64,000 nucleotides of DNA, from contig CAJWLU010000012.1 in the NCBI GenBank assembly GCA_913043225.1, positions 32,001 to 96,000 of the forward strand, in the 5' to 3' direction. This DNA comes from an uncultured Acidobacteriota bacterium. Its GTDB lineage: Bacteria > Acidobacteriota > Vicinamibacteria > Vicinamibacterales > UBA8438. Numbering within the stretch: position 1 is the first letter of the stretch; the number at the start of each line of letters is the position of its first letter. The position numbers were made by a program, and so were the translations under genes. Below, in pieces: positions 1 to 64,000 of the stretch. The notes under the pieces are model-generated. The model made no database searches. It was not told the DNA's origin and was given only the letters and a program-made list of their open reading frames with translations.

Positions 1-1158
1 GATGGTTTCACCCGGCAGGATCATCACGTCGAATTCGAGCGGCACATACCCGGGTTCGACGACCTCGATGTGGTGCGGTCCCTCTTCGAGCCGCAGCCGC
101 TGGAAGATCCCGTCGTAGTCGTTGACCAGACCGACGTAATAGCCGTCCACGAAGACTTCGCCGAACCGTGGCTTGACCTTCAGGCGAAGACTGCCGGTGT
201 AGTAGTCCGACGTTCGACCGTAGCCGGTGTAGAGGTACGGGTCATAGCCGTAGGTGTGACCGTAGTACCCGTTCCAGTACGGGTTGTAGCGGTCGTAAGA
301 CCCGTAGCCCACTCCGAATCCCCGGTTGAACGTGCTGTAGCCAGGGAAATAGAAATAGCTGCCGTAGATCTGCGGGCCGCCACGATAGCGGCCGTAGTAG
401 GGGCTCCAGCCTCGTCCATACCCGCGGCCATAGCTACGGCCGCCGCCGTAGTTGTTGATGACGACGGGGCGAGAGGACAGGGGCGGTCGCGCGACGGCAG
501 TTCCTACGACGTTGCCCGTGGGCGACCGCCGGTCCACGGCGCCGTCGCCCACCACGTTGCCCACGCGGCCGCCGCGGTTGCCACGACCAGGCCGACGGCG
601 TTGGTCGATGACCGTCGTGCTGCCGCCGGGCGCGGTGACGCGGGCACCGCCGGTCGGCGAAGGCACAAGGGTACGGGCCCGACCGACCGCCGCACCGCCG
701 CTGCGCGGATTCCGCTCGGGGGATCGCCGTAGGCCTCCACGTCGGGTGGTCCCGGCCGGAGCCACACGGTCGCCGTTGGCTGGCGACACAGGTGCCACAC
801 GCTGGCCGCCACGATTCGAGTCGGCCCCGTCACGTCGCGGCGCGCGGCGCCGGCCGACGGTCCGGTCGGTCCGGCCGCCGTCGCGGGGCTGCGAATTGGT
901 CGATGGGGTCCGCCGCGGCCCCTGCCGCGAGGGCCCCTGAGTGCGCGGTGCGGTACGCTGAGGCGCCCGCTGTGGCGGACGTCTGGCCTGTGGGGCTTGA
1001 CGCTGCGGCGCCCGCTGTGTTCGTGCGCGTCCACCCTCCTGCGACGTGCCGGTATCTCGGCGACGGGCACGGCCCTGACCGTCCTCGGAGGCCGCGACCG
1101 GGCCGGTCCAGATAGTCAGCATTAGCGCGCTCGAGAGGACAATGGCAAGGCGAGTCAT
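1..1158 (-). CDS. Secreted PEGA-domain protein with Arg/Gly/Pro-rich and Tyr/Gly-rich low-complexity regions (3' end outside window)
   Basis: Not in ORF track; hand translation is open from ATG 1158 (SD GAAGGAG) to base 1: signal peptide MTRLAIVLSSALMLTIWTGPVAA ... GSLRLKVKPRFGEVFVDGYYVG...LRLEEGPHHIEVVEPGY (PEGA-like). Confidence 0.85.
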   Translation of the reverse strand, partial: MTRLAIVLSSALMLTIWTGPVAASEDGQGRARRRDTGTSQEGGRARTQRAPQRQAPQARRPPQRAPQRTAPRTQGPSRQGPRRTPSTNSQPRDGGRTDRTVGRRRAPRRDGADSNRGGQRVAPVSPANGDRVAPAGTTRRGGLRRSPERNPRSGGAAVGRARTLVPSPTGGARVTAPGGSTTVIDQRRRPGRGNRGGRVGNVVGDGAVDRRSPTGNVVGTAVARPPLSSRPVVINNYGGGRSYGRGYGRGWSPYYGRYRGGPQIYGSYFYFPGYSTFNRGFGVGYGSYDRYNPYWNGYYGHTYGYDPYLYTGYGRTSDYYTGSLRLKVKPRFGEVFVDGYYVGLVNDYDGIFQRLRLEEGPHHIEVVEPGYVPLEFDVMILPGETI

Positions 1159-1199
1159 GACGGCTCCTTCATGCAGACGTAACACTACTCACTTGCACA

Positions 1200-1215
1200 A
1201 GCATGACGCGTGCCA
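1200..1215 (-). promoter_or_regulatory. Putative sigma-54 promoter of the PEGA gene
   Basis: Minus strand TGGCACGCGTCATGCT fits TGGCACG-N4-TTGCW with GG-N10-GC spacing, about 40 nt upstream of the start. Confidence 0.6.
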
Positions 1216-1454
1216 GAGTCTGTCGAAAAAGACCCCAGGAAAAAGGGCCTGTCTCGAGGTTCTCCGTGCTCATGGGTGTCCCTCTGTGGGGGCAGTCTGT
1301 CCGGTTCCTAGCACGGTGTACTGAAATAGGTCTCTCTGGTCACGACTCGGCGAGCATACCACCAAGCTGCGGCCTGTCGACTGGCGCTGGCTGCGAGGAT
1401 CTGTCATCCTGGTTTCGACCGGCGAGACGACTCGACCGCCACGAGGTGATGACC

Positions 1455-1676
1455 ATGGGGTTCTGTGAGCATTGTGAAGGCCAGCGGTTCGATCGGGCGC
1501 AGGTGCTCCGCCAGCTCAGAGAGACGCGTGCGCGGCTGCGAGACGGGTCGCTCACCTGCACGGCCGACGAGGCACTGATGCTGGCCATTAAGTCGGTGCG
1601 TGCGCTTGAGATTCCTCACCTCGAGCCCGCCGACGACTTCTTCGACGAGTCAACCGAGGACCACGTGATCCACTAG
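1455..1676 (+). CDS. Small hypothetical protein with N-terminal CxxC
   Basis: GAGG SD before ATG; MGFCEHCEGQRFDRAQVL..., helical middle and acidic tail; stop overlaps the convergent gene. Confidence 0.6.
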   Translation: MGFCEHCEGQRFDRAQVLRQLRETRARLRDGSLTCTADEALMLAIKSVRALEIPHLEPADDFFDESTEDHVIH

Positions 1677-3064
1677 TGTCCTGCTACGTCGACCACGACT
1701 CTGTATAGGTATTCGACGAAGAGGCGGAGCCCCTCCAGCAAGATCCGCTCGTCGGTGCCGTGGATCCCGCTCAGCGTGTCCCTGATCATGCCGACGCCGT
1801 AGGCCTGCACGCCTTGGGCGCGTACCTGGGCCGAATCGGTGGCTGCGACCAACATGGTCGGCAGCGTGAGGGCGTCGGGAAACATCTCCTGCTGGGTTCG
1901 CTCCAGCGCCATAAATAGCTCGCTGTCCAGTCGTGACGGCGGTGCCGCCGGACGCATGCTGGTGGGCGGCGTCACTTCCACTGCGGGGTCGTCGATGATT
2001 GTCCGCAGCGTGTCGAGAAACGCGTCCAGGTCTTCGTCAGGCAGGGCGCGGATGTCGAGTTCGGCTTCGGCTTCAGCCGGAATGACATTCCGGCGGAACC
2101 CGCCTGAGATGATGTTGGGTGAGATGCTGGTGCGTAGCATCGAGTTCACGGTGATGTCGTAGCGACGAAGCTCGTACTGGATCCGCGCGGTCTGCAACGG
2201 GTCTTCGAGGTTCCGGTACCGGAACGCCGCCTCGGGGGTGCTGATGGTTGCCAGCCGGGACAGGAAGGCGCGCGTGGTTTCGTTGAGTCGCATCGGCGGC
2301 TGATAGACCCCGATCTTGGCAACCGCGGCAGCTAGGTGGACGATCGGATTGTCGAGTCGCGGAGCCGAACCGTGCCCCGCCGTGCCCCGCGCCACCAGTC
2401 GGATACCTCGCCATGGCACCTTCTCGGTGGTGGCGACGCTGATCGTGTTCACCCTGCCGTCCACGGCTGACATCCGACCACCTTCGTTGATAGCGAATTC
2501 GGCCGCGATCTTGTTCCAGTGCTGCTCGACCATGAAGTCGATGCCGACCTCGGTGGTGCCTTCTTCACCCGCCTCGGCCAGTAAGACTACGTCTCGCGCT
2601 AGCGGGACGTTGTGTGCGACCAGCAGCCGAAGCACTTCGACCATCGCGGCAAGTTGTCCTTTGTCGTCCGAGGCGCCGCGGCCGTACAGATAGCCATCGC
2701 GGATTTCGCCCCCGAACGGATCCATTGACCACTGGGCCGGGTCAACGCCCACCACGTCGGTGTGCGCCATCAGCAGCAGCGGTTCCTTAGAGCCATCGCC
2801 CTCGAGCCTGGCCACGAGGTTGCCGCGCGTTGGATCCAGGGCGTAAATATCCGACCCGATGCCGTCCTCGGCTAGCACGGTTTGCAGATAGCGGGCCACT
2901 TCGGTCTCGTTACCAGGCGGGCTAGTGGTGTCGATACGCACGAGCGCTTGCAGCAACTCGGCGGTTCTGGTCCCGGCCTGATCGAAGTCGGGGGGTTGAG
3001 CCGCCGTGGGTGGGGCGACCAACCAGGTGGTCGTCAAGACTGAACAGAGAAGGAACTTTCGCAT
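1673..3064 (-). CDS. Secreted M20/M25/M40 metallo-hydrolase (ArgE/DapE family)
   Basis: Signal peptide; AHTDVV, YGRGASDDKG, GEE, GHGS, HGTDERI motifs. Confidence 0.9.
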   Translation of the reverse strand: MRKFLLCSVLTTTWLVAPPTAAQPPDFDQAGTRTAELLQALVRIDTTSPPGNETEVARYLQTVLAEDGIGSDIYALDPTRGNLVARLEGDGSKEPLLLMAHTDVVGVDPAQWSMDPFGGEIRDGYLYGRGASDDKGQLAAMVEVLRLLVAHNVPLARDVVLLAEAGEEGTTEVGIDFMVEQHWNKIAAEFAINEGGRMSAVDGRVNTISVATTEKVPWRGIRLVARGTAGHGSAPRLDNPIVHLAAAVAKIGVYQPPMRLNETTRAFLSRLATISTPEAAFRYRNLEDPLQTARIQYELRRYDITVNSMLRTSISPNIISGGFRRNVIPAEAEAELDIRALPDEDLDAFLDTLRTIIDDPAVEVTPPTSMRPAAPPSRLDSELFMALERTQQEMFPDALTLPTMLVAATDSAQVRAQGVQAYGVGMIRDTLSGIHGTDERILLEGLRLFVEYLYRVVVDVAGH

Positions 3065-3221
3065 GGGTGACTCGTGTGCTGGGTGACGCCAGCGCCGACA
3101 AAGTGAAAAAGGGGGACAGGCCCCGAGGTTCGTGGCTACGTCGACTACGACCGGGTCCCTCGTGGGCCAAGGCGGCATGGCCTTATTGTGACGTTCTCGA
3201 GGTTGGGGTCACAATCACCGG

Positions 3222-3755
3222 ATGAATCAGACTGCCACCGCGACCCAAGCACTCTCCAGCGAGTTCGTCGAGGTATCCCGAGGTCAGCTGCGTACCAAGT
3301 TGGACCGGATCGAGGTGTGTGTGGGCCGGCTCTCCGAGAAGCAGCTCTGGAGCCGGGCCCACGAAATCGAGAACGCCGTCGGTAATCTCGTGCTGCACTT
3401 GTGCGGCAACATCCGCCAGTGGGTCGTCGCCGGTGTGGGCGGGGCTCCCGACGATCGTGACCGCGATGCCGAATTTGACCGCCGGGATCCGCTGCCCGCC
3501 GCGGAGTTGATTCGCCGGCTTCGTGAGGTGATCGACGAGGCTGATACTGTGCTGGCCCGGTTAACGTCGGCCGACCTGACTGAGCGTCGCCAGGTCCAGG
3601 GCTACGACGTCACCCTGCTCGAGGCGGTGTATCACGTGGTTGAGCATCTGGCCGAGCACACGGGACAGATCATCTGGGCCACTAAGCGTGCGACTGGCGC
3701 TGACCTGGGCTTCTACGCCTACCTGTTAGATCCGGATCGGGCCGCCCGACCCTGA
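3222..3755 (+). CDS. DinB/DUF1572-family protein
   Basis: NAVGNLVLHLCGNIRQW, RDRDAEF, HLAEHTGQII. Confidence 0.8.
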   Translation: MNQTATATQALSSEFVEVSRGQLRTKLDRIEVCVGRLSEKQLWSRAHEIENAVGNLVLHLCGNIRQWVVAGVGGAPDDRDRDAEFDRRDPLPAAELIRRLREVIDEADTVLARLTSADLTERRQVQGYDVTLLEAVYHVVEHLAEHTGQIIWATKRATGADLGFYAYLLDPDRAARP

Positions 3756-3856
3756 GCCGCGTCTGTCTCCTATCCGTTGCTTTGGGGTCCTCTCGCGGCA
3801 TCTCGGTGTCATTATAGGAGCCTCGTGAGGCGAGTATCTGAGGAAGGAGCGTGTCG

Positions 3857-5203
3857 ATGAGGCGAGGACCCAACCAATGGTGCTTGCTCGCGCTGGCCTG
3901 GCTTGTGCTGAGCGGTGTGACCGCTTCGTCGCAGGAGCGGATCTTCCCGTTCCCGACCACCGAGTTCGAACTGGACAATGGGCTGCGGGTGGTAGGTGTC
4001 GACTACGACAGTCCCGGCATCGTCGCCTACTACACTGTGGTCCGCACCGGGTCGAGGAACGAGGTCGAGCCAGGGTTCTCAGGCTATGCGCACTTCTTCG
4101 AGCACATGATGTTCCGGGGTACCGAGAAGTATCCGACTGACGCCTACACCGATGCTGTCAAACGGCTCGGAGCCGACTCGAATGCTTTTACCACCGATGA
4201 CTGGACCGCGTATCACACCGTGGCTAGCGCCGATGCGCTTGAGACCATCATAGACCTTGAGTCCGACCGGTTCCTGAACCTGGACTACTCGATCGACGAC
4301 TACCGGACCGAGGCGGGCGCCATTCTGGGTGAGTACAACCTCAACTTTTCGAATCCGGTGGCTCTGCTCCGTGAATCGGTGCGCGATTTGGCTTATACGA
4401 CCCATCCCTACAAGCACACGACGATCGGTCTGCTCGAGGACATCCAGGCGATGCCCGAGCACTACGACTACAGCGTGGAGTTTTACGACCGGTACTACCG
4501 GCCAGAGAACTGCTTCATCGTCGTGGTGGGCGACTTCGATCCGACCGAGCTGGAACGTCTAGCGGAGCAGTATTACGGAGCGTGGGAGCCCGGTGACTTC
4601 GAGCCCACCATTTCGGTCGAGCCGCCCCAGACCGAGGAGCGCACGGCCGAGATTACCTGGCCGAACCCGACGTTGCCCTGGATGACCATCGCCTATCACG
4701 CGCCCGCGTTCTCCGACGAGACGATCGACATGCCGGCGATGGACGTGCTCTCGCAACTGCTGTTCTCCCAGACGTCGCCGCTGTTCCAGCAGCTGTATCT
4801 GAGCGACCAGGTGGTCGATGTGCTCTCAGGGGGAGCGGTTGATCACCGCGACCCGCCGCTCTTCGAGGTACTGATCCGGATCACGAAGCCGGATCAGATC
4901 GACTACGTCCGTGACACGGTCCTGGCCGAGATCGAACGGATGAAGACTGAGCCGGTCGATCCGCAGTTGCTCGCTGACACGAAGTCGGCCATGCGCTACT
5001 CGTTCGCTAGCGGATTGAACAGCCCTGGCCCCATCGCGGAGACGCTCGGACACTACCTGCAACTCACCGGAGACCCTGAAACGGTGAACCGCGTGTATGA
5101 ACTGTACGACCAGGTGACGGCGGACGACATCCAAGCGACGGCTGCCAGGTATTTCGCCGAGACCAATCGCACGGTCGTCGTGCTGACGCAGGAGGCAGAA
5201 TGA
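3857..5203 (+). CDS. M16 (pitrilysin-like) zinc peptidase, catalytic subunit
   Basis: Inverted zincin HFFEH, NAFTTDDWT, HPY; signal peptide; SD AGGAAGGAG. Confidence 0.92.
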   Translation: MRRGPNQWCLLALAWLVLSGVTASSQERIFPFPTTEFELDNGLRVVGVDYDSPGIVAYYTVVRTGSRNEVEPGFSGYAHFFEHMMFRGTEKYPTDAYTDAVKRLGADSNAFTTDDWTAYHTVASADALETIIDLESDRFLNLDYSIDDYRTEAGAILGEYNLNFSNPVALLRESVRDLAYTTHPYKHTTIGLLEDIQAMPEHYDYSVEFYDRYYRPENCFIVVVGDFDPTELERLAEQYYGAWEPGDFEPTISVEPPQTEERTAEITWPNPTLPWMTIAYHAPAFSDETIDMPAMDVLSQLLFSQTSPLFQQLYLSDQVVDVLSGGAVDHRDPPLFEVLIRITKPDQIDYVRDTVLAEIERMKTEPVDPQLLADTKSAMRYSFASGLNSPGPIAETLGHYLQLTGDPETVNRVYELYDQVTADDIQATAARYFAETNRTVVVLTQEAE

Positions 5204-6732
5204 TGTCGCGGCGACATACGGCGTGGCTCGGCGGGGGACTGGGGTTAGCGCTGGCCATGGTCGCTTGTAGTGCGGCCGACACGCCGGCCCTGCCATCGGC
5301 GCAGGGGGTTGCCCAGCCGGCGCCGAATTCTCCGTTGATCACGCTGCGGGTGATGTTCGACACCGGGTCCATCGATGATCCTGCTGGTCGCGAGGGGCTG
5401 AACGCCCTGACCGCGCTCATGATCGGTCAGGGGGGGACCGCCGATCTCAGCTACCAGGAACTTACGGCCACGCTCTATCCCTGGGCGGCCAGTATCAGCA
5501 CGCAGGCCGACAAGGAGGTGACGACCGTCATCGGGGAAGTGCACGTTGACCACCTGAAGCCGTTCTACGACATCTTCCGCGAGCTGATCGTGGCGCCGCG
5601 CTTCGACGAGGCGGACTTCGCGAGGAATCGCGACTTCCTGTCCAACGGCATCGTGGCCGGATTGCGTGGCAACGATGACGAAGAGCTTGGCAAGCAGGCG
5701 CTCAACGCCTGGCTCTACGAGGGACATCCCTATGCGGCCACCGAGCTGGGAACCGAGGAAGGGCTGGCCGCTATCACTCTCGATGACGTCGCGGCGCATC
5801 ACGGCGCTCGCTATACGCGGGACAACGTGATGGTGGGTGTGGGAGGCGGTTACCCTGACGGTTTCCTCGCGCGGGTGGAGGCCGACCTGGTTGCCGCGCT
5901 GCCGGCTGGCGACGGTGCCGCTCGGGCGCTCCCCGAACCGCGGCATCTTCAAGGGCACGAGCTGCTGTTCGTCGAGAAGGATGCCATCGCCACCGCGATC
6001 TCGATCGGGTTCCCGCTCGAGATCACGCGGTCCGACGACGACTTCTATCCGCTCATGGTGGCCAACTCCTATCTGGGCGAACACCGCACCTTCAACGGGC
6101 GGCTGATGAACCAGATGCGCGGGTTACGTGGCTTGAACTACGGCGACTACTCCTACATCGAGCAGTTCATTCAAGATGGTGGCTCGACTTTCCCAGTGCC
6201 AAACATCCCGCGCCGGCAGCAGTTTTTCAGCATTTGGATCCGTCCCGTCCCGCACCATAACGCCGCCTTCGCGCTACGGCAGGCGATTCGGGAGCTGGCG
6301 TTGCTCGTGGACGAAGGGTTGTTGGAGGAGGACTTCGAGGCGACGCGCGAATACCTGGTCAACTACGCCAACCTCTACGTCCAAACCACCAGTCGGCGAC
6401 TGGGTTATGCCATGGATTCGCGCTTCTATGGCACCGACTTCTTTGTCGACGAGATCCGGTCCCGTCTAATGGAGCTGACGGTGGAGGATGTTAATGCCGC
6501 GGTCCGCCGACATCTCCAGGCTGACCACCTGGCCATCGCCATCGTGACCAGCGATGCCGAGGGCTTCAGAGATGTGCTGCTGTCTGACGAGCCGCCGAGC
6601 ATCACCTATAACACCGAAGTGAGTGACGACATCCTGGGCGAAGACGAGGCGATCAAGGGCTACGAGCTTTCGATCAACACCGAGCGAATCAGGATCGTGC
6701 CGGTGGAGGAGATGTTCAAGAGGGTGTCGTGA
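5200..6732 (+). CDS. M16 peptidase non-catalytic partner subunit, probable lipoprotein
   Basis: Lipobox-like LAMVAC; lacks HXXEH; RLMNQMRGLRGLNYG; ATGA overlap with upstream gene. Confidence 0.88.
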   Translation: MMSRRHTAWLGGGLGLALAMVACSAADTPALPSAQGVAQPAPNSPLITLRVMFDTGSIDDPAGREGLNALTALMIGQGGTADLSYQELTATLYPWAASISTQADKEVTTVIGEVHVDHLKPFYDIFRELIVAPRFDEADFARNRDFLSNGIVAGLRGNDDEELGKQALNAWLYEGHPYAATELGTEEGLAAITLDDVAAHHGARYTRDNVMVGVGGGYPDGFLARVEADLVAALPAGDGAARALPEPRHLQGHELLFVEKDAIATAISIGFPLEITRSDDDFYPLMVANSYLGEHRTFNGRLMNQMRGLRGLNYGDYSYIEQFIQDGGSTFPVPNIPRRQQFFSIWIRPVPHHNAAFALRQAIRELALLVDEGLLEEDFEATREYLVNYANLYVQTTSRRLGYAMDSRFYGTDFFVDEIRSRLMELTVEDVNAAVRRHLQADHLAIAIVTSDAEGFRDVLLSDEPPSITYNTEVSDDILGEDEAIKGYELSINTERIRIVPVEEMFKRVS

Positions 6733-6794
6733 GTCCGCCTTCGCTAAGGCTGCGGTGGGTGGTCCGCCGACCGGCGTACCAGGGGAGAAGAGAG

Positions 6795-7631
6795 ATGCGA
6801 CAGTTGAGGTCTATCGTGACGGTTGGGGTGGCGCTCACGGTCATGGCCGGAGGCGCCTGGGCGCAGGAGCCGGGGTCGGTGGTGGCGGCCGATCCGCGGG
6901 TTGAGGGGCGGACCTACACGTTCCCGGGGACGGGCCAGGAGGTGCCCTACGCGCTGTTCGTGCCGTCGAACTACGACGCGTCACGTGTCTGGCCGCTGAT
7001 GGTGGTACTTCACGGACTCGGACGTCCCTACGACTGGATGATGGGATACGAGGGACTCGTAGATGCGGCCGAGCGTGACGGCTACATCGTGGTGTCGCCG
7101 CTCGGTTATCACCCGCGTGCCTGGTACGGCAGCCGGGGACCCGGCATTCCCAACATGCGCCGGGCCGAGGGTGATATCGAGCTGTTGCCGGAGAACCTCG
7201 GGGAGCTGAGTGAACAAGACGTGCTGAATGTCTTCAACCTCGTGCGCGAGGAATTCAACATCGACGAGGACCGGATGTATCTGTGGGGGCACTCAATGGG
7301 GGGCGCCGGCACCTACCACTTGGCCGCTAGGCACCCCGACCTCTGGGCTGCCGTTGGGGTCGCGGCTCCGGCGCCATCGGTCTCGCCCGATCAACTCGAG
7401 GCGTTTCGTCACGTGCCGATTATCGTGTTGCAGGGCGATCAGGATCAGCTCGTGAACCGTACGGTGCAGTGGGTAGCCAAGATGCGCGAACTCGGTATGC
7501 AGCACGTCTACGTTGAGGTGAAGGGGGGCGATCACTCGCGGTTCATCAATGCGGACCGCGCGATGGTCGAGAAGATCTTTGCCTTCTTCAACATCGCCAG
7601 CAAAGACCAGCGTGAGGCGCCGACGAATTAG
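6795..7631 (+). CDS. Secreted alpha/beta hydrolase (PHB depolymerase/esterase-like)
   Basis: PLMVVLHG, GHSMGG nucleophile elbow, GDQD, GGDH; signal peptide. Confidence 0.85.
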   Translation: MRQLRSIVTVGVALTVMAGGAWAQEPGSVVAADPRVEGRTYTFPGTGQEVPYALFVPSNYDASRVWPLMVVLHGLGRPYDWMMGYEGLVDAAERDGYIVVSPLGYHPRAWYGSRGPGIPNMRRAEGDIELLPENLGELSEQDVLNVFNLVREEFNIDEDRMYLWGHSMGGAGTYHLAARHPDLWAAVGVAAPAPSVSPDQLEAFRHVPIIVLQGDQDQLVNRTVQWVAKMRELGMQHVYVEVKGGDHSRFINADRAMVEKIFAFFNIASKDQREAPTN

Positions 7632-7815
7632 CTGGATTCCTGGCGATCGGTCTGCGTGGACTGCGTTGCGCGTCGGTCACGGTTCGTCTGACTGGGTTCC
7701 CGCCAGTTCGGTGTAGGGTCGTCGGACTGACCTGCTCTCTCGACGGCCGAGCAGTAAATCTCGCTGGCCTCGTCCCAGGTCTTTGCCCTGAGTCCGCCGA
7801 CGCCTGGCTGGGGAG

Positions 7816-8658
7816 TCAGGGTGCGACCCCGGTCCGCTTCAGGGCCGCGGCCGGGATCGTTGCGTTGAGCGAGCCGCTTCTGTAACCCAGGGGGTCGATC
7901 TCGACACTCGTGAACCCCGTGCGCTGCAGCTGCTGCGTCACGGTGGCCAGGACCTTGGGACTGGATAGCCTGGCGATGGCGTCCGGCTCGACCTCGAGGC
8001 GTGCAGTGGCCCCGTGGTGGCGCACTCGGCACACCCCGAAGCCCAGGTTCCTGAGCACCCGCTCCGATGCGGCCACCTGTTCTAGTCGGTCAGGTGTGAT
8101 CTCGGTCCCGTACGGGAACCGGGACGAGAGACACGCCAGCGCCGGCTTGTCCCAGATAGGCAGTCCAAGCCGGCGCGCAGCCTCTCGAATGTTTGCCTTT
8201 GTGAACCCCAGTTCGTCGAGTGGCGAGCGGACGCCTTGCTCGCGTGCCGCCTGTCGCCCGGGCCGGTGGTCTCCGCGGTCATCACGATTGAAGCCATCGA
8301 GGACGTGAGGGATGCCGAGCCGACGGGCCGCCGCCACGGCCTGTCCGTAGACCTCGACCTTGCAGAAATAGCAGCGGTTGACCGGGTTGGCCCTGTAGCG
8401 AGCGTCGTCCAGCTCGTCGGTGTCGATGAGTAGGTGACGGGCGCCGAGTCTTGTGGCGATGCGGGCTGCGCCGTCGCGTTCTTCCGGGGCGAGACTAGGA
8501 GACACCGCGGTCAGACCAAGCGCGTCTGGGCCCAGGGCGGCCACCGTTTCAGCCAGAAGGTAGCCAGAGTCGACGCCGCCAGAGAAACAAACCACGGCCT
8601 GGCCAAGCTCACCGAGGCGCTGGCGTAGCTCGGCGATCCGATGATCGAGACTCGACAT
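7816..8658 (-). CDS. larE: LarE-family ATP-dependent sulfur transferase
   Basis: PP-loop SGGVDS, NRCYFCK, DDRGDHRPG, WDKPALACLSSRFPYG, GYRSGSLN. Confidence 0.9.
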   Translation of the reverse strand: MSSLDHRIAELRQRLGELGQAVVCFSGGVDSGYLLAETVAALGPDALGLTAVSPSLAPEERDGAARIATRLGARHLLIDTDELDDARYRANPVNRCYFCKVEVYGQAVAAARRLGIPHVLDGFNRDDRGDHRPGRQAAREQGVRSPLDELGFTKANIREAARRLGLPIWDKPALACLSSRFPYGTEITPDRLEQVAASERVLRNLGFGVCRVRHHGATARLEVEPDAIARLSSPKVLATVTQQLQRTGFTSVEIDPLGYRSGSLNATIPAAALKRTGVAP

Positions 8659-8731
8659 ACAATGGCGCCCGAGGCGGTTCGAGCTCCCAGTATAGCCCGG
8701 TGCGGGCAGGGCGTCGGGCGCCCTGCCCGCC

Positions 8732-9361
8732 ATGCTTCCGGACACCACCGTCTCGCTGCTCCTGACGAGTGCCGCCGGTCTCGCGACCGTCCACACCCTG
8801 ATCGGGATCGACCATTCCCTGCCGTTCGTGGCTGTCGGTCGCGCCCGCGGTTGGACCTTGTGCCGGACCCTCTGGGTGACCGCGCTTTGTGGTCTGGTAC
8901 ATGTCGCCTCGTCGGTCGCCATCGGCGGTATCGGCATCGGGCTTGGCGTGGCGCTCGACCAGCTCTCCTGGCTCGAATCAAGTCGCGGCCGGTTGGCCGC
9001 TTGGCTCATGATGGGCTTTGGACTGGCGTACGCCGCCTGGGCGCTTTGGCGAGGTGAACGCAGCCATGCGCACAGCCCGCGGACCACGACCTGGGCGCTC
9101 TTCCTGATCTTTGCCTTTGGCCCGTGCGAGGCGCTAATTCCCTTGATGATGGTTCCCGCTGCGGAAGGGGCGTGGCTGGTGCTTGGCGCGGTGGTGGTCG
9201 TTTTTGGCGTCTGCACCATCGGCGCGATGCTCGTAGCCGTAGCTCTCGGCTACGCCGGGGTAGGTTGGGCCCCGATCCCCTACCTGCAGGCCAGAGCCGA
9301 TTTGGTGGCGGGGCTCGCCGTCGCGGCCAGCGGCGCCGGTGTGCTGTTCCTCGGCCTTTGA
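8732..9361 (+). CDS. Nickel/cobalt transporter-like membrane protein (NiCoT/UreH-like)
   Basis: Multi-TM; HTLIGIDH, GLVHV, HAHS, GPCEALIP motifs; divergent from larE. Confidence 0.65.
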   Translation: MLPDTTVSLLLTSAAGLATVHTLIGIDHSLPFVAVGRARGWTLCRTLWVTALCGLVHVASSVAIGGIGIGLGVALDQLSWLESSRGRLAAWLMMGFGLAYAAWALWRGERSHAHSPRTTTWALFLIFAFGPCEALIPLMMVPAAEGAWLVLGAVVVVFGVCTIGAMLVAVALGYAGVGWAPIPYLQARADLVAGLAVAASGAGVLFLGL

Positions 9362-9886
9362 TCAGGCCGTTCCGCTACCACTTGGGGAGCATGGCTCTCA
9401 ATGTCCAAGATGTCGTGGCTACCGCTTGACACGGGCGCTCCCTCCGGCCATAGTTGGCGGGCGGTGCCGGGGCTCGAAGTTGCGCCGCTCGACCTGTGTG
9501 CCGTGTGCCCAGACACGGCGGGAGTGGGTAAGCTGTCCGACCGGCGGCGCGCCCTGCGAGCCTCATGACCCCGACCGAATACCGCGAGTTGCGTCGTCGT
9601 TTACTGCGTGAGCGTCAGCTCGGCCTGCTGGCGGTGGAGCAGCTCACCGACTCCGCGCTAAGTGCGTCCCAGCGTAGCGAGCCGGAGCCAGCGAAGCCGT
9701 CCAACCTGGCCCCGGTCGAACCGATCAAAGTCGGGGCGTAGCCACGACCTTCCTGTCTTGCGGTGCTTTCGAGGCTATAATCGGCCTCTCAAAGCCATTC
9801 CCATGGGTAGCTGTATTGACGGGCGCGACACCATCGTCGTCGAACCCTCTCTTGTGTGCGCTTAGCCCCAGCAGACCAAATCGGGG

Positions 9887-10249
9887 TTGCTGGTTCCGCG
9901 GTGGTCGATTCTCGGCGGGTTTGTCGAGACCGTGGCCACCATGACCGGTGTGACCGTCGCTGAGCTCGAGCCGTTAACCATGCTCTGTATCCAGACGAAG
10001 AGCACGTTCTGCGAGGTGACCGTGCCACGGTCGCCACTGGCCCGGGTGCTCGTACGCGGTGGGCGGTTCTTCACAGAACTTGCTGAGGCCAGGTTCGGAG
10101 GATCGAGCTTCGTCGGCAGCTGCGTCAAGCTGACCTGGTCAGGCGTCTGGCCGCATCTCGAGTTGCATGCTCTCGATGAGTGGATCGTCACCTCGCGGGT
10201 GCAGTCCATCTCCATTCTCAGCATCACGGCTGCGTACGGGCACGTCTAG
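9887..10249 (+). pseudogene. Hypothetical protein, probably interrupted by an upstream in-frame TAG
   Basis: ATG near 9803, downstream of TATAAT (9776-9781), is in frame but hits TAG at 9863-9865; downstream part looks like a globular beta protein (VLVRGGRFF...GSS..G...IVTSRVQSI). Confidence 0.4.
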
Positions 10250-10276
10250 TCGCGCTGTTCGAATCGGTCACGCACG

Positions 10277-11224
10277 TTGGTCTACGATATCGCCTTCATC
10301 CTTGTCGGTTTGTTGCTCGTCGCAAAGGGCGGCGACCTGTTCGTGGAAGCCAGCGTCTACATGGGGCAATTGTTCCGCATTCCCAGGTTCGTCATTGGTG
10401 GCACCCTGGTCAGCCTGGCGACCACCATGCCGGAGCTGGCAGTTTCGACGATCGCCAGTAGCGCCGGCGACTCGGGTCTCGCGCTTGGGAACGCGGTCGG
10501 ATCCTGCGTGTGCAACATCGGCCTGATCGTGGGGACGGTGGCGCTGCTGACGCCAGTGGAGGTGGAACGACGTGAGCTGCTACGCCGAGCCGCGTGGATG
10601 GTCTCGGCCGGTGCACTAGTGGTGGTCTTTACTCTGGATCGGACGCTCAGCCGTCCACTCGGCGCGGTGCTGCTGGCGCTGGCCTTCGCCTACCTGACCT
10701 GGGATTACCTGTCCATCCGGATGCTCCGCCGAGACGAGTCGACCGACAAGGTGGTGGCGGATTCGGCGGCGTTGCTCCGGCGGTTCGGCCAGTTCGTGTT
10801 GGGGGCGGTCCTCATCCTTCTAGGCAGTAACCTGCTCGTCGACTCGGGTTCCGGTCTGGCGCAGGCGCTGGGCGTGCCCTCGGTCATCATCGGTTTGTCG
10901 GTGGTCGCCATCGGTACATCGTTGCCGGAGTTGGTCACCGGTGTGGCCGCGGCGCGGAAGGGCGTGCCCGATCTGTCACTTGGGAACATCATCGGAGCTA
11001 ACACCCTGAACCTCTACCTGATCGTCGGGCTGTCGGGCGTGATTCGGCCACTAACAATCGATCCGTTCGCCCAGGTCTACTCGTTCGGCTGGCTGGGGCT
11101 GTTCTTTGCCGCGTTGCTCGGGCTCGCGGTGCGCACCGGTCGCTTCCACCTGCGTGGCGGGGCGCTGCTGCTGGGCCTCTGGATGACGTACGTCGCCGGG
11201 CTGGCCGTCGTGGCCCTGACTTAG
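10277..11224 (+). CDS. Calcium/sodium antiporter (CaCA, YrbG-like)
   Basis: Two alpha repeats ATTMPE and GTSLPE, GNAVGS/GNIIGAN, many TM helices. Confidence 0.92.
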   Translation: MVYDIAFILVGLLLVAKGGDLFVEASVYMGQLFRIPRFVIGGTLVSLATTMPELAVSTIASSAGDSGLALGNAVGSCVCNIGLIVGTVALLTPVEVERRELLRRAAWMVSAGALVVVFTLDRTLSRPLGAVLLALAFAYLTWDYLSIRMLRRDESTDKVVADSAALLRRFGQFVLGAVLILLGSNLLVDSGSGLAQALGVPSVIIGLSVVAIGTSLPELVTGVAAARKGVPDLSLGNIIGANTLNLYLIVGLSGVIRPLTIDPFAQVYSFGWLGLFFAALLGLAVRTGRFHLRGGALLLGLWMTYVAGLAVVALT

Positions 11225-11356
11225 TGGTTCGGCCAGGCCGGGCTAGTGGGTTGGCCAAAGGCAGTTACGGGGAATTACCCCACGACCATTGAGAAGATCA
11301 CGAGGGTACGCAGAGCTCGTTTCTCCGGCGCTGTCGGGGTGGTGCTTCGTCGCCGG

Positions 11357-12958
11357 CTATTCCGACGCTGGGGCGAGACTTCGCACAACTGGATAGGTGC
11401 CGTTCACCGAGATCTGGTCGTCGAGAAGGTTCCAGGTCACGAGCCCGTCATCCGACCGAGGTTCGAGCAGTGAGAATAGCAGCCGGCCGGCCGGCTGGTC
11501 TGTGGAGAGCACGAGCGTTCCGGCGGGAAGCCGGAGCTCGGTTGGTGTCCAGGCGCCTTCCACGGTGCGGATCCGGTGCCCCTCGAACTGTTGCTCGGCG
11601 GTCTGCGATGCGGTCACCGTAAAGTGCTCTCCCTCGATCGCCGTGTCCGCGCCGAGCTTGGTGCCGTCGATCCCGTGGGCCGCTAGCAGGTCGACGACGC
11701 GCGTGAGCTCAGCCGGGACGTAGTAGGTTGCTGGCGCCGTCTCGGTTTCGGCCGCATTAAATGCGATGTAGACGTCCATCTCGGTTGGTTCGGCGACGTC
11801 TAGTCGCCGGCGCATCGTCGCGCGGGTGTAGGGATTGATCACCTCTTCGGTCGCGCCCATCAGGATCGAGACGGGCGCCTCGCTGCGACGTGGCTCGGCA
11901 CGCGTCGCTAGTCGCTGGCCGGCAATCGACGTTTCCGTGGCCTGTTCTACCAGCGTCGCGATCTCGGTCGCCTGACTCGCGGCGAGCTCGAGCGTTGCGT
12001 CGACGAAGGCCCGAGTGACGCGGACCCGTTCCTCGAACGGGGCATAGGCGTACGCCTCGCTCAGCAACGCGATGCGATTGCGGAGCCCGACATAGTTGTT
12101 GTTGAAGCGGGGGCGATGATCGAACGTGCGCCAGCTGCCGTCGGCCCCGTCGCCCCGCACACTGCCGTAGTGATAGCTCTCCCAACCGGTGTCGGCCCGG
12201 ATCGTGTCAGTGATGCCTGGGAGCCAGTTCTCTCGCACCAGCGTGTCGAGCTCTGGATGGGTGTTTGGGTGCAGGGCTGGGGCGTAGGTCAGGTGGTAGC
12301 CGTGCTGGGTGCCGTTGGTGGTGTGGAGATCGATGACCACGTGCGGGTCATAGTCAACGTAGGCGCGCACTAGCGCACGGGCTTCGGGTGACTCCAGCTT
12401 GACATGGTCACGGTTCAGGTCCAGGCCCTGCGCGTTCTCGCGGATACCCATCCCTTGAAGCGGGCCAAGCTGGAAGGGACGATGGTTGCCCATCTGTTCG
12501 TTACCGTCGGCGTTGTACACCGGAGCGATGAGGAGGACCAGCGACGAAAGCCACTCGTCGCGGGCGCCGGAGAGCAGGTCGCGGATCAGCTCGATGAGCG
12601 CTTCCTTGCCACACACCTCCCCCCCGTGGATCGTGGCCTGAAGCCACACCCGGGTCCGGTCGGCGGCCAGGACGGCCGCCGGGCTCGCGTCGGCCACGTC
12701 CCCCACGATCAGGAGCGGCAGCGGCCGGCCCTCGACGGTCGAACCGAAGGTGGTGGCATGGGCGCGTGGCGAGAGGCCGGCGACCCGCTGCATGAGGAAC
12801 ATCACCTCGCCGTAGCCGGTGGTTTGCTCCCAGCCGGTCCGTTCGGCTCGGGAGGTGATCAGTGAGGCGTCGTCGGCCGTCTGAGGGCCCGAGCAGCCGA
12901 GTGAAAGCACGAGTCCGATCGTGCCGAGCCGGATCACCGGCCGTCGTTGTTTCCTCAT
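11357..12958 (-). CDS. M14 zinc carboxypeptidase-family lipoprotein
   Basis: IHGGE, YNADG, DLNRD, IDLH; lipobox LSLGC; start overlaps the desulfurase stop. Confidence 0.88.
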   Translation of the reverse strand: MRKQRRPVIRLGTIGLVLSLGCSGPQTADDASLITSRAERTGWEQTTGYGEVMFLMQRVAGLSPRAHATTFGSTVEGRPLPLLIVGDVADASPAAVLAADRTRVWLQATIHGGEVCGKEALIELIRDLLSGARDEWLSSLVLLIAPVYNADGNEQMGNHRPFQLGPLQGMGIRENAQGLDLNRDHVKLESPEARALVRAYVDYDPHVVIDLHTTNGTQHGYHLTYAPALHPNTHPELDTLVRENWLPGITDTIRADTGWESYHYGSVRGDGADGSWRTFDHRPRFNNNYVGLRNRIALLSEAYAYAPFEERVRVTRAFVDATLELAASQATEIATLVEQATETSIAGQRLATRAEPRRSEAPVSILMGATEEVINPYTRATMRRRLDVAEPTEMDVYIAFNAAETETAPATYYVPAELTRVVDLLAAHGIDGTKLGADTAIEGEHFTVTASQTAEQQFEGHRIRTVEGAWTPTELRLPAGTLVLSTDQPAGRLLFSLLEPRSDDGLVTWNLLDDQISVNGTYPVVRSLAPASE

Positions 12959-14076
12959 AGCAGGGCCTCCAGCCGTGCCACCGTTGCGTCGATCTCCGCC
13001 GCCGTGGTCTGGCGGCCCAGGCTGAAGCGGATGGCGCCCCGGCCCAGCTCGGGGTCCAGTCGCATCGCCGTTAGCACCGGAGACATGGTTACCGCGCCGG
13101 TGTGGCACGCCGAGCCGGTTGACGCCGCCACGCCGTCCAGCCGGGCGAGAAGGTCCGGTCCCGACTGCCCGGGAAACGCCACGTTGAGCGTGTTTGGCAG
13201 CCGCCGTTCTGGATGGCCGTTGAGCACCATCCGGTTTCCGAATTGCGTCGCGAGTGCGTCCCAGAACCGATCGCGCAGTGTTCGCAGGTGTTCGTAGCAG
13301 GGGGCGGTCGTGGCTAGACGGCACGCTGCGCCTAGCCCGCTTGCCAGAAGCGCGCTTTCCGTGCCGGCCCGCCGCCCCTGTTCGTGTCCGCCGCCGTCAA
13401 TCAGCGGTGGCAGCGAGATCGCGCGGCGGATGAACAGCGCTCCAACGCCTTTCGGCGCGTACAGCTTGTGTCCGGCCAGACTCAGCAGATCGACGCCAAG
13501 TTCGTCCACACGAGTCGGAATCTTGCCGACCGACTGCGCCGCGTCCGTGTGGCAGAGGGCGCCGTGCGCGTGTGCGATCGCCGCGATTTCAGCGATCGGC
13601 TGGATGGTGCCCACCTCGTTGTTCGCGTGCATGACCGACACGAGCACGGTCTCTGGCGTCAGCGCGGCCTTGATGTCAGCCGGGTCCACCAAGCCGTGGT
13701 GATCGACGCCGACAATGGTCACGCGTGCTCCGAGTTGCTTGAGGTAGCGGCACGGTTCGAGGATGGCCGGATGTTCGATAGCGCTCGTGACCACGTGGGT
13801 GCGCGTCGGGTCGCGGCCGGCGAGCATTCCCTTGATCACATGGTTGTTCGCCTCGCTGCCGCCGCTGGTCAGGACGACCTCGCCTGTCTCACAGCCCAAC
13901 AGTGTGGCGATGTCGGCTCTCGCCGCGTCGACCGCCCCGCGGGCTGGCCGTCCGGCCCAGTGATCGCTGGACGGATTGCCGAAGCCCATGTCCAGTAGGG
14001 GGCGCATGGCGGCCGCCACCTCGGGTGCGATCGGGGTGCTGGCGTTATAGTCGAGGTAGATCTGGGCTGGTGTCAC
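12955..14076 (-). CDS. Cysteine desulfurase (IscS/NifS family)
   Basis: IYLDYNASTP, SGGSEANN, HTDAAQ, GHKLYAPKG, STGSAC; GTG start after GGAG. Confidence 0.93.
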   Translation of the reverse strand: MTPAQIYLDYNASTPIAPEVAAAMRPLLDMGFGNPSSDHWAGRPARGAVDAARADIATLLGCETGEVVLTSGGSEANNHVIKGMLAGRDPTRTHVVTSAIEHPAILEPCRYLKQLGARVTIVGVDHHGLVDPADIKAALTPETVLVSVMHANNEVGTIQPIAEIAAIAHAHGALCHTDAAQSVGKIPTRVDELGVDLLSLAGHKLYAPKGVGALFIRRAISLPPLIDGGGHEQGRRAGTESALLASGLGAACRLATTAPCYEHLRTLRDRFWDALATQFGNRMVLNGHPERRLPNTLNVAFPGQSGPDLLARLDGVAASTGSACHTGAVTMSPVLTAMRLDPELGRGAIRFSLGRQTTAAEIDATVARLEALL

Positions 14077-14257
14077 GTGTGCTCCGCGTTCGCGAGTGGG
14101 GAACGTGAGGCCTCCCACCGCCGGTCTACCCGCTGCCGTCGTCGGGCGAATAGACCCGACCGACCGGCGTATCTAACGTCAGAACGGCGTGGTCACCCGG
14201 CGCCTCACCGGCGGACGACGTCCATTCTACGCCCGCACGGCGGAGTAATATGCAGTT

Positions 14258-15754
14258 GTGTGCCGGTACTCCATAACGTCCGTGACTCAGTTCTTTCGCT
14301 CTTACTGCATTCGTCGAGTCTTTCTGGTGGTGCTGCTTGCGTGGGGCGGCGCGACCTTCGCGCTCGCGCAGCCTGACGTCGAACTGCCGGTCAGTAACGA
14401 GATCGACCTCTTCATGGAGCGCGTGCTCGACAACCGCGATGCCGCCTGGCGGCGCCTCGAGGGTTTTCTGCTGCAAGAGGTCGAAACTTTCGAGGTAGAG
14501 GCGCCCCTCGGAGTGCCCCTGTCGGGGTTCCTTCGCGAGTACGAGTGGTATGTCCGTGACGACACTGTGGTGCGTAGCCCCGTGCGGTTCGACGGCGTCG
14601 AGCTCGACGCCGACGCCCGGCGCAGCTATGAAGAGGAGTGGCTGGAGCGCGAGCAACGGGAGCGCGGTCGGCGCGCTGGTCGGCGCCGGGGCATTAGCCG
14701 CCGCAGCCAGGAAGACAATATCCGCATCACGATTGAACGCAGCTGGGGCGGCACGGTCGACGAGACTCTACTGGCGCGGATCGCCGCGGATGCCGATTTC
14801 CTCGGGCACGACCTGGCGGCGGTCGCCCTGAACACTGGAGCCATCCTCGATGCGCTGGGCGGAGTCGAGGCCGTCGGGTTTATCGACGCGGTCGAACAGA
14901 CCCGCCTGCTGTTCGTGATGCTCGACGAGGAGCGGCTGAGCGTCGACGAGGTCGCACGAGCCTTACGCCGTCCCTTGCTGGCATTGGTCGATCAGCTCGA
15001 TCTGGTCGAGGCCGAAGGGGACGACGCGCTTGCCGGGCTGGTCGAACTGGCGACTTTGGCCGAGGCGGCTGGTGTCGACGGACGCCAGGTGGGCACCTAC
15101 CTTGGCCAGGCCGCGGACCGACTCGAAGCCACGCACCCAACGACGGCTCAGGTGCTTGCCTCGCTTCGGGCGGCTCTGCCCGTAGCTGAGTTGGGAGATG
15201 TTGCTGAGGACGCGCTTCCTGGTGTCGAGGAAAGCTTGATCGACGCAGCGCGCATCGAACCTAGCTTCATTTCCGTGCCGGGCTTCATGGAGTTTACCTT
15301 CGAGCCGGGCAACTACTACTTCGCGGGTCGCGAAACGCTGGCTGGACGTGAGGTTGTGCGGGTCGAGTACTACCCGACTGACATGTTCGACGATCGGGTC
15401 GATAATGACCGGTCCGAGCGTGCACGCGAGATCGACGAAGGGTTCAACAAGACTTCGCTGGTGACGCTGTGGATCGATCCGACTCAACATCAAATCGTTA
15501 AGCAGACATTCGACAACACAGGAATGGGTTTTCTGCCGGGCCGTTGGTTGGTCCGGTTCGACGGAATGTCGGCCACCATGGAGATGGGGCAGCCGCTGCG
15601 AGACATCTGGCTCCCTCTTCAGCTGACTGTGGTGGGCGAGGTTTCGACTGCGCTTGGCGATTTCGATGTGCGCTTTACACAGGTGTTCGACGAATACCGC
15701 GAGACGGTGACCGGTGGCCGGCTCATCGATGTCGGGGCGTCCGGTGTTCGCTGA
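14258..15754 (+). CDS. Secreted hypothetical protein (LolA/MucB-like beta domain possible)
   Basis: Long ORF with signal peptide ending ALA-Q; GRETLAGREVVRVEYYP...LWIDP segment; start codon uncertain. Confidence 0.65.
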   Translation: MCRYSITSVTQFFRSYCIRRVFLVVLLAWGGATFALAQPDVELPVSNEIDLFMERVLDNRDAAWRRLEGFLLQEVETFEVEAPLGVPLSGFLREYEWYVRDDTVVRSPVRFDGVELDADARRSYEEEWLEREQRERGRRAGRRRGISRRSQEDNIRITIERSWGGTVDETLLARIAADADFLGHDLAAVALNTGAILDALGGVEAVGFIDAVEQTRLLFVMLDEERLSVDEVARALRRPLLALVDQLDLVEAEGDDALAGLVELATLAEAAGVDGRQVGTYLGQAADRLEATHPTTAQVLASLRAALPVAELGDVAEDALPGVEESLIDAARIEPSFISVPGFMEFTFEPGNYYFAGRETLAGREVVRVEYYPTDMFDDRVDNDRSERAREIDEGFNKTSLVTLWIDPTQHQIVKQTFDNTGMGFLPGRWLVRFDGMSATMEMGQPLRDIWLPLQLTVVGEVSTALGDFDVRFTQVFDEYRETVTGGRLIDVGASGVR

Positions 15755-17021
15755 ACGGTTCTGGCGACACATCCTGACCCGTGCCGCCCTCGGCTGCGCG
15801 CTAAGCGGCGGCGTGGCCTTCGCCCAGCCGTCGGCAGGAACCGAGGTGGTCACCGAGCTTCGGGTGCACGGTAACTACTCCATCGAGGATACCGAGATCC
15901 TCGCGCTGGCCGCGATCGCTGTGGGTGATCGGCTCGAGCCTGGGAGCGAGACGGCGATCGTCGAGCGTCTCCAGGCGAGCGGCTGGTTCGACCAGGTAGA
16001 GGTACGGAAGCGTTATACGTCACTTAGTCAGAGCGACCGGATCGCGCTGATCCTGCTCGTGACCGAACGCCCCGCGGCCAGCGTGGCCAATCCGGTCTTG
16101 CGGACGCTGGCCCGTGTGTCCCAACAGGCGCTGTTCCTACCCGTCCTGCGTTATGACGAGGGGCTAGGCATGACCTACGGCGCACGGTTCCGCCTCGTCG
16201 ACGTGCTGGGCGAGGGAGGGACCGTAGCGATCCCGTTGACGGTTGGCGGCCGCAGGGAAGCGGCGCTGGAGGTGGAGAAAGAGCTGGACCGAGGACTGCT
16301 CGACCGATTGCGCGCGGGTGTTTCGTTCGCCCGACAGGAGAACCAGCACTTCCGTCTCGACGATCGACGGAATGAGGTCTGGGTGGGCGCCGACCGCACG
16401 CTGTTCCCGTTCGTTCGCGTCTCGGCTGATGCGCGCTGGAGCGACATCGACTTCGGCGGCGTCGATGACCAGGCCACTACCTACCGAGCTGGGGTCGAGC
16501 TAGACACGCGACGTAATCCAGGGTTCCCGCGTGACGCGGTCTATGTACGGGCAGGGTGGAGTTGGCTCGATAGCCTGGCCGCACCGGCCGTGATCGACCG
16601 GCCAGAGCTGGACGCCCGCGGGTATTTGGCGCTGGTCGGACAGAGCGTGCTCGCCCTTCGGGCGCAGTATGTAGGGGCGAGTGCCGGGCTGCCTGGCTAC
16701 GCCCAGCCGCTGCTCGGCGGCGTTGGGTCGGTGCGGGGCCACAGCGTCGGCGCGCGCGCCGGCAACCGGCTCGCGGTTGGTTCTCTTGAACTCCGTGTGC
16801 CGATTAGCTCGCCGTTCAGCTTTGGTCGGGCCGGGCTGCGCGCGTTTGTCGACACCGGTGCGGTGTTCGGCGTCGACCAGTCGATTCGCAAGGCGCGATT
16901 CAGTCGCGGTGTGGGCGGGGGGCTCTTTCTGAGCGCCGCGATTTTCACGTTGCAGATCGACGTGGCGCACAACACCGTGAGCCGCGCTCGCGTCCACGTG
17001 TCGACCAGCGTCAGCTTCTGA
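15729..17021 (+). CDS. Omp85/BamA-TamA family outer-membrane protein with one POTRA domain
   Basis: VTELRVHGN...LQASGWFDQVEV POTRA; LGGVGSVRGH, FVDTGAV; C-terminal Phe. Confidence 0.8.
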   Translation: MSGRPVFAERFWRHILTRAALGCALSGGVAFAQPSAGTEVVTELRVHGNYSIEDTEILALAAIAVGDRLEPGSETAIVERLQASGWFDQVEVRKRYTSLSQSDRIALILLVTERPAASVANPVLRTLARVSQQALFLPVLRYDEGLGMTYGARFRLVDVLGEGGTVAIPLTVGGRREAALEVEKELDRGLLDRLRAGVSFARQENQHFRLDDRRNEVWVGADRTLFPFVRVSADARWSDIDFGGVDDQATTYRAGVELDTRRNPGFPRDAVYVRAGWSWLDSLAAPAVIDRPELDARGYLALVGQSVLALRAQYVGASAGLPGYAQPLLGGVGSVRGHSVGARAGNRLAVGSLELRVPISSPFSFGRAGLRAFVDTGAVFGVDQSIRKARFSRGVGGGLFLSAAIFTLQIDVAHNTVSRARVHVSTSVSF

Positions 17022-17039
17022 CCGAGCGGGGCGGCCTGG

Positions 17040-18026
17040 TCACGGCACGTGGAACAGGGTGAGCGTGTCCGCGCCGGCCGCCAGGACGATGTCGTCGACG
17101 AGCGCCACCGTGCGGGTCGGCGCGCTGTGACTCGCGACCACAAAGGGGTGGCTCGGGTCGGCGACGTCGATAACTGTTAGGCCACCCCGTCCCTGGGCGA
17201 GATAGAGGAGGTCGTCCCGCGCGGTAAGCTGGACGACCCGGCCGGCGGGTTGATAGCTCCCGACCCGGGCCGGTGCCGCTACGTCGGTCAGGTTCACGAT
17301 CTCGACCAACGCCGTGGCCCCGTCGGCGATGAAGGCGGTGCGGGTGGCCGGCGCGACCGTGACCAGCTGCGTTGTCTCGCCTTCGGCGAAGTGGATGCTA
17401 GTTTCCTGCGGATCAGCAGGCGCGTCGATGCCGACCACGTGCAGGCCGTCGGGCTGGTCGGCCACCAGCCCGAGACCTGGGAGTCCGATCACGTCGCGGG
17501 AGTAGCCACCGGTCAGCCACTCGCTGAGCATGACGGGCATCGTGGGTTTGCTGACGTCGAAGACGTTCAGTCCGGTCTGATTGTTGGTGGTTAGCACGAG
17601 CTGTCCGGCCATCGCCACTGAGACGGTCTGGCCCTGACTCACCACTTCGTAGGACCCGGCCACCTGCGGCTGATCCGGATCGTCGAGCGTCACCACCACG
17701 AGTCCGATGAACCCGTTCGCCAGATAGGCCCGGTCGCCGTCGACGACTACATCCCAGACGCGGTCGGTGAGCTCGAGCTGGCCCCGGACCCGCGGTTCAG
17801 TCAGATCTGAGAGGTCTAGCACGGTCAGTGTCGAGCCGTTTCCGGCGACCCCCAGCGGGCCGTCGGCGTGTACCACGGCCGCCGTTAGCGGCAAGGTGGC
17901 CACAGGCGTGAGCGTCGATTGGGCCGCAGCCGGCGCGGTGAGGAGCAGCAAGCCGAGCCACGTGCCATGGCCGAACCGGGATCGGGCGGCGCCCAGACAG
18001 CGATGAGGGGCATACATGCGGGGCAT
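17040..18026 (-). CDS. Secreted LVIVD-repeat protein
   Basis: Repeats LTVLDLSD, GLNVFDVSKP, GLTVIDVADP, DRAYLA. Confidence 0.8.
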   Translation of the reverse strand: MPRMYAPHRCLGAARSRFGHGTWLGLLLLTAPAAAQSTLTPVATLPLTAAVVHADGPLGVAGNGSTLTVLDLSDLTEPRVRGQLELTDRVWDVVVDGDRAYLANGFIGLVVVTLDDPDQPQVAGSYEVVSQGQTVSVAMAGQLVLTTNNQTGLNVFDVSKPTMPVMLSEWLTGGYSRDVIGLPGLGLVADQPDGLHVVGIDAPADPQETSIHFAEGETTQLVTVAPATRTAFIADGATALVEIVNLTDVAAPARVGSYQPAGRVVQLTARDDLLYLAQGRGGLTVIDVADPSHPFVVASHSAPTRTVALVDDIVLAAGADTLTLFHVP

Positions 18027-18081
18027 TCGACCATACCGGGCGCGGTTCCAGCAATGGCGGACGGTATAATCCGCCTTCGGT

Positions 18082-18741
18082 ATGCGTCCCTTTTCGACCT
18101 TTCTGTTCGACCTCGACGGCACGCTGATCGACTCCGAGGCACTCATCATGGCCTCGTTCCGTCACACCATGCGCACCCATCTCGGCGCGGTGCCGCCCGA
18201 CGAGTCGTGGCGGGCCGGCTTTGGTACGCCGCTGCGGCCGCAGCTGGCCAAGTTTGCCGATGGCCCAGAGCAGGTTCTGGCGATGACCGCCACCTACCGG
18301 GCCCATAATCTCGAGCATCACGACCGGCTCGTGCAGTCCTTCGACGGCATCCGTGCCGTAGCCGAGACGTTGCTCACCCAGGGGATGCGGCTGGCCATCG
18401 TTACCAGTAAGAATCGGGTGGCGAGCGAGCGTGGCCTGCGGCACTGCGAGCTGGACCACTTGTTCACCGTGCGGATCACGTCTGACGATGTGGTCGAACA
18501 CAAACCCAAGCCGGCGCCGGTGCTGGCGGCCCTCGAGGCGCTGGGCAGCGCCGCGGAAGAGACCGTTTTCATCGGTGATTCGCCGGCAGACTGTGAGGCG
18601 GGCCGGGCCGCCGGTGTGAGCACGGCCGCCGTGCTCTGGGGCCCGTTCACGCGGGAGCGTCTGGCGCCGCACCAGCCGGATTACTGGCTCCAGACGCCGG
18701 ACCAGATCCTGGCCCTGGCTGGGAGTAAGCAGTTGGAGTGA
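18082..18741 (+). CDS. HAD-family hydrolase (PpaX/Gph-like)
   Basis: FDLDGTL, VTSK, KPKP, IGDS; TATAAT at 18065-18070. Confidence 0.92.
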   Translation: MRPFSTFLFDLDGTLIDSEALIMASFRHTMRTHLGAVPPDESWRAGFGTPLRPQLAKFADGPEQVLAMTATYRAHNLEHHDRLVQSFDGIRAVAETLLTQGMRLAIVTSKNRVASERGLRHCELDHLFTVRITSDDVVEHKPKPAPVLAALEALGSAAEETVFIGDSPADCEAGRAAGVSTAAVLWGPFTRERLAPHQPDYWLQTPDQILALAGSKQLE

Positions 18742-18753
18742 AGCGAGGTGAGT

Positions 18754-19185
18754 ATGTCGATTCCCGAGGGGTATCGGAAGTTCGAGTTTATCGATCCGTT
18801 CGAAGAGCACGTCGGACCGCTCTGGTATCAGGATGGTGACGACGCTCTGCGGTTCGCGTTCAAGGCGACCGACAAGCATGCCAATACGGCGGGGCAGGTG
18901 CATGGCGGGATGCTGATGACCTTCGCCGACTTCGCCCTGTGTCTTGCGGCCATCCACGGGCTCCCGGGCGAACGCTGCGTGACGGTGTCGCTTAGTTGCG
19001 AGTTTACGGCGCCGGGCGAAGTGGGCAACCTTATCGAGTCGACGGCCGAGGTGGTCCGGCGGGGACGGTCGTTAACCTTCGTGCGCGGCGTGATCACGGC
19101 CGGCGATCGGGTGCTTCTGAGCTACAGCGGAATCGTCAAGCGCTTGCCTCGGCCGGACGATGTTACCCGCCGGGATGATGGATAA
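18754..19185 (+). CDS. PaaI-family thioesterase
   Basis: HANTAGQVHGGMLMTFAD hotdog motif. Confidence 0.9.
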   Translation: MSIPEGYRKFEFIDPFEEHVGPLWYQDGDDALRFAFKATDKHANTAGQVHGGMLMTFADFALCLAAIHGLPGERCVTVSLSCEFTAPGEVGNLIESTAEVVRRGRSLTFVRGVITAGDRVLLSYSGIVKRLPRPDDVTRRDDG

Positions 19186-19247
19186 TGTGAGGCACCGTTA
19201 GAGTGCGGCGCGTCTTGCAGAGTGCGCGCCCAGAAAGGTTCTTCAGC

Positions 19248-21212
19248 ATGCGTCCAGCCCTCAGTCTTGTGATGGGTGTCGTGGTGATCGGAAGTCTCGC
19301 GAATCCTGCGGCGGCCCAGTACGGAGCCACCGATGGTGAGTGGCGTGCGTTTGCGGGCGATGCCGGCAGCACCAAGTATTCCTCGCTCGACCAGATCGAC
19401 GCTGACAACGTCGGGTCGCTGGATATCGCGTGGCGCCGGCCGCTGGTCGATCCCTCCTACTTGGAGATGAATCCGGAACTCCGGTACTCGAACGTTTCGA
19501 GCGCGGCGCCGCTCGTCATCGACGGTGTCGGCTATGTACCGAACAGCATCGGGCTGGTCGAGGCCTTCGACGTCGAAACGGGCGAGACACTGTGGGCCCA
19601 GCCACCCTACGGCGGGATCGAAGACCTCCGGGGCGCTGGCACCCGCGGTGTGGCGTACTGGAGCGAAGGCGACGAGGAGCGGATCCTCGTCCAGCGCGGT
19701 GAGTATCTCTACGCCCTCCGCCCCGACACGGGTGCACTGTTCGACGACTTCGGCGATGGCGGTCGTGTGCATCTGACGATCGGCCTGGCCGAAGGCGCCC
19801 GTTACCGTTGGGGCGGCGCGCCCACTGTTGTCCGCGATGTGGTCGTGCTGGGACAGTCGATGTCGGACACCTTTCAGACCAAGGAGGCGATCCGGGGTGA
19901 CGTCCGGGCTTTCGACGTGCGTACGGGTGAGCTGCGCTGGGTGTTCCACACCATCCCGCAGGCGGGCGAGTTCGGCACCGATACCTGGGCGGACGATTCC
20001 TACGCCTACTCCGGTCATGCCCCGGTGTGGGCGCTGTTTGCCGCCGACGAGGAACTGGGTTACGTCTACATGCCCGTGTCTTCGCCGACCAACGACATGT
20101 ACGGCGGGCACCGAGGCGGCGACAATCTCTATGGTCAGAGCATCGTCTGCGTGGACGCCACGACGGGAGAACGGGTCTGGCACTTTCAGACGGTGCACCA
20201 CGGGCTGTGGGACTACGACCCGCCCGCCGCGCCGATCTTGATGGACCTCACTGTCGACGGGCGCGAGGTCAAGGCGGTCGTCCAGCTAACCAAGCAGGCC
20301 TTTGCGTTCGCCTTCGATCGGGTGAACGGGGATCCCATCTGGCCGATCGAGGAGCGTCCGGTCCCGCAGTCGGCGGCCCCGGGAGAGCTGACCTCGCCTA
20401 CGCAGCCGTTCCCCACGAAGCCGCCGCCGTTCGACCGCCAGGGCGCCACGATCGAGAACCTAATCGACTTCACCCCAGAACTGAGGGTGGAGGCGGTCGA
20501 GATCACTGATCGCTACGTCATCGGGCCGATGTTCACGCCGCCGTCGATTCGCGGAGACGGGCCGAACGACAGGCAGGGCACCATTCAGCTTCCCGGGTCG
20601 CAGGGCGGCGCGGACGTCCAGGGCGGGGCATTCGATCCCGAGACCGGCTATCTCTATATACCGTCGATTACGTCGCCGTTTGTTGCCGACATCCTCGAGG
20701 GCAACCCAGACCGCACGAACCTGAACTACGTGAAGGGAAGTCGGCAGTGGATCGGCGGTCCCCGGGGGCTCCCGCTCTTCAAGCCGCCCTACGGTCGGAT
20801 TACCGCCATCGACATGAACCGGGGAGAGATCGTCTGGATGACCCCTAACGGCGATGGCCCCCGGAACCACCCGGCCATCGCCCACCTTAATCTGGGCAAG
20901 CTTGGGGTGCCGGGGCGCCCGGCGCCGCTGCTCACCAAGACCCTGTTGTTCCTGGGAGAGGGCTCGACCAACTTACCCGGTGGGTCTCGGGTCCCCGAGG
21001 GGATGCCACCGCAGATCGTTACCAATTACGGTGGTCGTACCTTCCGGGCCTACGACAAAGCCACGGGTGACGTGATCTGGGAGACCGAACTGCCTGCTGG
21101 GACGCTGGCACCTCCGGTGACCTACATGGCCGGCGGACGGCAGTACCTGTTGGTCGCCACCGGTGATACCGACACGCCGGGCGAGACGCTCGCCTTCGCC
21201 TTGCCGCAGTAG
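19248..21212 (+). CDS. PQQ-dependent dehydrogenase (soluble quinoprotein glucose dehydrogenase-like)
   Basis: KYSSLDQI, RGVAYW, WHFQTVHHGLWDYD, PIWPIEERPVP, KPPYGRITAID, TYMAGGRQY. Confidence 0.9.
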   Translation: MRPALSLVMGVVVIGSLANPAAAQYGATDGEWRAFAGDAGSTKYSSLDQIDADNVGSLDIAWRRPLVDPSYLEMNPELRYSNVSSAAPLVIDGVGYVPNSIGLVEAFDVETGETLWAQPPYGGIEDLRGAGTRGVAYWSEGDEERILVQRGEYLYALRPDTGALFDDFGDGGRVHLTIGLAEGARYRWGGAPTVVRDVVVLGQSMSDTFQTKEAIRGDVRAFDVRTGELRWVFHTIPQAGEFGTDTWADDSYAYSGHAPVWALFAADEELGYVYMPVSSPTNDMYGGHRGGDNLYGQSIVCVDATTGERVWHFQTVHHGLWDYDPPAAPILMDLTVDGREVKAVVQLTKQAFAFAFDRVNGDPIWPIEERPVPQSAAPGELTSPTQPFPTKPPPFDRQGATIENLIDFTPELRVEAVEITDRYVIGPMFTPPSIRGDGPNDRQGTIQLPGSQGGADVQGGAFDPETGYLYIPSITSPFVADILEGNPDRTNLNYVKGSRQWIGGPRGLPLFKPPYGRITAIDMNRGEIVWMTPNGDGPRNHPAIAHLNLGKLGVPGRPAPLLTKTLLFLGEGSTNLPGGSRVPEGMPPQIVTNYGGRTFRAYDKATGDVIWETELPAGTLAPPVTYMAGGRQYLLVATGDTDTPGETLAFALPQ

Positions 21213-21240
21213 CGCGTGGGGGTTCGCTAGAACCCGCGCT
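21211..21240. terminator. Hairpin between convergent genes
   Basis: AGCGC-gtgg-GGGTTC-gcta-GAACCC-GCGCT overlapping both stop codons; no U tract. Confidence 0.45.
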
Positions 21241-21607
21241 TGCGGCCCCGGAGGCCTCGACGGCTCCCCTTGGGCTTCGCTGGCTTGCGATCGAAGCCCA
21301 TACCGCCGCCCCCCATGGGTGGGCCGTCATCCATGAACGCGGGCTGTGACGCTCGCGGTGCCCGGTCGCGTGCTTCGCTCACACGGAGGTTTCGACCGTT
21401 CAGTTCGGCACCGTCCAGCTTTTCAATGGCTTGGGAAACGGCGGCCGCATCGCCGAACTCCACAAAAGCAAAGCCGCGCGGGCGATCTGTGGCGCGATCA
21501 ACGGGGAGGAAAACCTCGGTGACCTGACCAACCTGCCCGAACAGAGTTTCGAGCTCCGTCTGTGATGTTTCGTAACTAAGGTTACCGACGAAAATTCGTG
21601 AAGAAAT
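21227..21607 (-). CDS. RRM RNA-binding protein with basic Gly/Arg tail; probable ATT start
   Basis: RNP2 IFVGNL, RNP1 RGFAFVEF; AGGGAGG SD 5 nt before ATT. Confidence 0.88.
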   Translation of the reverse strand: MSSRIFVGNLSYETSQTELETLFGQVGQVTEVFLPVDRATDRPRGFAFVEFGDAAAVSQAIEKLDGAELNGRNLRVSEARDRAPRASQPAFMDDGPPMGGGGMGFDRKPAKPKGSRRGLRGRKRGF

Positions 21608-21693
21608 AACTGCCTCCCTTGTCGACCCACGATCGCGCCACACGTCACGCGTGTCTCAGGATACTCGACGGGCATGCCGCACACAACTACTGC

Positions 21694-22386
21694 TCAGCCG
21701 CGACGCGTTCGGTCGGGAGAGCGCCTAAAGAGCGCAACGTTCGAGGCTGGGATTGCCAGACCCACGCCCCAGTGGGCGGCGATCCACCGGCAGGTCTCGG
21801 GGCAGAAAAAGCAGACGTGGGTCGGGTCGCGAATGTAGCGCGAGCCTACGAACCACTCGCGGGGCTCGGCCCACTGCGTCATCACCGCAAGCAGTCCGTT
21901 CGGCCTGAGCGATTTGAACAAGCGGTCCAGTTCGCCCCGCGGGTCTCGCAGATGCTCGACAACCTCGCTCGCGGTGATCACGTCGTAGCGCTGTTCCCAC
22001 ACCGTTGGGTCGGCCGCATAGAACGGGTCATACAACGACATCCGGAGCCCGCGTTCCTCCAGCATTCCGGCGAGCGTTGGGCTCGGCCCCGAACCGAAGT
22101 CCAGGCCAACAGCGTTGTGCGGGACCCGCTCGACCACCGGGTCCGCCAGACGGGCCAGGAAGCGACGGTAGCCGGCGTCGCCGGGTTCGTTCAGGTGCTG
22201 GTCGTACCGGGCGCGTTCGATGTCGGCCGAGACCCAGGCGTCTGGGGAGACGAAGATCAGGGCGCAGCGTCTGCACCGCCAGTAGGCCCGCTGCCGGTCT
22301 CGGTGATAGGACGGCGCCCGGTCTGCACCGCAGAGGGGACACGCGGGCGGTGTGTCGTCCCTAGCGTCGCCGGAGCGGATACTCAT
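21694..22386 (-). CDS. Class I SAM-dependent methyltransferase with N-terminal zinc ribbon
   Basis: CPLC...CRRC, LDFGSGP, YDPFY, EVVEH, DPTHVCFF. Confidence 0.88.
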   Translation of the reverse strand: MSIRSGDARDDTPPACPLCGADRAPSYHRDRQRAYWRCRRCALIFVSPDAWVSADIERARYDQHLNEPGDAGYRRFLARLADPVVERVPHNAVGLDFGSGPSPTLAGMLEERGLRMSLYDPFYAADPTVWEQRYDVITASEVVEHLRDPRGELDRLFKSLRPNGLLAVMTQWAEPREWFVGSRYIRDPTHVCFFCPETCRWIAAHWGVGLAIPASNVALFRRSPDRTRRG

Positions 22387-22473
22387 CAAAGCAATGGTTA
22401 GATGAGCGGGGCGGTGTTACCGCCCCGCGTAGCCCAGATTCTACAACCCTCTTATCGCCGATACTGATAGCCC

Positions 22474-23370
22474 ATGGCGCCGATCGTCCACCTGGCGAGC
22501 TACAACCTGCAGCGGGGTATTAACTATCCGCACTTGCTGGAACAGTTCGGTAGTCTGCCCGAACTGCGCGATGCCGACATCATTGCGGTCCAGGAAGCTC
22601 TGGTGCCGCGTGGAGGGCGCAATACCTTGGCCCGACTGTCCGAGGACCTGAGGGCCGGCCACCGGTGGAGCTATGAGCCCGTCATGCGCTATTCCGACAA
22701 GGAGTACGGCAACGGGTTTCTCTATCGGCCGGCGGTCTCGGTACGCGACGGGCGTCGGGTGTCTCTCCCTCGAGTAGCCCGGATGGGATGGTTGGCGCGG
22801 TTCAAGACCGAGGGCGGCGTGCCCGACACGAAGTCGGCCTTTGTCCAGACGTTCGACCTGCGCGGGTGCCGGTTGCGGATCGTCAATCTGCACCTCGACT
22901 TCGCAGGCGGGGCCGAGCACCGCGTCGCGCAGTTGACCCACCTGCTCGACATGGTTGATAGCCCCCTGGGGGGCGGCCACGAAGTGGACATCCTCTGTGG
23001 AGATTTCAACACCAGCGGCCCTGTCAGCGTGCCTCGGGTGGTGGCCGATACCGATCAGGTGCTGGAGGTGGCCAGGCGTCGCGGGTTCGTCGACTGCTCG
23101 GCCGACGTGGCCTGGACCAGCGATCTGTTCACCAGCATCGACGATGCCGATCCGGCGCGTCGATGGCTTGTTCTGGGCCGGGCGCTCGGATTGCACTACC
23201 GCCAGAAACTGGACCATGTAATGGTGCGCGGAGGGGTGCCGGTGGAGCCGGCCGGCGTCGTGGCCGGCGTGGTCCGGGGATCCGGGGCCGCCTCAGACCA
23301 TTTGCCGCTTACCGTCCACATCGACCTGGTGGGGCGGTATTATCGTGAAGATAGGGAGACCGCACGATGA
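22474..23370 (+). CDS. Endonuclease/exonuclease/phosphatase (EEP) family protein
   Basis: SYNL, DIIAVQE, NLHLD, GDFN, LDH, SDH motifs. Confidence 0.88.
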   Translation: MAPIVHLASYNLQRGINYPHLLEQFGSLPELRDADIIAVQEALVPRGGRNTLARLSEDLRAGHRWSYEPVMRYSDKEYGNGFLYRPAVSVRDGRRVSLPRVARMGWLARFKTEGGVPDTKSAFVQTFDLRGCRLRIVNLHLDFAGGAEHRVAQLTHLLDMVDSPLGGGHEVDILCGDFNTSGPVSVPRVVADTDQVLEVARRRGFVDCSADVAWTSDLFTSIDDADPARRWLVLGRALGLHYRQKLDHVMVRGGVPVEPAGVVAGVVRGSGAASDHLPLTVHIDLVGRYYREDRETAR

Positions 23371-23633
23371 TGACCATTCAGAACCAGACGGCTCGTTTTC
23401 TGCGGGTCCCGTTGTCTCGTGGTAAGGTGCTGCGCCTTGGTCCACGCAAGGAGGGCCAGATCTCCACCCAGGACGCCGAGCGGGAGTCGGTGAAGGCGTT
23501 GGTCGACGACGGAACCCTCAAGGTGATGGGGGTCGGACCACAGGCCGGCTCCGCCTCGCCCGCCAATCCCGCCTCGCGCGCCAACGTCCACGGCCACCTA
23601 CCGAGAGTAGCTGGACGCCGGGGCGATCGTTGA
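23367..23633 (+). CDS. Small hypothetical protein
   Basis: GGAG SD, ATGA overlap with EEP stop, plausible composition. Confidence 0.6.
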   Translation: MMTIQNQTARFLRVPLSRGKVLRLGPRKEGQISTQDAERESVKALVDDGTLKVMGVGPQAGSASPANPASRANVHGHLPRVAGRRGDR

Positions 23634-23714
23634 TCCGGCACGTCTGTCAATGCCAGACGTCCGGCAGGCCCCGGCTATAATCTCCGGCGTCTATCAAGCG
23701 GAGGAGTCTCGACT

Positions 23715-25832
23715 ATGCAAGGCAAGGTGATGACGCGGTGTGCCCTAGGCGCGCTGCTTGGAATGCTATCGGCGACGGCGACCCAGGCGCAGGACGGCTC
23801 GTGGCAGACCTACGGTACCGAGAATGGCGAGTGGCGGAGTTATGCCGGCAATATCGCCGGGCAGAAATACTCGCCGCTGGACCAGATCGACGGTAGCAAC
23901 TTCGAGCAGCTCGAGCTCGCCTGGAGCTGGGAGTCAGCTGACCGGATGGTCAGCCGGACCATGCCCGACGGGAGCGAGTGGTGGGCGCCACTCGAGACTA
24001 TCGTCGAGTCGCTGGTCGAGGACACCCCGGATCTGTATCGCACCAGCCATCTTCCTCGGGCTGGCGGCATGCAGGCGACGCCGCTGATGGTCGACGGCGT
24101 GCTCTACTTCAACACCGCGCTGTCCCAGGGCGTGGCGATCGACGCAACCACCGGTGAGACCATCTGGGTCTATAACCCCAAGAGCTACGAAGAGGGGACT
24201 ACCCCGATGAGCGGCACCTTCCGCCAGCGCGGCGTCGCCTACTGGACCGACGGCGAGGGTGACGAGCGGATCCTCTGGGGGACCGGCGCCGGGTATCTGG
24301 TCTGTGTCGAGGCCAAGACCGGGCGCCCGTGTCCAGATTTCGGGGACAACGGCAACGGCATGGTCGACGCTATGGTGGGCATTCCGCGGGCTGTGCGCGA
24401 GGAGCGGGACGAGCTCAACGCGATGCTCTACGGCATCCACTCGCCGCCGATCGTGGTGCGCGATAAGGTGATTCATGGTTCCCAGATTGCCGACCGCCGC
24501 CATACCAAGGAGGCGGTACCCGGCTGGGTGCGGGCCTGGGACATTAAGACCGGCCAGCACGCATGGGACTTCCACACTGTCCCGAACAGCAACGACGAGT
24601 TCGGCGCCGACACCTGGCTGAACGAGTCGTGGCGCTACTCGGGCAACGCCAACGTCTGGTCGATGTTGGCCGGCGACAACGAACTGGGGCATGTCTATCT
24701 GCCGACTGGCACAGCCACCAACGATTACTACGGAGCCGATCGGCCGGGTGACAACCTTTTCTCTGAGTCGATCATCGCCGTGGACATAGAGACCGGCGCG
24801 CGGATCTGGCACTTCCAGGCGGTGCACCACGGTTTGTGGGACTACGACTTCCCGACCCATCCAAACTTGGCGGATATTACCGTGGACGGGCGCGACATTA
24901 AGGCGCTCGTGCAGGTCAGCAAGCAGGGCTTCGTCTATACCTTCGATCGGGTCACGGGCGACCCGGTGTGGCCGATCGAAGAGCGGCCGGTGCCGACCGA
25001 AACCAACATGCCGAACGAACGGGTGTCGCCCACCCAGCCGTTCCCCACGAGACCGGAGCCGTTCGAGTATCAGGGTGTCACTATCGACGATCTTGTCGAT
25101 TTCACCCCTGAGATCAGGGAGATGGCGATCGAGGCGGTCAAGCCCTTCCGTCTGGGGCCACTCTTCACGCCAATCTCGCGGCCGGTCGAGGGCGGATGGC
25201 AGGGCACGCTGATGCGGCCCCCCGACGGCGGTGCCGCCACTTGGGCGGGCGCTGCGCTCGATCCCGAGACCGGGTGGCTTTATGTGCCGTCACGGAACCA
25301 GGCAGTGGTGATCACGATGTATGCGCCCGATCCGGCCATCGGGGCGACCGTGGCGTATACGCACGGGGCTCCGGAAGTGGACCGGCTCGCTGGCCGGGGG
25401 CCCGGGTCATCGCGGAGCGGCGCACTGATGCCGCAGGGGTTGCCGCTTCTCAAGCCGCCTTACAGCCGGATGACCGCCATCAACATGAACACCGGAGACC
25501 ATGAGTGGATGCAGCCGCTTGGCAATGGCGACCGTATTCGCAACCATCCGAGGCTGCGGGACCTCAACCTGCCACCGCTGGGCGGCGACGGGGTTGGGGG
25601 GCCGGTGCTCACTAAGACGATGGTCGTCAGCGCGCTTTCGGCCGGTGGTAGCACGGGCGGCCCGCGTCTGGTCGCGCGGTCGAAGGAGACCGGCGAGGAG
25701 TTCGGATCGGTCGACCTGCCGACCGGGGCTCTCGGAACGCCGATGACCTACATGGTCGACGGCGTCCAGTACATAGCGGTGCCGATCGGTGGGCGGCCAC
25801 CACAGATGGTCGCCTTCCGTCTGCCGGAATAG
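23715..25832 (+). CDS. PQQ-dependent dehydrogenase (glucose dehydrogenase-like)
   Basis: KYSPLDQI, ATPLMVDG, HHGLWDYD, KPPYSRMTAI; SD GGAGGAG; TATAAT at 23676-23681. Confidence 0.9.
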   Translation: MQGKVMTRCALGALLGMLSATATQAQDGSWQTYGTENGEWRSYAGNIAGQKYSPLDQIDGSNFEQLELAWSWESADRMVSRTMPDGSEWWAPLETIVESLVEDTPDLYRTSHLPRAGGMQATPLMVDGVLYFNTALSQGVAIDATTGETIWVYNPKSYEEGTTPMSGTFRQRGVAYWTDGEGDERILWGTGAGYLVCVEAKTGRPCPDFGDNGNGMVDAMVGIPRAVREERDELNAMLYGIHSPPIVVRDKVIHGSQIADRRHTKEAVPGWVRAWDIKTGQHAWDFHTVPNSNDEFGADTWLNESWRYSGNANVWSMLAGDNELGHVYLPTGTATNDYYGADRPGDNLFSESIIAVDIETGARIWHFQAVHHGLWDYDFPTHPNLADITVDGRDIKALVQVSKQGFVYTFDRVTGDPVWPIEERPVPTETNMPNERVSPTQPFPTRPEPFEYQGVTIDDLVDFTPEIREMAIEAVKPFRLGPLFTPISRPVEGGWQGTLMRPPDGGAATWAGAALDPETGWLYVPSRNQAVVITMYAPDPAIGATVAYTHGAPEVDRLAGRGPGSSRSGALMPQGLPLLKPPYSRMTAINMNTGDHEWMQPLGNGDRIRNHPRLRDLNLPPLGGDGVGGPVLTKTMVVSALSAGGSTGGPRLVARSKETGEEFGSVDLPTGALGTPMTYMVDGVQYIAVPIGGRPPQMVAFRLPE

Positions 25833-25877
25833 CTCGGGCACATTAAGGTTTTGGGCCTTCTATCAGGAGCTGAACTG

Positions 25878-26888
25878 ATGCCTGCGTATCGATTGTGCGG
25901 CATCCTGCTTGTGGGGGTGAGCCTCGGGTGTTCGCCGTCTCCATCAGGGTCGCTTCCGCCGTCAGAAGCCTCATCGTCTCCTTCACCGGCCTCTTCATCG
26001 GCGCGAGAGGTAAGCACCGTTGCCACGATCGCCTTCACCGAAGGACCCACTGCCGATCAGGATGGCACGGTCTACTTCACCGACCTCCGAAACAACCGGA
26101 TCCTGCGGCTGGGTGTCGATGGCCAGGTGTCCACCTTTCGCCAGCCGAGCAACGACGCCAATGGGTTGTTGTTCGACAGCGAGTTTCGGCTGCTGGCCTG
26201 TGAGGGGGGCGACGGCGAGACGGCCCTGCCGCGAGTGACTCGTACCAACATGGTGACCGGCGAGGTCGAAGTGCTGGCTGACAGCTTCGAGGGCAAGCAG
26301 TTCCATCGCCCCAACGACCTGACCTTCGACAGTCAGGGCCGCATCTATTTCACTGATCGGCCCGGTGCCAACGTCACACCCGAGCAGACCGGCGTACATG
26401 GGGTATATCGCATCGATCCTGATGGCACCGTCGCCCGTGTCCTGACCGAGCCGGAGGTGGTGCGTCCCAATGGCATCGTCATCTCGCCTGACGACTTGAC
26501 GCTGTATGTCATCGAGACTGAACAGAGAGAGGGGGGGGCTCGTCTGATTCGCGCCTACGACTTGGCGGAGGACGGCACGGTCGGCAATCACCGGGTGTTC
26601 CACGACTTCTATCCTGGGCGGAGCGGTGACGGGATGACCATCGACAGCCAGGGCAACCTGTATGTGGCCGCTGGGCTGAACGCGTTGCGGGGGACCAGCG
26701 AGACGCTCGACACAGTGGCCGGCATCCATGTGTTCTCGCCGGCGGGTCAGCTGCTCGAGCACATCCCGATTCCCGAGGACACGATCACGAACGCAGCTTT
26801 CGGTGGCGACGATATGCGGACGCTGTATGTCACCGCCGGGAAGACGGTATACACCTTCCTGACCGACATCGAAGGGACGAGACGATGA
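25878..26888 (+). CDS. SMP-30/gluconolactonase family lipoprotein
   Basis: FTEGP, PNDL, PNGIVISPD, DGMTIDSQGNLYVA; lipobox SLGC. Confidence 0.9.
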   Translation: MPAYRLCGILLVGVSLGCSPSPSGSLPPSEASSSPSPASSSAREVSTVATIAFTEGPTADQDGTVYFTDLRNNRILRLGVDGQVSTFRQPSNDANGLLFDSEFRLLACEGGDGETALPRVTRTNMVTGEVEVLADSFEGKQFHRPNDLTFDSQGRIYFTDRPGANVTPEQTGVHGVYRIDPDGTVARVLTEPEVVRPNGIVISPDDLTLYVIETEQREGGARLIRAYDLAEDGTVGNHRVFHDFYPGRSGDGMTIDSQGNLYVAAGLNALRGTSETLDTVAGIHVFSPAGQLLEHIPIPEDTITNAAFGGDDMRTLYVTAGKTVYTFLTDIEGTRR

Positions 26889-28027
26889 GTATACGCGTGC
26901 GCTCGTTGCTCGTTGCGTGGGCCGTGGTGCTGACTCCCCAAATGACCTTGGCGCAGTCGATTGACACGGTCGCCGCCCTCGTGCCGGCGCCTCTGGGCTA
27001 CGCCTCGGTGGTCGAAGAGGCTCGACGCCTGGTGATCGCTGATCAGGCGGAGCGTGGCTACCCGGGCATCGCGATTGCGGTTTCGGTCGACGGTGAGACG
27101 GTATGGTCCGAGGGGTTCGGCTACGCCGACCTCGAGCATCGGGTGCCGATGTGGCCGTCGGCCAAGTTCCGGGTCGGCAGCATCTCCAAGTCGATGACGG
27201 CCGCCGCCGCGGCCACTCTGGTCGAAGCGGGGCGCCTCGATCTCGACGTGCCGATCCAGCGCTATGTCCCGTCGTTTCCGGAGAAGGCGCACCCCATTAC
27301 GGCTCGTCAGCTCGGCGGGCACTTGGGCGGCATTCGCCACTACAAGGGCGACGAGAACCTGATTAACGAGCAGTACGACACGGTGTCGGAAGCACTCTTG
27401 ATCTTCGCGGCCGATCCACTGGAGCATCCCCCCGGAAGCGAGTTCCTCTACACGAGTCACGGTTTCAATCTGTTGAGCGCCGTGGTCGAGGGGGCTGCGG
27501 GTGAGGACTTTCTGACCTACATGCGTCACGCTGTGTTCCGTCCGCTTGGGATGGGAGATACCGTCGCCGACCATGTCGCGCCGATCATCGCCGGACGGAC
27601 GAGTTACTACGTGCGGGACGATGCGGGTCAGGTGGTGAACGCACCGTGGGTGAACAATAGCTACAAATGGGCGGGTGGCGGGTTCCTGTCAACGACCGAG
27701 GATGTCCTCCGGTTTGCTAACGCCCATCTCGGCGATGAATACCTGTCTCGTGAAGCCCGCCGCCTCCTGTTCGCCGAGCAGCGCAACGCGGCCGGTGAGG
27801 GCACCGGGTACGGTCTTGGCTGGTTCGTCGATACTGGTGATGACGGGCGGCGACTTCTCTTCCATGCGGGTGGGTCCATCGGCGGAACTTCGCTGATGAT
27901 CATGCAGCCCGAGACTGGCGTCGTGGTGGTCGGGCTGATCAACCTGTCCGGGGCACAGAACGGTGTCGTGCGCGATGTCCTACGGCTGTTCGTTGGGGCG
28001 GCCGATATGACCACTAGTGAATCCTGA
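26885..28027 (+). CDS. Serine hydrolase (beta-lactamase class C-like)
   Basis: FRVGSISK (SxxK), YTSHGF, HAGG; signal peptide. Confidence 0.88.
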   Translation: MSIRVRSLLVAWAVVLTPQMTLAQSIDTVAALVPAPLGYASVVEEARRLVIADQAERGYPGIAIAVSVDGETVWSEGFGYADLEHRVPMWPSAKFRVGSISKSMTAAAAATLVEAGRLDLDVPIQRYVPSFPEKAHPITARQLGGHLGGIRHYKGDENLINEQYDTVSEALLIFAADPLEHPPGSEFLYTSHGFNLLSAVVEGAAGEDFLTYMRHAVFRPLGMGDTVADHVAPIIAGRTSYYVRDDAGQVVNAPWVNNSYKWAGGGFLSTTEDVLRFANAHLGDEYLSREARRLLFAEQRNAAGEGTGYGLGWFVDTGDDGRRLLFHAGGSIGGTSLMIMQPETGVVVVGLINLSGAQNGVVRDVLRLFVGAADMTTSES

Positions 28028-28068
28028 CGACACTGCTCCGCACGCCCGCTCCCGATCAGGACACCGGT

Positions 28069-28497
28069 TTGCATAGGCGGTCGCTGGAGTTTTGGCGCTG
28101 GGAACCGATCTACCGCCACGAAGGTGAGCTGTATCTCGAACGGCTGCGTTTGATCGCCTGCCGCTGGTTCGGCATTTACGTGCACTGGTTCCATGAGAGC
28201 GACGACGACTCCTTGCACGACCATCCCTGGCCGTTCCTCACGATCATCCTACGGGGAGGCTACTGGGAGCACACGCCCGGTCCGGGCAGCACCCTCGGCA
28301 AGCGGTGGCATCGGCCTGGCGCGATCCGTTTCTGTCCCGCGAACTGGCTGCACCGGGTCGAGATCGACCCAGCCCGCAAGCCGCTTACCGTCGTGATCCG
28401 AGGAACTCAGATCCGGCGCTGGGGGTTCCAGACTCCCAACGGATGGATCCCCTGGCCCGAGTACAAGGGACAAAAAAAGCGATCCGCTTCGTCCTGA
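28069..28497 (+). CDS. Cupin-like hypothetical protein
   Basis: LHDHPW...GGYWE...LHRVE His/Glu pattern; TTG start uncertain. Confidence 0.7.
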   Translation: MHRRSLEFWRWEPIYRHEGELYLERLRLIACRWFGIYVHWFHESDDDSLHDHPWPFLTIILRGGYWEHTPGPGSTLGKRWHRPGAIRFCPANWLHRVEIDPARKPLTVVIRGTQIRRWGFQTPNGWIPWPEYKGQKKRSASS

Positions 28498-28562
28498 TCA
28501 AACGTGAGTCACGCCCTCCTCTTTCTCCCCGATGCGCCCGACCATGGTCCAGTGGAGGCGGG

Positions 28563-29408
28563 CTAGTGGCTCATGGCGTGTAACAGGACGTTGACGCCTA
28601 GCGAGTAACCCTCCGGGGCGAATTGATCAAAGAAGCGGGGGTCTTCACCCTCGCGCTCCCACGAGTCCTGAATGTCCGTGTTGTGGGTCATCGCTACCAG
28701 AATGCGTCCGTCGTCGTCGGTGATTACCCGGAAGTGAGCCGCGTTGCTGTCGATGCCACGTTCCGAGGTAGATGACCCTCCGGTTCGCCGCCAGTAGCGG
28801 ATATTGGTTATCTGAGGCACTTCCCAGATGTTGTAGTGCGCCTGGAACAGCGGATGATCGAGCGGCAGGTCAATAATGGGATATTCCGACGGCGGCAAGA
28901 CCCGTGAGATCTCCGCCTCCCACTGATTCCAGGCCGGGGTACCCCAGAAGTCGTCCACCCAGAGAAAGCCGCCCTTGAGCAGATACTCGCGCAGGCGCTG
29001 CACTTCGATCGCAGAGAATCCCACCGTGCCGACGTCAGAGCCCATCAGGAACGGGCAGGTGAACAGCGCCGGGTCTGTGGCCCCTACCACCCAGTGGTTA
29101 GGCCGTTTCCGCTCGTCGAAGTCGACCTTGGTCGAGGTCAGCTCGGAGAGCCGGATCATAAAGTTGGAGTCGGCGTCAGGATAGTCGGTGCTCCAGCCGT
29201 ACCCCTCCCGTTCCCGACGCACACTCGTGTACATCAACCGGCAGAAGGTAAAGCCGTTGTCACGGTGAGCTGCCGGTTTGAGCCGCGGTGTGCGCCGGCT
29301 GCCGCGGAACCCACCCCAGCCTACCTGGGCGTCGGCGACCGATGCCAGGAGCATGGCAACGACCAGCGCAATGGCGCCGCCGGATAGCCATCGAGCGTTC
29401 AGGCGCAT
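28563..29408 (-). CDS. DUF4159-family secreted protein
   Basis: WSTDYPDAD, LREYLLKGGFLWVDDFWG, HNTD..D.WE, GVN. Confidence 0.85.
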   Translation of the reverse strand: MRLNARWLSGGAIALVVAMLLASVADAQVGWGGFRGSRRTPRLKPAAHRDNGFTFCRLMYTSVRREREGYGWSTDYPDADSNFMIRLSELTSTKVDFDERKRPNHWVVGATDPALFTCPFLMGSDVGTVGFSAIEVQRLREYLLKGGFLWVDDFWGTPAWNQWEAEISRVLPPSEYPIIDLPLDHPLFQAHYNIWEVPQITNIRYWRRTGGSSTSERGIDSNAAHFRVITDDDGRILVAMTHNTDIQDSWEREGEDPRFFDQFAPEGYSLGVNVLLHAMSH

Positions 29409-29542
29409 AATCCTTTAAGAGTGCTGATTGTGTCACACCGCCGAGGCTCGGCGTTCGGTTTCCAGAACGGTTGCGTCGGAGACTCGGCTGGGCCATTATG
29501 CGGGGGCATCGACGCGACCGATGGAGGCAGGGGAGAGCAGGG

Positions 29543-30562
29543 ATGAGCACTCAACCTCGAGCAGTGGGGCCTAGGGCTTACGCAGCGTTGATTGGTATCG
29601 CGTGTGGGCTGATGGTCGCCTCAGTTGTGGCGCAGGATCCGGTGGGCTGGACGCCGTCGCGTACGGCCGATGGGAAGGTGGACCTGCAGGGCATCTGGGC
29701 GAATAATCGCGCGACTCCAATGCAGCGGCCGGAGCAATTTGGCGAGAAGGCGACGCTCAGTGATGAGGAGTTGGCTGAGCTAACCCAGCTGATCGCCGAG
29801 TTCCGTGACTCGGAGCAGGCAGGTGACCTGCTGGGCGACCGGCTGATCCAGCAGGCTCTGGGTAACTCGACCTTCCAGGACTTCGATGCCGAGACCGGCA
29901 ATTACAATGCGTTCTGGCTGGTCGACCGAGCGCTCGACAACCGTACTTCGCTCATCATCAACCCGCCCAACGGGCGTCGACCTTCGATGACCGATGCGGC
30001 GCAGGCGCGCGCCCGGGAGCGCGGGGCGGCTCGCGCAGAACGGGGGCCGTCGGACGGGCCCGAGGACCGGACGCTCGGCGACCGCTGCCTGCACTTCTCG
30101 GTGCCGAACATGGGGTCTGGCTACAATAGCTACTTCCAGCTGCTGCAGACGCCGGATCAGGTCACCATCATGCAGGAGATGGGGCACCTGGTTCGCACGA
30201 TTCCGCTCGATGACCGTCCCCACCTCGACGACAAGATCCCGCAGTGGGCGGGCAACGCACGTGGACACTGGGAGGGCGATACGCTCGTTGTCGAGACTCG
30301 CAATTGGGACCCGCGCAGCCGCTTTAGTGGAGGCTCCTCGAATCTGGTGTTGACCGAACGGTTTACGCGCATCGCGCCCCGTGTACTGCGTCAGGAGATC
30401 ACGCTGACCGACATGGATACCTGGATCCAGCCGTGGACAGTGGAACTCCTGCTGGACCAGAGCGACGACGCGATCTTCGAGTACGCCTGTCACGAAGGGA
30501 ACTACGCTATGGAAGGTATCCTGGGTGGTGCCCGCTACGAGGAGCGAGAAGCGGGGCGGTAG
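29543..30562 (+). CDS. Secreted uncharacterised EYACHEGN-family protein (copy 1)
   Basis: Signal peptide; DLQGIW, RTSLIINPPNGR, DRC, WEGDTLVVET, FEYACHEGN. Confidence 0.85.
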   Translation: MSTQPRAVGPRAYAALIGIACGLMVASVVAQDPVGWTPSRTADGKVDLQGIWANNRATPMQRPEQFGEKATLSDEELAELTQLIAEFRDSEQAGDLLGDRLIQQALGNSTFQDFDAETGNYNAFWLVDRALDNRTSLIINPPNGRRPSMTDAAQARARERGAARAERGPSDGPEDRTLGDRCLHFSVPNMGSGYNSYFQLLQTPDQVTIMQEMGHLVRTIPLDDRPHLDDKIPQWAGNARGHWEGDTLVVETRNWDPRSRFSGGSSNLVLTERFTRIAPRVLRQEITLTDMDTWIQPWTVELLLDQSDDAIFEYACHEGNYAMEGILGGARYEEREAGR

Positions 30563-30658
30563 GTAACGCTAGCGTCTAGGTTGGGGTCTATTTACCATGT
30601 GGTTGCCTGGTGAGGCATGTCGTTGGCGCGTCCCGCGCCGGGCTGATAAGAGGACGAG

Positions 30659-31666
30659 ATGTTGACCTTTCGCGCCGCCGCTCTGGGCGGGTTCCTGGCT
30701 GTGGTGGGCCTGATAGGCACTGCCTTGGCCCAGTCATCGGACATTCCCCGTACCCCGTGGGGGCACCCGGACATGCAAGGCCTCTGGAATAACTCCACGA
30801 CTACCCCGCTCGAGGCACTGACTGGGGAGGAGCGGGCGCGAAGCCGCGAGGCGAGGCGTCCCGTAATCGAGGCGACGGCAGGCACTGGCGCCGCGTTTCC
30901 AGAGCAACGGGGCCCGCTTGACCGACCTTCGCTCATCATCGACCCGCCAGACGGCCGGATCAAGATGACCGACAAGGCCATCCGACGTCTGATCGTGCGG
31001 GAGAACGCACGGGAGGGACGCGGCGAGTCCGACTCCTGGCTCGACCGGAACAGCTGGGAGCGTTGCATCTCCCGCACCCTGCCGGTGGCGATGATCCCGA
31101 ATCTCTACAACGCGAACTATCAGATCTTCCAGACCCCGGATTACGTCGTTCTGATAATGGAAATGATCCACGAGGCTCGGATCATTCCGCTCGATCTGCC
31201 ACCCTCCTCGGAGAAGATTCGCCAGTGGCTGGGCGACTCGCGGGGGCGCTGGGAGGATGACACCCTGGTAGTCGAGACGATCCACTTCAACGACAAGCTC
31301 GATGGGGGCGACTATCAGCCGTCACATATCATTCAGACCGGGCATCGCGGTTCGGGCGCGACGCTCAAGCTCACCGAGCGGTTCACCCTGACCGACACCA
31401 GCACCATTGACTATCAGTTCACGGTGGAAGATTCCGAGACGTACACTCAACCCTACACCGTGGCGATCCCAATGGAGCGGTCGGCCCCAGACGTGGTGCT
31501 CTTCGAGTATGCCTGTCACGAAGGCAACTATGGGATGACCAACCTGTTGCACGCCGGTCGCGCCGACGAAGCCCAGGCGCTCGAGTTGGCCGGGCTCGTG
31601 TCTGAGCAGCGGAAGGATGCGGGCCACCCTGGCGTTCGTGAGCCGGCCGTGCCGTTCGTGCCCTAG
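30659..31666 (+). CDS. Secreted uncharacterised EYACHEGN-family protein (copy 2)
   Basis: PRTPWGHPDMQGLW, ERC, FEYACHEGN. Confidence 0.85.
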   Translation: MLTFRAAALGGFLAVVGLIGTALAQSSDIPRTPWGHPDMQGLWNNSTTTPLEALTGEERARSREARRPVIEATAGTGAAFPEQRGPLDRPSLIIDPPDGRIKMTDKAIRRLIVRENAREGRGESDSWLDRNSWERCISRTLPVAMIPNLYNANYQIFQTPDYVVLIMEMIHEARIIPLDLPPSSEKIRQWLGDSRGRWEDDTLVVETIHFNDKLDGGDYQPSHIIQTGHRGSGATLKLTERFTLTDTSTIDYQFTVEDSETYTQPYTVAIPMERSAPDVVLFEYACHEGNYGMTNLLHAGRADEAQALELAGLVSEQRKDAGHPGVREPAVPFVP

Positions 31667-31687
31667 AGCTTCACCGATGAGAGCCTG

Positions 31688-32743
31688 ATGACCAGTAAAT
31701 GCCAGATTCTGATCTGCCTGACCATTGCCCTCGCCCTTGCCGCGGCGGCGCCGGCCGATGCTCAGTGGACCCCGAAGCGTCTGGCGGCTGATTCGGTCGA
31801 GTTGCCCCGTACCCTCTGGGGCACCCCCGACTTCCAAGGCCTGTGGAACAACTCCACTACCACCCCGCTTGAGCGGTTGACCTCTGAAGAGCAGGCGCAG
31901 AGCCGCCGAGCACAGCAGGCGGTCATCGAGGCCACTGGCGGCACCGGTGCAGGCTGGCTCGAGCAGGCTGGGCAGATCGAGCGCGAGTCTCTCGTCATCG
32001 ACCCGCCCGACGGCCGGATCCGGATGACCGAGGTGGGCGTGCGGCGTCTCATCGACCGCGAGAACGCGCGTGCCGGTCGCGGCGAGGCCGATTCTTGGCT
32101 TGATCGGAATAGCTGGGAGCGCTGCATTTCGCGGACCCTGCCCACCGCGATGATTCCGACGCTCTACAACGCGAACTATCAGATCTTCCAGACCCCCGAT
32201 CACTTCGTCATCATGATGGAGATGATTCACGAGGCGCGGATCGTGCCGCTCGACGGCCGTCCCCGCAACTCCGAGAACATCCGCCAGTGGCTGGGTGACG
32301 CGCGTGGTTATTGGGAGGGGGACACCCTCGTCGTCGAGACCATGCATTTCAACTCGCGGCTCGACGGGGGCGACTATCAACCGTCACACGTCACCCCGAC
32401 CGGCCCACGGGGGTCGGGTGAGACGCTGAAGGTGACCGAGCGGTTCACCATGATGGACGTGAACACTATCGACTATCAGATCTCCGTGGAGGACCCCCAG
32501 ACCTTCGCCGTGCCCTACACGGTCGCCATTCCGATGTCGCGGTCCGCGACCGACGTGACCCTGTTCGAATATGCCTGCCACGAAGGTAACCACGCGATGG
32601 TGAATCTGCTCAACGCCGGCCGCGCCGACGAGCAACTCGCCATCGACGCTGCTGCCCTCGTCTCCGAGCAAAGAAAAGCAGCTGGCCATCCGGGAGTTCG
32701 GGAGCCGGCGGTACCGTTCGCGCCCATTCCACTCAAGCCATAA
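31688..32743 (+). CDS. Secreted uncharacterised EYACHEGN-family protein (copy 3, close paralogue of copy 2)
   Basis: Long shared stretches with copy 2, e.g. SWLDRNSWERCISRTLP and GHPGVREPAVPF. Confidence 0.85.
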   Translation: MTSKCQILICLTIALALAAAAPADAQWTPKRLAADSVELPRTLWGTPDFQGLWNNSTTTPLERLTSEEQAQSRRAQQAVIEATGGTGAGWLEQAGQIERESLVIDPPDGRIRMTEVGVRRLIDRENARAGRGEADSWLDRNSWERCISRTLPTAMIPTLYNANYQIFQTPDHFVIMMEMIHEARIVPLDGRPRNSENIRQWLGDARGYWEGDTLVVETMHFNSRLDGGDYQPSHVTPTGPRGSGETLKVTERFTMMDVNTIDYQISVEDPQTFAVPYTVAIPMSRSATDVTLFEYACHEGNHAMVNLLNAGRADEQLAIDAAALVSEQRKAAGHPGVREPAVPFAPIPLKP

Positions 32744-32769
32744 GGGTGCCAGCAGTCGCGGCTGCACCC
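32744..32769 (+). terminator. GC-rich hairpin immediately after copy 3
   Basis: GGGTG-c-CAGC-agtcgcg-GCTG-CACCC; no U tract. Confidence 0.35.
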
Positions 32770-32885
32770 AGCGCTACAGTCGTTGGTGCCCATTCCGCCA
32801 GATCATCAGATCTTCGCTGGTCTCATCCCAGGCCGGCACGCTACAATCAGCCGACACTCTGCGCAGTACCGAGGTCCGGAGTTCT

Positions 32886-33377
32886 ATGCGTATTTTCGCG
32901 GTCGCCGTTCTCCTGATTGGGGTTGTCGCACCGACGGCTACTGGTCAGCAACTCGCCGATCTCATTCCGTCGCCAACAGGCATCGCGCCGTCTGATCCCT
33001 CGCTCCGCGGCATCATTCTGGACACGGTCGTGCCGATGAGCTCGGTGTCTATGCTGATACCGTCCCTGCCGCTGCCATCGCAGACAGTCGGCAGCAGTCT
33101 CGAGCTATTCGCGCCAACCTCGGGTCTCAGCTTCGATAGCCGGACTAACAGTGTCTTTCGTTGGTCGCAGCTGGCGAGCGGGCAGGCTGGGATCCGGGCC
33201 ACGAATCTCCGCAGTGGCTCGATGTGGTACGGCACTATCCGTCCAAGTGGCCAGATGTCCGGGTTCGACAGTGACCTGAACTTCTGGCGCTACGACCTGA
33301 AGAGCGGTATCTATATCAATACGACCACCGGGGAGACGTGTGCCGGGCACGGACTGACCGGTGCGTGTGGATCGTAG
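32886..33377 (+). CDS. Secreted hypothetical protein
   Basis: Signal peptide, GGAG SD, TACAAT at 32842; C-terminal Cys pair. Confidence 0.65.
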   Translation: MRIFAVAVLLIGVVAPTATGQQLADLIPSPTGIAPSDPSLRGIILDTVVPMSSVSMLIPSLPLPSQTVGSSLELFAPTSGLSFDSRTNSVFRWSQLASGQAGIRATNLRSGSMWYGTIRPSGQMSGFDSDLNFWRYDLKSGIYINTTTGETCAGHGLTGACGS

Positions 33378-33415
33378 CGGGCCGGCGTTGGCGCGTCTGT
33401 AAGGAGACGCACTCG

Positions 33416-33493
33416 ATGCAGCCCCTGTTGGTACGCCTACGCATGCTTGTGTGCCTTAGCGGTGGCTTATCGTTGACCTGGGCCCAGGACTAG
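33416..33493 (+). pseudogene. Signal-peptide-only gene remnant
   Basis: AAGGAG SD, MQPLLVRLRMLVCLSGGLSLTWAQD then TAG. Confidence 0.35.
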
Positions 33494-33714
33494 GTGCCCT
33501 TCCTCAGCACTGCCGATGCCGGTGGTCTACCCGCCTGCAGACCTGGACTAGGACGAGATCCTCATGCCGTGGGATGGTGAGGACAGCACATCAAGCGAAT
33601 GGATTCCATCGAGTGGCCGGTGCGGGTCACCGTCTTTGTTGACGGCCGCACAGGATATCGTAGCCGGCGTCGGCTCCAGCCGTTCGGTGCCGGAACCTGG
33701 TAGTGTCGGAGGTG

Positions 33715-34167
33715 ATGCGTGTCTGGATACTAGCACCGCTGGTTTCTCTCGCTGTGTGCGCGTTGCAGGCCGGGCAGCCGTCCGAGGGAGAGGCCGCGCT
33801 CGGAGAGCACCGGGCCCGGTTCGAGGCGGCGGTGGGCGAGGACTACGATGTCACGTTCCAGCGAAGCTGCTTCTGCCCATCCGAGGCACGTCAGCCGTTA
33901 CGGCTCGAGGTCAGGAACGGAGAGGTGCAATCGGTGACGCCGACCATCGAGGGTGCCCCGTCTCCGCCCGAGCTGCTCACAGCCGTGCGCGCCGTCGCGG
34001 AGGTCTTCGATCTGATACAGGACGCCTTCGGTCGAGCGGCCGCGGCGGTGCGTGTGGACTACGACCCCGAGCTGGGTTACCCGCGTGAGGTCTACATCGA
34101 CTATAGCGAGCGGATCGTCGACGAGGAGCAGTCCATCACCCTGAGTGATCTGGTCGTCGTCGGCTGA
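33715..34167 (+). CDS. DUF6174-like secreted protein
   Basis: RSCFCP, VDYDPELGYP, IVDEE motifs. Confidence 0.75.
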   Translation: MRVWILAPLVSLAVCALQAGQPSEGEAALGEHRARFEAAVGEDYDVTFQRSCFCPSEARQPLRLEVRNGEVQSVTPTIEGAPSPPELLTAVRAVAEVFDLIQDAFGRAAAAVRVDYDPELGYPREVYIDYSERIVDEEQSITLSDLVVVG

Positions 34168-34424
34168 TCTCTCCCTGTTCGCAGAACACTCGGATCGTAT
34201 TGCGGCCGATCGAGTTCACGTCGGCCTTTAGCTCGCGCAGCTCTCCGACGAGTTCGTCGCATTTCTCCAGTTGTGCCAGCAGCCGTTCGGTGTTCTCTGC
34301 AGAAATCTGACCTGCGGAATCAAATGATCAAACCAAGAAGATCGAACACGAAGATGAGTTCGAATAAGACGCACCCCGACCGGGGCCGAGGGCCAGCTCG
34401 AGTCAGAGGTTGGGTGGTGAAACC

Positions 34425-34553
34425 CTACTGGGCCGCGCGGCTGACGTAGCGCTGGAGCGTGGTTTCGACCCAGTCGGAGGCGCCCGGCATAAACCAGACG
34501 ATCAGCACGGTCAGGAGCAGTGCGGCGGCGGTCACCTGATAAAAGTGTTTCAT
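34425..34553 (-). CDS. 42-aa single-TM small protein
   Basis: MKHFYQVTAAALLLTVLIVWFMPGASDWVETTLQRYVSRAAQ; ATGA overlap with upstream stop. Confidence 0.55.
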   Translation of the reverse strand: MKHFYQVTAAALLLTVLIVWFMPGASDWVETTLQRYVSRAAQ

Positions 34554-35065
34554 CGCGGTGCGGCCTCAAACAACCAGGAGGAACCAGATTCGACTGACTC
34601 GCGGGTTATGCGCGATGGGTACTTGCTAGTGATGGCGGCCGTGATGCCGTCCAGCTCCGGCCCCTCGGTTATCCGGCGTAACTGGCGTTCGAAGCGCTTG
34701 CTCCCCATCCTCAACACGGCCCGGCCATCGCGTTCTGCATCCCCCGGCCAGCCCTTCCAGATCTTGCCGACCGCCGAGCTCATGTAGCCCGACCAGACGT
34801 AGAGTTTGCCATCGTGATGGGTGGTCCAGATCCGGCGCGATCGCGGTGGGTCAAGAAGCTGCAACTCGATGGTCCGGACGTCGTCGAGGAAGCCCCAGTC
34901 GGGGTCTGGACCGGTGTGCAGATCACCAGCGACGAGGGGACCGCCAGAGAAGAAGGCCTTGGCTCCGTCTGACATCCGCTGCTTGGTGGCGGCCGTCACC
35001 ACCGCTGTGATGGGGATCAGGAGCAGGCATCCGAGGACGATGAGGGCGCGGAGCACGTCTTTCAT
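34550..35065 (-). CDS. Membrane-anchored hypothetical protein (split-barrel/DUF2255-like)
   Basis: N-terminal TM; IELQLLDPPRSRRIW, DGRAVLR. Confidence 0.7.
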   Translation of the reverse strand: MKDVLRALIVLGCLLLIPITAVVTAATKQRMSDGAKAFFSGGPLVAGDLHTGPDPDWGFLDDVRTIELQLLDPPRSRRIWTTHHDGKLYVWSGYMSSAVGKIWKGWPGDAERDGRAVLRMGSKRFERQLRRITEGPELDGITAAITSKYPSRITRESVESGSSWLFEAAPR

Positions 35066-35125
35066 GATGCCCCAGTCTAGCACCGCCGGCGTTTCGGCGG
35101 CCGCGTAGCGGACCGGCGCGGTCAG

Positions 35126-35662
35126 TCACGGGCCCGCGATTCGCCATAGGTAGATTCGTCGACCGGCCACGCGTTGCATCTCATCCGGCGGCCAGTCCCC
35201 CATGTCGTAAGAGTGAGATACTACCCGGGCACCGGGAGGTAGTTCGGCACGCAGGCGGGGTCGGAGCCGTAGGTTCGGCTCGGGCTGCAGGTACAGCATC
35301 GCGACGGTGGCGTCACTGAGGTCGGCTTCGAATAGGTTGCCCACTTCGAATCGGGTCCGGCCCGACACCCCCTCGTACTCGGCCCGCGTCCTGGCTCTCT
35401 CCACGAGCGCCGGATCGCTCTCCACACCGACCCCGCGCGCGCCGCGTTTCGCCGCCGCAACGACGATGCGACCATCACCACATCCCAGGTCGTAGACGAC
35501 ATCGTCCGGGCCGACGTCGGCCAAATCCAGCATCGCCTCGATCACCTCTGGTGGGGTAGTGGCGAACGCCACATCCTGTCCGGCTGCAAAGCTCCACCGA
35601 ATTTCGGAGGGCGTCATTGCCACCAGGGCAATCAAGCAGAGCGTCTGGCCCGTGAGGCGCAT
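35126..35662 (-). CDS. SAM-dependent methyltransferase with signal-like N-terminus
   Basis: TPPEVIEAML, YDLGCGDGRIV, LPPGARVVSH. Confidence 0.9.
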   Translation of the reverse strand: MRLTGQTLCLIALVAMTPSEIRWSFAAGQDVAFATTPPEVIEAMLDLADVGPDDVVYDLGCGDGRIVVAAAKRGARGVGVESDPALVERARTRAEYEGVSGRTRFEVGNLFEADLSDATVAMLYLQPEPNLRLRPRLRAELPPGARVVSHSYDMGDWPPDEMQRVAGRRIYLWRIAGP

Positions 35663-35672
35663 GATCAGCGGT

Positions 35673-37061
35673 CTAGTTGGCCGTGACCTTCCAGATGCGG
35701 TTACCGCCGTCATCGGAGACCAGCAGCGACCCGTCCGGCGCGGTGACTACACCCACCGGTCGACCCCAGTGCTCGACCCGTTTGCCATCCTCTCCGGTGT
35801 TGGCTAGAAAGCCGGTCATGAAGTCTTCGAGCGGGCCGGGCCGGCCGTTCTCCATTGGGAAGAACGCCACCCGGTAGCCGGTCGGAACAGTGCGGTTCCA
35901 TGAGCCATGGAGCGCGATGAACCCGCCGTTCCGGTAGCGGTCCGGAAACGCGTCGCCTTCATAGAATGTGATCCCGAGCGGGGCCGAGTGGGCCGGGAGG
36001 AGTACGTCCGGCACGAGGGTGCTCTCGACCAACTCGGGGAATGCGCCGACGAACTTTGGGTCGTAGTGACTGCCGATGTAAGAGTACGGCCAGCCGTAGA
36101 AGCCGCCGTTCTGGACTGAAGTGACGAAGTCTGGCACCAGATCGTCACCGAGATTGTCCCGTTCGTTGTTCGCGGTCCAGATAATGTCGGTGCCTGGCTG
36201 CAGCGCGAGACCGACCGGGTTTCTGATGCCGGCGCCGTAAACGCGGGGCTCGGTCCCGTCGGGGTTCACCTCGAGTACGGCGGCTCGTCGACAATCCTCG
36301 CCCGCGTCACTGTTCGAGCGTGAACCAACTGAGATATAGAGCTTGCTGCCGTTTCGATTGAACAGGACGTTCCGGCTGCGATGGCCGCCGGTCGGTAGGA
36401 TAAGCAGCCGTTCTGGCGTACCCCGAGCTTCGAGGTCGCCGTCTTCGTACGCGAATCGCACCACCGAGTCGGTGTTCCCTACATACAGATAGCCAGCGGT
36501 GAACGCGAGGCCGAACGGCAATCGGATACCGCCCTCGTCGCGGACGACGTAGTCAGGTGGTGGAGTACAGGCCGGTGGGTCCTTGACGAGGGACTGTGGT
36601 CCCTCGAGCACTCCGAGTACGGGCGGCGGCGGTTCGCCCCCAGGCGGCGGGGGGGGGATCGGGGCCGGGTAGGTTTCACCGTTCGCGTAGATGCCCCGCG
36701 CCTCGAACGTGCCGTCGTGGTTCTGGTCTCGCAACACATGAATGCTGTTGGTCGAGGGCGAGCTGACGAACAGATCGCCGTTGGGCGCGAACACCATCAT
36801 GCGAGCACCGCGCAGCTCGGCGTAGCTAGACAGCGCGAACCCGGCCGGGACCTGCGGCAGCATCCCTTCGGGACGCAGGATCCGTTGGCTGCCATTGGCA
36901 GTTGCCAGAGTTGGGCTGGGGAGTGCATCCGCTCGTGGCTGTTGGTGGACGGTGTTCTCCTGTGCTGCGGCCAGGCCGCTGGCGCTCATCAAGCCCGCCA
37001 GTGCCAGGACGATGTGCCAGCCTGCGTGAACCGGAGTGCGCCTTGGGGGTGTTACGGTCAT
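35673..37061 (-). CDS. PQQ-dependent sugar/sorbosone dehydrogenase family protein
   Basis: GIRNPVG, NERDNLGDDLVPD, FYGWPY, HSAPLG, LHGSWNR, GRPVGV, LLVSDD. Confidence 0.9.
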   Translation of the reverse strand: MTVTPPRRTPVHAGWHIVLALAGLMSASGLAAAQENTVHQQPRADALPSPTLATANGSQRILRPEGMLPQVPAGFALSSYAELRGARMMVFAPNGDLFVSSPSTNSIHVLRDQNHDGTFEARGIYANGETYPAPIPPPPPGGEPPPPVLGVLEGPQSLVKDPPACTPPPDYVVRDEGGIRLPFGLAFTAGYLYVGNTDSVVRFAYEDGDLEARGTPERLLILPTGGHRSRNVLFNRNGSKLYISVGSRSNSDAGEDCRRAAVLEVNPDGTEPRVYGAGIRNPVGLALQPGTDIIWTANNERDNLGDDLVPDFVTSVQNGGFYGWPYSYIGSHYDPKFVGAFPELVESTLVPDVLLPAHSAPLGITFYEGDAFPDRYRNGGFIALHGSWNRTVPTGYRVAFFPMENGRPGPLEDFMTGFLANTGEDGKRVEHWGRPVGVVTAPDGSLLVSDDGGNRIWKVTAN

Positions 37062-37212
37062 CAAAGTTCTCCTCGGGCGGCCACCATTCAGTCACCGCAC
37101 GCGCGATTCTAGCGCGAGGCGAGCGCTATACTGGCGTGGTTCCACGCCTGTTATCTGTCCGTTCCCGTAGCGTCCACGGCATCTACCGACAGGGTGGCCA
37201 TTAGGAGAAGTC

Positions 37213-38988
37213 ATGTTTCGATCGTTGTCCTTGTCCGTGCTTTGTTGCGCCATCGGCCTGGCGTCGGTCTCGGTTCCGACAGCGACGGCTCAGTCGAGGG
37301 AGGCCGCTATCACCCCGGTGACCGACGCCGATCTTCAGGACCCCAATCCGGACGAGTGGTTGACCTGGCGGCGCACGCTCAACAGCTGGGGCCATAGTCC
37401 CCTCGACCAGGTCAACCGCGACAACGTCGGCACGCTCCGCATGGTCTGGACCCGCGGGCTGACGGCGGGGCTGCAGCAGGGTACACCGCTCGTCCGGGAC
37501 GGTGTCATGTTCATGCCGAATCCCCGCGACGTGGTGCAGGCGCTCGACGCAGTCACGGGCGACCTGATCTGGGAGCACCGCCGGGAGCGGCCCGACGATC
37601 TGGCGGACCATCTGAGTCGGGCGCAGATGGACGCGAACCGCAACCTGACGATCTATGGCGACCGCATCATCGATACCAGCACCGACGGGCACGTGTTTGC
37701 CCTTGACGCGGCTACGGGTGAACTGGTCTGGGATACCGAGATTCTCGACCATCGTATCCATCCGGTGACGCAGACCTCCGGTCCGATTATCGCCAATGGG
37801 AAGGTCATTTCGGGGCGCAGCTGCATGCCGAGCGGAGGACCCGAGGCCTGCATCATTGCCGCGCATGACGCCACCACCGGCGAAGAGCTGTGGCGTCGCC
37901 GGCTGATTCCAGGACCGGGCGAGCTGGGTAACGAGACGTGGGGTAATGTGCCGTTCGAGCGGCGTGGCCACGTCGGGTCATGGATGGTGCCCAGCTACGA
38001 TGCTGGGCTGAATCTGGTGCTGGTGGGAACATCCGTAACTTCACCGGCGCCGAAGTTTCGGCTGGGAGGTGTCGAGAACAAGCACCTCTACCACAACTCT
38101 ACGCTGGCGCTCGACGCTGACACCGGCGATATCGTTTGGTACTACCAGCATCTAAATGATCACTGGGACCTTGACCACCCGTTCGAGCGTCTCATCGTCG
38201 ATACCGCGCTCAATCCCGACCCGTCGGCCGTGCAGTGGATCAGCCCGAACTTCCAATTGGGGGAGCGGCGTCGGGTGATGACCGGCATTCCTGGCAAAAC
38301 CGGCATCATCTATACGCTCGATTTGGCCACAGGCGAGTTCCTGTGGGCGACGCCGACCGTTATACAGAACGTGGTGAGCGACATTGACGGAGCGACCGGC
38401 GCCGTGACCGAGAACAGCGAGGTGGTGTTCACTGGACCTGGACAGCAGGTGTTGACGTGTCCGCATGCCAGCGGGGGGAAAGACTGGGAGACTGGTGCCT
38501 ACAGCCCCGAGCGGAACGTCATGTTCTTCCCGCTGCGGAACACCTGCTCGCGGATGCGGGCCACCGACGTCGAGACTGGTAATAACAACCTCTACGCCAT
38601 TGATTGGCGCCGCGAGATTGCGCCGGGGACCGACAACGTTGGCACCGTTCGCGCCATCTCGGTGGAGACGGGCGAGACGCTCTGGATGTACGAGCAGCGG
38701 GCGGCGACGATGTCGCTATTGGCCACCGCCGGAGACCTGGTGTTCGGCGGCGATATCAACGGCCGGTTCCGCGCACTTGACCAGGACACGGGCGAGGTGC
38801 TCTGGGAGATCAATCTCGGCTCTGGGGTGACGGGATTTCCGGTGACCTACGCGGTTGATGGTATCCAGTATGTAGCCGTGAGCACCGGTACCAGTATCAC
38901 TACGTCCGCTTTCGGGATGTTGACACCGGAGCTCCGCCCCAGTACCGGAAACAATCTGTTTGTCTTTGCGTTGCCGTCGAAACGATGA
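37213..38988 (+). CDS. PQQ-dependent alcohol dehydrogenase-like protein
   Basis: WLTWRRT..SWGHSPLDQ, HWDLD, GKTG, GGKDW, TYAVDGIQY. Confidence 0.88.
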   Translation: MFRSLSLSVLCCAIGLASVSVPTATAQSREAAITPVTDADLQDPNPDEWLTWRRTLNSWGHSPLDQVNRDNVGTLRMVWTRGLTAGLQQGTPLVRDGVMFMPNPRDVVQALDAVTGDLIWEHRRERPDDLADHLSRAQMDANRNLTIYGDRIIDTSTDGHVFALDAATGELVWDTEILDHRIHPVTQTSGPIIANGKVISGRSCMPSGGPEACIIAAHDATTGEELWRRRLIPGPGELGNETWGNVPFERRGHVGSWMVPSYDAGLNLVLVGTSVTSPAPKFRLGGVENKHLYHNSTLALDADTGDIVWYYQHLNDHWDLDHPFERLIVDTALNPDPSAVQWISPNFQLGERRRVMTGIPGKTGIIYTLDLATGEFLWATPTVIQNVVSDIDGATGAVTENSEVVFTGPGQQVLTCPHASGGKDWETGAYSPERNVMFFPLRNTCSRMRATDVETGNNNLYAIDWRREIAPGTDNVGTVRAISVETGETLWMYEQRAATMSLLATAGDLVFGGDINGRFRALDQDTGEVLWEINLGSGVTGFPVTYAVDGIQYVAVSTGTSITTSAFGMLTPELRPSTGNNLFVFALPSKR

Positions 38989-39053
38989 ACACGTGTTCAT
39001 CGAGCTAGCGATTCACTTAACGCTGCTTCTACCGTCGGCCTGCGAGGTTTCAC

Positions 39054-40004
39054 TTAAGGTGCCGCAGGAGGCTCGATCCACTTACAGCCGAGCGTGGCTT
39101 CTGGGCCTGCGTCGTAGCAGGCCTCGATGGCCGCGTAGTCGTCGGCCATTGAGCCCGGCGCGTTCGGTGGCATGAAGTCGTTGACGTGATACTCGCCGGC
39201 GTCCAGGAACCGTCTTGGATCAGGAGCCCGGTGGCAGGTGGTGCAACCGTTACCTTCGATGTGTACCGTGCGCCGGTCCCACTCGGGGCCGCCGATGATC
39301 CAGTACGGCGCATTGGCGCCGCCTAGCTCGGGAATGACCGGCTCGCCCGGGTCCTCGGGCCAGCGCGCGCTGTCGATCCAGGGATCGTGGATGAACGGAT
39401 CCGCCTGGTGACACCGGGTGCATTGGATGGGGGGTGGCATGAATGCCGCATCGAAGCCGGGATCGTCCGGGCCAGGTAGCTTCCCGCTGAGGATGCCCTG
39501 GGCGTCGAACTCGAGTAGATCCGGCTGAGGATTCGGGCGGTCGGGGTCGGCGTCTGGCGCTTCGAAGAAGGCGGTGGCGCCGGTTCGTTTGTTGTGCCCG
39601 ATCATCTGCACCGAGAGGATGCGGCGTTCGTAGAGCTCGACTCCGGCCGAACGGCAGAAGTACACCCACACAACGTCGGGTAGCGGCTCACCAACGCTGT
39701 CTCGGCCTGCGAGCCGGTTAACCCGTGAGCCGACGTAGCAGCTGCCACGAAAGTCGGGGTTGTCGCAGGCAAAGCGCTCCTGGTCCTCGAACACCTCGAC
39801 GCCGTCGACATGAATCGGCACCCGCACGCCCAAGCCGCAGTCGACGGTTGGCACCACGCCGAGCTCAGAATCAACCATCCGTGCATACTCTGACGCCGTC
39901 TCCGGCATGTTCTCGGCCGGCAGGTATTGTGCGGCGCCGTGGCCGGCCAGGACCAGAGCGGGAAGAATTAGTGCGGTGGCGGCGAGCGGACGAAGGTATC
40001 GCAT
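39054..40004 (-). CDS. Secreted dihaem c-type cytochrome of unknown family
   Basis: Signal peptide; CTRCH and CTTCH. Confidence 0.7.
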   Translation of the reverse strand: MRYLRPLAATALILPALVLAGHGAAQYLPAENMPETASEYARMVDSELGVVPTVDCGLGVRVPIHVDGVEVFEDQERFACDNPDFRGSCYVGSRVNRLAGRDSVGEPLPDVVWVYFCRSAGVELYERRILSVQMIGHNKRTGATAFFEAPDADPDRPNPQPDLLEFDAQGILSGKLPGPDDPGFDAAFMPPPIQCTRCHQADPFIHDPWIDSARWPEDPGEPVIPELGGANAPYWIIGGPEWDRRTVHIEGNGCTTCHRAPDPRRFLDAGEYHVNDFMPPNAPGSMADDYAAIEACYDAGPEATLGCKWIEPPAAP

Positions 40005-40098
40005 GAGATGTCTTGTGGCTGTGTCGCCAGCATCCTACCCGATCGGGCTGGTTGGGTACAGGCGCCGTCGCAGGGGGCGCAATGCCAGGGGAACCCGC

Positions 40099-40994
40099 CT
40101 ATTGGTCCAGGGCGCGCGCCGTCTCGAGCATGTGCGTGAGGCTGACGTTCCCCTCATGGCAGGCATACTCAAACAATGGGGCCTCGGACCGCTTCATGGG
40201 GACCCGCGCGGTCCAGGTCGTGGCCCACATCTTCGGGTCGTTCACGGTGAACTCGTATTGCAGGGTGTCGCCGATCCGGGTGAACCGCTCGACTAGCTGG
40301 CTCGGCTCGACGCCCAACATCGCCAATTCGCCATCGAAATTGGCAGACTCCACGACCAACGTGTCGCCATCCCAGCGCCCGCGGCCGTTGCCGCCGAACT
40401 GCGGAAGCCCTGAGCTGGGGCGTCCGTCCAGCGGGATGATCCGCACGAAGTGCACGCTCTCGGCCAGGAGGGCAACGACGTCGGGGGTCTGAAAGATCTG
40501 GACGTTGTTGTTGTACGGCTCGGGGATGAACGGAAAGCCGATGGTGCCGAGGCATCGGTCGAGAAGATTGAGCTGCGTGTAGGTGACGAACGGTTGCTCG
40601 GCGTAGGAACCGATCGCGGCCCGAGATCTTGCGACGGCGCCGAGAACCGTTGGAGGGTAGCGCCCGGTGGGTGGGTCGATGATGAGGGAACTGCGACGGT
40701 CGTCGACGACGTCGGTGCCCCGGTCGACGAACGCACGCTGGAAGGGTGGGGCGAAGCGTTCCCGGGCGTCCTGTACGCTTCTGACGTAGGCCTCGGCCTC
40801 CGACAAGATAGCCAGATTCCGGTGGGTGTCCGGCCGCGAGAGCGGGGTCAGCGAGCGGCAGTCCCAGATTCCGCCAAGAATCCGGCCCCCCCCCACGGGG
40901 TACGCGGCGTCTCCGTGGCCTGGCTTCTGACAAGGCCTGCGCTCAGAAGCAGCACGGGTGCCAGCAGCCCCAGCATGGCGAGGTGGCGTCGCAT
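40099..40994 (-). pseudogene. EYACHEGN-family gene (copy 4), frameshifted at a G9 tract
   Basis: ATG 40994 frame gives a signal peptide plus ETPRTPWGG; the rest (LGGIWD...FEYACHEGN) is in another frame; C9 on plus strand at 40886-40894. Confidence 0.75.
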
Positions 40995-41303
40995 GATGAT
41001 TCTCACGATACCTCAGCATGCTTCCTGCGGCTCGACGGTGTCTTTGTCTCACCGTTTGTCGATAGCTCATGCCTAGACAGCACGCGGGTCAGGTGGTCAG
41101 TGCAGCAAAGTCCTGCAATAGAGAACATGTTTTCTCTTTGGGCGATGACTGGATCGACGGAATAATGGAGAAGGTGGTTAATTGGTTTGTCTGGAGTCCT
41201 GTCGCAACCAAGTCAGCGGTGCGGTAGGCACTGTCACGGAAAACTGATCAAGTTAGTGGCCGCAGCTCTTCGAGACGCGACGTAGCTATAAGGAGGAACA
41301 CAT

Positions 41304-41546
41304 ATGGCAGTTGATGTGAATAAGACTTTAAAGTCGGCACTGGCCGCGCTGGAGTCGCAGCGAGCCGAGATCGACAGACAGATCGCCGGTATCCAGGCGG
41401 TGCTCGGTGCCACGAGCAAGGCTACGGTCGCAAGCCGTCCCCGACGGAAGCGCCGGAAACTAACTGCGGCGGAGAAAAAGGCAATTTCGCGCCGGATGAA
41501 AGCTTCCTGGGCTAAGCGAAAATCAGCGTCCAAGCGTAGCCGGTAG
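41304..41546 (+). CDS. Small highly basic protein, possible nucleoid-associated/DNA-binding
   Basis: AGGAGG SD; N-terminal coiled coil, RPRRKRRKLTAAEKKAISRRMKASWAKRK. Confidence 0.75.
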   Translation: MAVDVNKTLKSALAALESQRAEIDRQIAGIQAVLGATSKATVASRPRRKRRKLTAAEKKAISRRMKASWAKRKSASKRSR

Positions 41547-41634
41547 TCTTGAAGGACCGAGCGCTTCTCCGCGTCGGCCGTCCTTACTTGGGCTGATACA
41601 CTCGCGGCGATCCGAGTTGTTCGGGTGGCCGCTT

Positions 41635-43665
41635 ATGTCACATAACCCCGTGCGTTCGTTCGTTGTGACGCTCGCCGTTGTCACAGCCGGGAGTGTCGCG
41701 TCTTGGTCTGAGCGCGCCTATGCTGGCCAGCACGGCGCGCTCGGCGGCGAGTGGCGTAGCTATGCCGGCGATGCCGGCAGCACTAAGTACTCGCCGCTCG
41801 ACGAGATAACAACTGAGAACTTCGGCGCTCTCGAACTGTCGTGGCGCTGGGTCTCGGTAGACGGTAAGCTCGACCTCGACGCGCTCCGCGATCGTTACCC
41901 GGCCCTCCGGGTAGCCAACGACACTGCCAATATCAGCATCAATGGGCTGAAGGGCACGCCCCTGATGGTGGGCAATACGCTCTATTTGAGTACACCGCTG
42001 TCGCAGGTGGCTGCGATCGATGCCGCGACTGGTCAGACCCGCTGGGTGTACGACCCACGAAGCTATGCAGCCGGCATACCGATCATGGTGCTCGGTTTCA
42101 GTAACCGCGGTCTGGCGTACTGGAGCGACGGCGAGCGTGGGCACGTCATCTGGGCTACCGGCGATGCCATGATGCACGCCGTCGACGCGGTCACCGGCGT
42201 GCCGGTAACCGGGTTCGGCGAGAACGGCAGCGTCGACCTGATGCGGGGCATCTCACGGGCTCGCCGTGACCCGCCTCCCATCAACTACTCGGTCACCTCA
42301 CCGCCAGTGGTGTGCAACGACGTGGTCGTCGTCGGGTCGGCTGTCTCGGACCAGCCTCGCTTCATGGAGTCACCGCCGGGCCATGTGCGCGGGTTCGATG
42401 CCCGGACGGGCGCGTTACGCTGGACGTTTCACACCGTGCCGCAGCCCGGCGAGTTCGGTCACGACACCTGGGAGGCGGGGGCGGCCTCCTACAGCGGGAA
42501 TGCCAACGTCTGGACCATGATGAGCGCTGATCCCGAGCTGGGCTATGCCTACTTGCCGGTCGGCAACGCCACCAACGATCACTACGGCGGGCATCGTCCC
42601 GGTGCCAATTTGTTCGCGAACAGCCTGGTGGCGGTCGATTGCGCGACAGGGCAGCGTGTTTGGCACTTTCAGATGGTGCATCACGACCTCTGGGACTACG
42701 ACCCGCCCGCGGCGCCTAATCTGGTCGACATCACCGTGGACGGCCGCCGGGTGCCGGCAGTGGCGCAGGTCACCAAGCACGCCTTCACCTTCGTCTTCGA
42801 TCGGGTCACCGGCGATCCAGTCTGGCCCATTGAGGAGCGCGCCGTCTCACCTTCGACGGTGCCGGGAGAGTGGACGTCGCCCACCCAGCCGTTTCCAACC
42901 AAGCCGCCGTCGTTCGATCGGCAGGGTGTCACCGTCGACGATCTGATCGACTTCACGCCCGAACTGCGGGCTGAGGCGGTCGATCTCCTGGATGGCTATT
43001 TGTACGGACCGATGTTCACTCCGCCGTCGCTGATCGGCACAGGTCCGGACGACACGAAGGGGACCATCGCCCTGCCTGGCTACATCGGCGGGGCCAACTG
43101 GAACGGCGCCGCCGCCGATCCCGAGACCGGAATTCTGTATGTGCCGTCGATTACCCAGCCGATTATCCCGGCTCTGGTTCAGCTTGGGCCGGACCAATCG
43201 AACTTGCGGTACTCTCGCGGGCAGATGCGGCCACCTGGCGGACCAGACGGGCTGCCGCTGTTCAAGGGGCCGTATGGGCGGATCACGGCCATCGATCTCA
43301 ACCGCGGCGAGATCGCCTGGCAGCGTCCCAATGGCCTGGGATCGCCGGCCGTTCGGGACCATGCCCGCCTGCAAGAGGTTGATCTGCCACCGCTGGGCAG
43401 CGGGCGAGACTTTCTGTTGGTGACCCCCACCCTGCTGATCAGTGCGCAGCAGACGCCTGGCGCGGGTGGCGGGTGGGTGCTGGCCGGCCGGGACAAGGCC
43501 ACGGGCGATGTGGTGGCCGAGATTCCGCTACCGGGCCGCTCCATCGGGGCTCCCATGACCTACGAGGTCGGCGGCCGGCAGCACATTGCGGTGACGATAC
43601 GCGGCCCACGCGACGCTCCTCCCGAGCTGATCGCGCTGGCGCTGCCGCGGGACGGAGGGGTGTGA
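41635..43665 (+). CDS. PQQ-dependent dehydrogenase (glucose dehydrogenase-like)
   Basis: KYSPLDEI, HHDLWDYD, GGANWNG, PYGRITAIDL. Confidence 0.9.
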   Translation: MSHNPVRSFVVTLAVVTAGSVASWSERAYAGQHGALGGEWRSYAGDAGSTKYSPLDEITTENFGALELSWRWVSVDGKLDLDALRDRYPALRVANDTANISINGLKGTPLMVGNTLYLSTPLSQVAAIDAATGQTRWVYDPRSYAAGIPIMVLGFSNRGLAYWSDGERGHVIWATGDAMMHAVDAVTGVPVTGFGENGSVDLMRGISRARRDPPPINYSVTSPPVVCNDVVVVGSAVSDQPRFMESPPGHVRGFDARTGALRWTFHTVPQPGEFGHDTWEAGAASYSGNANVWTMMSADPELGYAYLPVGNATNDHYGGHRPGANLFANSLVAVDCATGQRVWHFQMVHHDLWDYDPPAAPNLVDITVDGRRVPAVAQVTKHAFTFVFDRVTGDPVWPIEERAVSPSTVPGEWTSPTQPFPTKPPSFDRQGVTVDDLIDFTPELRAEAVDLLDGYLYGPMFTPPSLIGTGPDDTKGTIALPGYIGGANWNGAAADPETGILYVPSITQPIIPALVQLGPDQSNLRYSRGQMRPPGGPDGLPLFKGPYGRITAIDLNRGEIAWQRPNGLGSPAVRDHARLQEVDLPPLGSGRDFLLVTPTLLISAQQTPGAGGGWVLAGRDKATGDVVAEIPLPGRSIGAPMTYEVGGRQHIAVTIRGPRDAPPELIALALPRDGGV

Positions 43666-44864
43666 TGACAATCCGAATTGGCGTGGCGCTCGGCGCCCTG
43701 GTGTTCGCTTCGACGCCGATCCAGGCGCAGGTCGAAAAGCAGTTCATCAACCCGGCGGGCGGGTTCACCCAGGTGGTGACTGCCGAGGACCGGGGCGTGA
43801 CGACCATCTATGTTTCAGGCCAGGTGGGCAGCGGGTCGACCCTGCAGGAGCATGCCGAGTCGGCGTTCGCTGGCGTGGCGTCGCAGCTTGAGGCGGCCGG
43901 CGCGACCATGCGCGATGTCGTCAAGATTCGGATCTACGTTACCGATTTCCACCCGTCGGAGTACGGCGTAATCAGCGAGGCGCGGCTGGCTGCCTTTCCA
44001 GAGGACGCCTGGCCGGCTAGCACCATGATTGGCGTGAACGCGCTCGCCGCAGAGAACTTCAGGGTGGAGATCGAAGCCACAGCAGTGGTGGCCGAGCCGG
44101 ACGCTGACTTTGAGCTGGCCCGCATCGGTCCCTCCAGAGGTTTCAACCAGGCGGTCATCGTGCGCCACGGCGCGGTGAAGACGATCTGGATTGCCGGTCA
44201 GGTGGGGCAGGGCGATACCCTGACCGAGCAGACGCGCGTCGTGCTCGACCGAGTATCGCAGCGCCTCGAAGCCGCCGGCGCGACGATGGCCGACGTCGTC
44301 AAGTCGAACACCTACATCGTCGACTTCGATCCAGACACGCAGCTGCAAGCGTTCGCGGAGGGCCGGACGGGAGCCTATGGCGACAACCCGCCTTCGAGCA
44401 CATTGATCGGCATCGACCGGCTGGTGAACGACTCGATGCAGATCGAGGTGGACGCGGTTGCGGTGGTGGATGAGAGCGAGCACACCGAGCGCGTCACGAC
44501 GGAGCACCTCGACCCGGCTGGCTCTTTCACCCAGGTGGTAACGGTGCGCGGCGCCGGCGCCAAGACCATCTATGTATCCGGACAGGTGGGGCAGCCGGGT
44601 GATTCTCTGGAAGCCCAGGCAGTGCAGGCGTTCGCCGGCATGAAGGAACGGCTGGCGCTGGCCGGGGCGGCCCCAGAAGACCTGGTTAAGGTCCTCTACT
44701 ACATCCCTGGCTACACCCCTGGGAACGCCGGCATCGGTGCCGCGCGCGAGGCGAACGACTGGCCCACCGACAACCCGCCTGCCGCGACGTTGCTCGGTAT
44801 CCACTCGCTATTCTCGTCCACGGCGACATTCGAATACGAAGGCATCGCGGTTGTAGACCCTTAG
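43665..44864 (+). CDS. Secreted protein with three tandem Rid (YjgF/YER057c/UK114) domains
   Basis: Signal peptide ending IQA-Q; three repeats of TI(Y/W)(V/I)(S/A)GQVG...AGA...D(V/L)VK...P(A/S)(S/A)T(M/L)(I/L)G. Confidence 0.85.
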   Translation: MTIRIGVALGALVFASTPIQAQVEKQFINPAGGFTQVVTAEDRGVTTIYVSGQVGSGSTLQEHAESAFAGVASQLEAAGATMRDVVKIRIYVTDFHPSEYGVISEARLAAFPEDAWPASTMIGVNALAAENFRVEIEATAVVAEPDADFELARIGPSRGFNQAVIVRHGAVKTIWIAGQVGQGDTLTEQTRVVLDRVSQRLEAAGATMADVVKSNTYIVDFDPDTQLQAFAEGRTGAYGDNPPSSTLIGIDRLVNDSMQIEVDAVAVVDESEHTERVTTEHLDPAGSFTQVVTVRGAGAKTIYVSGQVGQPGDSLEAQAVQAFAGMKERLALAGAAPEDLVKVLYYIPGYTPGNAGIGAAREANDWPTDNPPAATLLGIHSLFSSTATFEYEGIAVVDP

Positions 44865-44899
44865 GCGTCAGAGACCGCCAGAGGTTGTCGGCTGGGCGT

Positions 44900-45150
44900 G
44901 TCTGTCGCTCACGCCGTTGACCGCTCGGTGCGTGGGTCGACGCTAGCCGACGGCGAGTTGGGCTAGAGGGCTCGACGAAGATGGCCGCCGAGGCGAACAC
45001 TAGTGCGAGCAGCAGTAGCAAGAACACCGCCCACGCGATTCTAGTCGCCTAATTCTGGAACGGCGCCACCGAGAAGAACGCCGGAAGCTCGTTGAATACC
45101 TGTCGGGCGAAGTAGGTGAAGATCGGCAGTGCGGCTAGGCTAAGTGAGAG
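44900..45150 (-). pseudogene. Membrane-protein remnant with in-frame TAG
   Basis: LAALPIFTYFARQVFNELPAFFSVAPFQN*ATRIAWAVFLLLLLALVFASAAIF; no start codon; boundaries approximate. Confidence 0.35.
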
Positions 45151-45231
45151 TCTTTAGCGAAGACTTTGCAGGGAAAAGTACAGGTTGGACTTCGCTATAA
45201 TCGGCCAGTGACTAGGGAATGAGGAGCGACG

Positions 45232-46230
45232 ATGAACGTCCTACGATTACTCGCGATGCGCTTGGCTGGAGGCTTGGCGCTTGTAACTCTCGTCGCCGTT
45301 TCGGCGCTTGGACAGTCGACGACCGACGTCCCACGGACCCCGTGGGGTGTCCCCGATCTCGGTGGCGTATGGGACTACCGAACGATCACGCCGCTTGAGC
45401 GTCCCGAGGAATACGGCGACCGCGCGTTTCTGACCGACGAGGAGGTTGCCGAGCTCGAGCGCGAGGCAGAAGATCGCGAACGCGTGGCCGACGAGGCGCC
45501 TGCCAGGCTGACCGAGGTGGCCGAGGAGGGCGCTAATTTGGTGTCGGTGGTCGGTTGTTGCAACCGCTTCTGGCTGGACTATGGCACGCAGGCGCAGGCC
45601 ACCGGACGCACCTCCCTCATCATCGATCCACCGAACGGCCGCCTGCCGGCGATGACTCCGGAGGCCGAGGCACGGCCTCCAAGGCGTAGCTCATTCGGTA
45701 CGCATGCCTTCAACTCGATGGAGGACTTCAGTCCGTCTGACCGTTGCACGGCGACGCTTGGCGTTCCGATCCGTCCGATTCCCTACAACAACAATATCCA
45801 GCTGTTCCAGACCGAAGAGCACTTGGTGATGTTTGTGGAGATGATGAAGACTATGCGGATCATCCCGATCAGCGAGCGGCCCCATAGCGCGGTGCGGCAA
45901 GATGCTGGTAGCTCCAGTGCCCACTGGGAAAACGATGTCCTGGTGGTGGAGACCACCAATTTTGCAGACGGACCGTCGGTTGGTGGCGCGAGCGCAGAGG
46001 CGACGTTGATCGAGCGCTTCCGGCGGGTCAGTTCCGAGATCCTCGAGTACGAATACACCGTTGATGACCCCGCCACCTGGACCGCGCCCTGGTCGGCGCT
46101 CCAGACCCTACGGAGCAACCCGCTGCCCATCTTCGAGTACGCCTGTCACGAGGGTAACTACGGGATGACGAATATGCTCCGTGGTGCTCGGCTCGAAGAG
46201 GCGAGGGCGGCGGAGCAAGACGCACGCTAG
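45232..46230 (+). CDS. Secreted EYACHEGN-family protein (copy 5)
   Basis: PRTPWGVPDLGGVWDYRTITPLERP, FEYACHEGN; SD GAGGAG; TATAAT at 45196-45201. Confidence 0.87.
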   Translation: MNVLRLLAMRLAGGLALVTLVAVSALGQSTTDVPRTPWGVPDLGGVWDYRTITPLERPEEYGDRAFLTDEEVAELEREAEDRERVADEAPARLTEVAEEGANLVSVVGCCNRFWLDYGTQAQATGRTSLIIDPPNGRLPAMTPEAEARPPRRSSFGTHAFNSMEDFSPSDRCTATLGVPIRPIPYNNNIQLFQTEEHLVMFVEMMKTMRIIPISERPHSAVRQDAGSSSAHWENDVLVVETTNFADGPSVGGASAEATLIERFRRVSSEILEYEYTVDDPATWTAPWSALQTLRSNPLPIFEYACHEGNYGMTNMLRGARLEEARAAEQDAR

Positions 46231-46348
46231 TCGACAGGTGTCGGAGCCGCCGGCTGCCACGAGCACCACCAGTTCGCAGTTAATCTTCCGGGGATCGGCT
46301 GCGTTCGGGGCTCCACCGGGTCAGTCTAGCAGTCGCGCTGGGACAGCC

Positions 46349-48460
46349 TTATTCCGGTAGTGCGAAGACGAACAGCGCGTTGCCGCCTTCCGGTTGATAG
46401 ACCTCGGGGTTTAGCGTGGCGGTCAGGCTGCGGAACACCCCGCCGAGGGCCGCCGGCACCGCGATGAATTGACGCCCGCCCGCTTCGTACGTGATCGGGT
46501 AGCCGTGGGCCGAGGCGGCGAGCCTGGTCTTCCAGAGGACCTCCCCTGTCTCGACGTCGAACGCCTGGTAGTAGCGCGCTCCGTCACCGGCGAACACCAG
46601 GCCGCCGCTGGTGGTCAGCGCTGAAGTAAGGAAGGGCGTGCGCTGCTCGTGGCTCCAGAGTTCTTCCATGGTGCGCACGTCGTAAGCGGCCAGCTTGCCG
46701 ACGTTGCCGTTGCTGCCCGGCATCTCCAGCAGCTCGTAGCGGCCGGCCGTGCCGCCGCCACCCTCCACGAACTCCACCTCGCGCCCCGTCAGGTACATAC
46801 AGGCCTGGTGCAGCGGGATCACCAGGGTGCCGGTGTCGGGGTCGTAGGCAGACGCCTGCCAGTTGTGCCCGCCGAGCAGACTTGGACAGGTGAACACCCG
46901 TTCGCCCACGGCGATGTCCTGCAGGTCGTCGCGGTAGGTAAGCTCGCCCGTCGTCCGGTCGATCGTCTGGAAGACGTCCTGGTAGACGGTCTCACGCAGC
47001 GCCAGGAATTCGCCGGTGCGTCGGTCGAGCTTCCAGAGAATGCCGTCCTTCCCGATGGTGAAGAGCCACTGTTCGCCGTCAGCGTCCACCAGCACTCGCT
47101 CGTAGACGATGTCGAGGTCGAGGGTCTCTCCCGGCGCATGCTGGAAATACCACCGCACCTGTCCGGTGGCGGGGTCAAGGGCGAGCGTCGAGTTGGTGTA
47201 GAGTGCGTCCTGCCGCGTGGTCATGCCCCGGCTGGCCGCTACCCACGGCTTGGCTTGGGCCGTGCCGATGTAGAAGAGCCCCAGGTCGGCATCGAAGCTG
47301 CCAGGAATCCAGGCGTCGCCCCCGGCGCGCAGATAGGGCGGGGTGTCGCCCCACGACGCGTCGTTTGGGTCGCCCGGGAGCGCCACGGTGGAAGTGCGCC
47401 ACAGCTCGGCGCCGGTGTCGGCATCATGCCCGGTGATGAAGCAGGTCTGCTCGGTGAACCGTTCGCAGCCGTTGGTTCCGGTGATGACCACGCCGTTGGC
47501 CACCACCGGTCCGGCGTTCTGTCTGAACCCGGCGGCATAGTCGGTTTTGACCGTGCGCCACACTTCTGCGCCGGTTTTGGCATCGAGCGCCACCACGGCC
47601 GCATCGGCGGTGGCGAGAAACAGCTTGTCGTCGTAGAGCGCGAGGGTGCGGGACAGTCCGCCCCGTACGTCGTCCGGCAACGGCGCCCGATAAACCCAGA
47701 TGACGTCGCCGGTGGCTGCGTTGATCGCCTGCACAACGTTTCCCGGGTTGGCCAGGAACATCACCCCGTCGTGGACCAGCGGCGTGGTCTGGTGATTGCC
47801 GGAGCGGACTGAGATGGACCAAGCCAGCTGCAGGTCGCCGACGTTTTCGCGTGTGATCTCGTCGAGCGGACTGTAGCCGTGCGCGTTGCGCGTTCGACGC
47901 CAGCTCAGCCAGTCTTCCGGTGGAGGATCGGCCAGCAGCGCGTCGGTCACCGGCGTTAGCTCGAACGGTACTTCCTGGTTCACGAACCGGGTCGACCGAC
48001 GGAACACCCGCTCACCCGCCCTTTCGGCGCTTCGCGCCTCGGCGATGTCGGCCGCGTCGCCGATGGTCACGCCGGCGTCCACGGTGAGGGTCGTCTCGCC
48101 CGGTGCCGCGCCGTTCGATTCCAGCAGATACGCCACCAGATCGATGTAGGCCTGGTCGCTGAGCGTGCCGGCCTGGCCAGGCGGCATCTCGTCCTTCAAA
48201 TACCTCAAGAGCTCGTCGGTCGTTTGCCCCGCCCAGCCGTCGAGAAAGTCGACGCCAGAGAGCGCGGGTGCGTGGACCAGTCCCTCGAGTCTGACCCCGT
48301 GGCATTCCTCGCACTGGAGGCCGTAGACTGACCACCCGTTGCCGGCCTGTTCGGCGGTGAAGGCACCGTCGGCCTGAGGCTGCTGCGCGGCGACGGTTGT
48401 GCCCGCAAGCGTGACGCTGGTCGCCACGGTCATGATGCGAAGGAACGAGCGGTGCGACAT
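46349..48460 (-). CDS. PQQ-dependent dehydrogenase with N-terminal cytochrome c domain
   Basis: CEECH and distal MPPG; WLSWRRT..HGYSPL, LDLD, GKDG, GGHNW; SD GGAGG. Confidence 0.9.
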
Positions 48461-48836
48461 GACGTCTACCTCCGGGAGCGAACGGGGGCCGAGGTGGTAT
48501 GTGGTGCGTGTGGTCCTTATACCACCACTTGGCAGACCCTGTGTCCGGCGCACCAGGTGTGGCGCACGCAGTGCTCTTGAAGGGCCCGTTTAGGAGGTTG
48601 TCCAGGTCACCGGGAAGGCGAGCAGTGCTTCGCGATTGATTGGCGGGAGTCCCTGCAGCCTGGTCTGCCCCAGCGGGGTATTTGATGGTCAACTAGTGAC
48701 ATTCTGGTCTCCGCAAGCTTGCCGTTGCTGGCTCGACGGGGCAGGGGACTCGGTGACAGCCGCCGTGCACGGGGTGACAGTGCTGCCGGTCGTGTGCTCC
48801 GCATATGATCAGCAGCAGTCTCGAAGGAGACATGAC

Positions 48837-50789
48837 ATGTGCACAACTCGGTTTGCCTGCGGGACCGTTCTATTCCTGGTACTGGTGGTGGCGTTTGCCA
48901 CTCTCAGCACCCAAGGCGCCCAGGCGCAGGTGCCTGACCGCGAATGGCACGCCATCGGTCGAGACGGCGCCAATTCAAAGTACTCGCCCCTCCACCAGAT
49001 CACGGCTGACAACTTTACCGAACTAGAGATTGCGTGGACGTGGGACTCGATCTCGCGCGCCGTAACCGCCGAACGGGAAGAATTACGTCCGTCCCCGTTG
49101 ATGGCTACGCCGCTGATGGCCAACGGCCTCGTGTATCTCACCAGCGAGTTCGGGCAGGCCGTGGCCCTTGACGCCCGAACCGGCGAACTCGTGTGGTCGT
49201 ATGATGCCCGCGCGTACGACCTAGTGGACCGTCCCATCAACATGGGTTGGCGGCACCGCGGGCTGACCTACTGGCAGGACGATGCAAGCGACGACGCCCG
49301 CGTCTTCCTAGCCAACCACGACCTGCGGTTGGTGGCGCTCGACGCGCGCACTGGTGCCGTCTATCCCGACTTCGGTGAGAACGGTCTCGTTGATCTCACA
49401 CAGGGCCTCGGACGCGACGTGGACGCCGCCAGGATGACCTACTCGTTCCCCGTGGCGATAGCCGGTGACACCATCATCGTTGGCAGCATTATGCAGGACG
49501 GCGCCATCCAGGTGCTGGAGGCACCGCCCGGACACGTGCGCGCCTATGATGCGCGGACCGGCGACTTGAAGTGGGTGTTCCGTACCGTCCCGCAGGGCGA
49601 CGATTTCGGCGTCGATAGTTGGGGCAACGAGTCGTGGCGCTATAGCGGTCACAGCAACGTCTGGTCCTACATGGCGGTGGATGAAGAACTGGGTTACGTC
49701 TATCTGCCCACTGGCACCCCGTCGAACGACTGGTACGGCGGCATGCGGCCCGGCGACAACCTGTTTGCCGAGAGTGTCATCGCGGTGGACGTCGAGACCG
49801 GCCAGCGCGTGTGGCACTTCCAGGCGATTCATCACGGCATCTGGGACTGGGATTTTCCGACCGGGCCCAACCTACTGGACGTGACCGTGGACGGTCGGCC
49901 CATGAAGATCTTGGCCCAGGTGAGCAAGCAGGCGTTCACCTATGTGTTCGACCGGGTCACCGGCGAGCCGGTGTGGCCGATCGAAGAGCGACCCGTGCCG
50001 GTGGGCGATGTGGAGGGGGAGTGGTATTCGCCGACCCAGCCATTCCCAACTAAACCGGCGCCGTTCGATCGGCAGGGAATCGCGCTCGATGACATCATCG
50101 ACTTCACCTCGGAGATTCGGGCCGAGACGCTCGAGATCATCGATGGTCGAGCACGCCTCGGGCCGTTGTTTTCCACGCCAGTGGTGCGGGGCTCTGGCTT
50201 ACCCTTCATTCAGGTGCCTGGGCCGGGTGGGGGCGCCAACTGGCAGGGGGCGGCTGTCGATCCCCAGACCGGACGACTCTTTGTGTCGTCATCCACCATG
50301 GGATTCCTGGCCGTTCTGGTCGAGCGAGACGTTGTCGGCTACTTCACCGACCCCTGGCCGGTGCGCCTGACTGGGCCCCAGGGGTTGCCGCTCTTCAAGC
50401 CGCCCTACAAGCGGGTGACCGCCATCGACCTAAACACCGGCGACCACGCCTGGCAGGTGCCGCACGGTGACGGACCCAGAAATCATCCCCGCCTGGCCCA
50501 CCTAAACCTCGGTCCCCTCGGTGGCGGTGGCGGCATCAGCTCCGGTCCGTTGGTCACGCCGACCCTGCTCATCATGAACCACGGCGGCCGAGACTACGGT
50601 GACATCAACTCCGGCCTGCGCACTGTCAGCGCCTACGATAAGGCCACGGGCGTGCACCTCGGATCGGTCGACCTGCCGGTGATGCCGGCAGGTAACCCCG
50701 TCACCTACGAGTACGAAGGAAGGCAGTATCTGGTGATTGCGGGTGGGACCGGCGACGACGCGCAGTTGATGGCGCTGACCCTACCCTAG
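48837..50789 (+). CDS. PQQ-dependent dehydrogenase (glucose dehydrogenase-like)
   Basis: KYSPLHQI, HHGIWDWD, GGANWQG, KPPYKRVTAIDL; SD AAGGAG. Confidence 0.9.
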   Translation: MCTTRFACGTVLFLVLVVAFATLSTQGAQAQVPDREWHAIGRDGANSKYSPLHQITADNFTELEIAWTWDSISRAVTAEREELRPSPLMATPLMANGLVYLTSEFGQAVALDARTGELVWSYDARAYDLVDRPINMGWRHRGLTYWQDDASDDARVFLANHDLRLVALDARTGAVYPDFGENGLVDLTQGLGRDVDAARMTYSFPVAIAGDTIIVGSIMQDGAIQVLEAPPGHVRAYDARTGDLKWVFRTVPQGDDFGVDSWGNESWRYSGHSNVWSYMAVDEELGYVYLPTGTPSNDWYGGMRPGDNLFAESVIAVDVETGQRVWHFQAIHHGIWDWDFPTGPNLLDVTVDGRPMKILAQVSKQAFTYVFDRVTGEPVWPIEERPVPVGDVEGEWYSPTQPFPTKPAPFDRQGIALDDIIDFTSEIRAETLEIIDGRARLGPLFSTPVVRGSGLPFIQVPGPGGGANWQGAAVDPQTGRLFVSSSTMGFLAVLVERDVVGYFTDPWPVRLTGPQGLPLFKPPYKRVTAIDLNTGDHAWQVPHGDGPRNHPRLAHLNLGPLGGGGGISSGPLVTPTLLIMNHGGRDYGDINSGLRTVSAYDKATGVHLGSVDLPVMPAGNPVTYEYEGRQYLVIAGGTGDDAQLMALTLP

Positions 50790-50836
50790 CTGGTCCGGGC
50801 GTCTCGGTTGGCCCTCTAACTGCCGCCCACTCCCGT

Positions 50837-50930
50837 TTGCTCCGCTCCATGAGTCGCCGTGGGAACTGTCTCGACAACGCCGAGATCGAGAGCGGGTTCT
50901 CCACGGTGAGGCAGGAACTCGGCACCAGAC
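50837..50930 (+). mobile_element. IS3-family transposase remnant
   Basis: SMSRRGNCLDNAEIESGFSTVRQE matches the IS3 integrase-core motif SxxGNxxDNAxxESF. Confidence 0.75.
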
Positions 50931-51027
50931 GCCATGTCTTTCACGGGATTGTGGATGTAGGTCAGCACGTTCAACATGCCGACGCTGGTTCGGTACGGAG
51001 CATGAACCAAGACCACCCGCTCGCTGG

Positions 51028-51933
51028 CTACTGAACCTGCAGGCGCCGGAACAGCTCCTGCACCTCCCCGGTCGAGCTTGCGCCGTTCAGGTCGAACGAC
51101 CAGTAGCACTCTTCCTTCAGCTGGCTCATCCTGAGCTGCATCACGCCCTGTGACTTGTGTTCGGCGATGACCCAGTTGCCGATAATCTCGAAGTTCAGCC
51201 GGTCGTTGAAACCGAGCGTCTGGGTGCGGTCGAAGCGGGCTACCGGTCCGCCTGACGCCGTGGTGAGCGGATAGCCGTCGAGACCGCTGAATTCGAACGC
51301 CTGGTCGCCTAGCGCGCAGGCGAATCCACCCAGCACCACTGGCCGGCCTGACGCCGGCAGCTGTTCCGCTGCCTGCAGCGCCAGTATGGTTGCCCCCTTG
51401 TGGTGGCCGTGGGTCTCGGTGAACGGGACGGCGCTGATGATCAGGTCGTAGCCGCCATCTCGGAGGATGCCAGCCAGCCGCTGTCGAACCCAGTCAGCGT
51501 CCCAGATGTCGGCCAGCACTGGTGCCACATCGGTGGTGAACGCGTTGTCCAACTGGTCGAAGAAAAAGTACTTGCTGATGCCTACGATGTCCCCGCCAGC
51601 CATTAGTTCCCGCTTTCTGATCGCCGGCAGATGTTGGCGTGCGACCTCCTCGTTGGTCAGTTCGACGCCGTAGATCTCCTCGGCGAACGTTGAGTAGCGG
51701 TAGCCGCCGCTTCCGTCGGTCACCAGTGCCAGGTCGACCGTGCCGTCGAGTTGGTGCGTTAGCTGGTAGAGCACGCCGCTGAATGCCGCGTCGTCATCGG
51801 GATGGGCGATGACCACCAGGGTCTTAGGACTGTCCGGTATCCGTCCTTGAGCCGAGGCCTCGGTGGGAAACAGCGATCCCGCGAGTTGGGCGATGGCGAG
51901 GACTGAGACGGTGTGGCGGACGCACAGCGGCAT
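51028..51933 (-). CDS. Secreted PIG-L/LmbE family deacetylase
   Basis: IAHPDD, TDGSGG, IRKRE, HGHH, HKSQ. Confidence 0.85.
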   Translation of the reverse strand: MPLCVRHTVSVLAIAQLAGSLFPTEASAQGRIPDSPKTLVVIAHPDDDAAFSGVLYQLTHQLDGTVDLALVTDGSGGYRYSTFAEEIYGVELTNEEVARQHLPAIRKRELMAGGDIVGISKYFFFDQLDNAFTTDVAPVLADIWDADWVRQRLAGILRDGGYDLIISAVPFTETHGHHKGATILALQAAEQLPASGRPVVLGGFACALGDQAFEFSGLDGYPLTTASGGPVARFDRTQTLGFNDRLNFEIIGNWVIAEHKSQGVMQLRMSQLKEECYWSFDLNGASSTGEVQELFRRLQVQ

Positions 51934-52001
51934 GCGTGCAGTCTGTCACCCACGGTGGTGGAACGTCGAGGGGGAACAGCGGTGGCCTCGAGGTCACGCA
52001 G

Positions 52002-52946
52002 CTAGCGTCCGGCCCGCTCCTCGGCACGTGCTCCGCCCAGCATACTGGTCATGGCGTAGTTGTTCCCCTCGTGGCAGGCGTACTCATACATCGCGTAGTT
52101 GTCGTTCCGGGATAGCCCAATTCCGACCTTCCAGGACGTTACCCAGGTCTCTGGATCGCTGATGGTCGCCTCGTAGTCAAGCGTGTTCTGATCGGTCAGC
52201 GTAAACATCTCGACCACCTTTAGGTGCTCTGTGTGCGCGTGGCCCCGGATGGCGCTCTTGTTGGTGAAGTTGGCCGTTTCTACCAAAAGGGTGTTTCCGT
52301 CGAAGTAACCGCGTGATCGTCCCATCCATTGGCTGATGTCGGACGACGAGAGTGGTCCGTCAGTCAGCGGGATCACGCGAACGTCGTGAATCATCTCGTA
52401 GCGCAGGATGACGTAACCAGGAATTTGCAGAATTTGATAGGCGTTGTTGTAGAGCGACGGGAACGTTGACGCTGGGATACCGCGCGTGATGCAGCGGACC
52501 CACGGATCCAGGTAGGTGTAGTTATCGAACCCCCGTCGACAGATCTCATCAATTCGGTCGCTGCCCGCGTCGGTGAGGGCGGGGACCCGCCCGTTCTCCG
52601 GGTCAGAAATCAGGCTCGGCCGCACGTTACCGACATCGAGAGAGGTCTCGAACCAATGCTCCGGCGGTCCGATGCCCGCGCCACCTTCGAGTTTCGGAAT
52701 CGGCTCGTCTGATGGGAAGCACGTGCCGGTACCGATAAGCAGCCGTGACGCCCGTTCGCCTGGCGGGGGAGGGGTTTCCAGGCTAAACCCCTCGCCGAGG
52801 TCGAAATTGGTCCAGATACCGCGCAAGTCGGGGTCGCCCCACGGGGTGGTTGATTGAGCGCTTGCAGCCCCGGCCAGGAAAATGAGCGCAAGAAAACAGC
52901 CCACTGTTGGTCGGAATGACGCCATAGGAGTGTTTATTCGTCGCAT
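52002..52946 (-). CDS. Secreted EYACHEGN-family protein (copy 6)
   Basis: TPWGDPDLRGIW, VRCITRG, YNNAYQI, MYEYACHEGN. Confidence 0.87.
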   Translation of the reverse strand: MRRINTPMASFRPTVGCFLALIFLAGAASAQSTTPWGDPDLRGIWTNFDLGEGFSLETPPPPGERASRLLIGTGTCFPSDEPIPKLEGGAGIGPPEHWFETSLDVGNVRPSLISDPENGRVPALTDAGSDRIDEICRRGFDNYTYLDPWVRCITRGIPASTFPSLYNNAYQILQIPGYVILRYEMIHDVRVIPLTDGPLSSSDISQWMGRSRGYFDGNTLLVETANFTNKSAIRGHAHTEHLKVVEMFTLTDQNTLDYEATISDPETWVTSWKVGIGLSRNDNYAMYEYACHEGNNYAMTSMLGGARAEERAGR

Positions 52947-53042
52947 GATCCGCTGCTCCCTCATTATCTAGCCGAGTTCGGCCTAGTTGATACCGTCGTC
53001 CCTAGGAACCTGCCTAATCTATTCGGACCAGCGATTACTAGA

Positions 53043-53172
53043 GAACGGCGCTGAACGTGTGAGATAGGCCGAGACGGTGAAGAAATAGAGCATTCTAGAC
53101 CGAGGAGTAATGCAGGTCACACGTGATTTAGCGCCGTTCGAATGCAGCGGGATTTTCACCGCGGTCTGCTAG
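53043..53172. repeat. Inverted-repeat element, possible MITE remnant ending in CTAG
   Basis: GAACGGCGCT..CGTGTGA (53043-53062) pairs with TCACACG..AGCGCCGTTC (53117-53139); followed by GGGATTTTCACCGCGGTCTGCTAG. Confidence 0.55.
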
Positions 53173-54047
53173 GGCGTGACGGTGACTTTCAGGTAGCCGT
53201 TCGTCCAGCAGCACTGGTTGCCGGACGAGCTGTCGACCCGGCCGAAGTTGTCGCCGCGTACCCGGAGGACATACTGGCCAGGCTGGTCGAAGGTTGCTTC
53301 GGTGGTGCCCATTCCCTGGGTGTCCTCAAGCGACACTGAGTATTCGCTGAAGATGACGTCGCCAGGACCGGTGTGCTTGAACCAGCTCAGCCGCATCGCC
53401 GTGGCGTTGCTCCGTCGTCTGACCGGGAGCAGTTCTTCGTCGCGCACGCTGTCATCGTTGAGCCAGACCGAGAGCGGCAGTGGCGTGCCCACTGAGGCTG
53501 TCATCGGCTCGCCCTCCACCCCTGAGGGGCCCCGGCCGGTCGGGCCGTCGGCGCTGAAGCTGAGCAGCGGCGGTTGTGACCCCATGGCCATCGGCCAGCG
53601 CAGCTGGTAGGCGCCGGTCTGTGCGCTGCCGGGCACGCTGAAAGTCTGTTCCTGGTTGACCAGGGTCCAGACCACCTCGCCACTGAATCCTGGGGGGATC
53701 GTCACGGTAAACACGCCGCGCTCCCGACCCCGACGTCTACGTGGACGGTCGCTACCATGTCCGGCCGGTGGGAACGAGGTCGGTTGGCCGCCGTCGAACT
53801 CGGCCGGCTCGATGAAGTTTGCAGCGCCGTGGGGAATTTCTACGACTTCGTTCAGGTTCAAATTGGAGTAGCCGAACGAAAGGGTCACCGTACCGTCGTC
53901 GTTCCGATACCAACCGTCGAAGAACGGGGCCACTCGCAATCCGTTGGGTGGTAGGGGAGTCAGCGGTCGCTGCCGTTGGGCTCCTAACGGGAGAGCGCTG
54001 ATCAGCAGCACGGTTGCGACGCCGCCCACAAGCCATCGTCTAGGCAC
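53169..54047 (-). CDS. Secreted hypothetical protein with Ig/PKD-like C-terminal domain and vicinal Cys
   Basis: GGAGG before GTG; PFFDGWYRNDDGTVTLSFGY; ATFDQPGQYVLRV; NQCCWTNG. Confidence 0.8.
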   Translation of the reverse strand: MPRRWLVGGVATVLLISALPLGAQRQRPLTPLPPNGLRVAPFFDGWYRNDDGTVTLSFGYSNLNLNEVVEIPHGAANFIEPAEFDGGQPTSFPPAGHGSDRPRRRRGRERGVFTVTIPPGFSGEVVWTLVNQEQTFSVPGSAQTGAYQLRWPMAMGSQPPLLSFSADGPTGRGPSGVEGEPMTASVGTPLPLSVWLNDDSVRDEELLPVRRRSNATAMRLSWFKHTGPGDVIFSEYSVSLEDTQGMGTTEATFDQPGQYVLRVRGDNFGRVDSSSGNQCCWTNGYLKVTVTP

Positions 54048-54142
54048 TGGCGTTTCCTCCATCAAGACGCGTCCGAAACGCGAAAGAGCCCCTCGATATC
54101 GAGAGGCTCCCTCGCGCCGGCAATCCGTCAAAGCTTGTCCGG

Positions 54143-55462
54143 CTACGGCTGTTCGGTGGTCTCCAATGCGAGTCGTTCCTCCCGCTCGGCCACCAGTTGC
54201 TCGTACCCCTTGTCGTCGAGGTGCGTGACGGCGATCCAGGCGTGCGACATCTCATCCGCCGTGCGACTGCCACGTCCCACCCACTGAGTCGGATCGGGGT
54301 TCTGTTTGTTCCCGGCCGTGTTGTCGTAGTAGCCGGTGATTACCAGGACGGATCCTGCCGGCACCAGCGGTGCCGAGTCGTCGGCGTAGATGTGGCTGGT
54401 GTGCCAGTCGTTCGTCCAATCAGAGACCGAGCTGACCATCTCCAGATCACCCGTCTTCGGGTCAAAGATCTCAAGCGTCTTACCCACTAGGCGGAAGTGA
54501 CCGTGCGGCTGGAAGCTGTCGATCCGCACCGGGGTGTCGAAGGAATGGAAGCCCTGGGTCATCGCCGTGCCGTGCGGCTGGAGCTCGAGCTCGCTACCCT
54601 TCATCAGGAGGGAATAGAGTTTGAGGTCCTGCTGGTATTTGCCCTCGTGGTCTTCCGGATAGAGCCACACTCCCATCTCGATGACGTCGTCCTCGATGAC
54701 CTCACCGGTGGGGTAGTAGTGGACGTCCCAGGTGACCATCGAGTCGGCCGGGAGCCGTCGGCACGCGTCCTCGGGAACAACCTCGCCCACTTTGCCCAGC
54801 GCGTATTCTGAGAGCCGCTCTACCTCGACCCACTCCTCGGTCTCTTCATCGAACCCGAGTAGCCGGCTGTTCGCGTGGTGCGCGGCGGCGCGGCCCTGAG
54901 GCGACGGCTTGACGGAGACCGCCTTGATACAGCGATCTTCGGTCATGCCGGTTGGCGTGATTGGGCGCCACCAAACGTCCTGGCCATCGGCCGCTAGGGT
55001 ATACGGCTTGGTCTTGATGATCAGATCGGGCGGACCGAACTGTTCCGCGTAGGCCCACTCGCTGAGGTCTGGGAACGACAGCGGCGGCGGGAGGTCGGCC
55101 GGGTCGCCCATCGGTGCGCCAGCGTCCACCCAACTGGAGATCGCCTCGATCTCGGACAGGCTTAGCCGGAGGTCGTCCTTTAGATTCTGAATGCCGATGT
55201 CGCGGTCGTAGCGATAGGGCGGCATCTCGCCCGTCACCACCCGGTTCTTGATGGACCGGGCCCAGGGCCGCACTTCCTGGTAGGTGGTCAGCGACATCGG
55301 GCCGATCGAGCCGGGTCGGTGGCACTGCTGACAGTTCTTCTGGAAGATCGGCGCAATGTCTTTGGAGAACGTTACCTCGTGCGCATCGCTGGGCGTCTGA
55401 GCGGCCGCGGGCGCACTAAAGGCAAGAAGGACTGCGATTCCTAGACTCGAGGCAACACGCAT
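54143..55462 (-). CDS. Cytochrome c / copper type II (PHM-like) monooxygenase fusion, secreted
   Basis: TFSKDIAPIFQKNCQQCH, MPP; AHHA, DVHY, PHGH, DEM. Confidence 0.82.
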   Translation of the reverse strand: MRVASSLGIAVLLAFSAPAAAQTPSDAHEVTFSKDIAPIFQKNCQQCHRPGSIGPMSLTTYQEVRPWARSIKNRVVTGEMPPYRYDRDIGIQNLKDDLRLSLSEIEAISSWVDAGAPMGDPADLPPPLSFPDLSEWAYAEQFGPPDLIIKTKPYTLAADGQDVWWRPITPTGMTEDRCIKAVSVKPSPQGRAAAHHANSRLLGFDEETEEWVEVERLSEYALGKVGEVVPEDACRRLPADSMVTWDVHYYPTGEVIEDDVIEMGVWLYPEDHEGKYQQDLKLYSLLMKGSELELQPHGTAMTQGFHSFDTPVRIDSFQPHGHFRLVGKTLEIFDPKTGDLEMVSSVSDWTNDWHTSHIYADDSAPLVPAGSVLVITGYYDNTAGNKQNPDPTQWVGRGSRTADEMSHAWIAVTHLDDKGYEQLVAEREERLALETTEQP

Positions 55463-55533
55463 ACTGACACCTCTCGAAAGCACTCTGGTTGCGACTACGC
55501 GCATCCTACTACAGAAACACGCCGGAGAGCCGC

Positions 55534-56544
55534 CTATGGTTGGCAGGACGAAGCCACCGTCGTCACCGACGTCAGGTTCAAGCGGCTGACCGGTTCGGCC
55601 GGGATGAGCAACGCCTTCACGAGTACCGTCTGGTTCCGCAGTGATGGCAGGTTGAACTCCGACGCGCCGATCAGCTGGAACTGACCCTGGCCACCGGTCG
55701 GGCCCTCGTGTGGCTGGTCTGTGGGAGGGCCGTTGGCGATGCTGGCCACCGGGTCGGTGGCGCCGGTCAACATCCAAGCGCCGGGCCCGGTTTCGACGAC
55801 GCAGCCGGTTACCGAGACGACCTGGACGTTTGACGGGGAACTTCGCGGTCGGTCCGACGACGTGGTTGGCGGTGGCGCGGGCGGCCGTGGCTCCGATGTA
55901 CCTCCGCTTCGCGGAGCATCCTTCTTCCACCAGGGATTGCCGTAGTTGAGGAACGGGCCGCTGTCCTCGGAGATGGTGGTCTGGACCCGGTAGTTGAAGG
56001 GCGAGAGCAGCCGGACGGTGCTTCTGACGCGGATCGTCTTGCGGTTATGGACGAACGGTGCACCGTCGAACCTGATGGTGAACACGCCGCCTAGGTCGCC
56101 AGTGACTGTCCCGGTCTGAAGATACGAGTAGCCGCGGCTGTCGTTCACCATCCGTGCGATGGTGAGGTTGTCTCTCAGGTAGCCGATGGTCTCTCGAATG
56201 GTGACCGGCCCGTCGTCTCCCATCGCCTCGGTGATTGCCTCGAAATAGCCATCATCAAGGGCCTTGAACTCGGTGGTGCCGTCCAGGCTGCCGGCTGGGC
56301 CAAGCGCGCTGTCAGGATAATCCCAGGAAAACGCCCACCTGCCGCTGAAGTAGCGTGCGAAATCGAGTTGAGGCACATCGTCATCCGGCCTGGTCGGCCG
56401 GTCGAGGTTCGGCATCTGGCTGGTCGGCCGATCAGAGGTCGGAGGCGCTTGTTCTGGGACCTGACCTTGAATGACAGCGTCCGAGCACGCGATCGCAACA
56501 AGGGTGAGGCCACAGCCCGCCGACTGTCGCCACCTGCTTCGCAT
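55534..56544 (-). CDS. Secreted two-domain hypothetical protein, possible lipoprotein
   Basis: LVAIAC; beta-rich N-terminal domain, Pro linker, C-terminal VTGCV...ASSC domain. Confidence 0.75.
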   Translation of the reverse strand: MRSRWRQSAGCGLTLVAIACSDAVIQGQVPEQAPPTSDRPTSQMPNLDRPTRPDDDVPQLDFARYFSGRWAFSWDYPDSALGPAGSLDGTTEFKALDDGYFEAITEAMGDDGPVTIRETIGYLRDNLTIARMVNDSRGYSYLQTGTVTGDLGGVFTIRFDGAPFVHNRKTIRVRSTVRLLSPFNYRVQTTISEDSGPFLNYGNPWWKKDAPRSGGTSEPRPPAPPPTTSSDRPRSSPSNVQVVSVTGCVVETGPGAWMLTGATDPVASIANGPPTDQPHEGPTGGQGQFQLIGASEFNLPSLRNQTVLVKALLIPAEPVSRLNLTSVTTVASSCQP

Positions 56545-56555
56545 GATCCGTAGCG

Positions 56556-57974
56556 CTACTGGTCCTGCGACGTTGTTGCAGGCACCTTGGTGAGATCCTG
56601 GCTATCCACCGAGAACTGGATGGTCGGTTGATACATCTCGTCCCAGCTTTGCTCCGACCAGTAGACCGGCTTCTCAGGCGCGGGGTTCCAGCGGTTGCCG
56701 GGCGAGTTGTCGTAGATGGCCACGTTGGTGATCTTGCTGCCGGCGGGCACCTTCAGCGGCATTTCCAGTTCGTACTGAATCTGCCAATTGAAGTCGTATT
56801 CCGGTACATCGAGGATCACTTCCTCGCTTCCGTCTGGATAGGTTACCCACCACTTCATGCTCTTGCCGCGCAGGTGCATGTGCGGTGTTAGCGAGTAGAC
56901 CGTGATCGGCTCGTTGACGGGCGTGATCCCCATCACCCGATGTGCCTCTTCGTAGGGCGGAATCAATGGCCTCGCGGGACTGCGCCGACTGTTGACGGCG
57001 TAGCGCAGTTCCTGGCCTGACGAGAAGTACAGCCCCCGGCCGCCGCTCTTCGGCACCGGGGAACCGGCCTGCAGATTCAGCACCTCGTGTGTCACTGGGT
57101 TCTTGGCGAACCACAAGCCGAGCCGGCTGCGGTCTGTTTCGACCTGGCCGGTCGGGTTGTAGTGCAACACCCAGCGGATGTACTTCCCGGCCGGAATCCG
57201 CTTGGCGAATCCGTCGGGGTGTGATTCGTAGCCGCGACCAGGCACGTAAGACAGCAGTTTGTTCGCGCCCGCTAGCGGGTCGTCGTTCCCTGAACTGGCA
57301 GCCCGGCCCATGGGCTGGCTCGGAGGTACCTGGCTGCCGTCCTCGTCGTGCAGATACCCGTCAGTCACGGAGTAGCCCTCCGGAATGTCGACAATGTAGG
57401 CGCCCGAGTGATGCACCACCGCATGGTTCTCGGGACGTAGTTCCAGGCCGGAGGCCCACCGGTCTTGGGCGAAGGGAATCGGCTGATAGAAGTAGAGGTA
57501 GGGTTCGGCGCCGTCCGGCTTGATCGTCCATTCGACGGGCTGCTCGAAGATGTAGTCCGGTTCACCTAGCTGCCAGCCGGTGGTGAAGGTTGGCGGCTCC
57601 GGCAGGTCGGCATCATTACCTGGCGGTGCGCCGCCTTCGACCCACGCCACGATGGTGTCGATCTCGTCCTGTATGAGTCGGTTGTCGTTCCGCATCTTCA
57701 TGCTGGTTGGAGTCGCGCCCCACGGCGGCATCTCGCCCGAGACAACCCGGGCCTGGATCGACCGTGCCCATGGACGCGTGCTCTTGTAGTCCAAGAACGA
57801 CATCGGACCAATTTCTCCCTGGCGATGGCATCTGACGCACTTCTGGTACAGGATGGGTGCGACGTCCTTGGCAAACGTCGGCGCGGCGCCGGGCGCTTCG
57901 TTGGCATGTGCGCCTCCAGCCGCCGGTGCTGTCAGAGTAACCGCTACCGCTAGTATTGAGAGAGGACGCTGCAT
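56556..57974 (-). CDS. Cytochrome c / copper type II (PHM-like) monooxygenase fusion, secreted
   Basis: TFAKDVAPILYQKCVRCH, MPPW; VVHH, VLHY, PHMH, YDFNWQ, DEM; SD AAGGAG. Confidence 0.85.
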   Translation of the reverse strand: MQRPLSILAVAVTLTAPAAGGAHANEAPGAAPTFAKDVAPILYQKCVRCHRQGEIGPMSFLDYKSTRPWARSIQARVVSGEMPPWGATPTSMKMRNDNRLIQDEIDTIVAWVEGGAPPGNDADLPEPPTFTTGWQLGEPDYIFEQPVEWTIKPDGAEPYLYFYQPIPFAQDRWASGLELRPENHAVVHHSGAYIVDIPEGYSVTDGYLHDEDGSQVPPSQPMGRAASSGNDDPLAGANKLLSYVPGRGYESHPDGFAKRIPAGKYIRWVLHYNPTGQVETDRSRLGLWFAKNPVTHEVLNLQAGSPVPKSGGRGLYFSSGQELRYAVNSRRSPARPLIPPYEEAHRVMGITPVNEPITVYSLTPHMHLRGKSMKWWVTYPDGSEEVILDVPEYDFNWQIQYELEMPLKVPAGSKITNVAIYDNSPGNRWNPAPEKPVYWSEQSWDEMYQPTIQFSVDSQDLTKVPATTSQDQ

Positions 57975-58138
57975 TCCTATCTCCTTCAAGGGTTATATTT
58001 GCTATTAGACTCGCCTTGAGGCGCTGGGGCAACTTCTGTCTTATCGTACCTTTTCGAGAAGCGCTGAAAACCCAAGTACAGATTGCCGAAGCTGAACGCC
58101 TGCTCGTGGAGAAGACGAGGCGTACCCGCTATTCCGCC

Positions 58139-58244
58139 ATGAGATACACGCAACTCTTTCTCTCTGCTCTCCTCGTGTGCTCCTGTGCGCCTGGGCCCCA
58201 GAGCACGGATTGGTCCACCTATCTGGGCGATCCAGGGATGACCT
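58139..58244 (+). pseudogene. 5' fragment of a lipoprotein PQQ-dehydrogenase-like gene
   Basis: MRYTQLFLSALLVCSCAPGPQSTDWSTYLGDPG, then similarity ends. Confidence 0.5.
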
Positions 58245-58249
58245 GGCCG

Positions 58250-58798
58250 CCGGTGGTGGTGACCAGTTCGGCCCTGCCTCAAAGAGCGGGAAAGTATTGC
58301 TCGACAACGTGAATTGTTCATTGTCGTAGGTCACCGCTTGCAAGCCCAAGAGGTCACTTCCCGTCACCATTAGCAGGGTGATGTACCCGCACAGGGCGGT
58401 TGCTAGCACCTGTAGCCCCAGGCATGCCTTGTCGATCGACCCTTGGGTCAGTGCACCGGCCTGCGCAACGCGAAATCCGGAGAAGGTCAGGACGCCAACA
58501 AATACAGCGCCCAACGTCGTCAGCAGGTTGGCTTCCAGGCCACGAGCGATTCGTCCGATAGTTCCCAGCGGAACGGCGAGCATGAAGTTGCTCAGCAGTG
58601 CGATCACGACAATGAGGCCGATACGCTTGTGTAGAGCAGTGCCCTTGGTTTTGGCAAGTACGAAACCGCCGCCGACGAGTGTGATCAGTCCCAGGGCGAT
58701 GTGGACCTGGACGAGGAGCCCCAACAGACCGGCGTAGCCAAGTTCCTGCTGGTACGAGACGTCGATGATTTTCTCGATAAGCTCCGCGGCTTGAGCAG
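58250..58798 (-). pseudogene. DUF2306-like membrane protein fragment truncated at both ends
   Basis: HIALGLITLVGGGFVLAKTKGTALHKRIG plus TM helices; frame open back to the tRNA 3' end with no ATG/GTG. Confidence 0.55.
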
Positions 58799-58886
58799 TG
58801 GTGCGGAAGGGGGGACTTGAACCCCCATGGGACTAAGTCCCACTGGCTCCTGAAGCCAGCGCGTCTGCCAATTCCGCCACTTCCGC
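58799..58886 (-). tRNA. tRNA-Leu (anticodon CAG)
   Basis: Acceptor GCGGAAG/CTTCCGC, anticodon arm CTGGC-TTCAGGA-GCCAG, long variable arm, GGTTCAAGTCC, encoded CCA. Confidence 0.97.
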
Positions 58887-58938
58887 AGTGGGGGAGTGCA
58901 ACCCCTGGCGGGGCCTTCGGCCGGTCAGCCGAAGGCTC

Positions 58939-58975
58939 AGTATACCGGAGTCCGAGACGGCGGTGCACGTATACT
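58939..58975. promoter_or_regulatory. Divergent -10 boxes for tRNA-Leu and sppA
   Basis: TATACT on minus strand at 58939-58944 and on plus strand at 58970-58975. Confidence 0.45.
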
Positions 58976-59086
58976 CAAATGGGAATGGGCCGTGCTGTTT
59001 TGGTCCGAGGGAATCGAGACCGGTGCGCCGAGCGTGCCGTGGCGCCGGGCGACCGCCGGTAGCCGGAACGAGTAGAAGGAGATACC

Positions 59087-60838
59087 GTGGCAATGCACCG
59101 CGGCGTGAAGTTCATCTTCGTGTTCCTGCTTCTAGCGGTCATGGCCTCCATGGGCGGCATGGTGGCGATGTACTTCTTCGTCTCTGGCAGCGCGCCCTCG
59201 GTCAGCACTAACTCGGTGCTGGTACTCCCGGTGCCGGGCGGCCTCAGCGAGCGCGAGGGTAACCCGCTCCTGACCGCTTTTGCCGGTCCGGGGGCGACGC
59301 TGGCCAGCGTGGTGGAGAGCCTGCGCAAGGCCAAGGTCGACCAGCGTATTCGCGGCGTTATTCTGGCGCCGGCGGGGCCGCAGGTTTACTGGGGCAAGGC
59401 GCAGGAGATTCGCGATGCCATCGTTGACTATCGCGAATCTGGCAAGCCCATCGTGGCGTTCCTCGAGTACGGCAGCACGCAGGAGTACTACGTGGCCTCT
59501 GCGGCCAACAAGGTGTTCCTGAAGCCGGGGAGTCCGCTCGATCTGGTGGGCGTGGCCAGCTACGAGATGTTTCTGCGGGGGCTGTTCGACAACATCGACG
59601 CCTACCCTGACATGCTCAATGCCGGTGATTTTAAGACGGCGGCCAACCAGTACACCGAGACCACGATGACGCCTGAGCATCGTGAGATGGCGGAATCGCT
59701 AAACAACGATCTCTACGAACAATTGGTCGAGGGGATCGCCGATGGGCGCAAGCTGGACGAGGACGAGGTTCGGCGCCTGATCGATGAAGGGCCGTTTCTG
59801 CCGAAAGATGCACTGCAAGCCGGCTTGATCGATGGCCTGGTCTACGCCGACGAACTGAAGCGGCAGCCGCCGTTCGACGAAGTCAACTGGCGGGAGATCC
59901 ACGACAGCGAGTATCGCCAGCTGAGCCTGGAGTCGGTCGGACTGAACCGTGGCCGGCGCATCGCGCTCGTCTATGCGAACGGCACCATCAACAGCGGCGC
60001 CGGCGGCATCGATCTGCTCGGCGGCGAGGTGCTCGGATCTGACAGTGTGATTCGCTCGATTCGTGCCGCTCGCGATGACGATTCGGTGCGCGCCATCGTA
60101 CTGCGCATCGACAGCCCTGGAGGCTCAGCTGTCGCCTCGGACGCCATCTGGCGCGAGGTGGGTCTGGCGGCTCAGGAGAAGCCGGTCATCGCCTCGATGT
60201 CCGACCTCGCCGCCTCGGGTGGCTACTACATTGCAATGGCGGCCGATGCCATCGTGGCGCAGCCGGGCACGTTGACCGGGTCCATCGGCGTGGTGGCCGG
60301 GAAGATTGCCACCGGTGGGACCTACAACAAGCTCGGCATTACGGTGGAGCCGGTCGCGGCCGGTCGCTTCGCCGGCATCTACTCACCCGTGGCGCCGTTC
60401 ACCGACGACGAGCGGTTGAAGATGCAGGATCACATCGACGCCATTTACGATGATTTCATCACCAAGGCCGCCGAAGGGCGAGACACCACGCCAGACGCTA
60501 TCCACGAGGTGGGGCAGGGCCGCGTATGGACCGGGCGCCAGGCCAAGACACACGGGCTGGTGGACGAACTGGGCGGTATAGGGCGGGCGGTAGCCCTGGC
60601 GAAGGACCAGGTGGGGCTCGACCCCGACGAGGATGTCGAACTCGTGGTCTTCCCTCGTCCCCAGAGCCTGTTCGAACTGTTGAACAACGGCTTCTCGGTG
60701 TCTGGCGCCCTGGCCCGTTTGGGCTGGTTGCCGCCCTCGGCCGAGATGGTGGCCGTAGCGGCTACCCAGCCGCTGCATATGTTCCGCCCGGGCGAGCCGC
60801 TGGCTATCCTGCCTGGGGCGTTGGTGCCTGGCCAGTAG
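59087..60838 (+). CDS. sppA: Signal peptide peptidase SppA (long form)
   Basis: YYVASAA, GDFKTA, LRIDSPGGS, AASGGYY, TGSIGV, GRVWTG. Confidence 0.95.
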   Translation: MAMHRGVKFIFVFLLLAVMASMGGMVAMYFFVSGSAPSVSTNSVLVLPVPGGLSEREGNPLLTAFAGPGATLASVVESLRKAKVDQRIRGVILAPAGPQVYWGKAQEIRDAIVDYRESGKPIVAFLEYGSTQEYYVASAANKVFLKPGSPLDLVGVASYEMFLRGLFDNIDAYPDMLNAGDFKTAANQYTETTMTPEHREMAESLNNDLYEQLVEGIADGRKLDEDEVRRLIDEGPFLPKDALQAGLIDGLVYADELKRQPPFDEVNWREIHDSEYRQLSLESVGLNRGRRIALVYANGTINSGAGGIDLLGGEVLGSDSVIRSIRAARDDDSVRAIVLRIDSPGGSAVASDAIWREVGLAAQEKPVIASMSDLAASGGYYIAMAADAIVAQPGTLTGSIGVVAGKIATGGTYNKLGITVEPVAAGRFAGIYSPVAPFTDDERLKMQDHIDAIYDDFITKAAEGRDTTPDAIHEVGQGRVWTGRQAKTHGLVDELGGIGRAVALAKDQVGLDPDEDVELVVFPRPQSLFELLNNGFSVSGALARLGWLPPSAEMVAVAATQPLHMFRPGEPLAILPGALVPGQ

Positions 60839-60857
60839 AAGACGTGGCTAGAGCCGC

Positions 60858-62780
60858 CTAGACGGCAATCGCCTGCGCGAACGCCGCCATGTCGATGTCG
60901 ATGGCCAGGCGCGTCTTCGCTTTCTCTATGTAGGCGACAAAGAACTGGTTCTGGCGTAGCGCCATCAGTTCGTCGCGCAGCGTCTCGCGAGTGGCCGCGA
61001 AATCGACCGGGTCGGCCTCCTGGCGCTCGTGCACGTGGAGAATGACGGCGCTGTTGCCGGTTAGGACCGGGTCGCTGGTCTCACCCGCATCCATCGAGAA
61101 CGCCATTGCCTCGACCGACGCGTTCAGTCCGACGCCGGGCACCGCGGCGCCGCGGGCAATCAGTTCGCTGCTGTTCACGGTCAGCTCGTCCGCCTCGGCA
61201 GCCGCGGTGAAGTCTTCGGCCTCTTTGAGCTGTGCGGCCACGGCATTGGCGCGCTCTTGCGCGGCCACGAACGCCTTGCGGCGGATGACGTCGTCACGGA
61301 CTCGCGCTTCCACCTCGTCCAGGGGCGGGACATATGGGTCCTGCACGTCGGTCACCGTGACAAAAGCCGGGCCGGTCGGCGTGGTGATGGGGCCGGCTAC
61401 TTCGCCTTCTGCCAGCTGAAACGCCTGGGTGGTTACTTCGGGTGAGAAGCCAAGACCCAGAATCGGCTCGCCAGGTCCGGCAAACCCGCTCTCCTGTGCC
61501 TCGAGCCCGCGCCGCTGGGCGGCGACGGTCATTTCCTCGGGCGTGGTGATCTCGGCCGCCATCGCCTGGGCCAGCGCCTCGGCACGGGCTTGGGCGCTTT
61601 CCTGCTTCAGCAGCTGGACGATGCTCTCGCGGACCTCGTCGATGGTCTGTGACTCGCCACCGCTCTTTTCGGTGGCCTTGATCACGTGGATGCCGAACAT
61701 GCTGCTGACCGGGTCGCTTACCTCGTCCTGGGCCAGCGCGAAGGCTGCGCCCTCGAACTCGGGTACCATCTGGCCGCGTTCGATCGGGCCTAGGTCGCCG
61801 CCGGCTTCTTTCGTGCCTTCGTCCTCGGAGTACTGCCGCGCCAATTCGGCGAAGTCGGCGCCCTCGCGCGCCTGGGTCGCCAACTCCTGCGCTTGGGCCA
61901 GCACCGCGGCCTCGTCCTTGCCCTCGGTCCGCAGCAGGATGTGGCTGGTGCGGAGGTTCGTGGGCTGGGTGTAGCGCCCGGTGTTGTTGTCGTAGTAGGC
62001 CTGCACCTCGGCGACGCTCGGATTGAACGCGTCCTGCAGGGCAGGCACATCGATCAACACGAACTGTAGCCGGCGCTTCTCGGGCACGAGATAGTCGTTT
62101 GCGTTTTGCGCGTAGAGCGCGTCGACATCGTCTTCGGTGGCCTCGATGCCCTCGCGGAAATCGTCGGCGCGGAAGGAGATAGCGCTCAGCCGCACCCGTT
62201 CGTTGCGTGCTTCGTGCTCTTTCTGCAGATCCTCGTCGGCCACCGTGATCCAGTCGGTGACGGCGGCCTGCAGCCGCTCGAGCATCAGCGAGCGGCGAAC
62301 TTGCTCCTCGAAGTCGGCCGGCGTCATCGGCGGCTGCTGCACGCGCAGCATCTGCATGTAGGCCTCTTCACCGATGAACACGCCGTTCTGTTGGAAGAGT
62401 GGCAGCGAGAGAATCCGCTCCCGAATCTCGGCGTCGGTTACGACCACGCCAAGTCGCTCGGCCTCCTGCAGCGCCGCATACTCGTCGATCATCTGCTGCA
62501 GCAGCTGACGGTCGATCCCCATCGACTGCAGGATCTCCGGCGTGATCTCACCGCCCGACTGGGCGCGGTACTGATTGAGTTGCGCCAGGTAGACGCTGCG
62601 GAATTCGCCGATCGTGATCTCCTGGTCGCCCACCTGCGCGATGACATCGGTGAGGGCGCCCGGGGTCTCGGGCTGCGGCTGAATCAGCGGGAAGCCGAGA
62701 ACCAGCAGCGCGAATCCGGCGAGAGCCAGCGTCCACTTTAGCCACCCGCGGTGGCGGCGCATGCGATCGAGCGTCGTCAT
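60858..62780 (-). CDS. SurA N-terminal / PpiD-like peptidylprolyl isomerase
   Basis: LDRMRRH plus TM anchor; parvulin motifs SHILL, FAELARQYSED, GGDLG, MVPEFE, GIHVI. Confidence 0.9.
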   Translation of the reverse strand: MTTLDRMRRHRGWLKWTLALAGFALLVLGFPLIQPQPETPGALTDVIAQVGDQEITIGEFRSVYLAQLNQYRAQSGGEITPEILQSMGIDRQLLQQMIDEYAALQEAERLGVVVTDAEIRERILSLPLFQQNGVFIGEEAYMQMLRVQQPPMTPADFEEQVRRSLMLERLQAAVTDWITVADEDLQKEHEARNERVRLSAISFRADDFREGIEATEDDVDALYAQNANDYLVPEKRRLQFVLIDVPALQDAFNPSVAEVQAYYDNNTGRYTQPTNLRTSHILLRTEGKDEAAVLAQAQELATQAREGADFAELARQYSEDEGTKEAGGDLGPIERGQMVPEFEGAAFALAQDEVSDPVSSMFGIHVIKATEKSGGESQTIDEVRESIVQLLKQESAQARAEALAQAMAAEITTPEEMTVAAQRRGLEAQESGFAGPGEPILGLGFSPEVTTQAFQLAEGEVAGPITTPTGPAFVTVTDVQDPYVPPLDEVEARVRDDVIRRKAFVAAQERANAVAAQLKEAEDFTAAAEADELTVNSSELIARGAAVPGVGLNASVEAMAFSMDAGETSDPVLTGNSAVILHVHERQEADPVDFAATRETLRDELMALRQNQFFVAYIEKAKTRLAIDIDMAAFAQAIAV

Positions 62781-63284
62781 GATGCAATCAACTCCCTGAA
62801 CGGGTGGTCCGTACCGTAGGTAGCGAAGCCACACCCGAATTCTCGATCTTACGGTACCGGTTCTGAAAGCGGCAAGCGCTGACCCAGAATGAGACACCCC
62901 ACCGGATTGCGGGTGAGCTGGGGTGGAGGGTTGCACTACATTGGTGCGTCCGAGGCCCCCAAATATGTTACATTTATGCGGTACTGAAGGACTTAGGGGA
63001 ACTGACAGAACAGACCTGAGTATGGCGGCACGGGGTCACAGCAAGACGGCAAGACAACGCCAGACGCCACCCCGGCCAGGTCTGACGGTTGCCGTTGTTC
63101 ATCACGCCGGGCCAGACGTCGAGGCCCATCTGGCTCGCCTGGCGCGTCAGCGCCGCTACCACTTCGCCTACTGTTTGCAATTAGCGCTCCAGTCGACCGG
63201 CTGCTGCAGGCGGTCGAAGACGCCATGTACTGGGGCAAGGCCCATGGGAAGGACGGTATCCAACTGGCGAGTGCCGTCGCGTGA

Positions 63285-64000
<716 letters not shown>

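Follow-up and report, generated by a model that had tools for sequence, protein, structure and literature searches.

Two candidate haem-fused copper monooxygenase modules of the PHM/DBH type in an uncultured Acidobacteriota bacterium

The 64-kb stretch of DNA analysed here (the window) contains, at 52002..57974, five minus-strand open reading frames in the order g5-g4-g3-g2-g1 (Table 1), which confirms the position given by an earlier, sequence-only reading. The locus is two separate modules, each pairing an enzyme with its own partner (g3 with g2 in module A, g5 with g4 in module B), plus a bystander, g1. Judged by sequence profiles, g3 and g5 are likely new bacterial relatives of peptidylglycine alpha-hydroxylating monooxygenase (PHM) and dopamine beta-hydroxylase (DBH), the enzymes behind amidated hormones and noradrenaline in animals, with a haem domain fused to them. 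We lean towards reading the modules as independent and their enzymes as periplasmic two-copper monooxygenases in which the fused haem replaces ascorbate as electron donor. None of the five genes has a name in NCBIfam. The N-terminus is the most hydrophobic stretch in all of them, clearly in g1, g2, g3 and g5 and marginally in g4; by hydropathy the earlier statement that all carry export signals is thus plausible.

Table 1. Positions of the genes, domains and transcription features in the window.
Feature	Position	Strand	Details
g5, module B enzyme	56556..57974	-	472 aa
g5 haem domain	within 56556..57974	-	C46, C49, H50, M82; class I cytochrome c; signal-like N-terminus
g5 PHM/DBH-like core	within 56556..57974	-	CuH H188, H189, H271; CuM H365, H367, M447
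g4, module B partner	55534..56544	-	336 aa; begins 11 bases past g5 stop
g4 N-terminal domain	55909..56415	-	DUF1579-like beta-barrel (fold inferred)
g4 C-terminal domain	55537..55836	-	~100 aa; two invariant Cys
g3, module A enzyme	54143..55462	-	439 aa
g3 haem domain	within 54143..55462	-	C44, C47, H48, M80; cytochrome c; signal-like N-terminus upstream
g3 PHM/DBH-like core	within 54143..55462	-	CuH H195, H196, H248; CuM H320, H322, M405
Perfect hairpin in g3-g2 gap	54079..54116	-	17 bp; z -3.96 for gap
g2, module A partner	53169..54062	-	297 aa
Sigma-70-like consensus match in gap before g1	53092..53120	-	sole match in 50800-59100
g1, bystander	52002..52964	-	320 aa

All of the CxxCH and His/Met motifs quoted previously were found in g3 (CQQCH 44-48, AHHA 194, DVHY with H248, PHGH 319, DEM 403) and g5 (CVRCH 46-50, VVHH with H188-H189, VLHY with H271, PHMH 364, DEM 445). 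The Met of an EMPP motif, absent from that list, is invariant in both enzymes and is likely the second haem ligand. Among solved structures, a profile of the family ranked DBH (E 5.6e-8) and PHM (E 3e-7) first; five His align in register, as does the CuM Met motif in a weak, low-scoring, ungapped second stretch. Since the profile retrieves both enzymes with the ligands in register, the motif match is more than chance, and the claim that both the CuH and CuM ligand sets of PHM/DBH are present is borne out. All six copper ligands are kept in g3, g5 and 188 of 191 relatives, a non-redundant set picked by profile score and length and not by motif. CxxCH occurs in 189/191 and the haem Met in 190/191 of these, the selecting profile having included the haem domain. 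We relied on this set because 46 rows of another alignment (A2) were motif-picked, making its invariance partly one of construction. Matches with E up to 1e-10 fall into 6,649 clusters at 50% identity, a count that takes in fragments, and the pocket residues differ clade by clade among the relatives. Nineteen PHM-like genes, also with differing pocket residues, were found in the host genome.

Profiles were required to see these relationships; single-sequence searches of the PDB with g5 and g3 returned nothing meaningful. The Pfam check proposed earlier, against Cu2_monooxygen/Cu2_monoox_C, gave no gathering-score match for either enzyme: g5 matched Cu2_monoox_C at E 0.0012 (18.8 bits vs a cut-off of 23) and g3 had no match. 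PF03712 was matched by 18/101 family members at E 0.001 and PF01082 by none, and a scan of the genome for the Cu2 monooxygenase families gave 0/4 matches above cut-off. Matches of the haem domains to Cytochrome_CBB3 (E 1e-4 to 4e-4) likewise fell below cut-off, and their closest solved relatives by profile were PccH (4RLR, E 0.0053) and hydrazine synthase alpha (5C2V, E 0.0012). Among the top-ranked results in the literature searched, most subscription journals lying outside its coverage, no paper on a bacterial cytochrome c-PHM/DBH family was found.

The structure prediction of g3 (pLDDT 93.9, pTM 0.90) agrees with the profiles. The top match of the model was PHM (1sdw; Z 18.8, rmsd 3.4 over 247 residues, 13% identity), followed by DBH (4zel; Z 15.9), with the first unrelated fold at Z 7.7; Foldseek placed DBH best (E 3.5e-12). 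Both jelly-roll sub-domains of the PHM fold are present in the model, and the C-terminus lies ~35 residues past the CuM Met. The superposition on PHM that the sequence-only reading had called for thus came out in its favour, and the fold match implies that the predicted ligands of g3 would cluster into two copper sites ~11 A apart. The haem domain is helical in the prediction and matches monohaem PccH (4rlr; Z 7.2, rmsd 2.5 over 78), which, together with CxxCH and a distal Met in both enzymes, upholds the proposed fused c-type haem domain. By homology to g3 (30%), g5 should share the PHM fold; it carries two clade-specific insertions of ~30 and ~22 residues.

In module A, g2 is the dedicated partner. 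It adjoins a PHM-like gene in 13/13 copies in the host genome, in 28/30 loci of relatives, in 67/80 metagenome loci (all 13 misses have <700 bases upstream) and in 28/30 loci of a phylum sample, the last three sets partly overlapping. Two Ig/PKD-like beta-sandwich domains are predicted for it. No catalytic fold was seen in its model, which matched generic Ig-like structures (best Z 10.1, 8.6), mostly through the C-terminal domain, and its profile search gave one designed protein and weak PKD-type matches only. Prediction of a g3-g2 complex scored 0.73, against 0.00 for the best of three controls; of 157 solved complexes 116 attain the mark used for this score, as do 2 of 215 mismatched pairs, counts that apply only approximately to our own alignments. 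At least 69% of contacts agree between runs, with partner pLDDT of at least 82. In the prediction g2 would bind g3 on the loop before the CuM methionine through F19, F20, V115, P116 and Y124 (mature numbering), touching both copper sub-domains.

A contact Trp is found in 75/76 g2-linked enzymes vs 1/115 others. The g2-linked enzymes form one clade (support 1.0), and the match between Trp and partner therefore counts as a single evolutionary event, not 75. Signature residues of this clade in g3 are W394, R400, H354 and H407. Three short g2-type partners, which retain just the N-terminal domain that makes the contact, still stand beside Trp-type enzymes. For the family as a whole a partner is dispensable, as 6/19 enzymes of the host genome lack an adjacent g2 and 4/19 lack any of the three partner types.

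Gene neighbourhood likewise identifies g4 as the module B partner of g5: a PHM-like gene adjoins 22/25 g4 loci, and 32/34 g4-linked enzymes fall in one clade, together with 9 unlinked ones. It joins two genes that most relatives keep apart, the fusion occurring only in the host genus and in G007 among the loci examined. PF07617 (DUF1579) is matched by 24/54 aligned relatives of the N-terminal domain (best E 4.5e-8), g4 itself scoring 16.8 bits vs a cut-off of 25.2 (E 0.0066); no conserved metal-binding His or Cys was found in this domain, and no paper on DUF1579 function in the literature searched. The invariant Cys pair of the C-terminal domain is likely a disulphide. That domain has no Pfam match, a weak lead to DUF5818/DUF4431, and only unnamed clusters in an atlas look-up.

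Previously the five genes had been proposed to form one machine in which both paralogues act together. They share a strand, the gaps g5-g4, g4-g3 and g3-g2 are only 11, 71 and 80 bases, the same order recurs in the same-genus genome G001 and in loci L186 and L187, and tandem PHM-like genes are known in other Acidobacteriota genomes examined. However, the five genes occur together only in the host genus; in four same-family genomes (G003, G010, G011, G019) a distance of ~1 to 1.8 Mb separates the orthologues of A from those of B, and G001 has ~590 and ~670 extra bases between the units. Moreover, g4 is near g2 in just 2/31 metagenome loci that extend 4.5 kb or more upstream, and g1 follows g2 in 2/39 loci that extend 1.5 kb or more downstream, both pairs being L186 and L187. 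The one-machine reading is thus largely refuted, with very little probability left to it, and the five-gene grouping is a local accident. Among the three uncharacterised genes once taken as partners, g2 and g4 proved to be dedicated ones and g1 a bystander outside both modules, of an unnamed, secreted-type family with ~89 copies in the host genome and six in the window; its atlas look-up also gave unnamed clusters only.

The gap ahead of g1 is 204 bases, and the sigma-70-like match within it is weak (1 seen vs 1.4 expected by chance in 50800-59100). Stems of at least 11 bp occur in 12/19 orthologous g3-g2 gaps, counting the present one, where the hairpin is possibly a partial terminator or an mRNA stabiliser. 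A GTG start for g2 at 54047, downstream of GGAGG, is likelier than 54062. RNA contigs from close strains (8 of the 14 listed runs) cover parts of all five genes; there was no silent control stretch, and the contigs are uninformative on transcription, strand, level or operon.

In the mechanism we favour, g3 and g5 would be exported and their haem attached by the cytochrome c maturation system of the cell; three cytochrome c assembly genes (PF01578) are present in the host genome. A periplasmic cytochrome pool, kept reduced by the many PQQ-type dehydrogenases, would reduce the haem, making the fused domain a plausible point of electron entry. Electrons would then pass from haem to CuH, O2 would bind at CuM, and a small organic substrate would be hydroxylated at a C-H bond, benzylic or next to nitrogen, as in DBH/PHM. 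The partner may shape the pocket or gate the opening and closing of the cleft, and the module B barrel might bind or present a hydrophobic ligand, the least supported step. With their different pocket residues, the 19 paralogues would constitute a broad catabolic toolkit and not a peptide-hormone pathway. A copper monooxygenase driven by a c-type cytochrome has been described before in a bacterium (PMC8981238). In PHM the role of ascorbate seems to go beyond the reduction of copper (PMC12164859), and haem could not copy that further role. Where PHM has Gln170, on the proposed electron path, g3 has Asp and g5 has Val, which counts against a haem-fed enzyme.

The host genome has 79 PQQ dehydrogenases, and those near the locus had been suggested as its electron source. 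A link at the level of the locus was rejected: one lies within 4 kb of 2/19 PHM-like genes vs 13% of random positions, and within 10 kb of 10/19 vs 25% at random, a rate matched by comparable gene-rich regions (52-61% for g1 genes, NHL genes and g1-rich regions). Across 16 genomes of other families, counts of PHM-like and PQQ genes rise together (Spearman 0.68; the counts are minimum values and kin are not independent). The host genome, 96% complete, yielded no PqqC/TenA-like gene, and the PQQ enzymes may therefore lack their cofactor, although the first search matched in no control genome either.

His/Met monohaem domains can accept electrons as well as donate them. Hence electrons might flow in reverse, or O2 might not be inserted at all: the copper pair would oxidise the substrate or handle nitrite, NO or peroxide, and the haem would link it to the respiratory chain, as in a quinohaemoprotein dehydrogenase. 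Titles of PDB entries describe PHM crystals with nitrite and azide bound, Gln170 is not kept, and the neighbour clusters include no reductase with a genetic link to either module. Against this, the solved relatives PHM and DBH are monooxygenases, the His2-Met CuM and His3 sites are conserved almost throughout the family, and clade-wise pocket variation is as expected for different organic substrates. In PHM the CuM His2-Met set is the O2-binding site (PMC12164859). We consider this alternative unlikely. A non-catalytic role of the scaffold in copper binding, trafficking or redox sensing is very unlikely. Three of the 191 relatives, including one in the host genome (C4:50869-52368), keep the haem motif and have lost the copper ligands, so a PHM scaffold can serve without catalysis; but g3, g5 and the other 188 retain both sites, the 40 commonest neighbour clusters show no recurring family of copper transporters or regulators, and 19 diverged copies fit substrate diversity better.

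Peptide amidation, raised in the sequence-only reading, would require a bacterial PAM-like pathway in which the C-terminal glycine of peptides or acylglycines is hydroxylated, after which PAL-like propellers on other proteins split the product into amide and glyoxylate. PHM is indeed the closest fold, Arg occupies the Arg240 position in 10/76 A-clade enzymes, and at least 24 NHL-repeat proteins are encoded in the genome; a profile built from 19 of these matches rat PAL (3fvz) in a single stretch at E 1.2e-51. However, PAL ranked only ninth, behind other NHL proteins, and was not retrieved at E 1e-8 with a single member as query. The search for PAL-like propellers thus found them in the genome but unlinked: no NHL gene lies in the locus, and none is enriched near the 19 enzymes (5/19 within 10 kb vs 25-27% in comparable regions). 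Moreover, the PHM peptide anchor Arg240/Asn316/Tyr318 is Gln/His/Trp in g3, the Gln being the DBH state, and Thr/Gln/Thr in g5, and the trio is found in 0/191 relatives. With the anchor missing amidation is unlikely, and we give the whole pathway a slim chance.

Our preferred reading, haem-fed monooxygenases in two modules, may tentatively be extended. A large bacterial PHM/DBH-type branch would consist of multi-subunit, ascorbate-free oxygenases wired by the fused cytochrome c to the periplasmic electron pool, with clade-specific partners (an Ig-domain pair in A, a barrel and small disulphide domain in B) clamping or gating the cleft and setting the substrate class. In marine cells like those of the Vicinamibacterales, such oxygenases, dozens of PQQ dehydrogenases and the PAL-like lyases might together form a self-feeding loop in the periplasm, where inert C-H bonds of dissolved organic matter would be opened. 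If true, the metabolism described for uncultured Acidobacteriota and Planctomycetota would grow by thousands of unassigned oxygenases. PHM/DBH chemistry in the papers searched comes from eukaryotic, ascorbate-fed enzymes, and whether the coppers stay 11 A apart or close in turnover is an open question (PMC12164859). With a coloured one-electron donor built in, and a partner that by prediction spans both sub-domains, a bacterial version would allow direct measurement of electron delivery and of domain closure.

DBH enzymes carry an N-terminal DOMON domain and a C-terminal dimerisation domain. Of the known systems, PHM, the catalytic core of PAM (1SDW, 1PHM, 1OPM), shares with g3 and g5 the equivalents of His107/108/172 and His242/244/Met314 in register and, in the g3 model, both jelly-roll sub-domains. 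The bacterial enzymes differ in the fused class I cytochrome c and dedicated partners, in lacking the peptide carboxylate binders and Gln170, in having few or no core Cys (two in g3, none in g5) and in having no fused or linked PAL. DBH (4ZEL), grouped here with tyramine beta-hydroxylase (TBH), is the top sequence-profile match, has an extra N-terminal domain ahead of the core and, like g3, has Gln at the second position before the first CuM His; in g3 and g5, however, the extra domain is a cytochrome c and the C-terminal dimerisation domain is absent, g3 being a predicted heterodimer with an Ig-like partner. DUF1579 is matched by relatives of the g4 N-terminal domain, g4 itself staying below the cut-off, and likeness to PccH and hydrazine synthase alpha is confined to the ~90-residue haem domain, where Z <8 is modest. 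Lastly, the lytic polysaccharide monooxygenase (LPMO) with CjX183 (Cellvibrio japonicus Cbp2D; PMC8981238) offers a parallel without any claim of homology: a small c-type cytochrome takes over from ascorbate the task of reducing the enzyme, but the enzyme has one copper in a His brace, another fold, and its cytochrome on a separate protein.

The window (G000:C12:32001-96000) lies in a genome of 3.85 Mb with 64% GC that is 96% complete (G000). Its named close relatives belong to the Acidobacteriota, for the most part to the Vicinamibacterales, and RNA runs that contain this stretch are labelled marine, which makes a marine acidobacterium the likely host. All of the haem and copper-ligand motifs quoted in a sequence-only reading of this DNA were found in g3 and g5, two of the five ORFs (g5, g4, g3, g2 and g1 in reading order), whose export signals are judged from hydropathy. 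G000 contains 19 cytochrome c-PHM-like fusions (the type of g3 and g5), 13 copies of g2, approximately 89 of g1 and, for the parts of g4, two of the putative DUF1579-like barrel and two of the small domain.

Features of the window, followed by genes at other loci
Feature	Coordinates	Strand	Remarks
g5, g4, g3, g2, g1	52002-57974	minus	five ORFs
g1-family members	29471-30562, 30659-31666, 31688-32743, 40099-41070, 45232-46230, 52002-52964		secreted; two conserved Cys; Cys-His-Glu motif conserved near C-terminus; no Pfam match
PQQ-dehydrogenase-like genes	19203-21212, 23715-25832, 37213-38988, 41617-43665, 46349-48553, 48636-50789		one of six fused to cytochrome c
Membrane-protein-like ORF	58041-58724	minus	upstream of g5; no Pfam match; final ~90 residues look non-coding; same in L186, missing from G001 locus
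PIG-L family deacetylase	51028-51933	minus	signal-like N-terminus; 69 bases after g1; not conserved beside g3-g2 or g5-g4
Secreted-looking protein	39054-40004	minus	two CxxCH motifs; no Pfam match
Three tandem RidA/YjgF (Ribonuc_L-PSP) domains	43473-44864	plus	preceded by a signal-like stretch, although proteins of this family are usually cytoplasmic and such a stretch is uncommon in it
Fusion paralogues, haem motif kept, copper ligands lost	G000:C4:50869-52368 (all ligands lost), L138:9201-10496, L157:9358-10716		two of three are the final gene of tandem arrays
Haem-less PHM-like gene with HH, H, HxH motifs	L068:4297-5448 (G001), L187:1530-2681		in G001 immediately upstream of g5 orthologue; missing there in window
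Third gene, directly following g2	L231:721-1875		no Pfam match; 14 loci of one sub-clade (this and 13 related metagenome loci); no match in G000

For g3 and g5, Pfam gave no more than sub-threshold matches, and PDB searches with either single sequence returned no useful match. With a profile of 101 relatives, human DBH came up at E 5.6e-8 and rat PHM at E 3e-7; the HH, H and HxH motifs were in register with the DBH/PHM copper ligands, whose roles in PHM follow section 7 of PMC12164859. A core-only profile (75 relatives) aligned the DEM motif with the PHM Met ligand at a low score. An AlphaFold2 prediction for mature g3 (pLDDT 93.9, pTM 0.90) bore out the anticipated PHM fold, matching PHM with Z 18.8 (rmsd 3.4, 247 residues) and DBH with 15.9, the next fold scoring 7.7. 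Its N-terminal 90 residues resemble the monohaem cytochrome PccH (Z 7.2), and Foldseek concurs. All six copper ligands are kept in 188/191 non-redundant relatives, selected by profile score and length. The assignment of g5 as PHM-like is by homology (30% identity to g3 over the length of g5), and its two insertions are typical of its clade. By fold and ligands, the g3/g5 type belongs to the PHM/DBH superfamily, as judged from model and sequence for g3 and from sequence for g5. At 50% identity the fusion family comprises 12,838 clusters (E <= 0.001) or 6,649 (E <= 1e-10), many of them fragments, with Acidobacteriota, Planctomycetota and Verrucomicrobiota among the carriers that have a name. A literature search, with most subscription journals outside its coverage, found no study of a bacterial cytochrome c-PHM-like family.

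A fusion gene adjoins every one of the 13 g2 copies in G000. A PHM-like gene also lies within 1.5 kb of g2 at 28/30 loci of relatives (one miss is a contig end), at 67/80 metagenome loci (all 13 misses have fewer than 700 bases upstream) and at 28/30 loci from a phylum sample of 201 genomes, 23 with a match (both misses are weak partial matches); the three locus sets overlap partly. The g2 model has two beta-sandwich domains (pLDDT 88) with generic Ig/PKD-like fold matches only. Prediction of the g3-g2 complex scored 0.73, the best of three controls reaching 0.00; the mark for this score is reached by 116/157 solved complexes and 2/215 mismatched pairs, counts that are rough for our own alignments. 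Runs shared at least 69% of contacts, with a partner pLDDT of at least 82, and the prediction supports binding of g2 by g3. No solved complex resembling it was found, since g2 has no convincing solved homologue. Both copper sub-domains of g3 contribute to the predicted interface, which would centre on loop 368-382 before Met384 of the CuM (His2-Met) site, with Trp373 (mature numbering) packing on g2 Phe19-Phe20. This Trp occurs in 75/76 g2-linked enzymes versus 1/115 others; as the g2-linked enzymes form one clade, the association represents a single event. In line with the predicted contacts, Trp-type enzymes are still found next to three shortened partners that have the N-terminal domain only. 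The same clade has His at the position of PHM Asn316 in 66/76 members and at that of Gln272 in 59/76 (aligned through DBH).

The putative partner of g5 is of another kind: in g4 a DUF1579-like domain is fused to a second domain, 100 residues long, which has two invariant Cys and matches nothing in Pfam. PF07617 is matched by 24/54 relatives of its N-terminal domain, and in most relatives the two domains are separate neighbouring genes. At 22/25 g4 loci, the window locus counted, there is a PHM-like gene no more than 1.5 kb away. One clade holds 32/34 g4-linked enzymes together with 9 unlinked ones, so the g5-g4 tie is strong but looser than that of g3 and g2. A second small-domain gene in G000 is divergent from another fusion gene.

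All five genes had been read as one haem-fed copper monooxygenase machine. Their full order recurs only in G000, the same-genus genome G001 and metagenome loci L186 and L187 of the same two lineages. Orthologues of the two modules (g3-g2 and g5-g4) lie ~1 to 1.8 Mb apart in four same-family genomes (G003, G010, G011, G019), g4 is near g2 at 2/31 loci with enough flank, and g2 is followed by g1 at 2/39. The g1 family is unnamed, with six copies in the window alone. The five genes form no single unit, and that they make up one machine is highly improbable.

Peptide amidation, also proposed from the sequence, fared poorly. The PHM carboxylate anchor, given in PMC12164859 as Arg240, Asn316 and Tyr318, is replaced in g3 and g5 and complete in 0/191 relatives. 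The PAL-like NHL propellers looked for do exist but are not linked to the fusions; G000 has at least 24 NHL-repeat proteins (L277-L296), many with the PAL-like motif His and Arg conserved, and the NHL profile retrieves rat PAL among other NHL proteins. Recurring neighbours of the modules gave no hint of substrate. As to electrons, G000 carries ~79 PQQ-dehydrogenase-like genes, three cytochrome c assembly genes and one PqqD-like match, and no PqqC was found in this 96% complete genome. Special feeding by nearby PQQ dehydrogenases did not hold up: the distance from their genes to fusions is no shorter than to other genes for secreted proteins, so they would at most feed a shared electron pool. 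The two gene types expand together across 16 genomes of other families, which is shared lifestyle, not coupling.

Given the replaced anchor, the unlinked PAL-like genes, the uninformative neighbours and a PQQ contribution limited to a shared pool, we prefer the reading that the fusions carry out haem-fed hydroxylation of small non-peptide substrates, which is probable. Electron flow in the reverse direction is unlikely; amidation is rather less likely still, and a non-catalytic role very unlikely. Haem-fed hydroxylation also has a precedent for its electron supply (see below).

What this analysis adds is that the locus divides into two modules, that there is a second set of partners, and that an interface is predicted on the CuM loop. 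The fusions resemble PHM and DBH in fold and copper ligands, but fall outside both PHM proper and DBH proper. In their proposed mode of electron supply, their likeness is to the cytochrome-driven bacterial LPMO system as described in PMC8981238.
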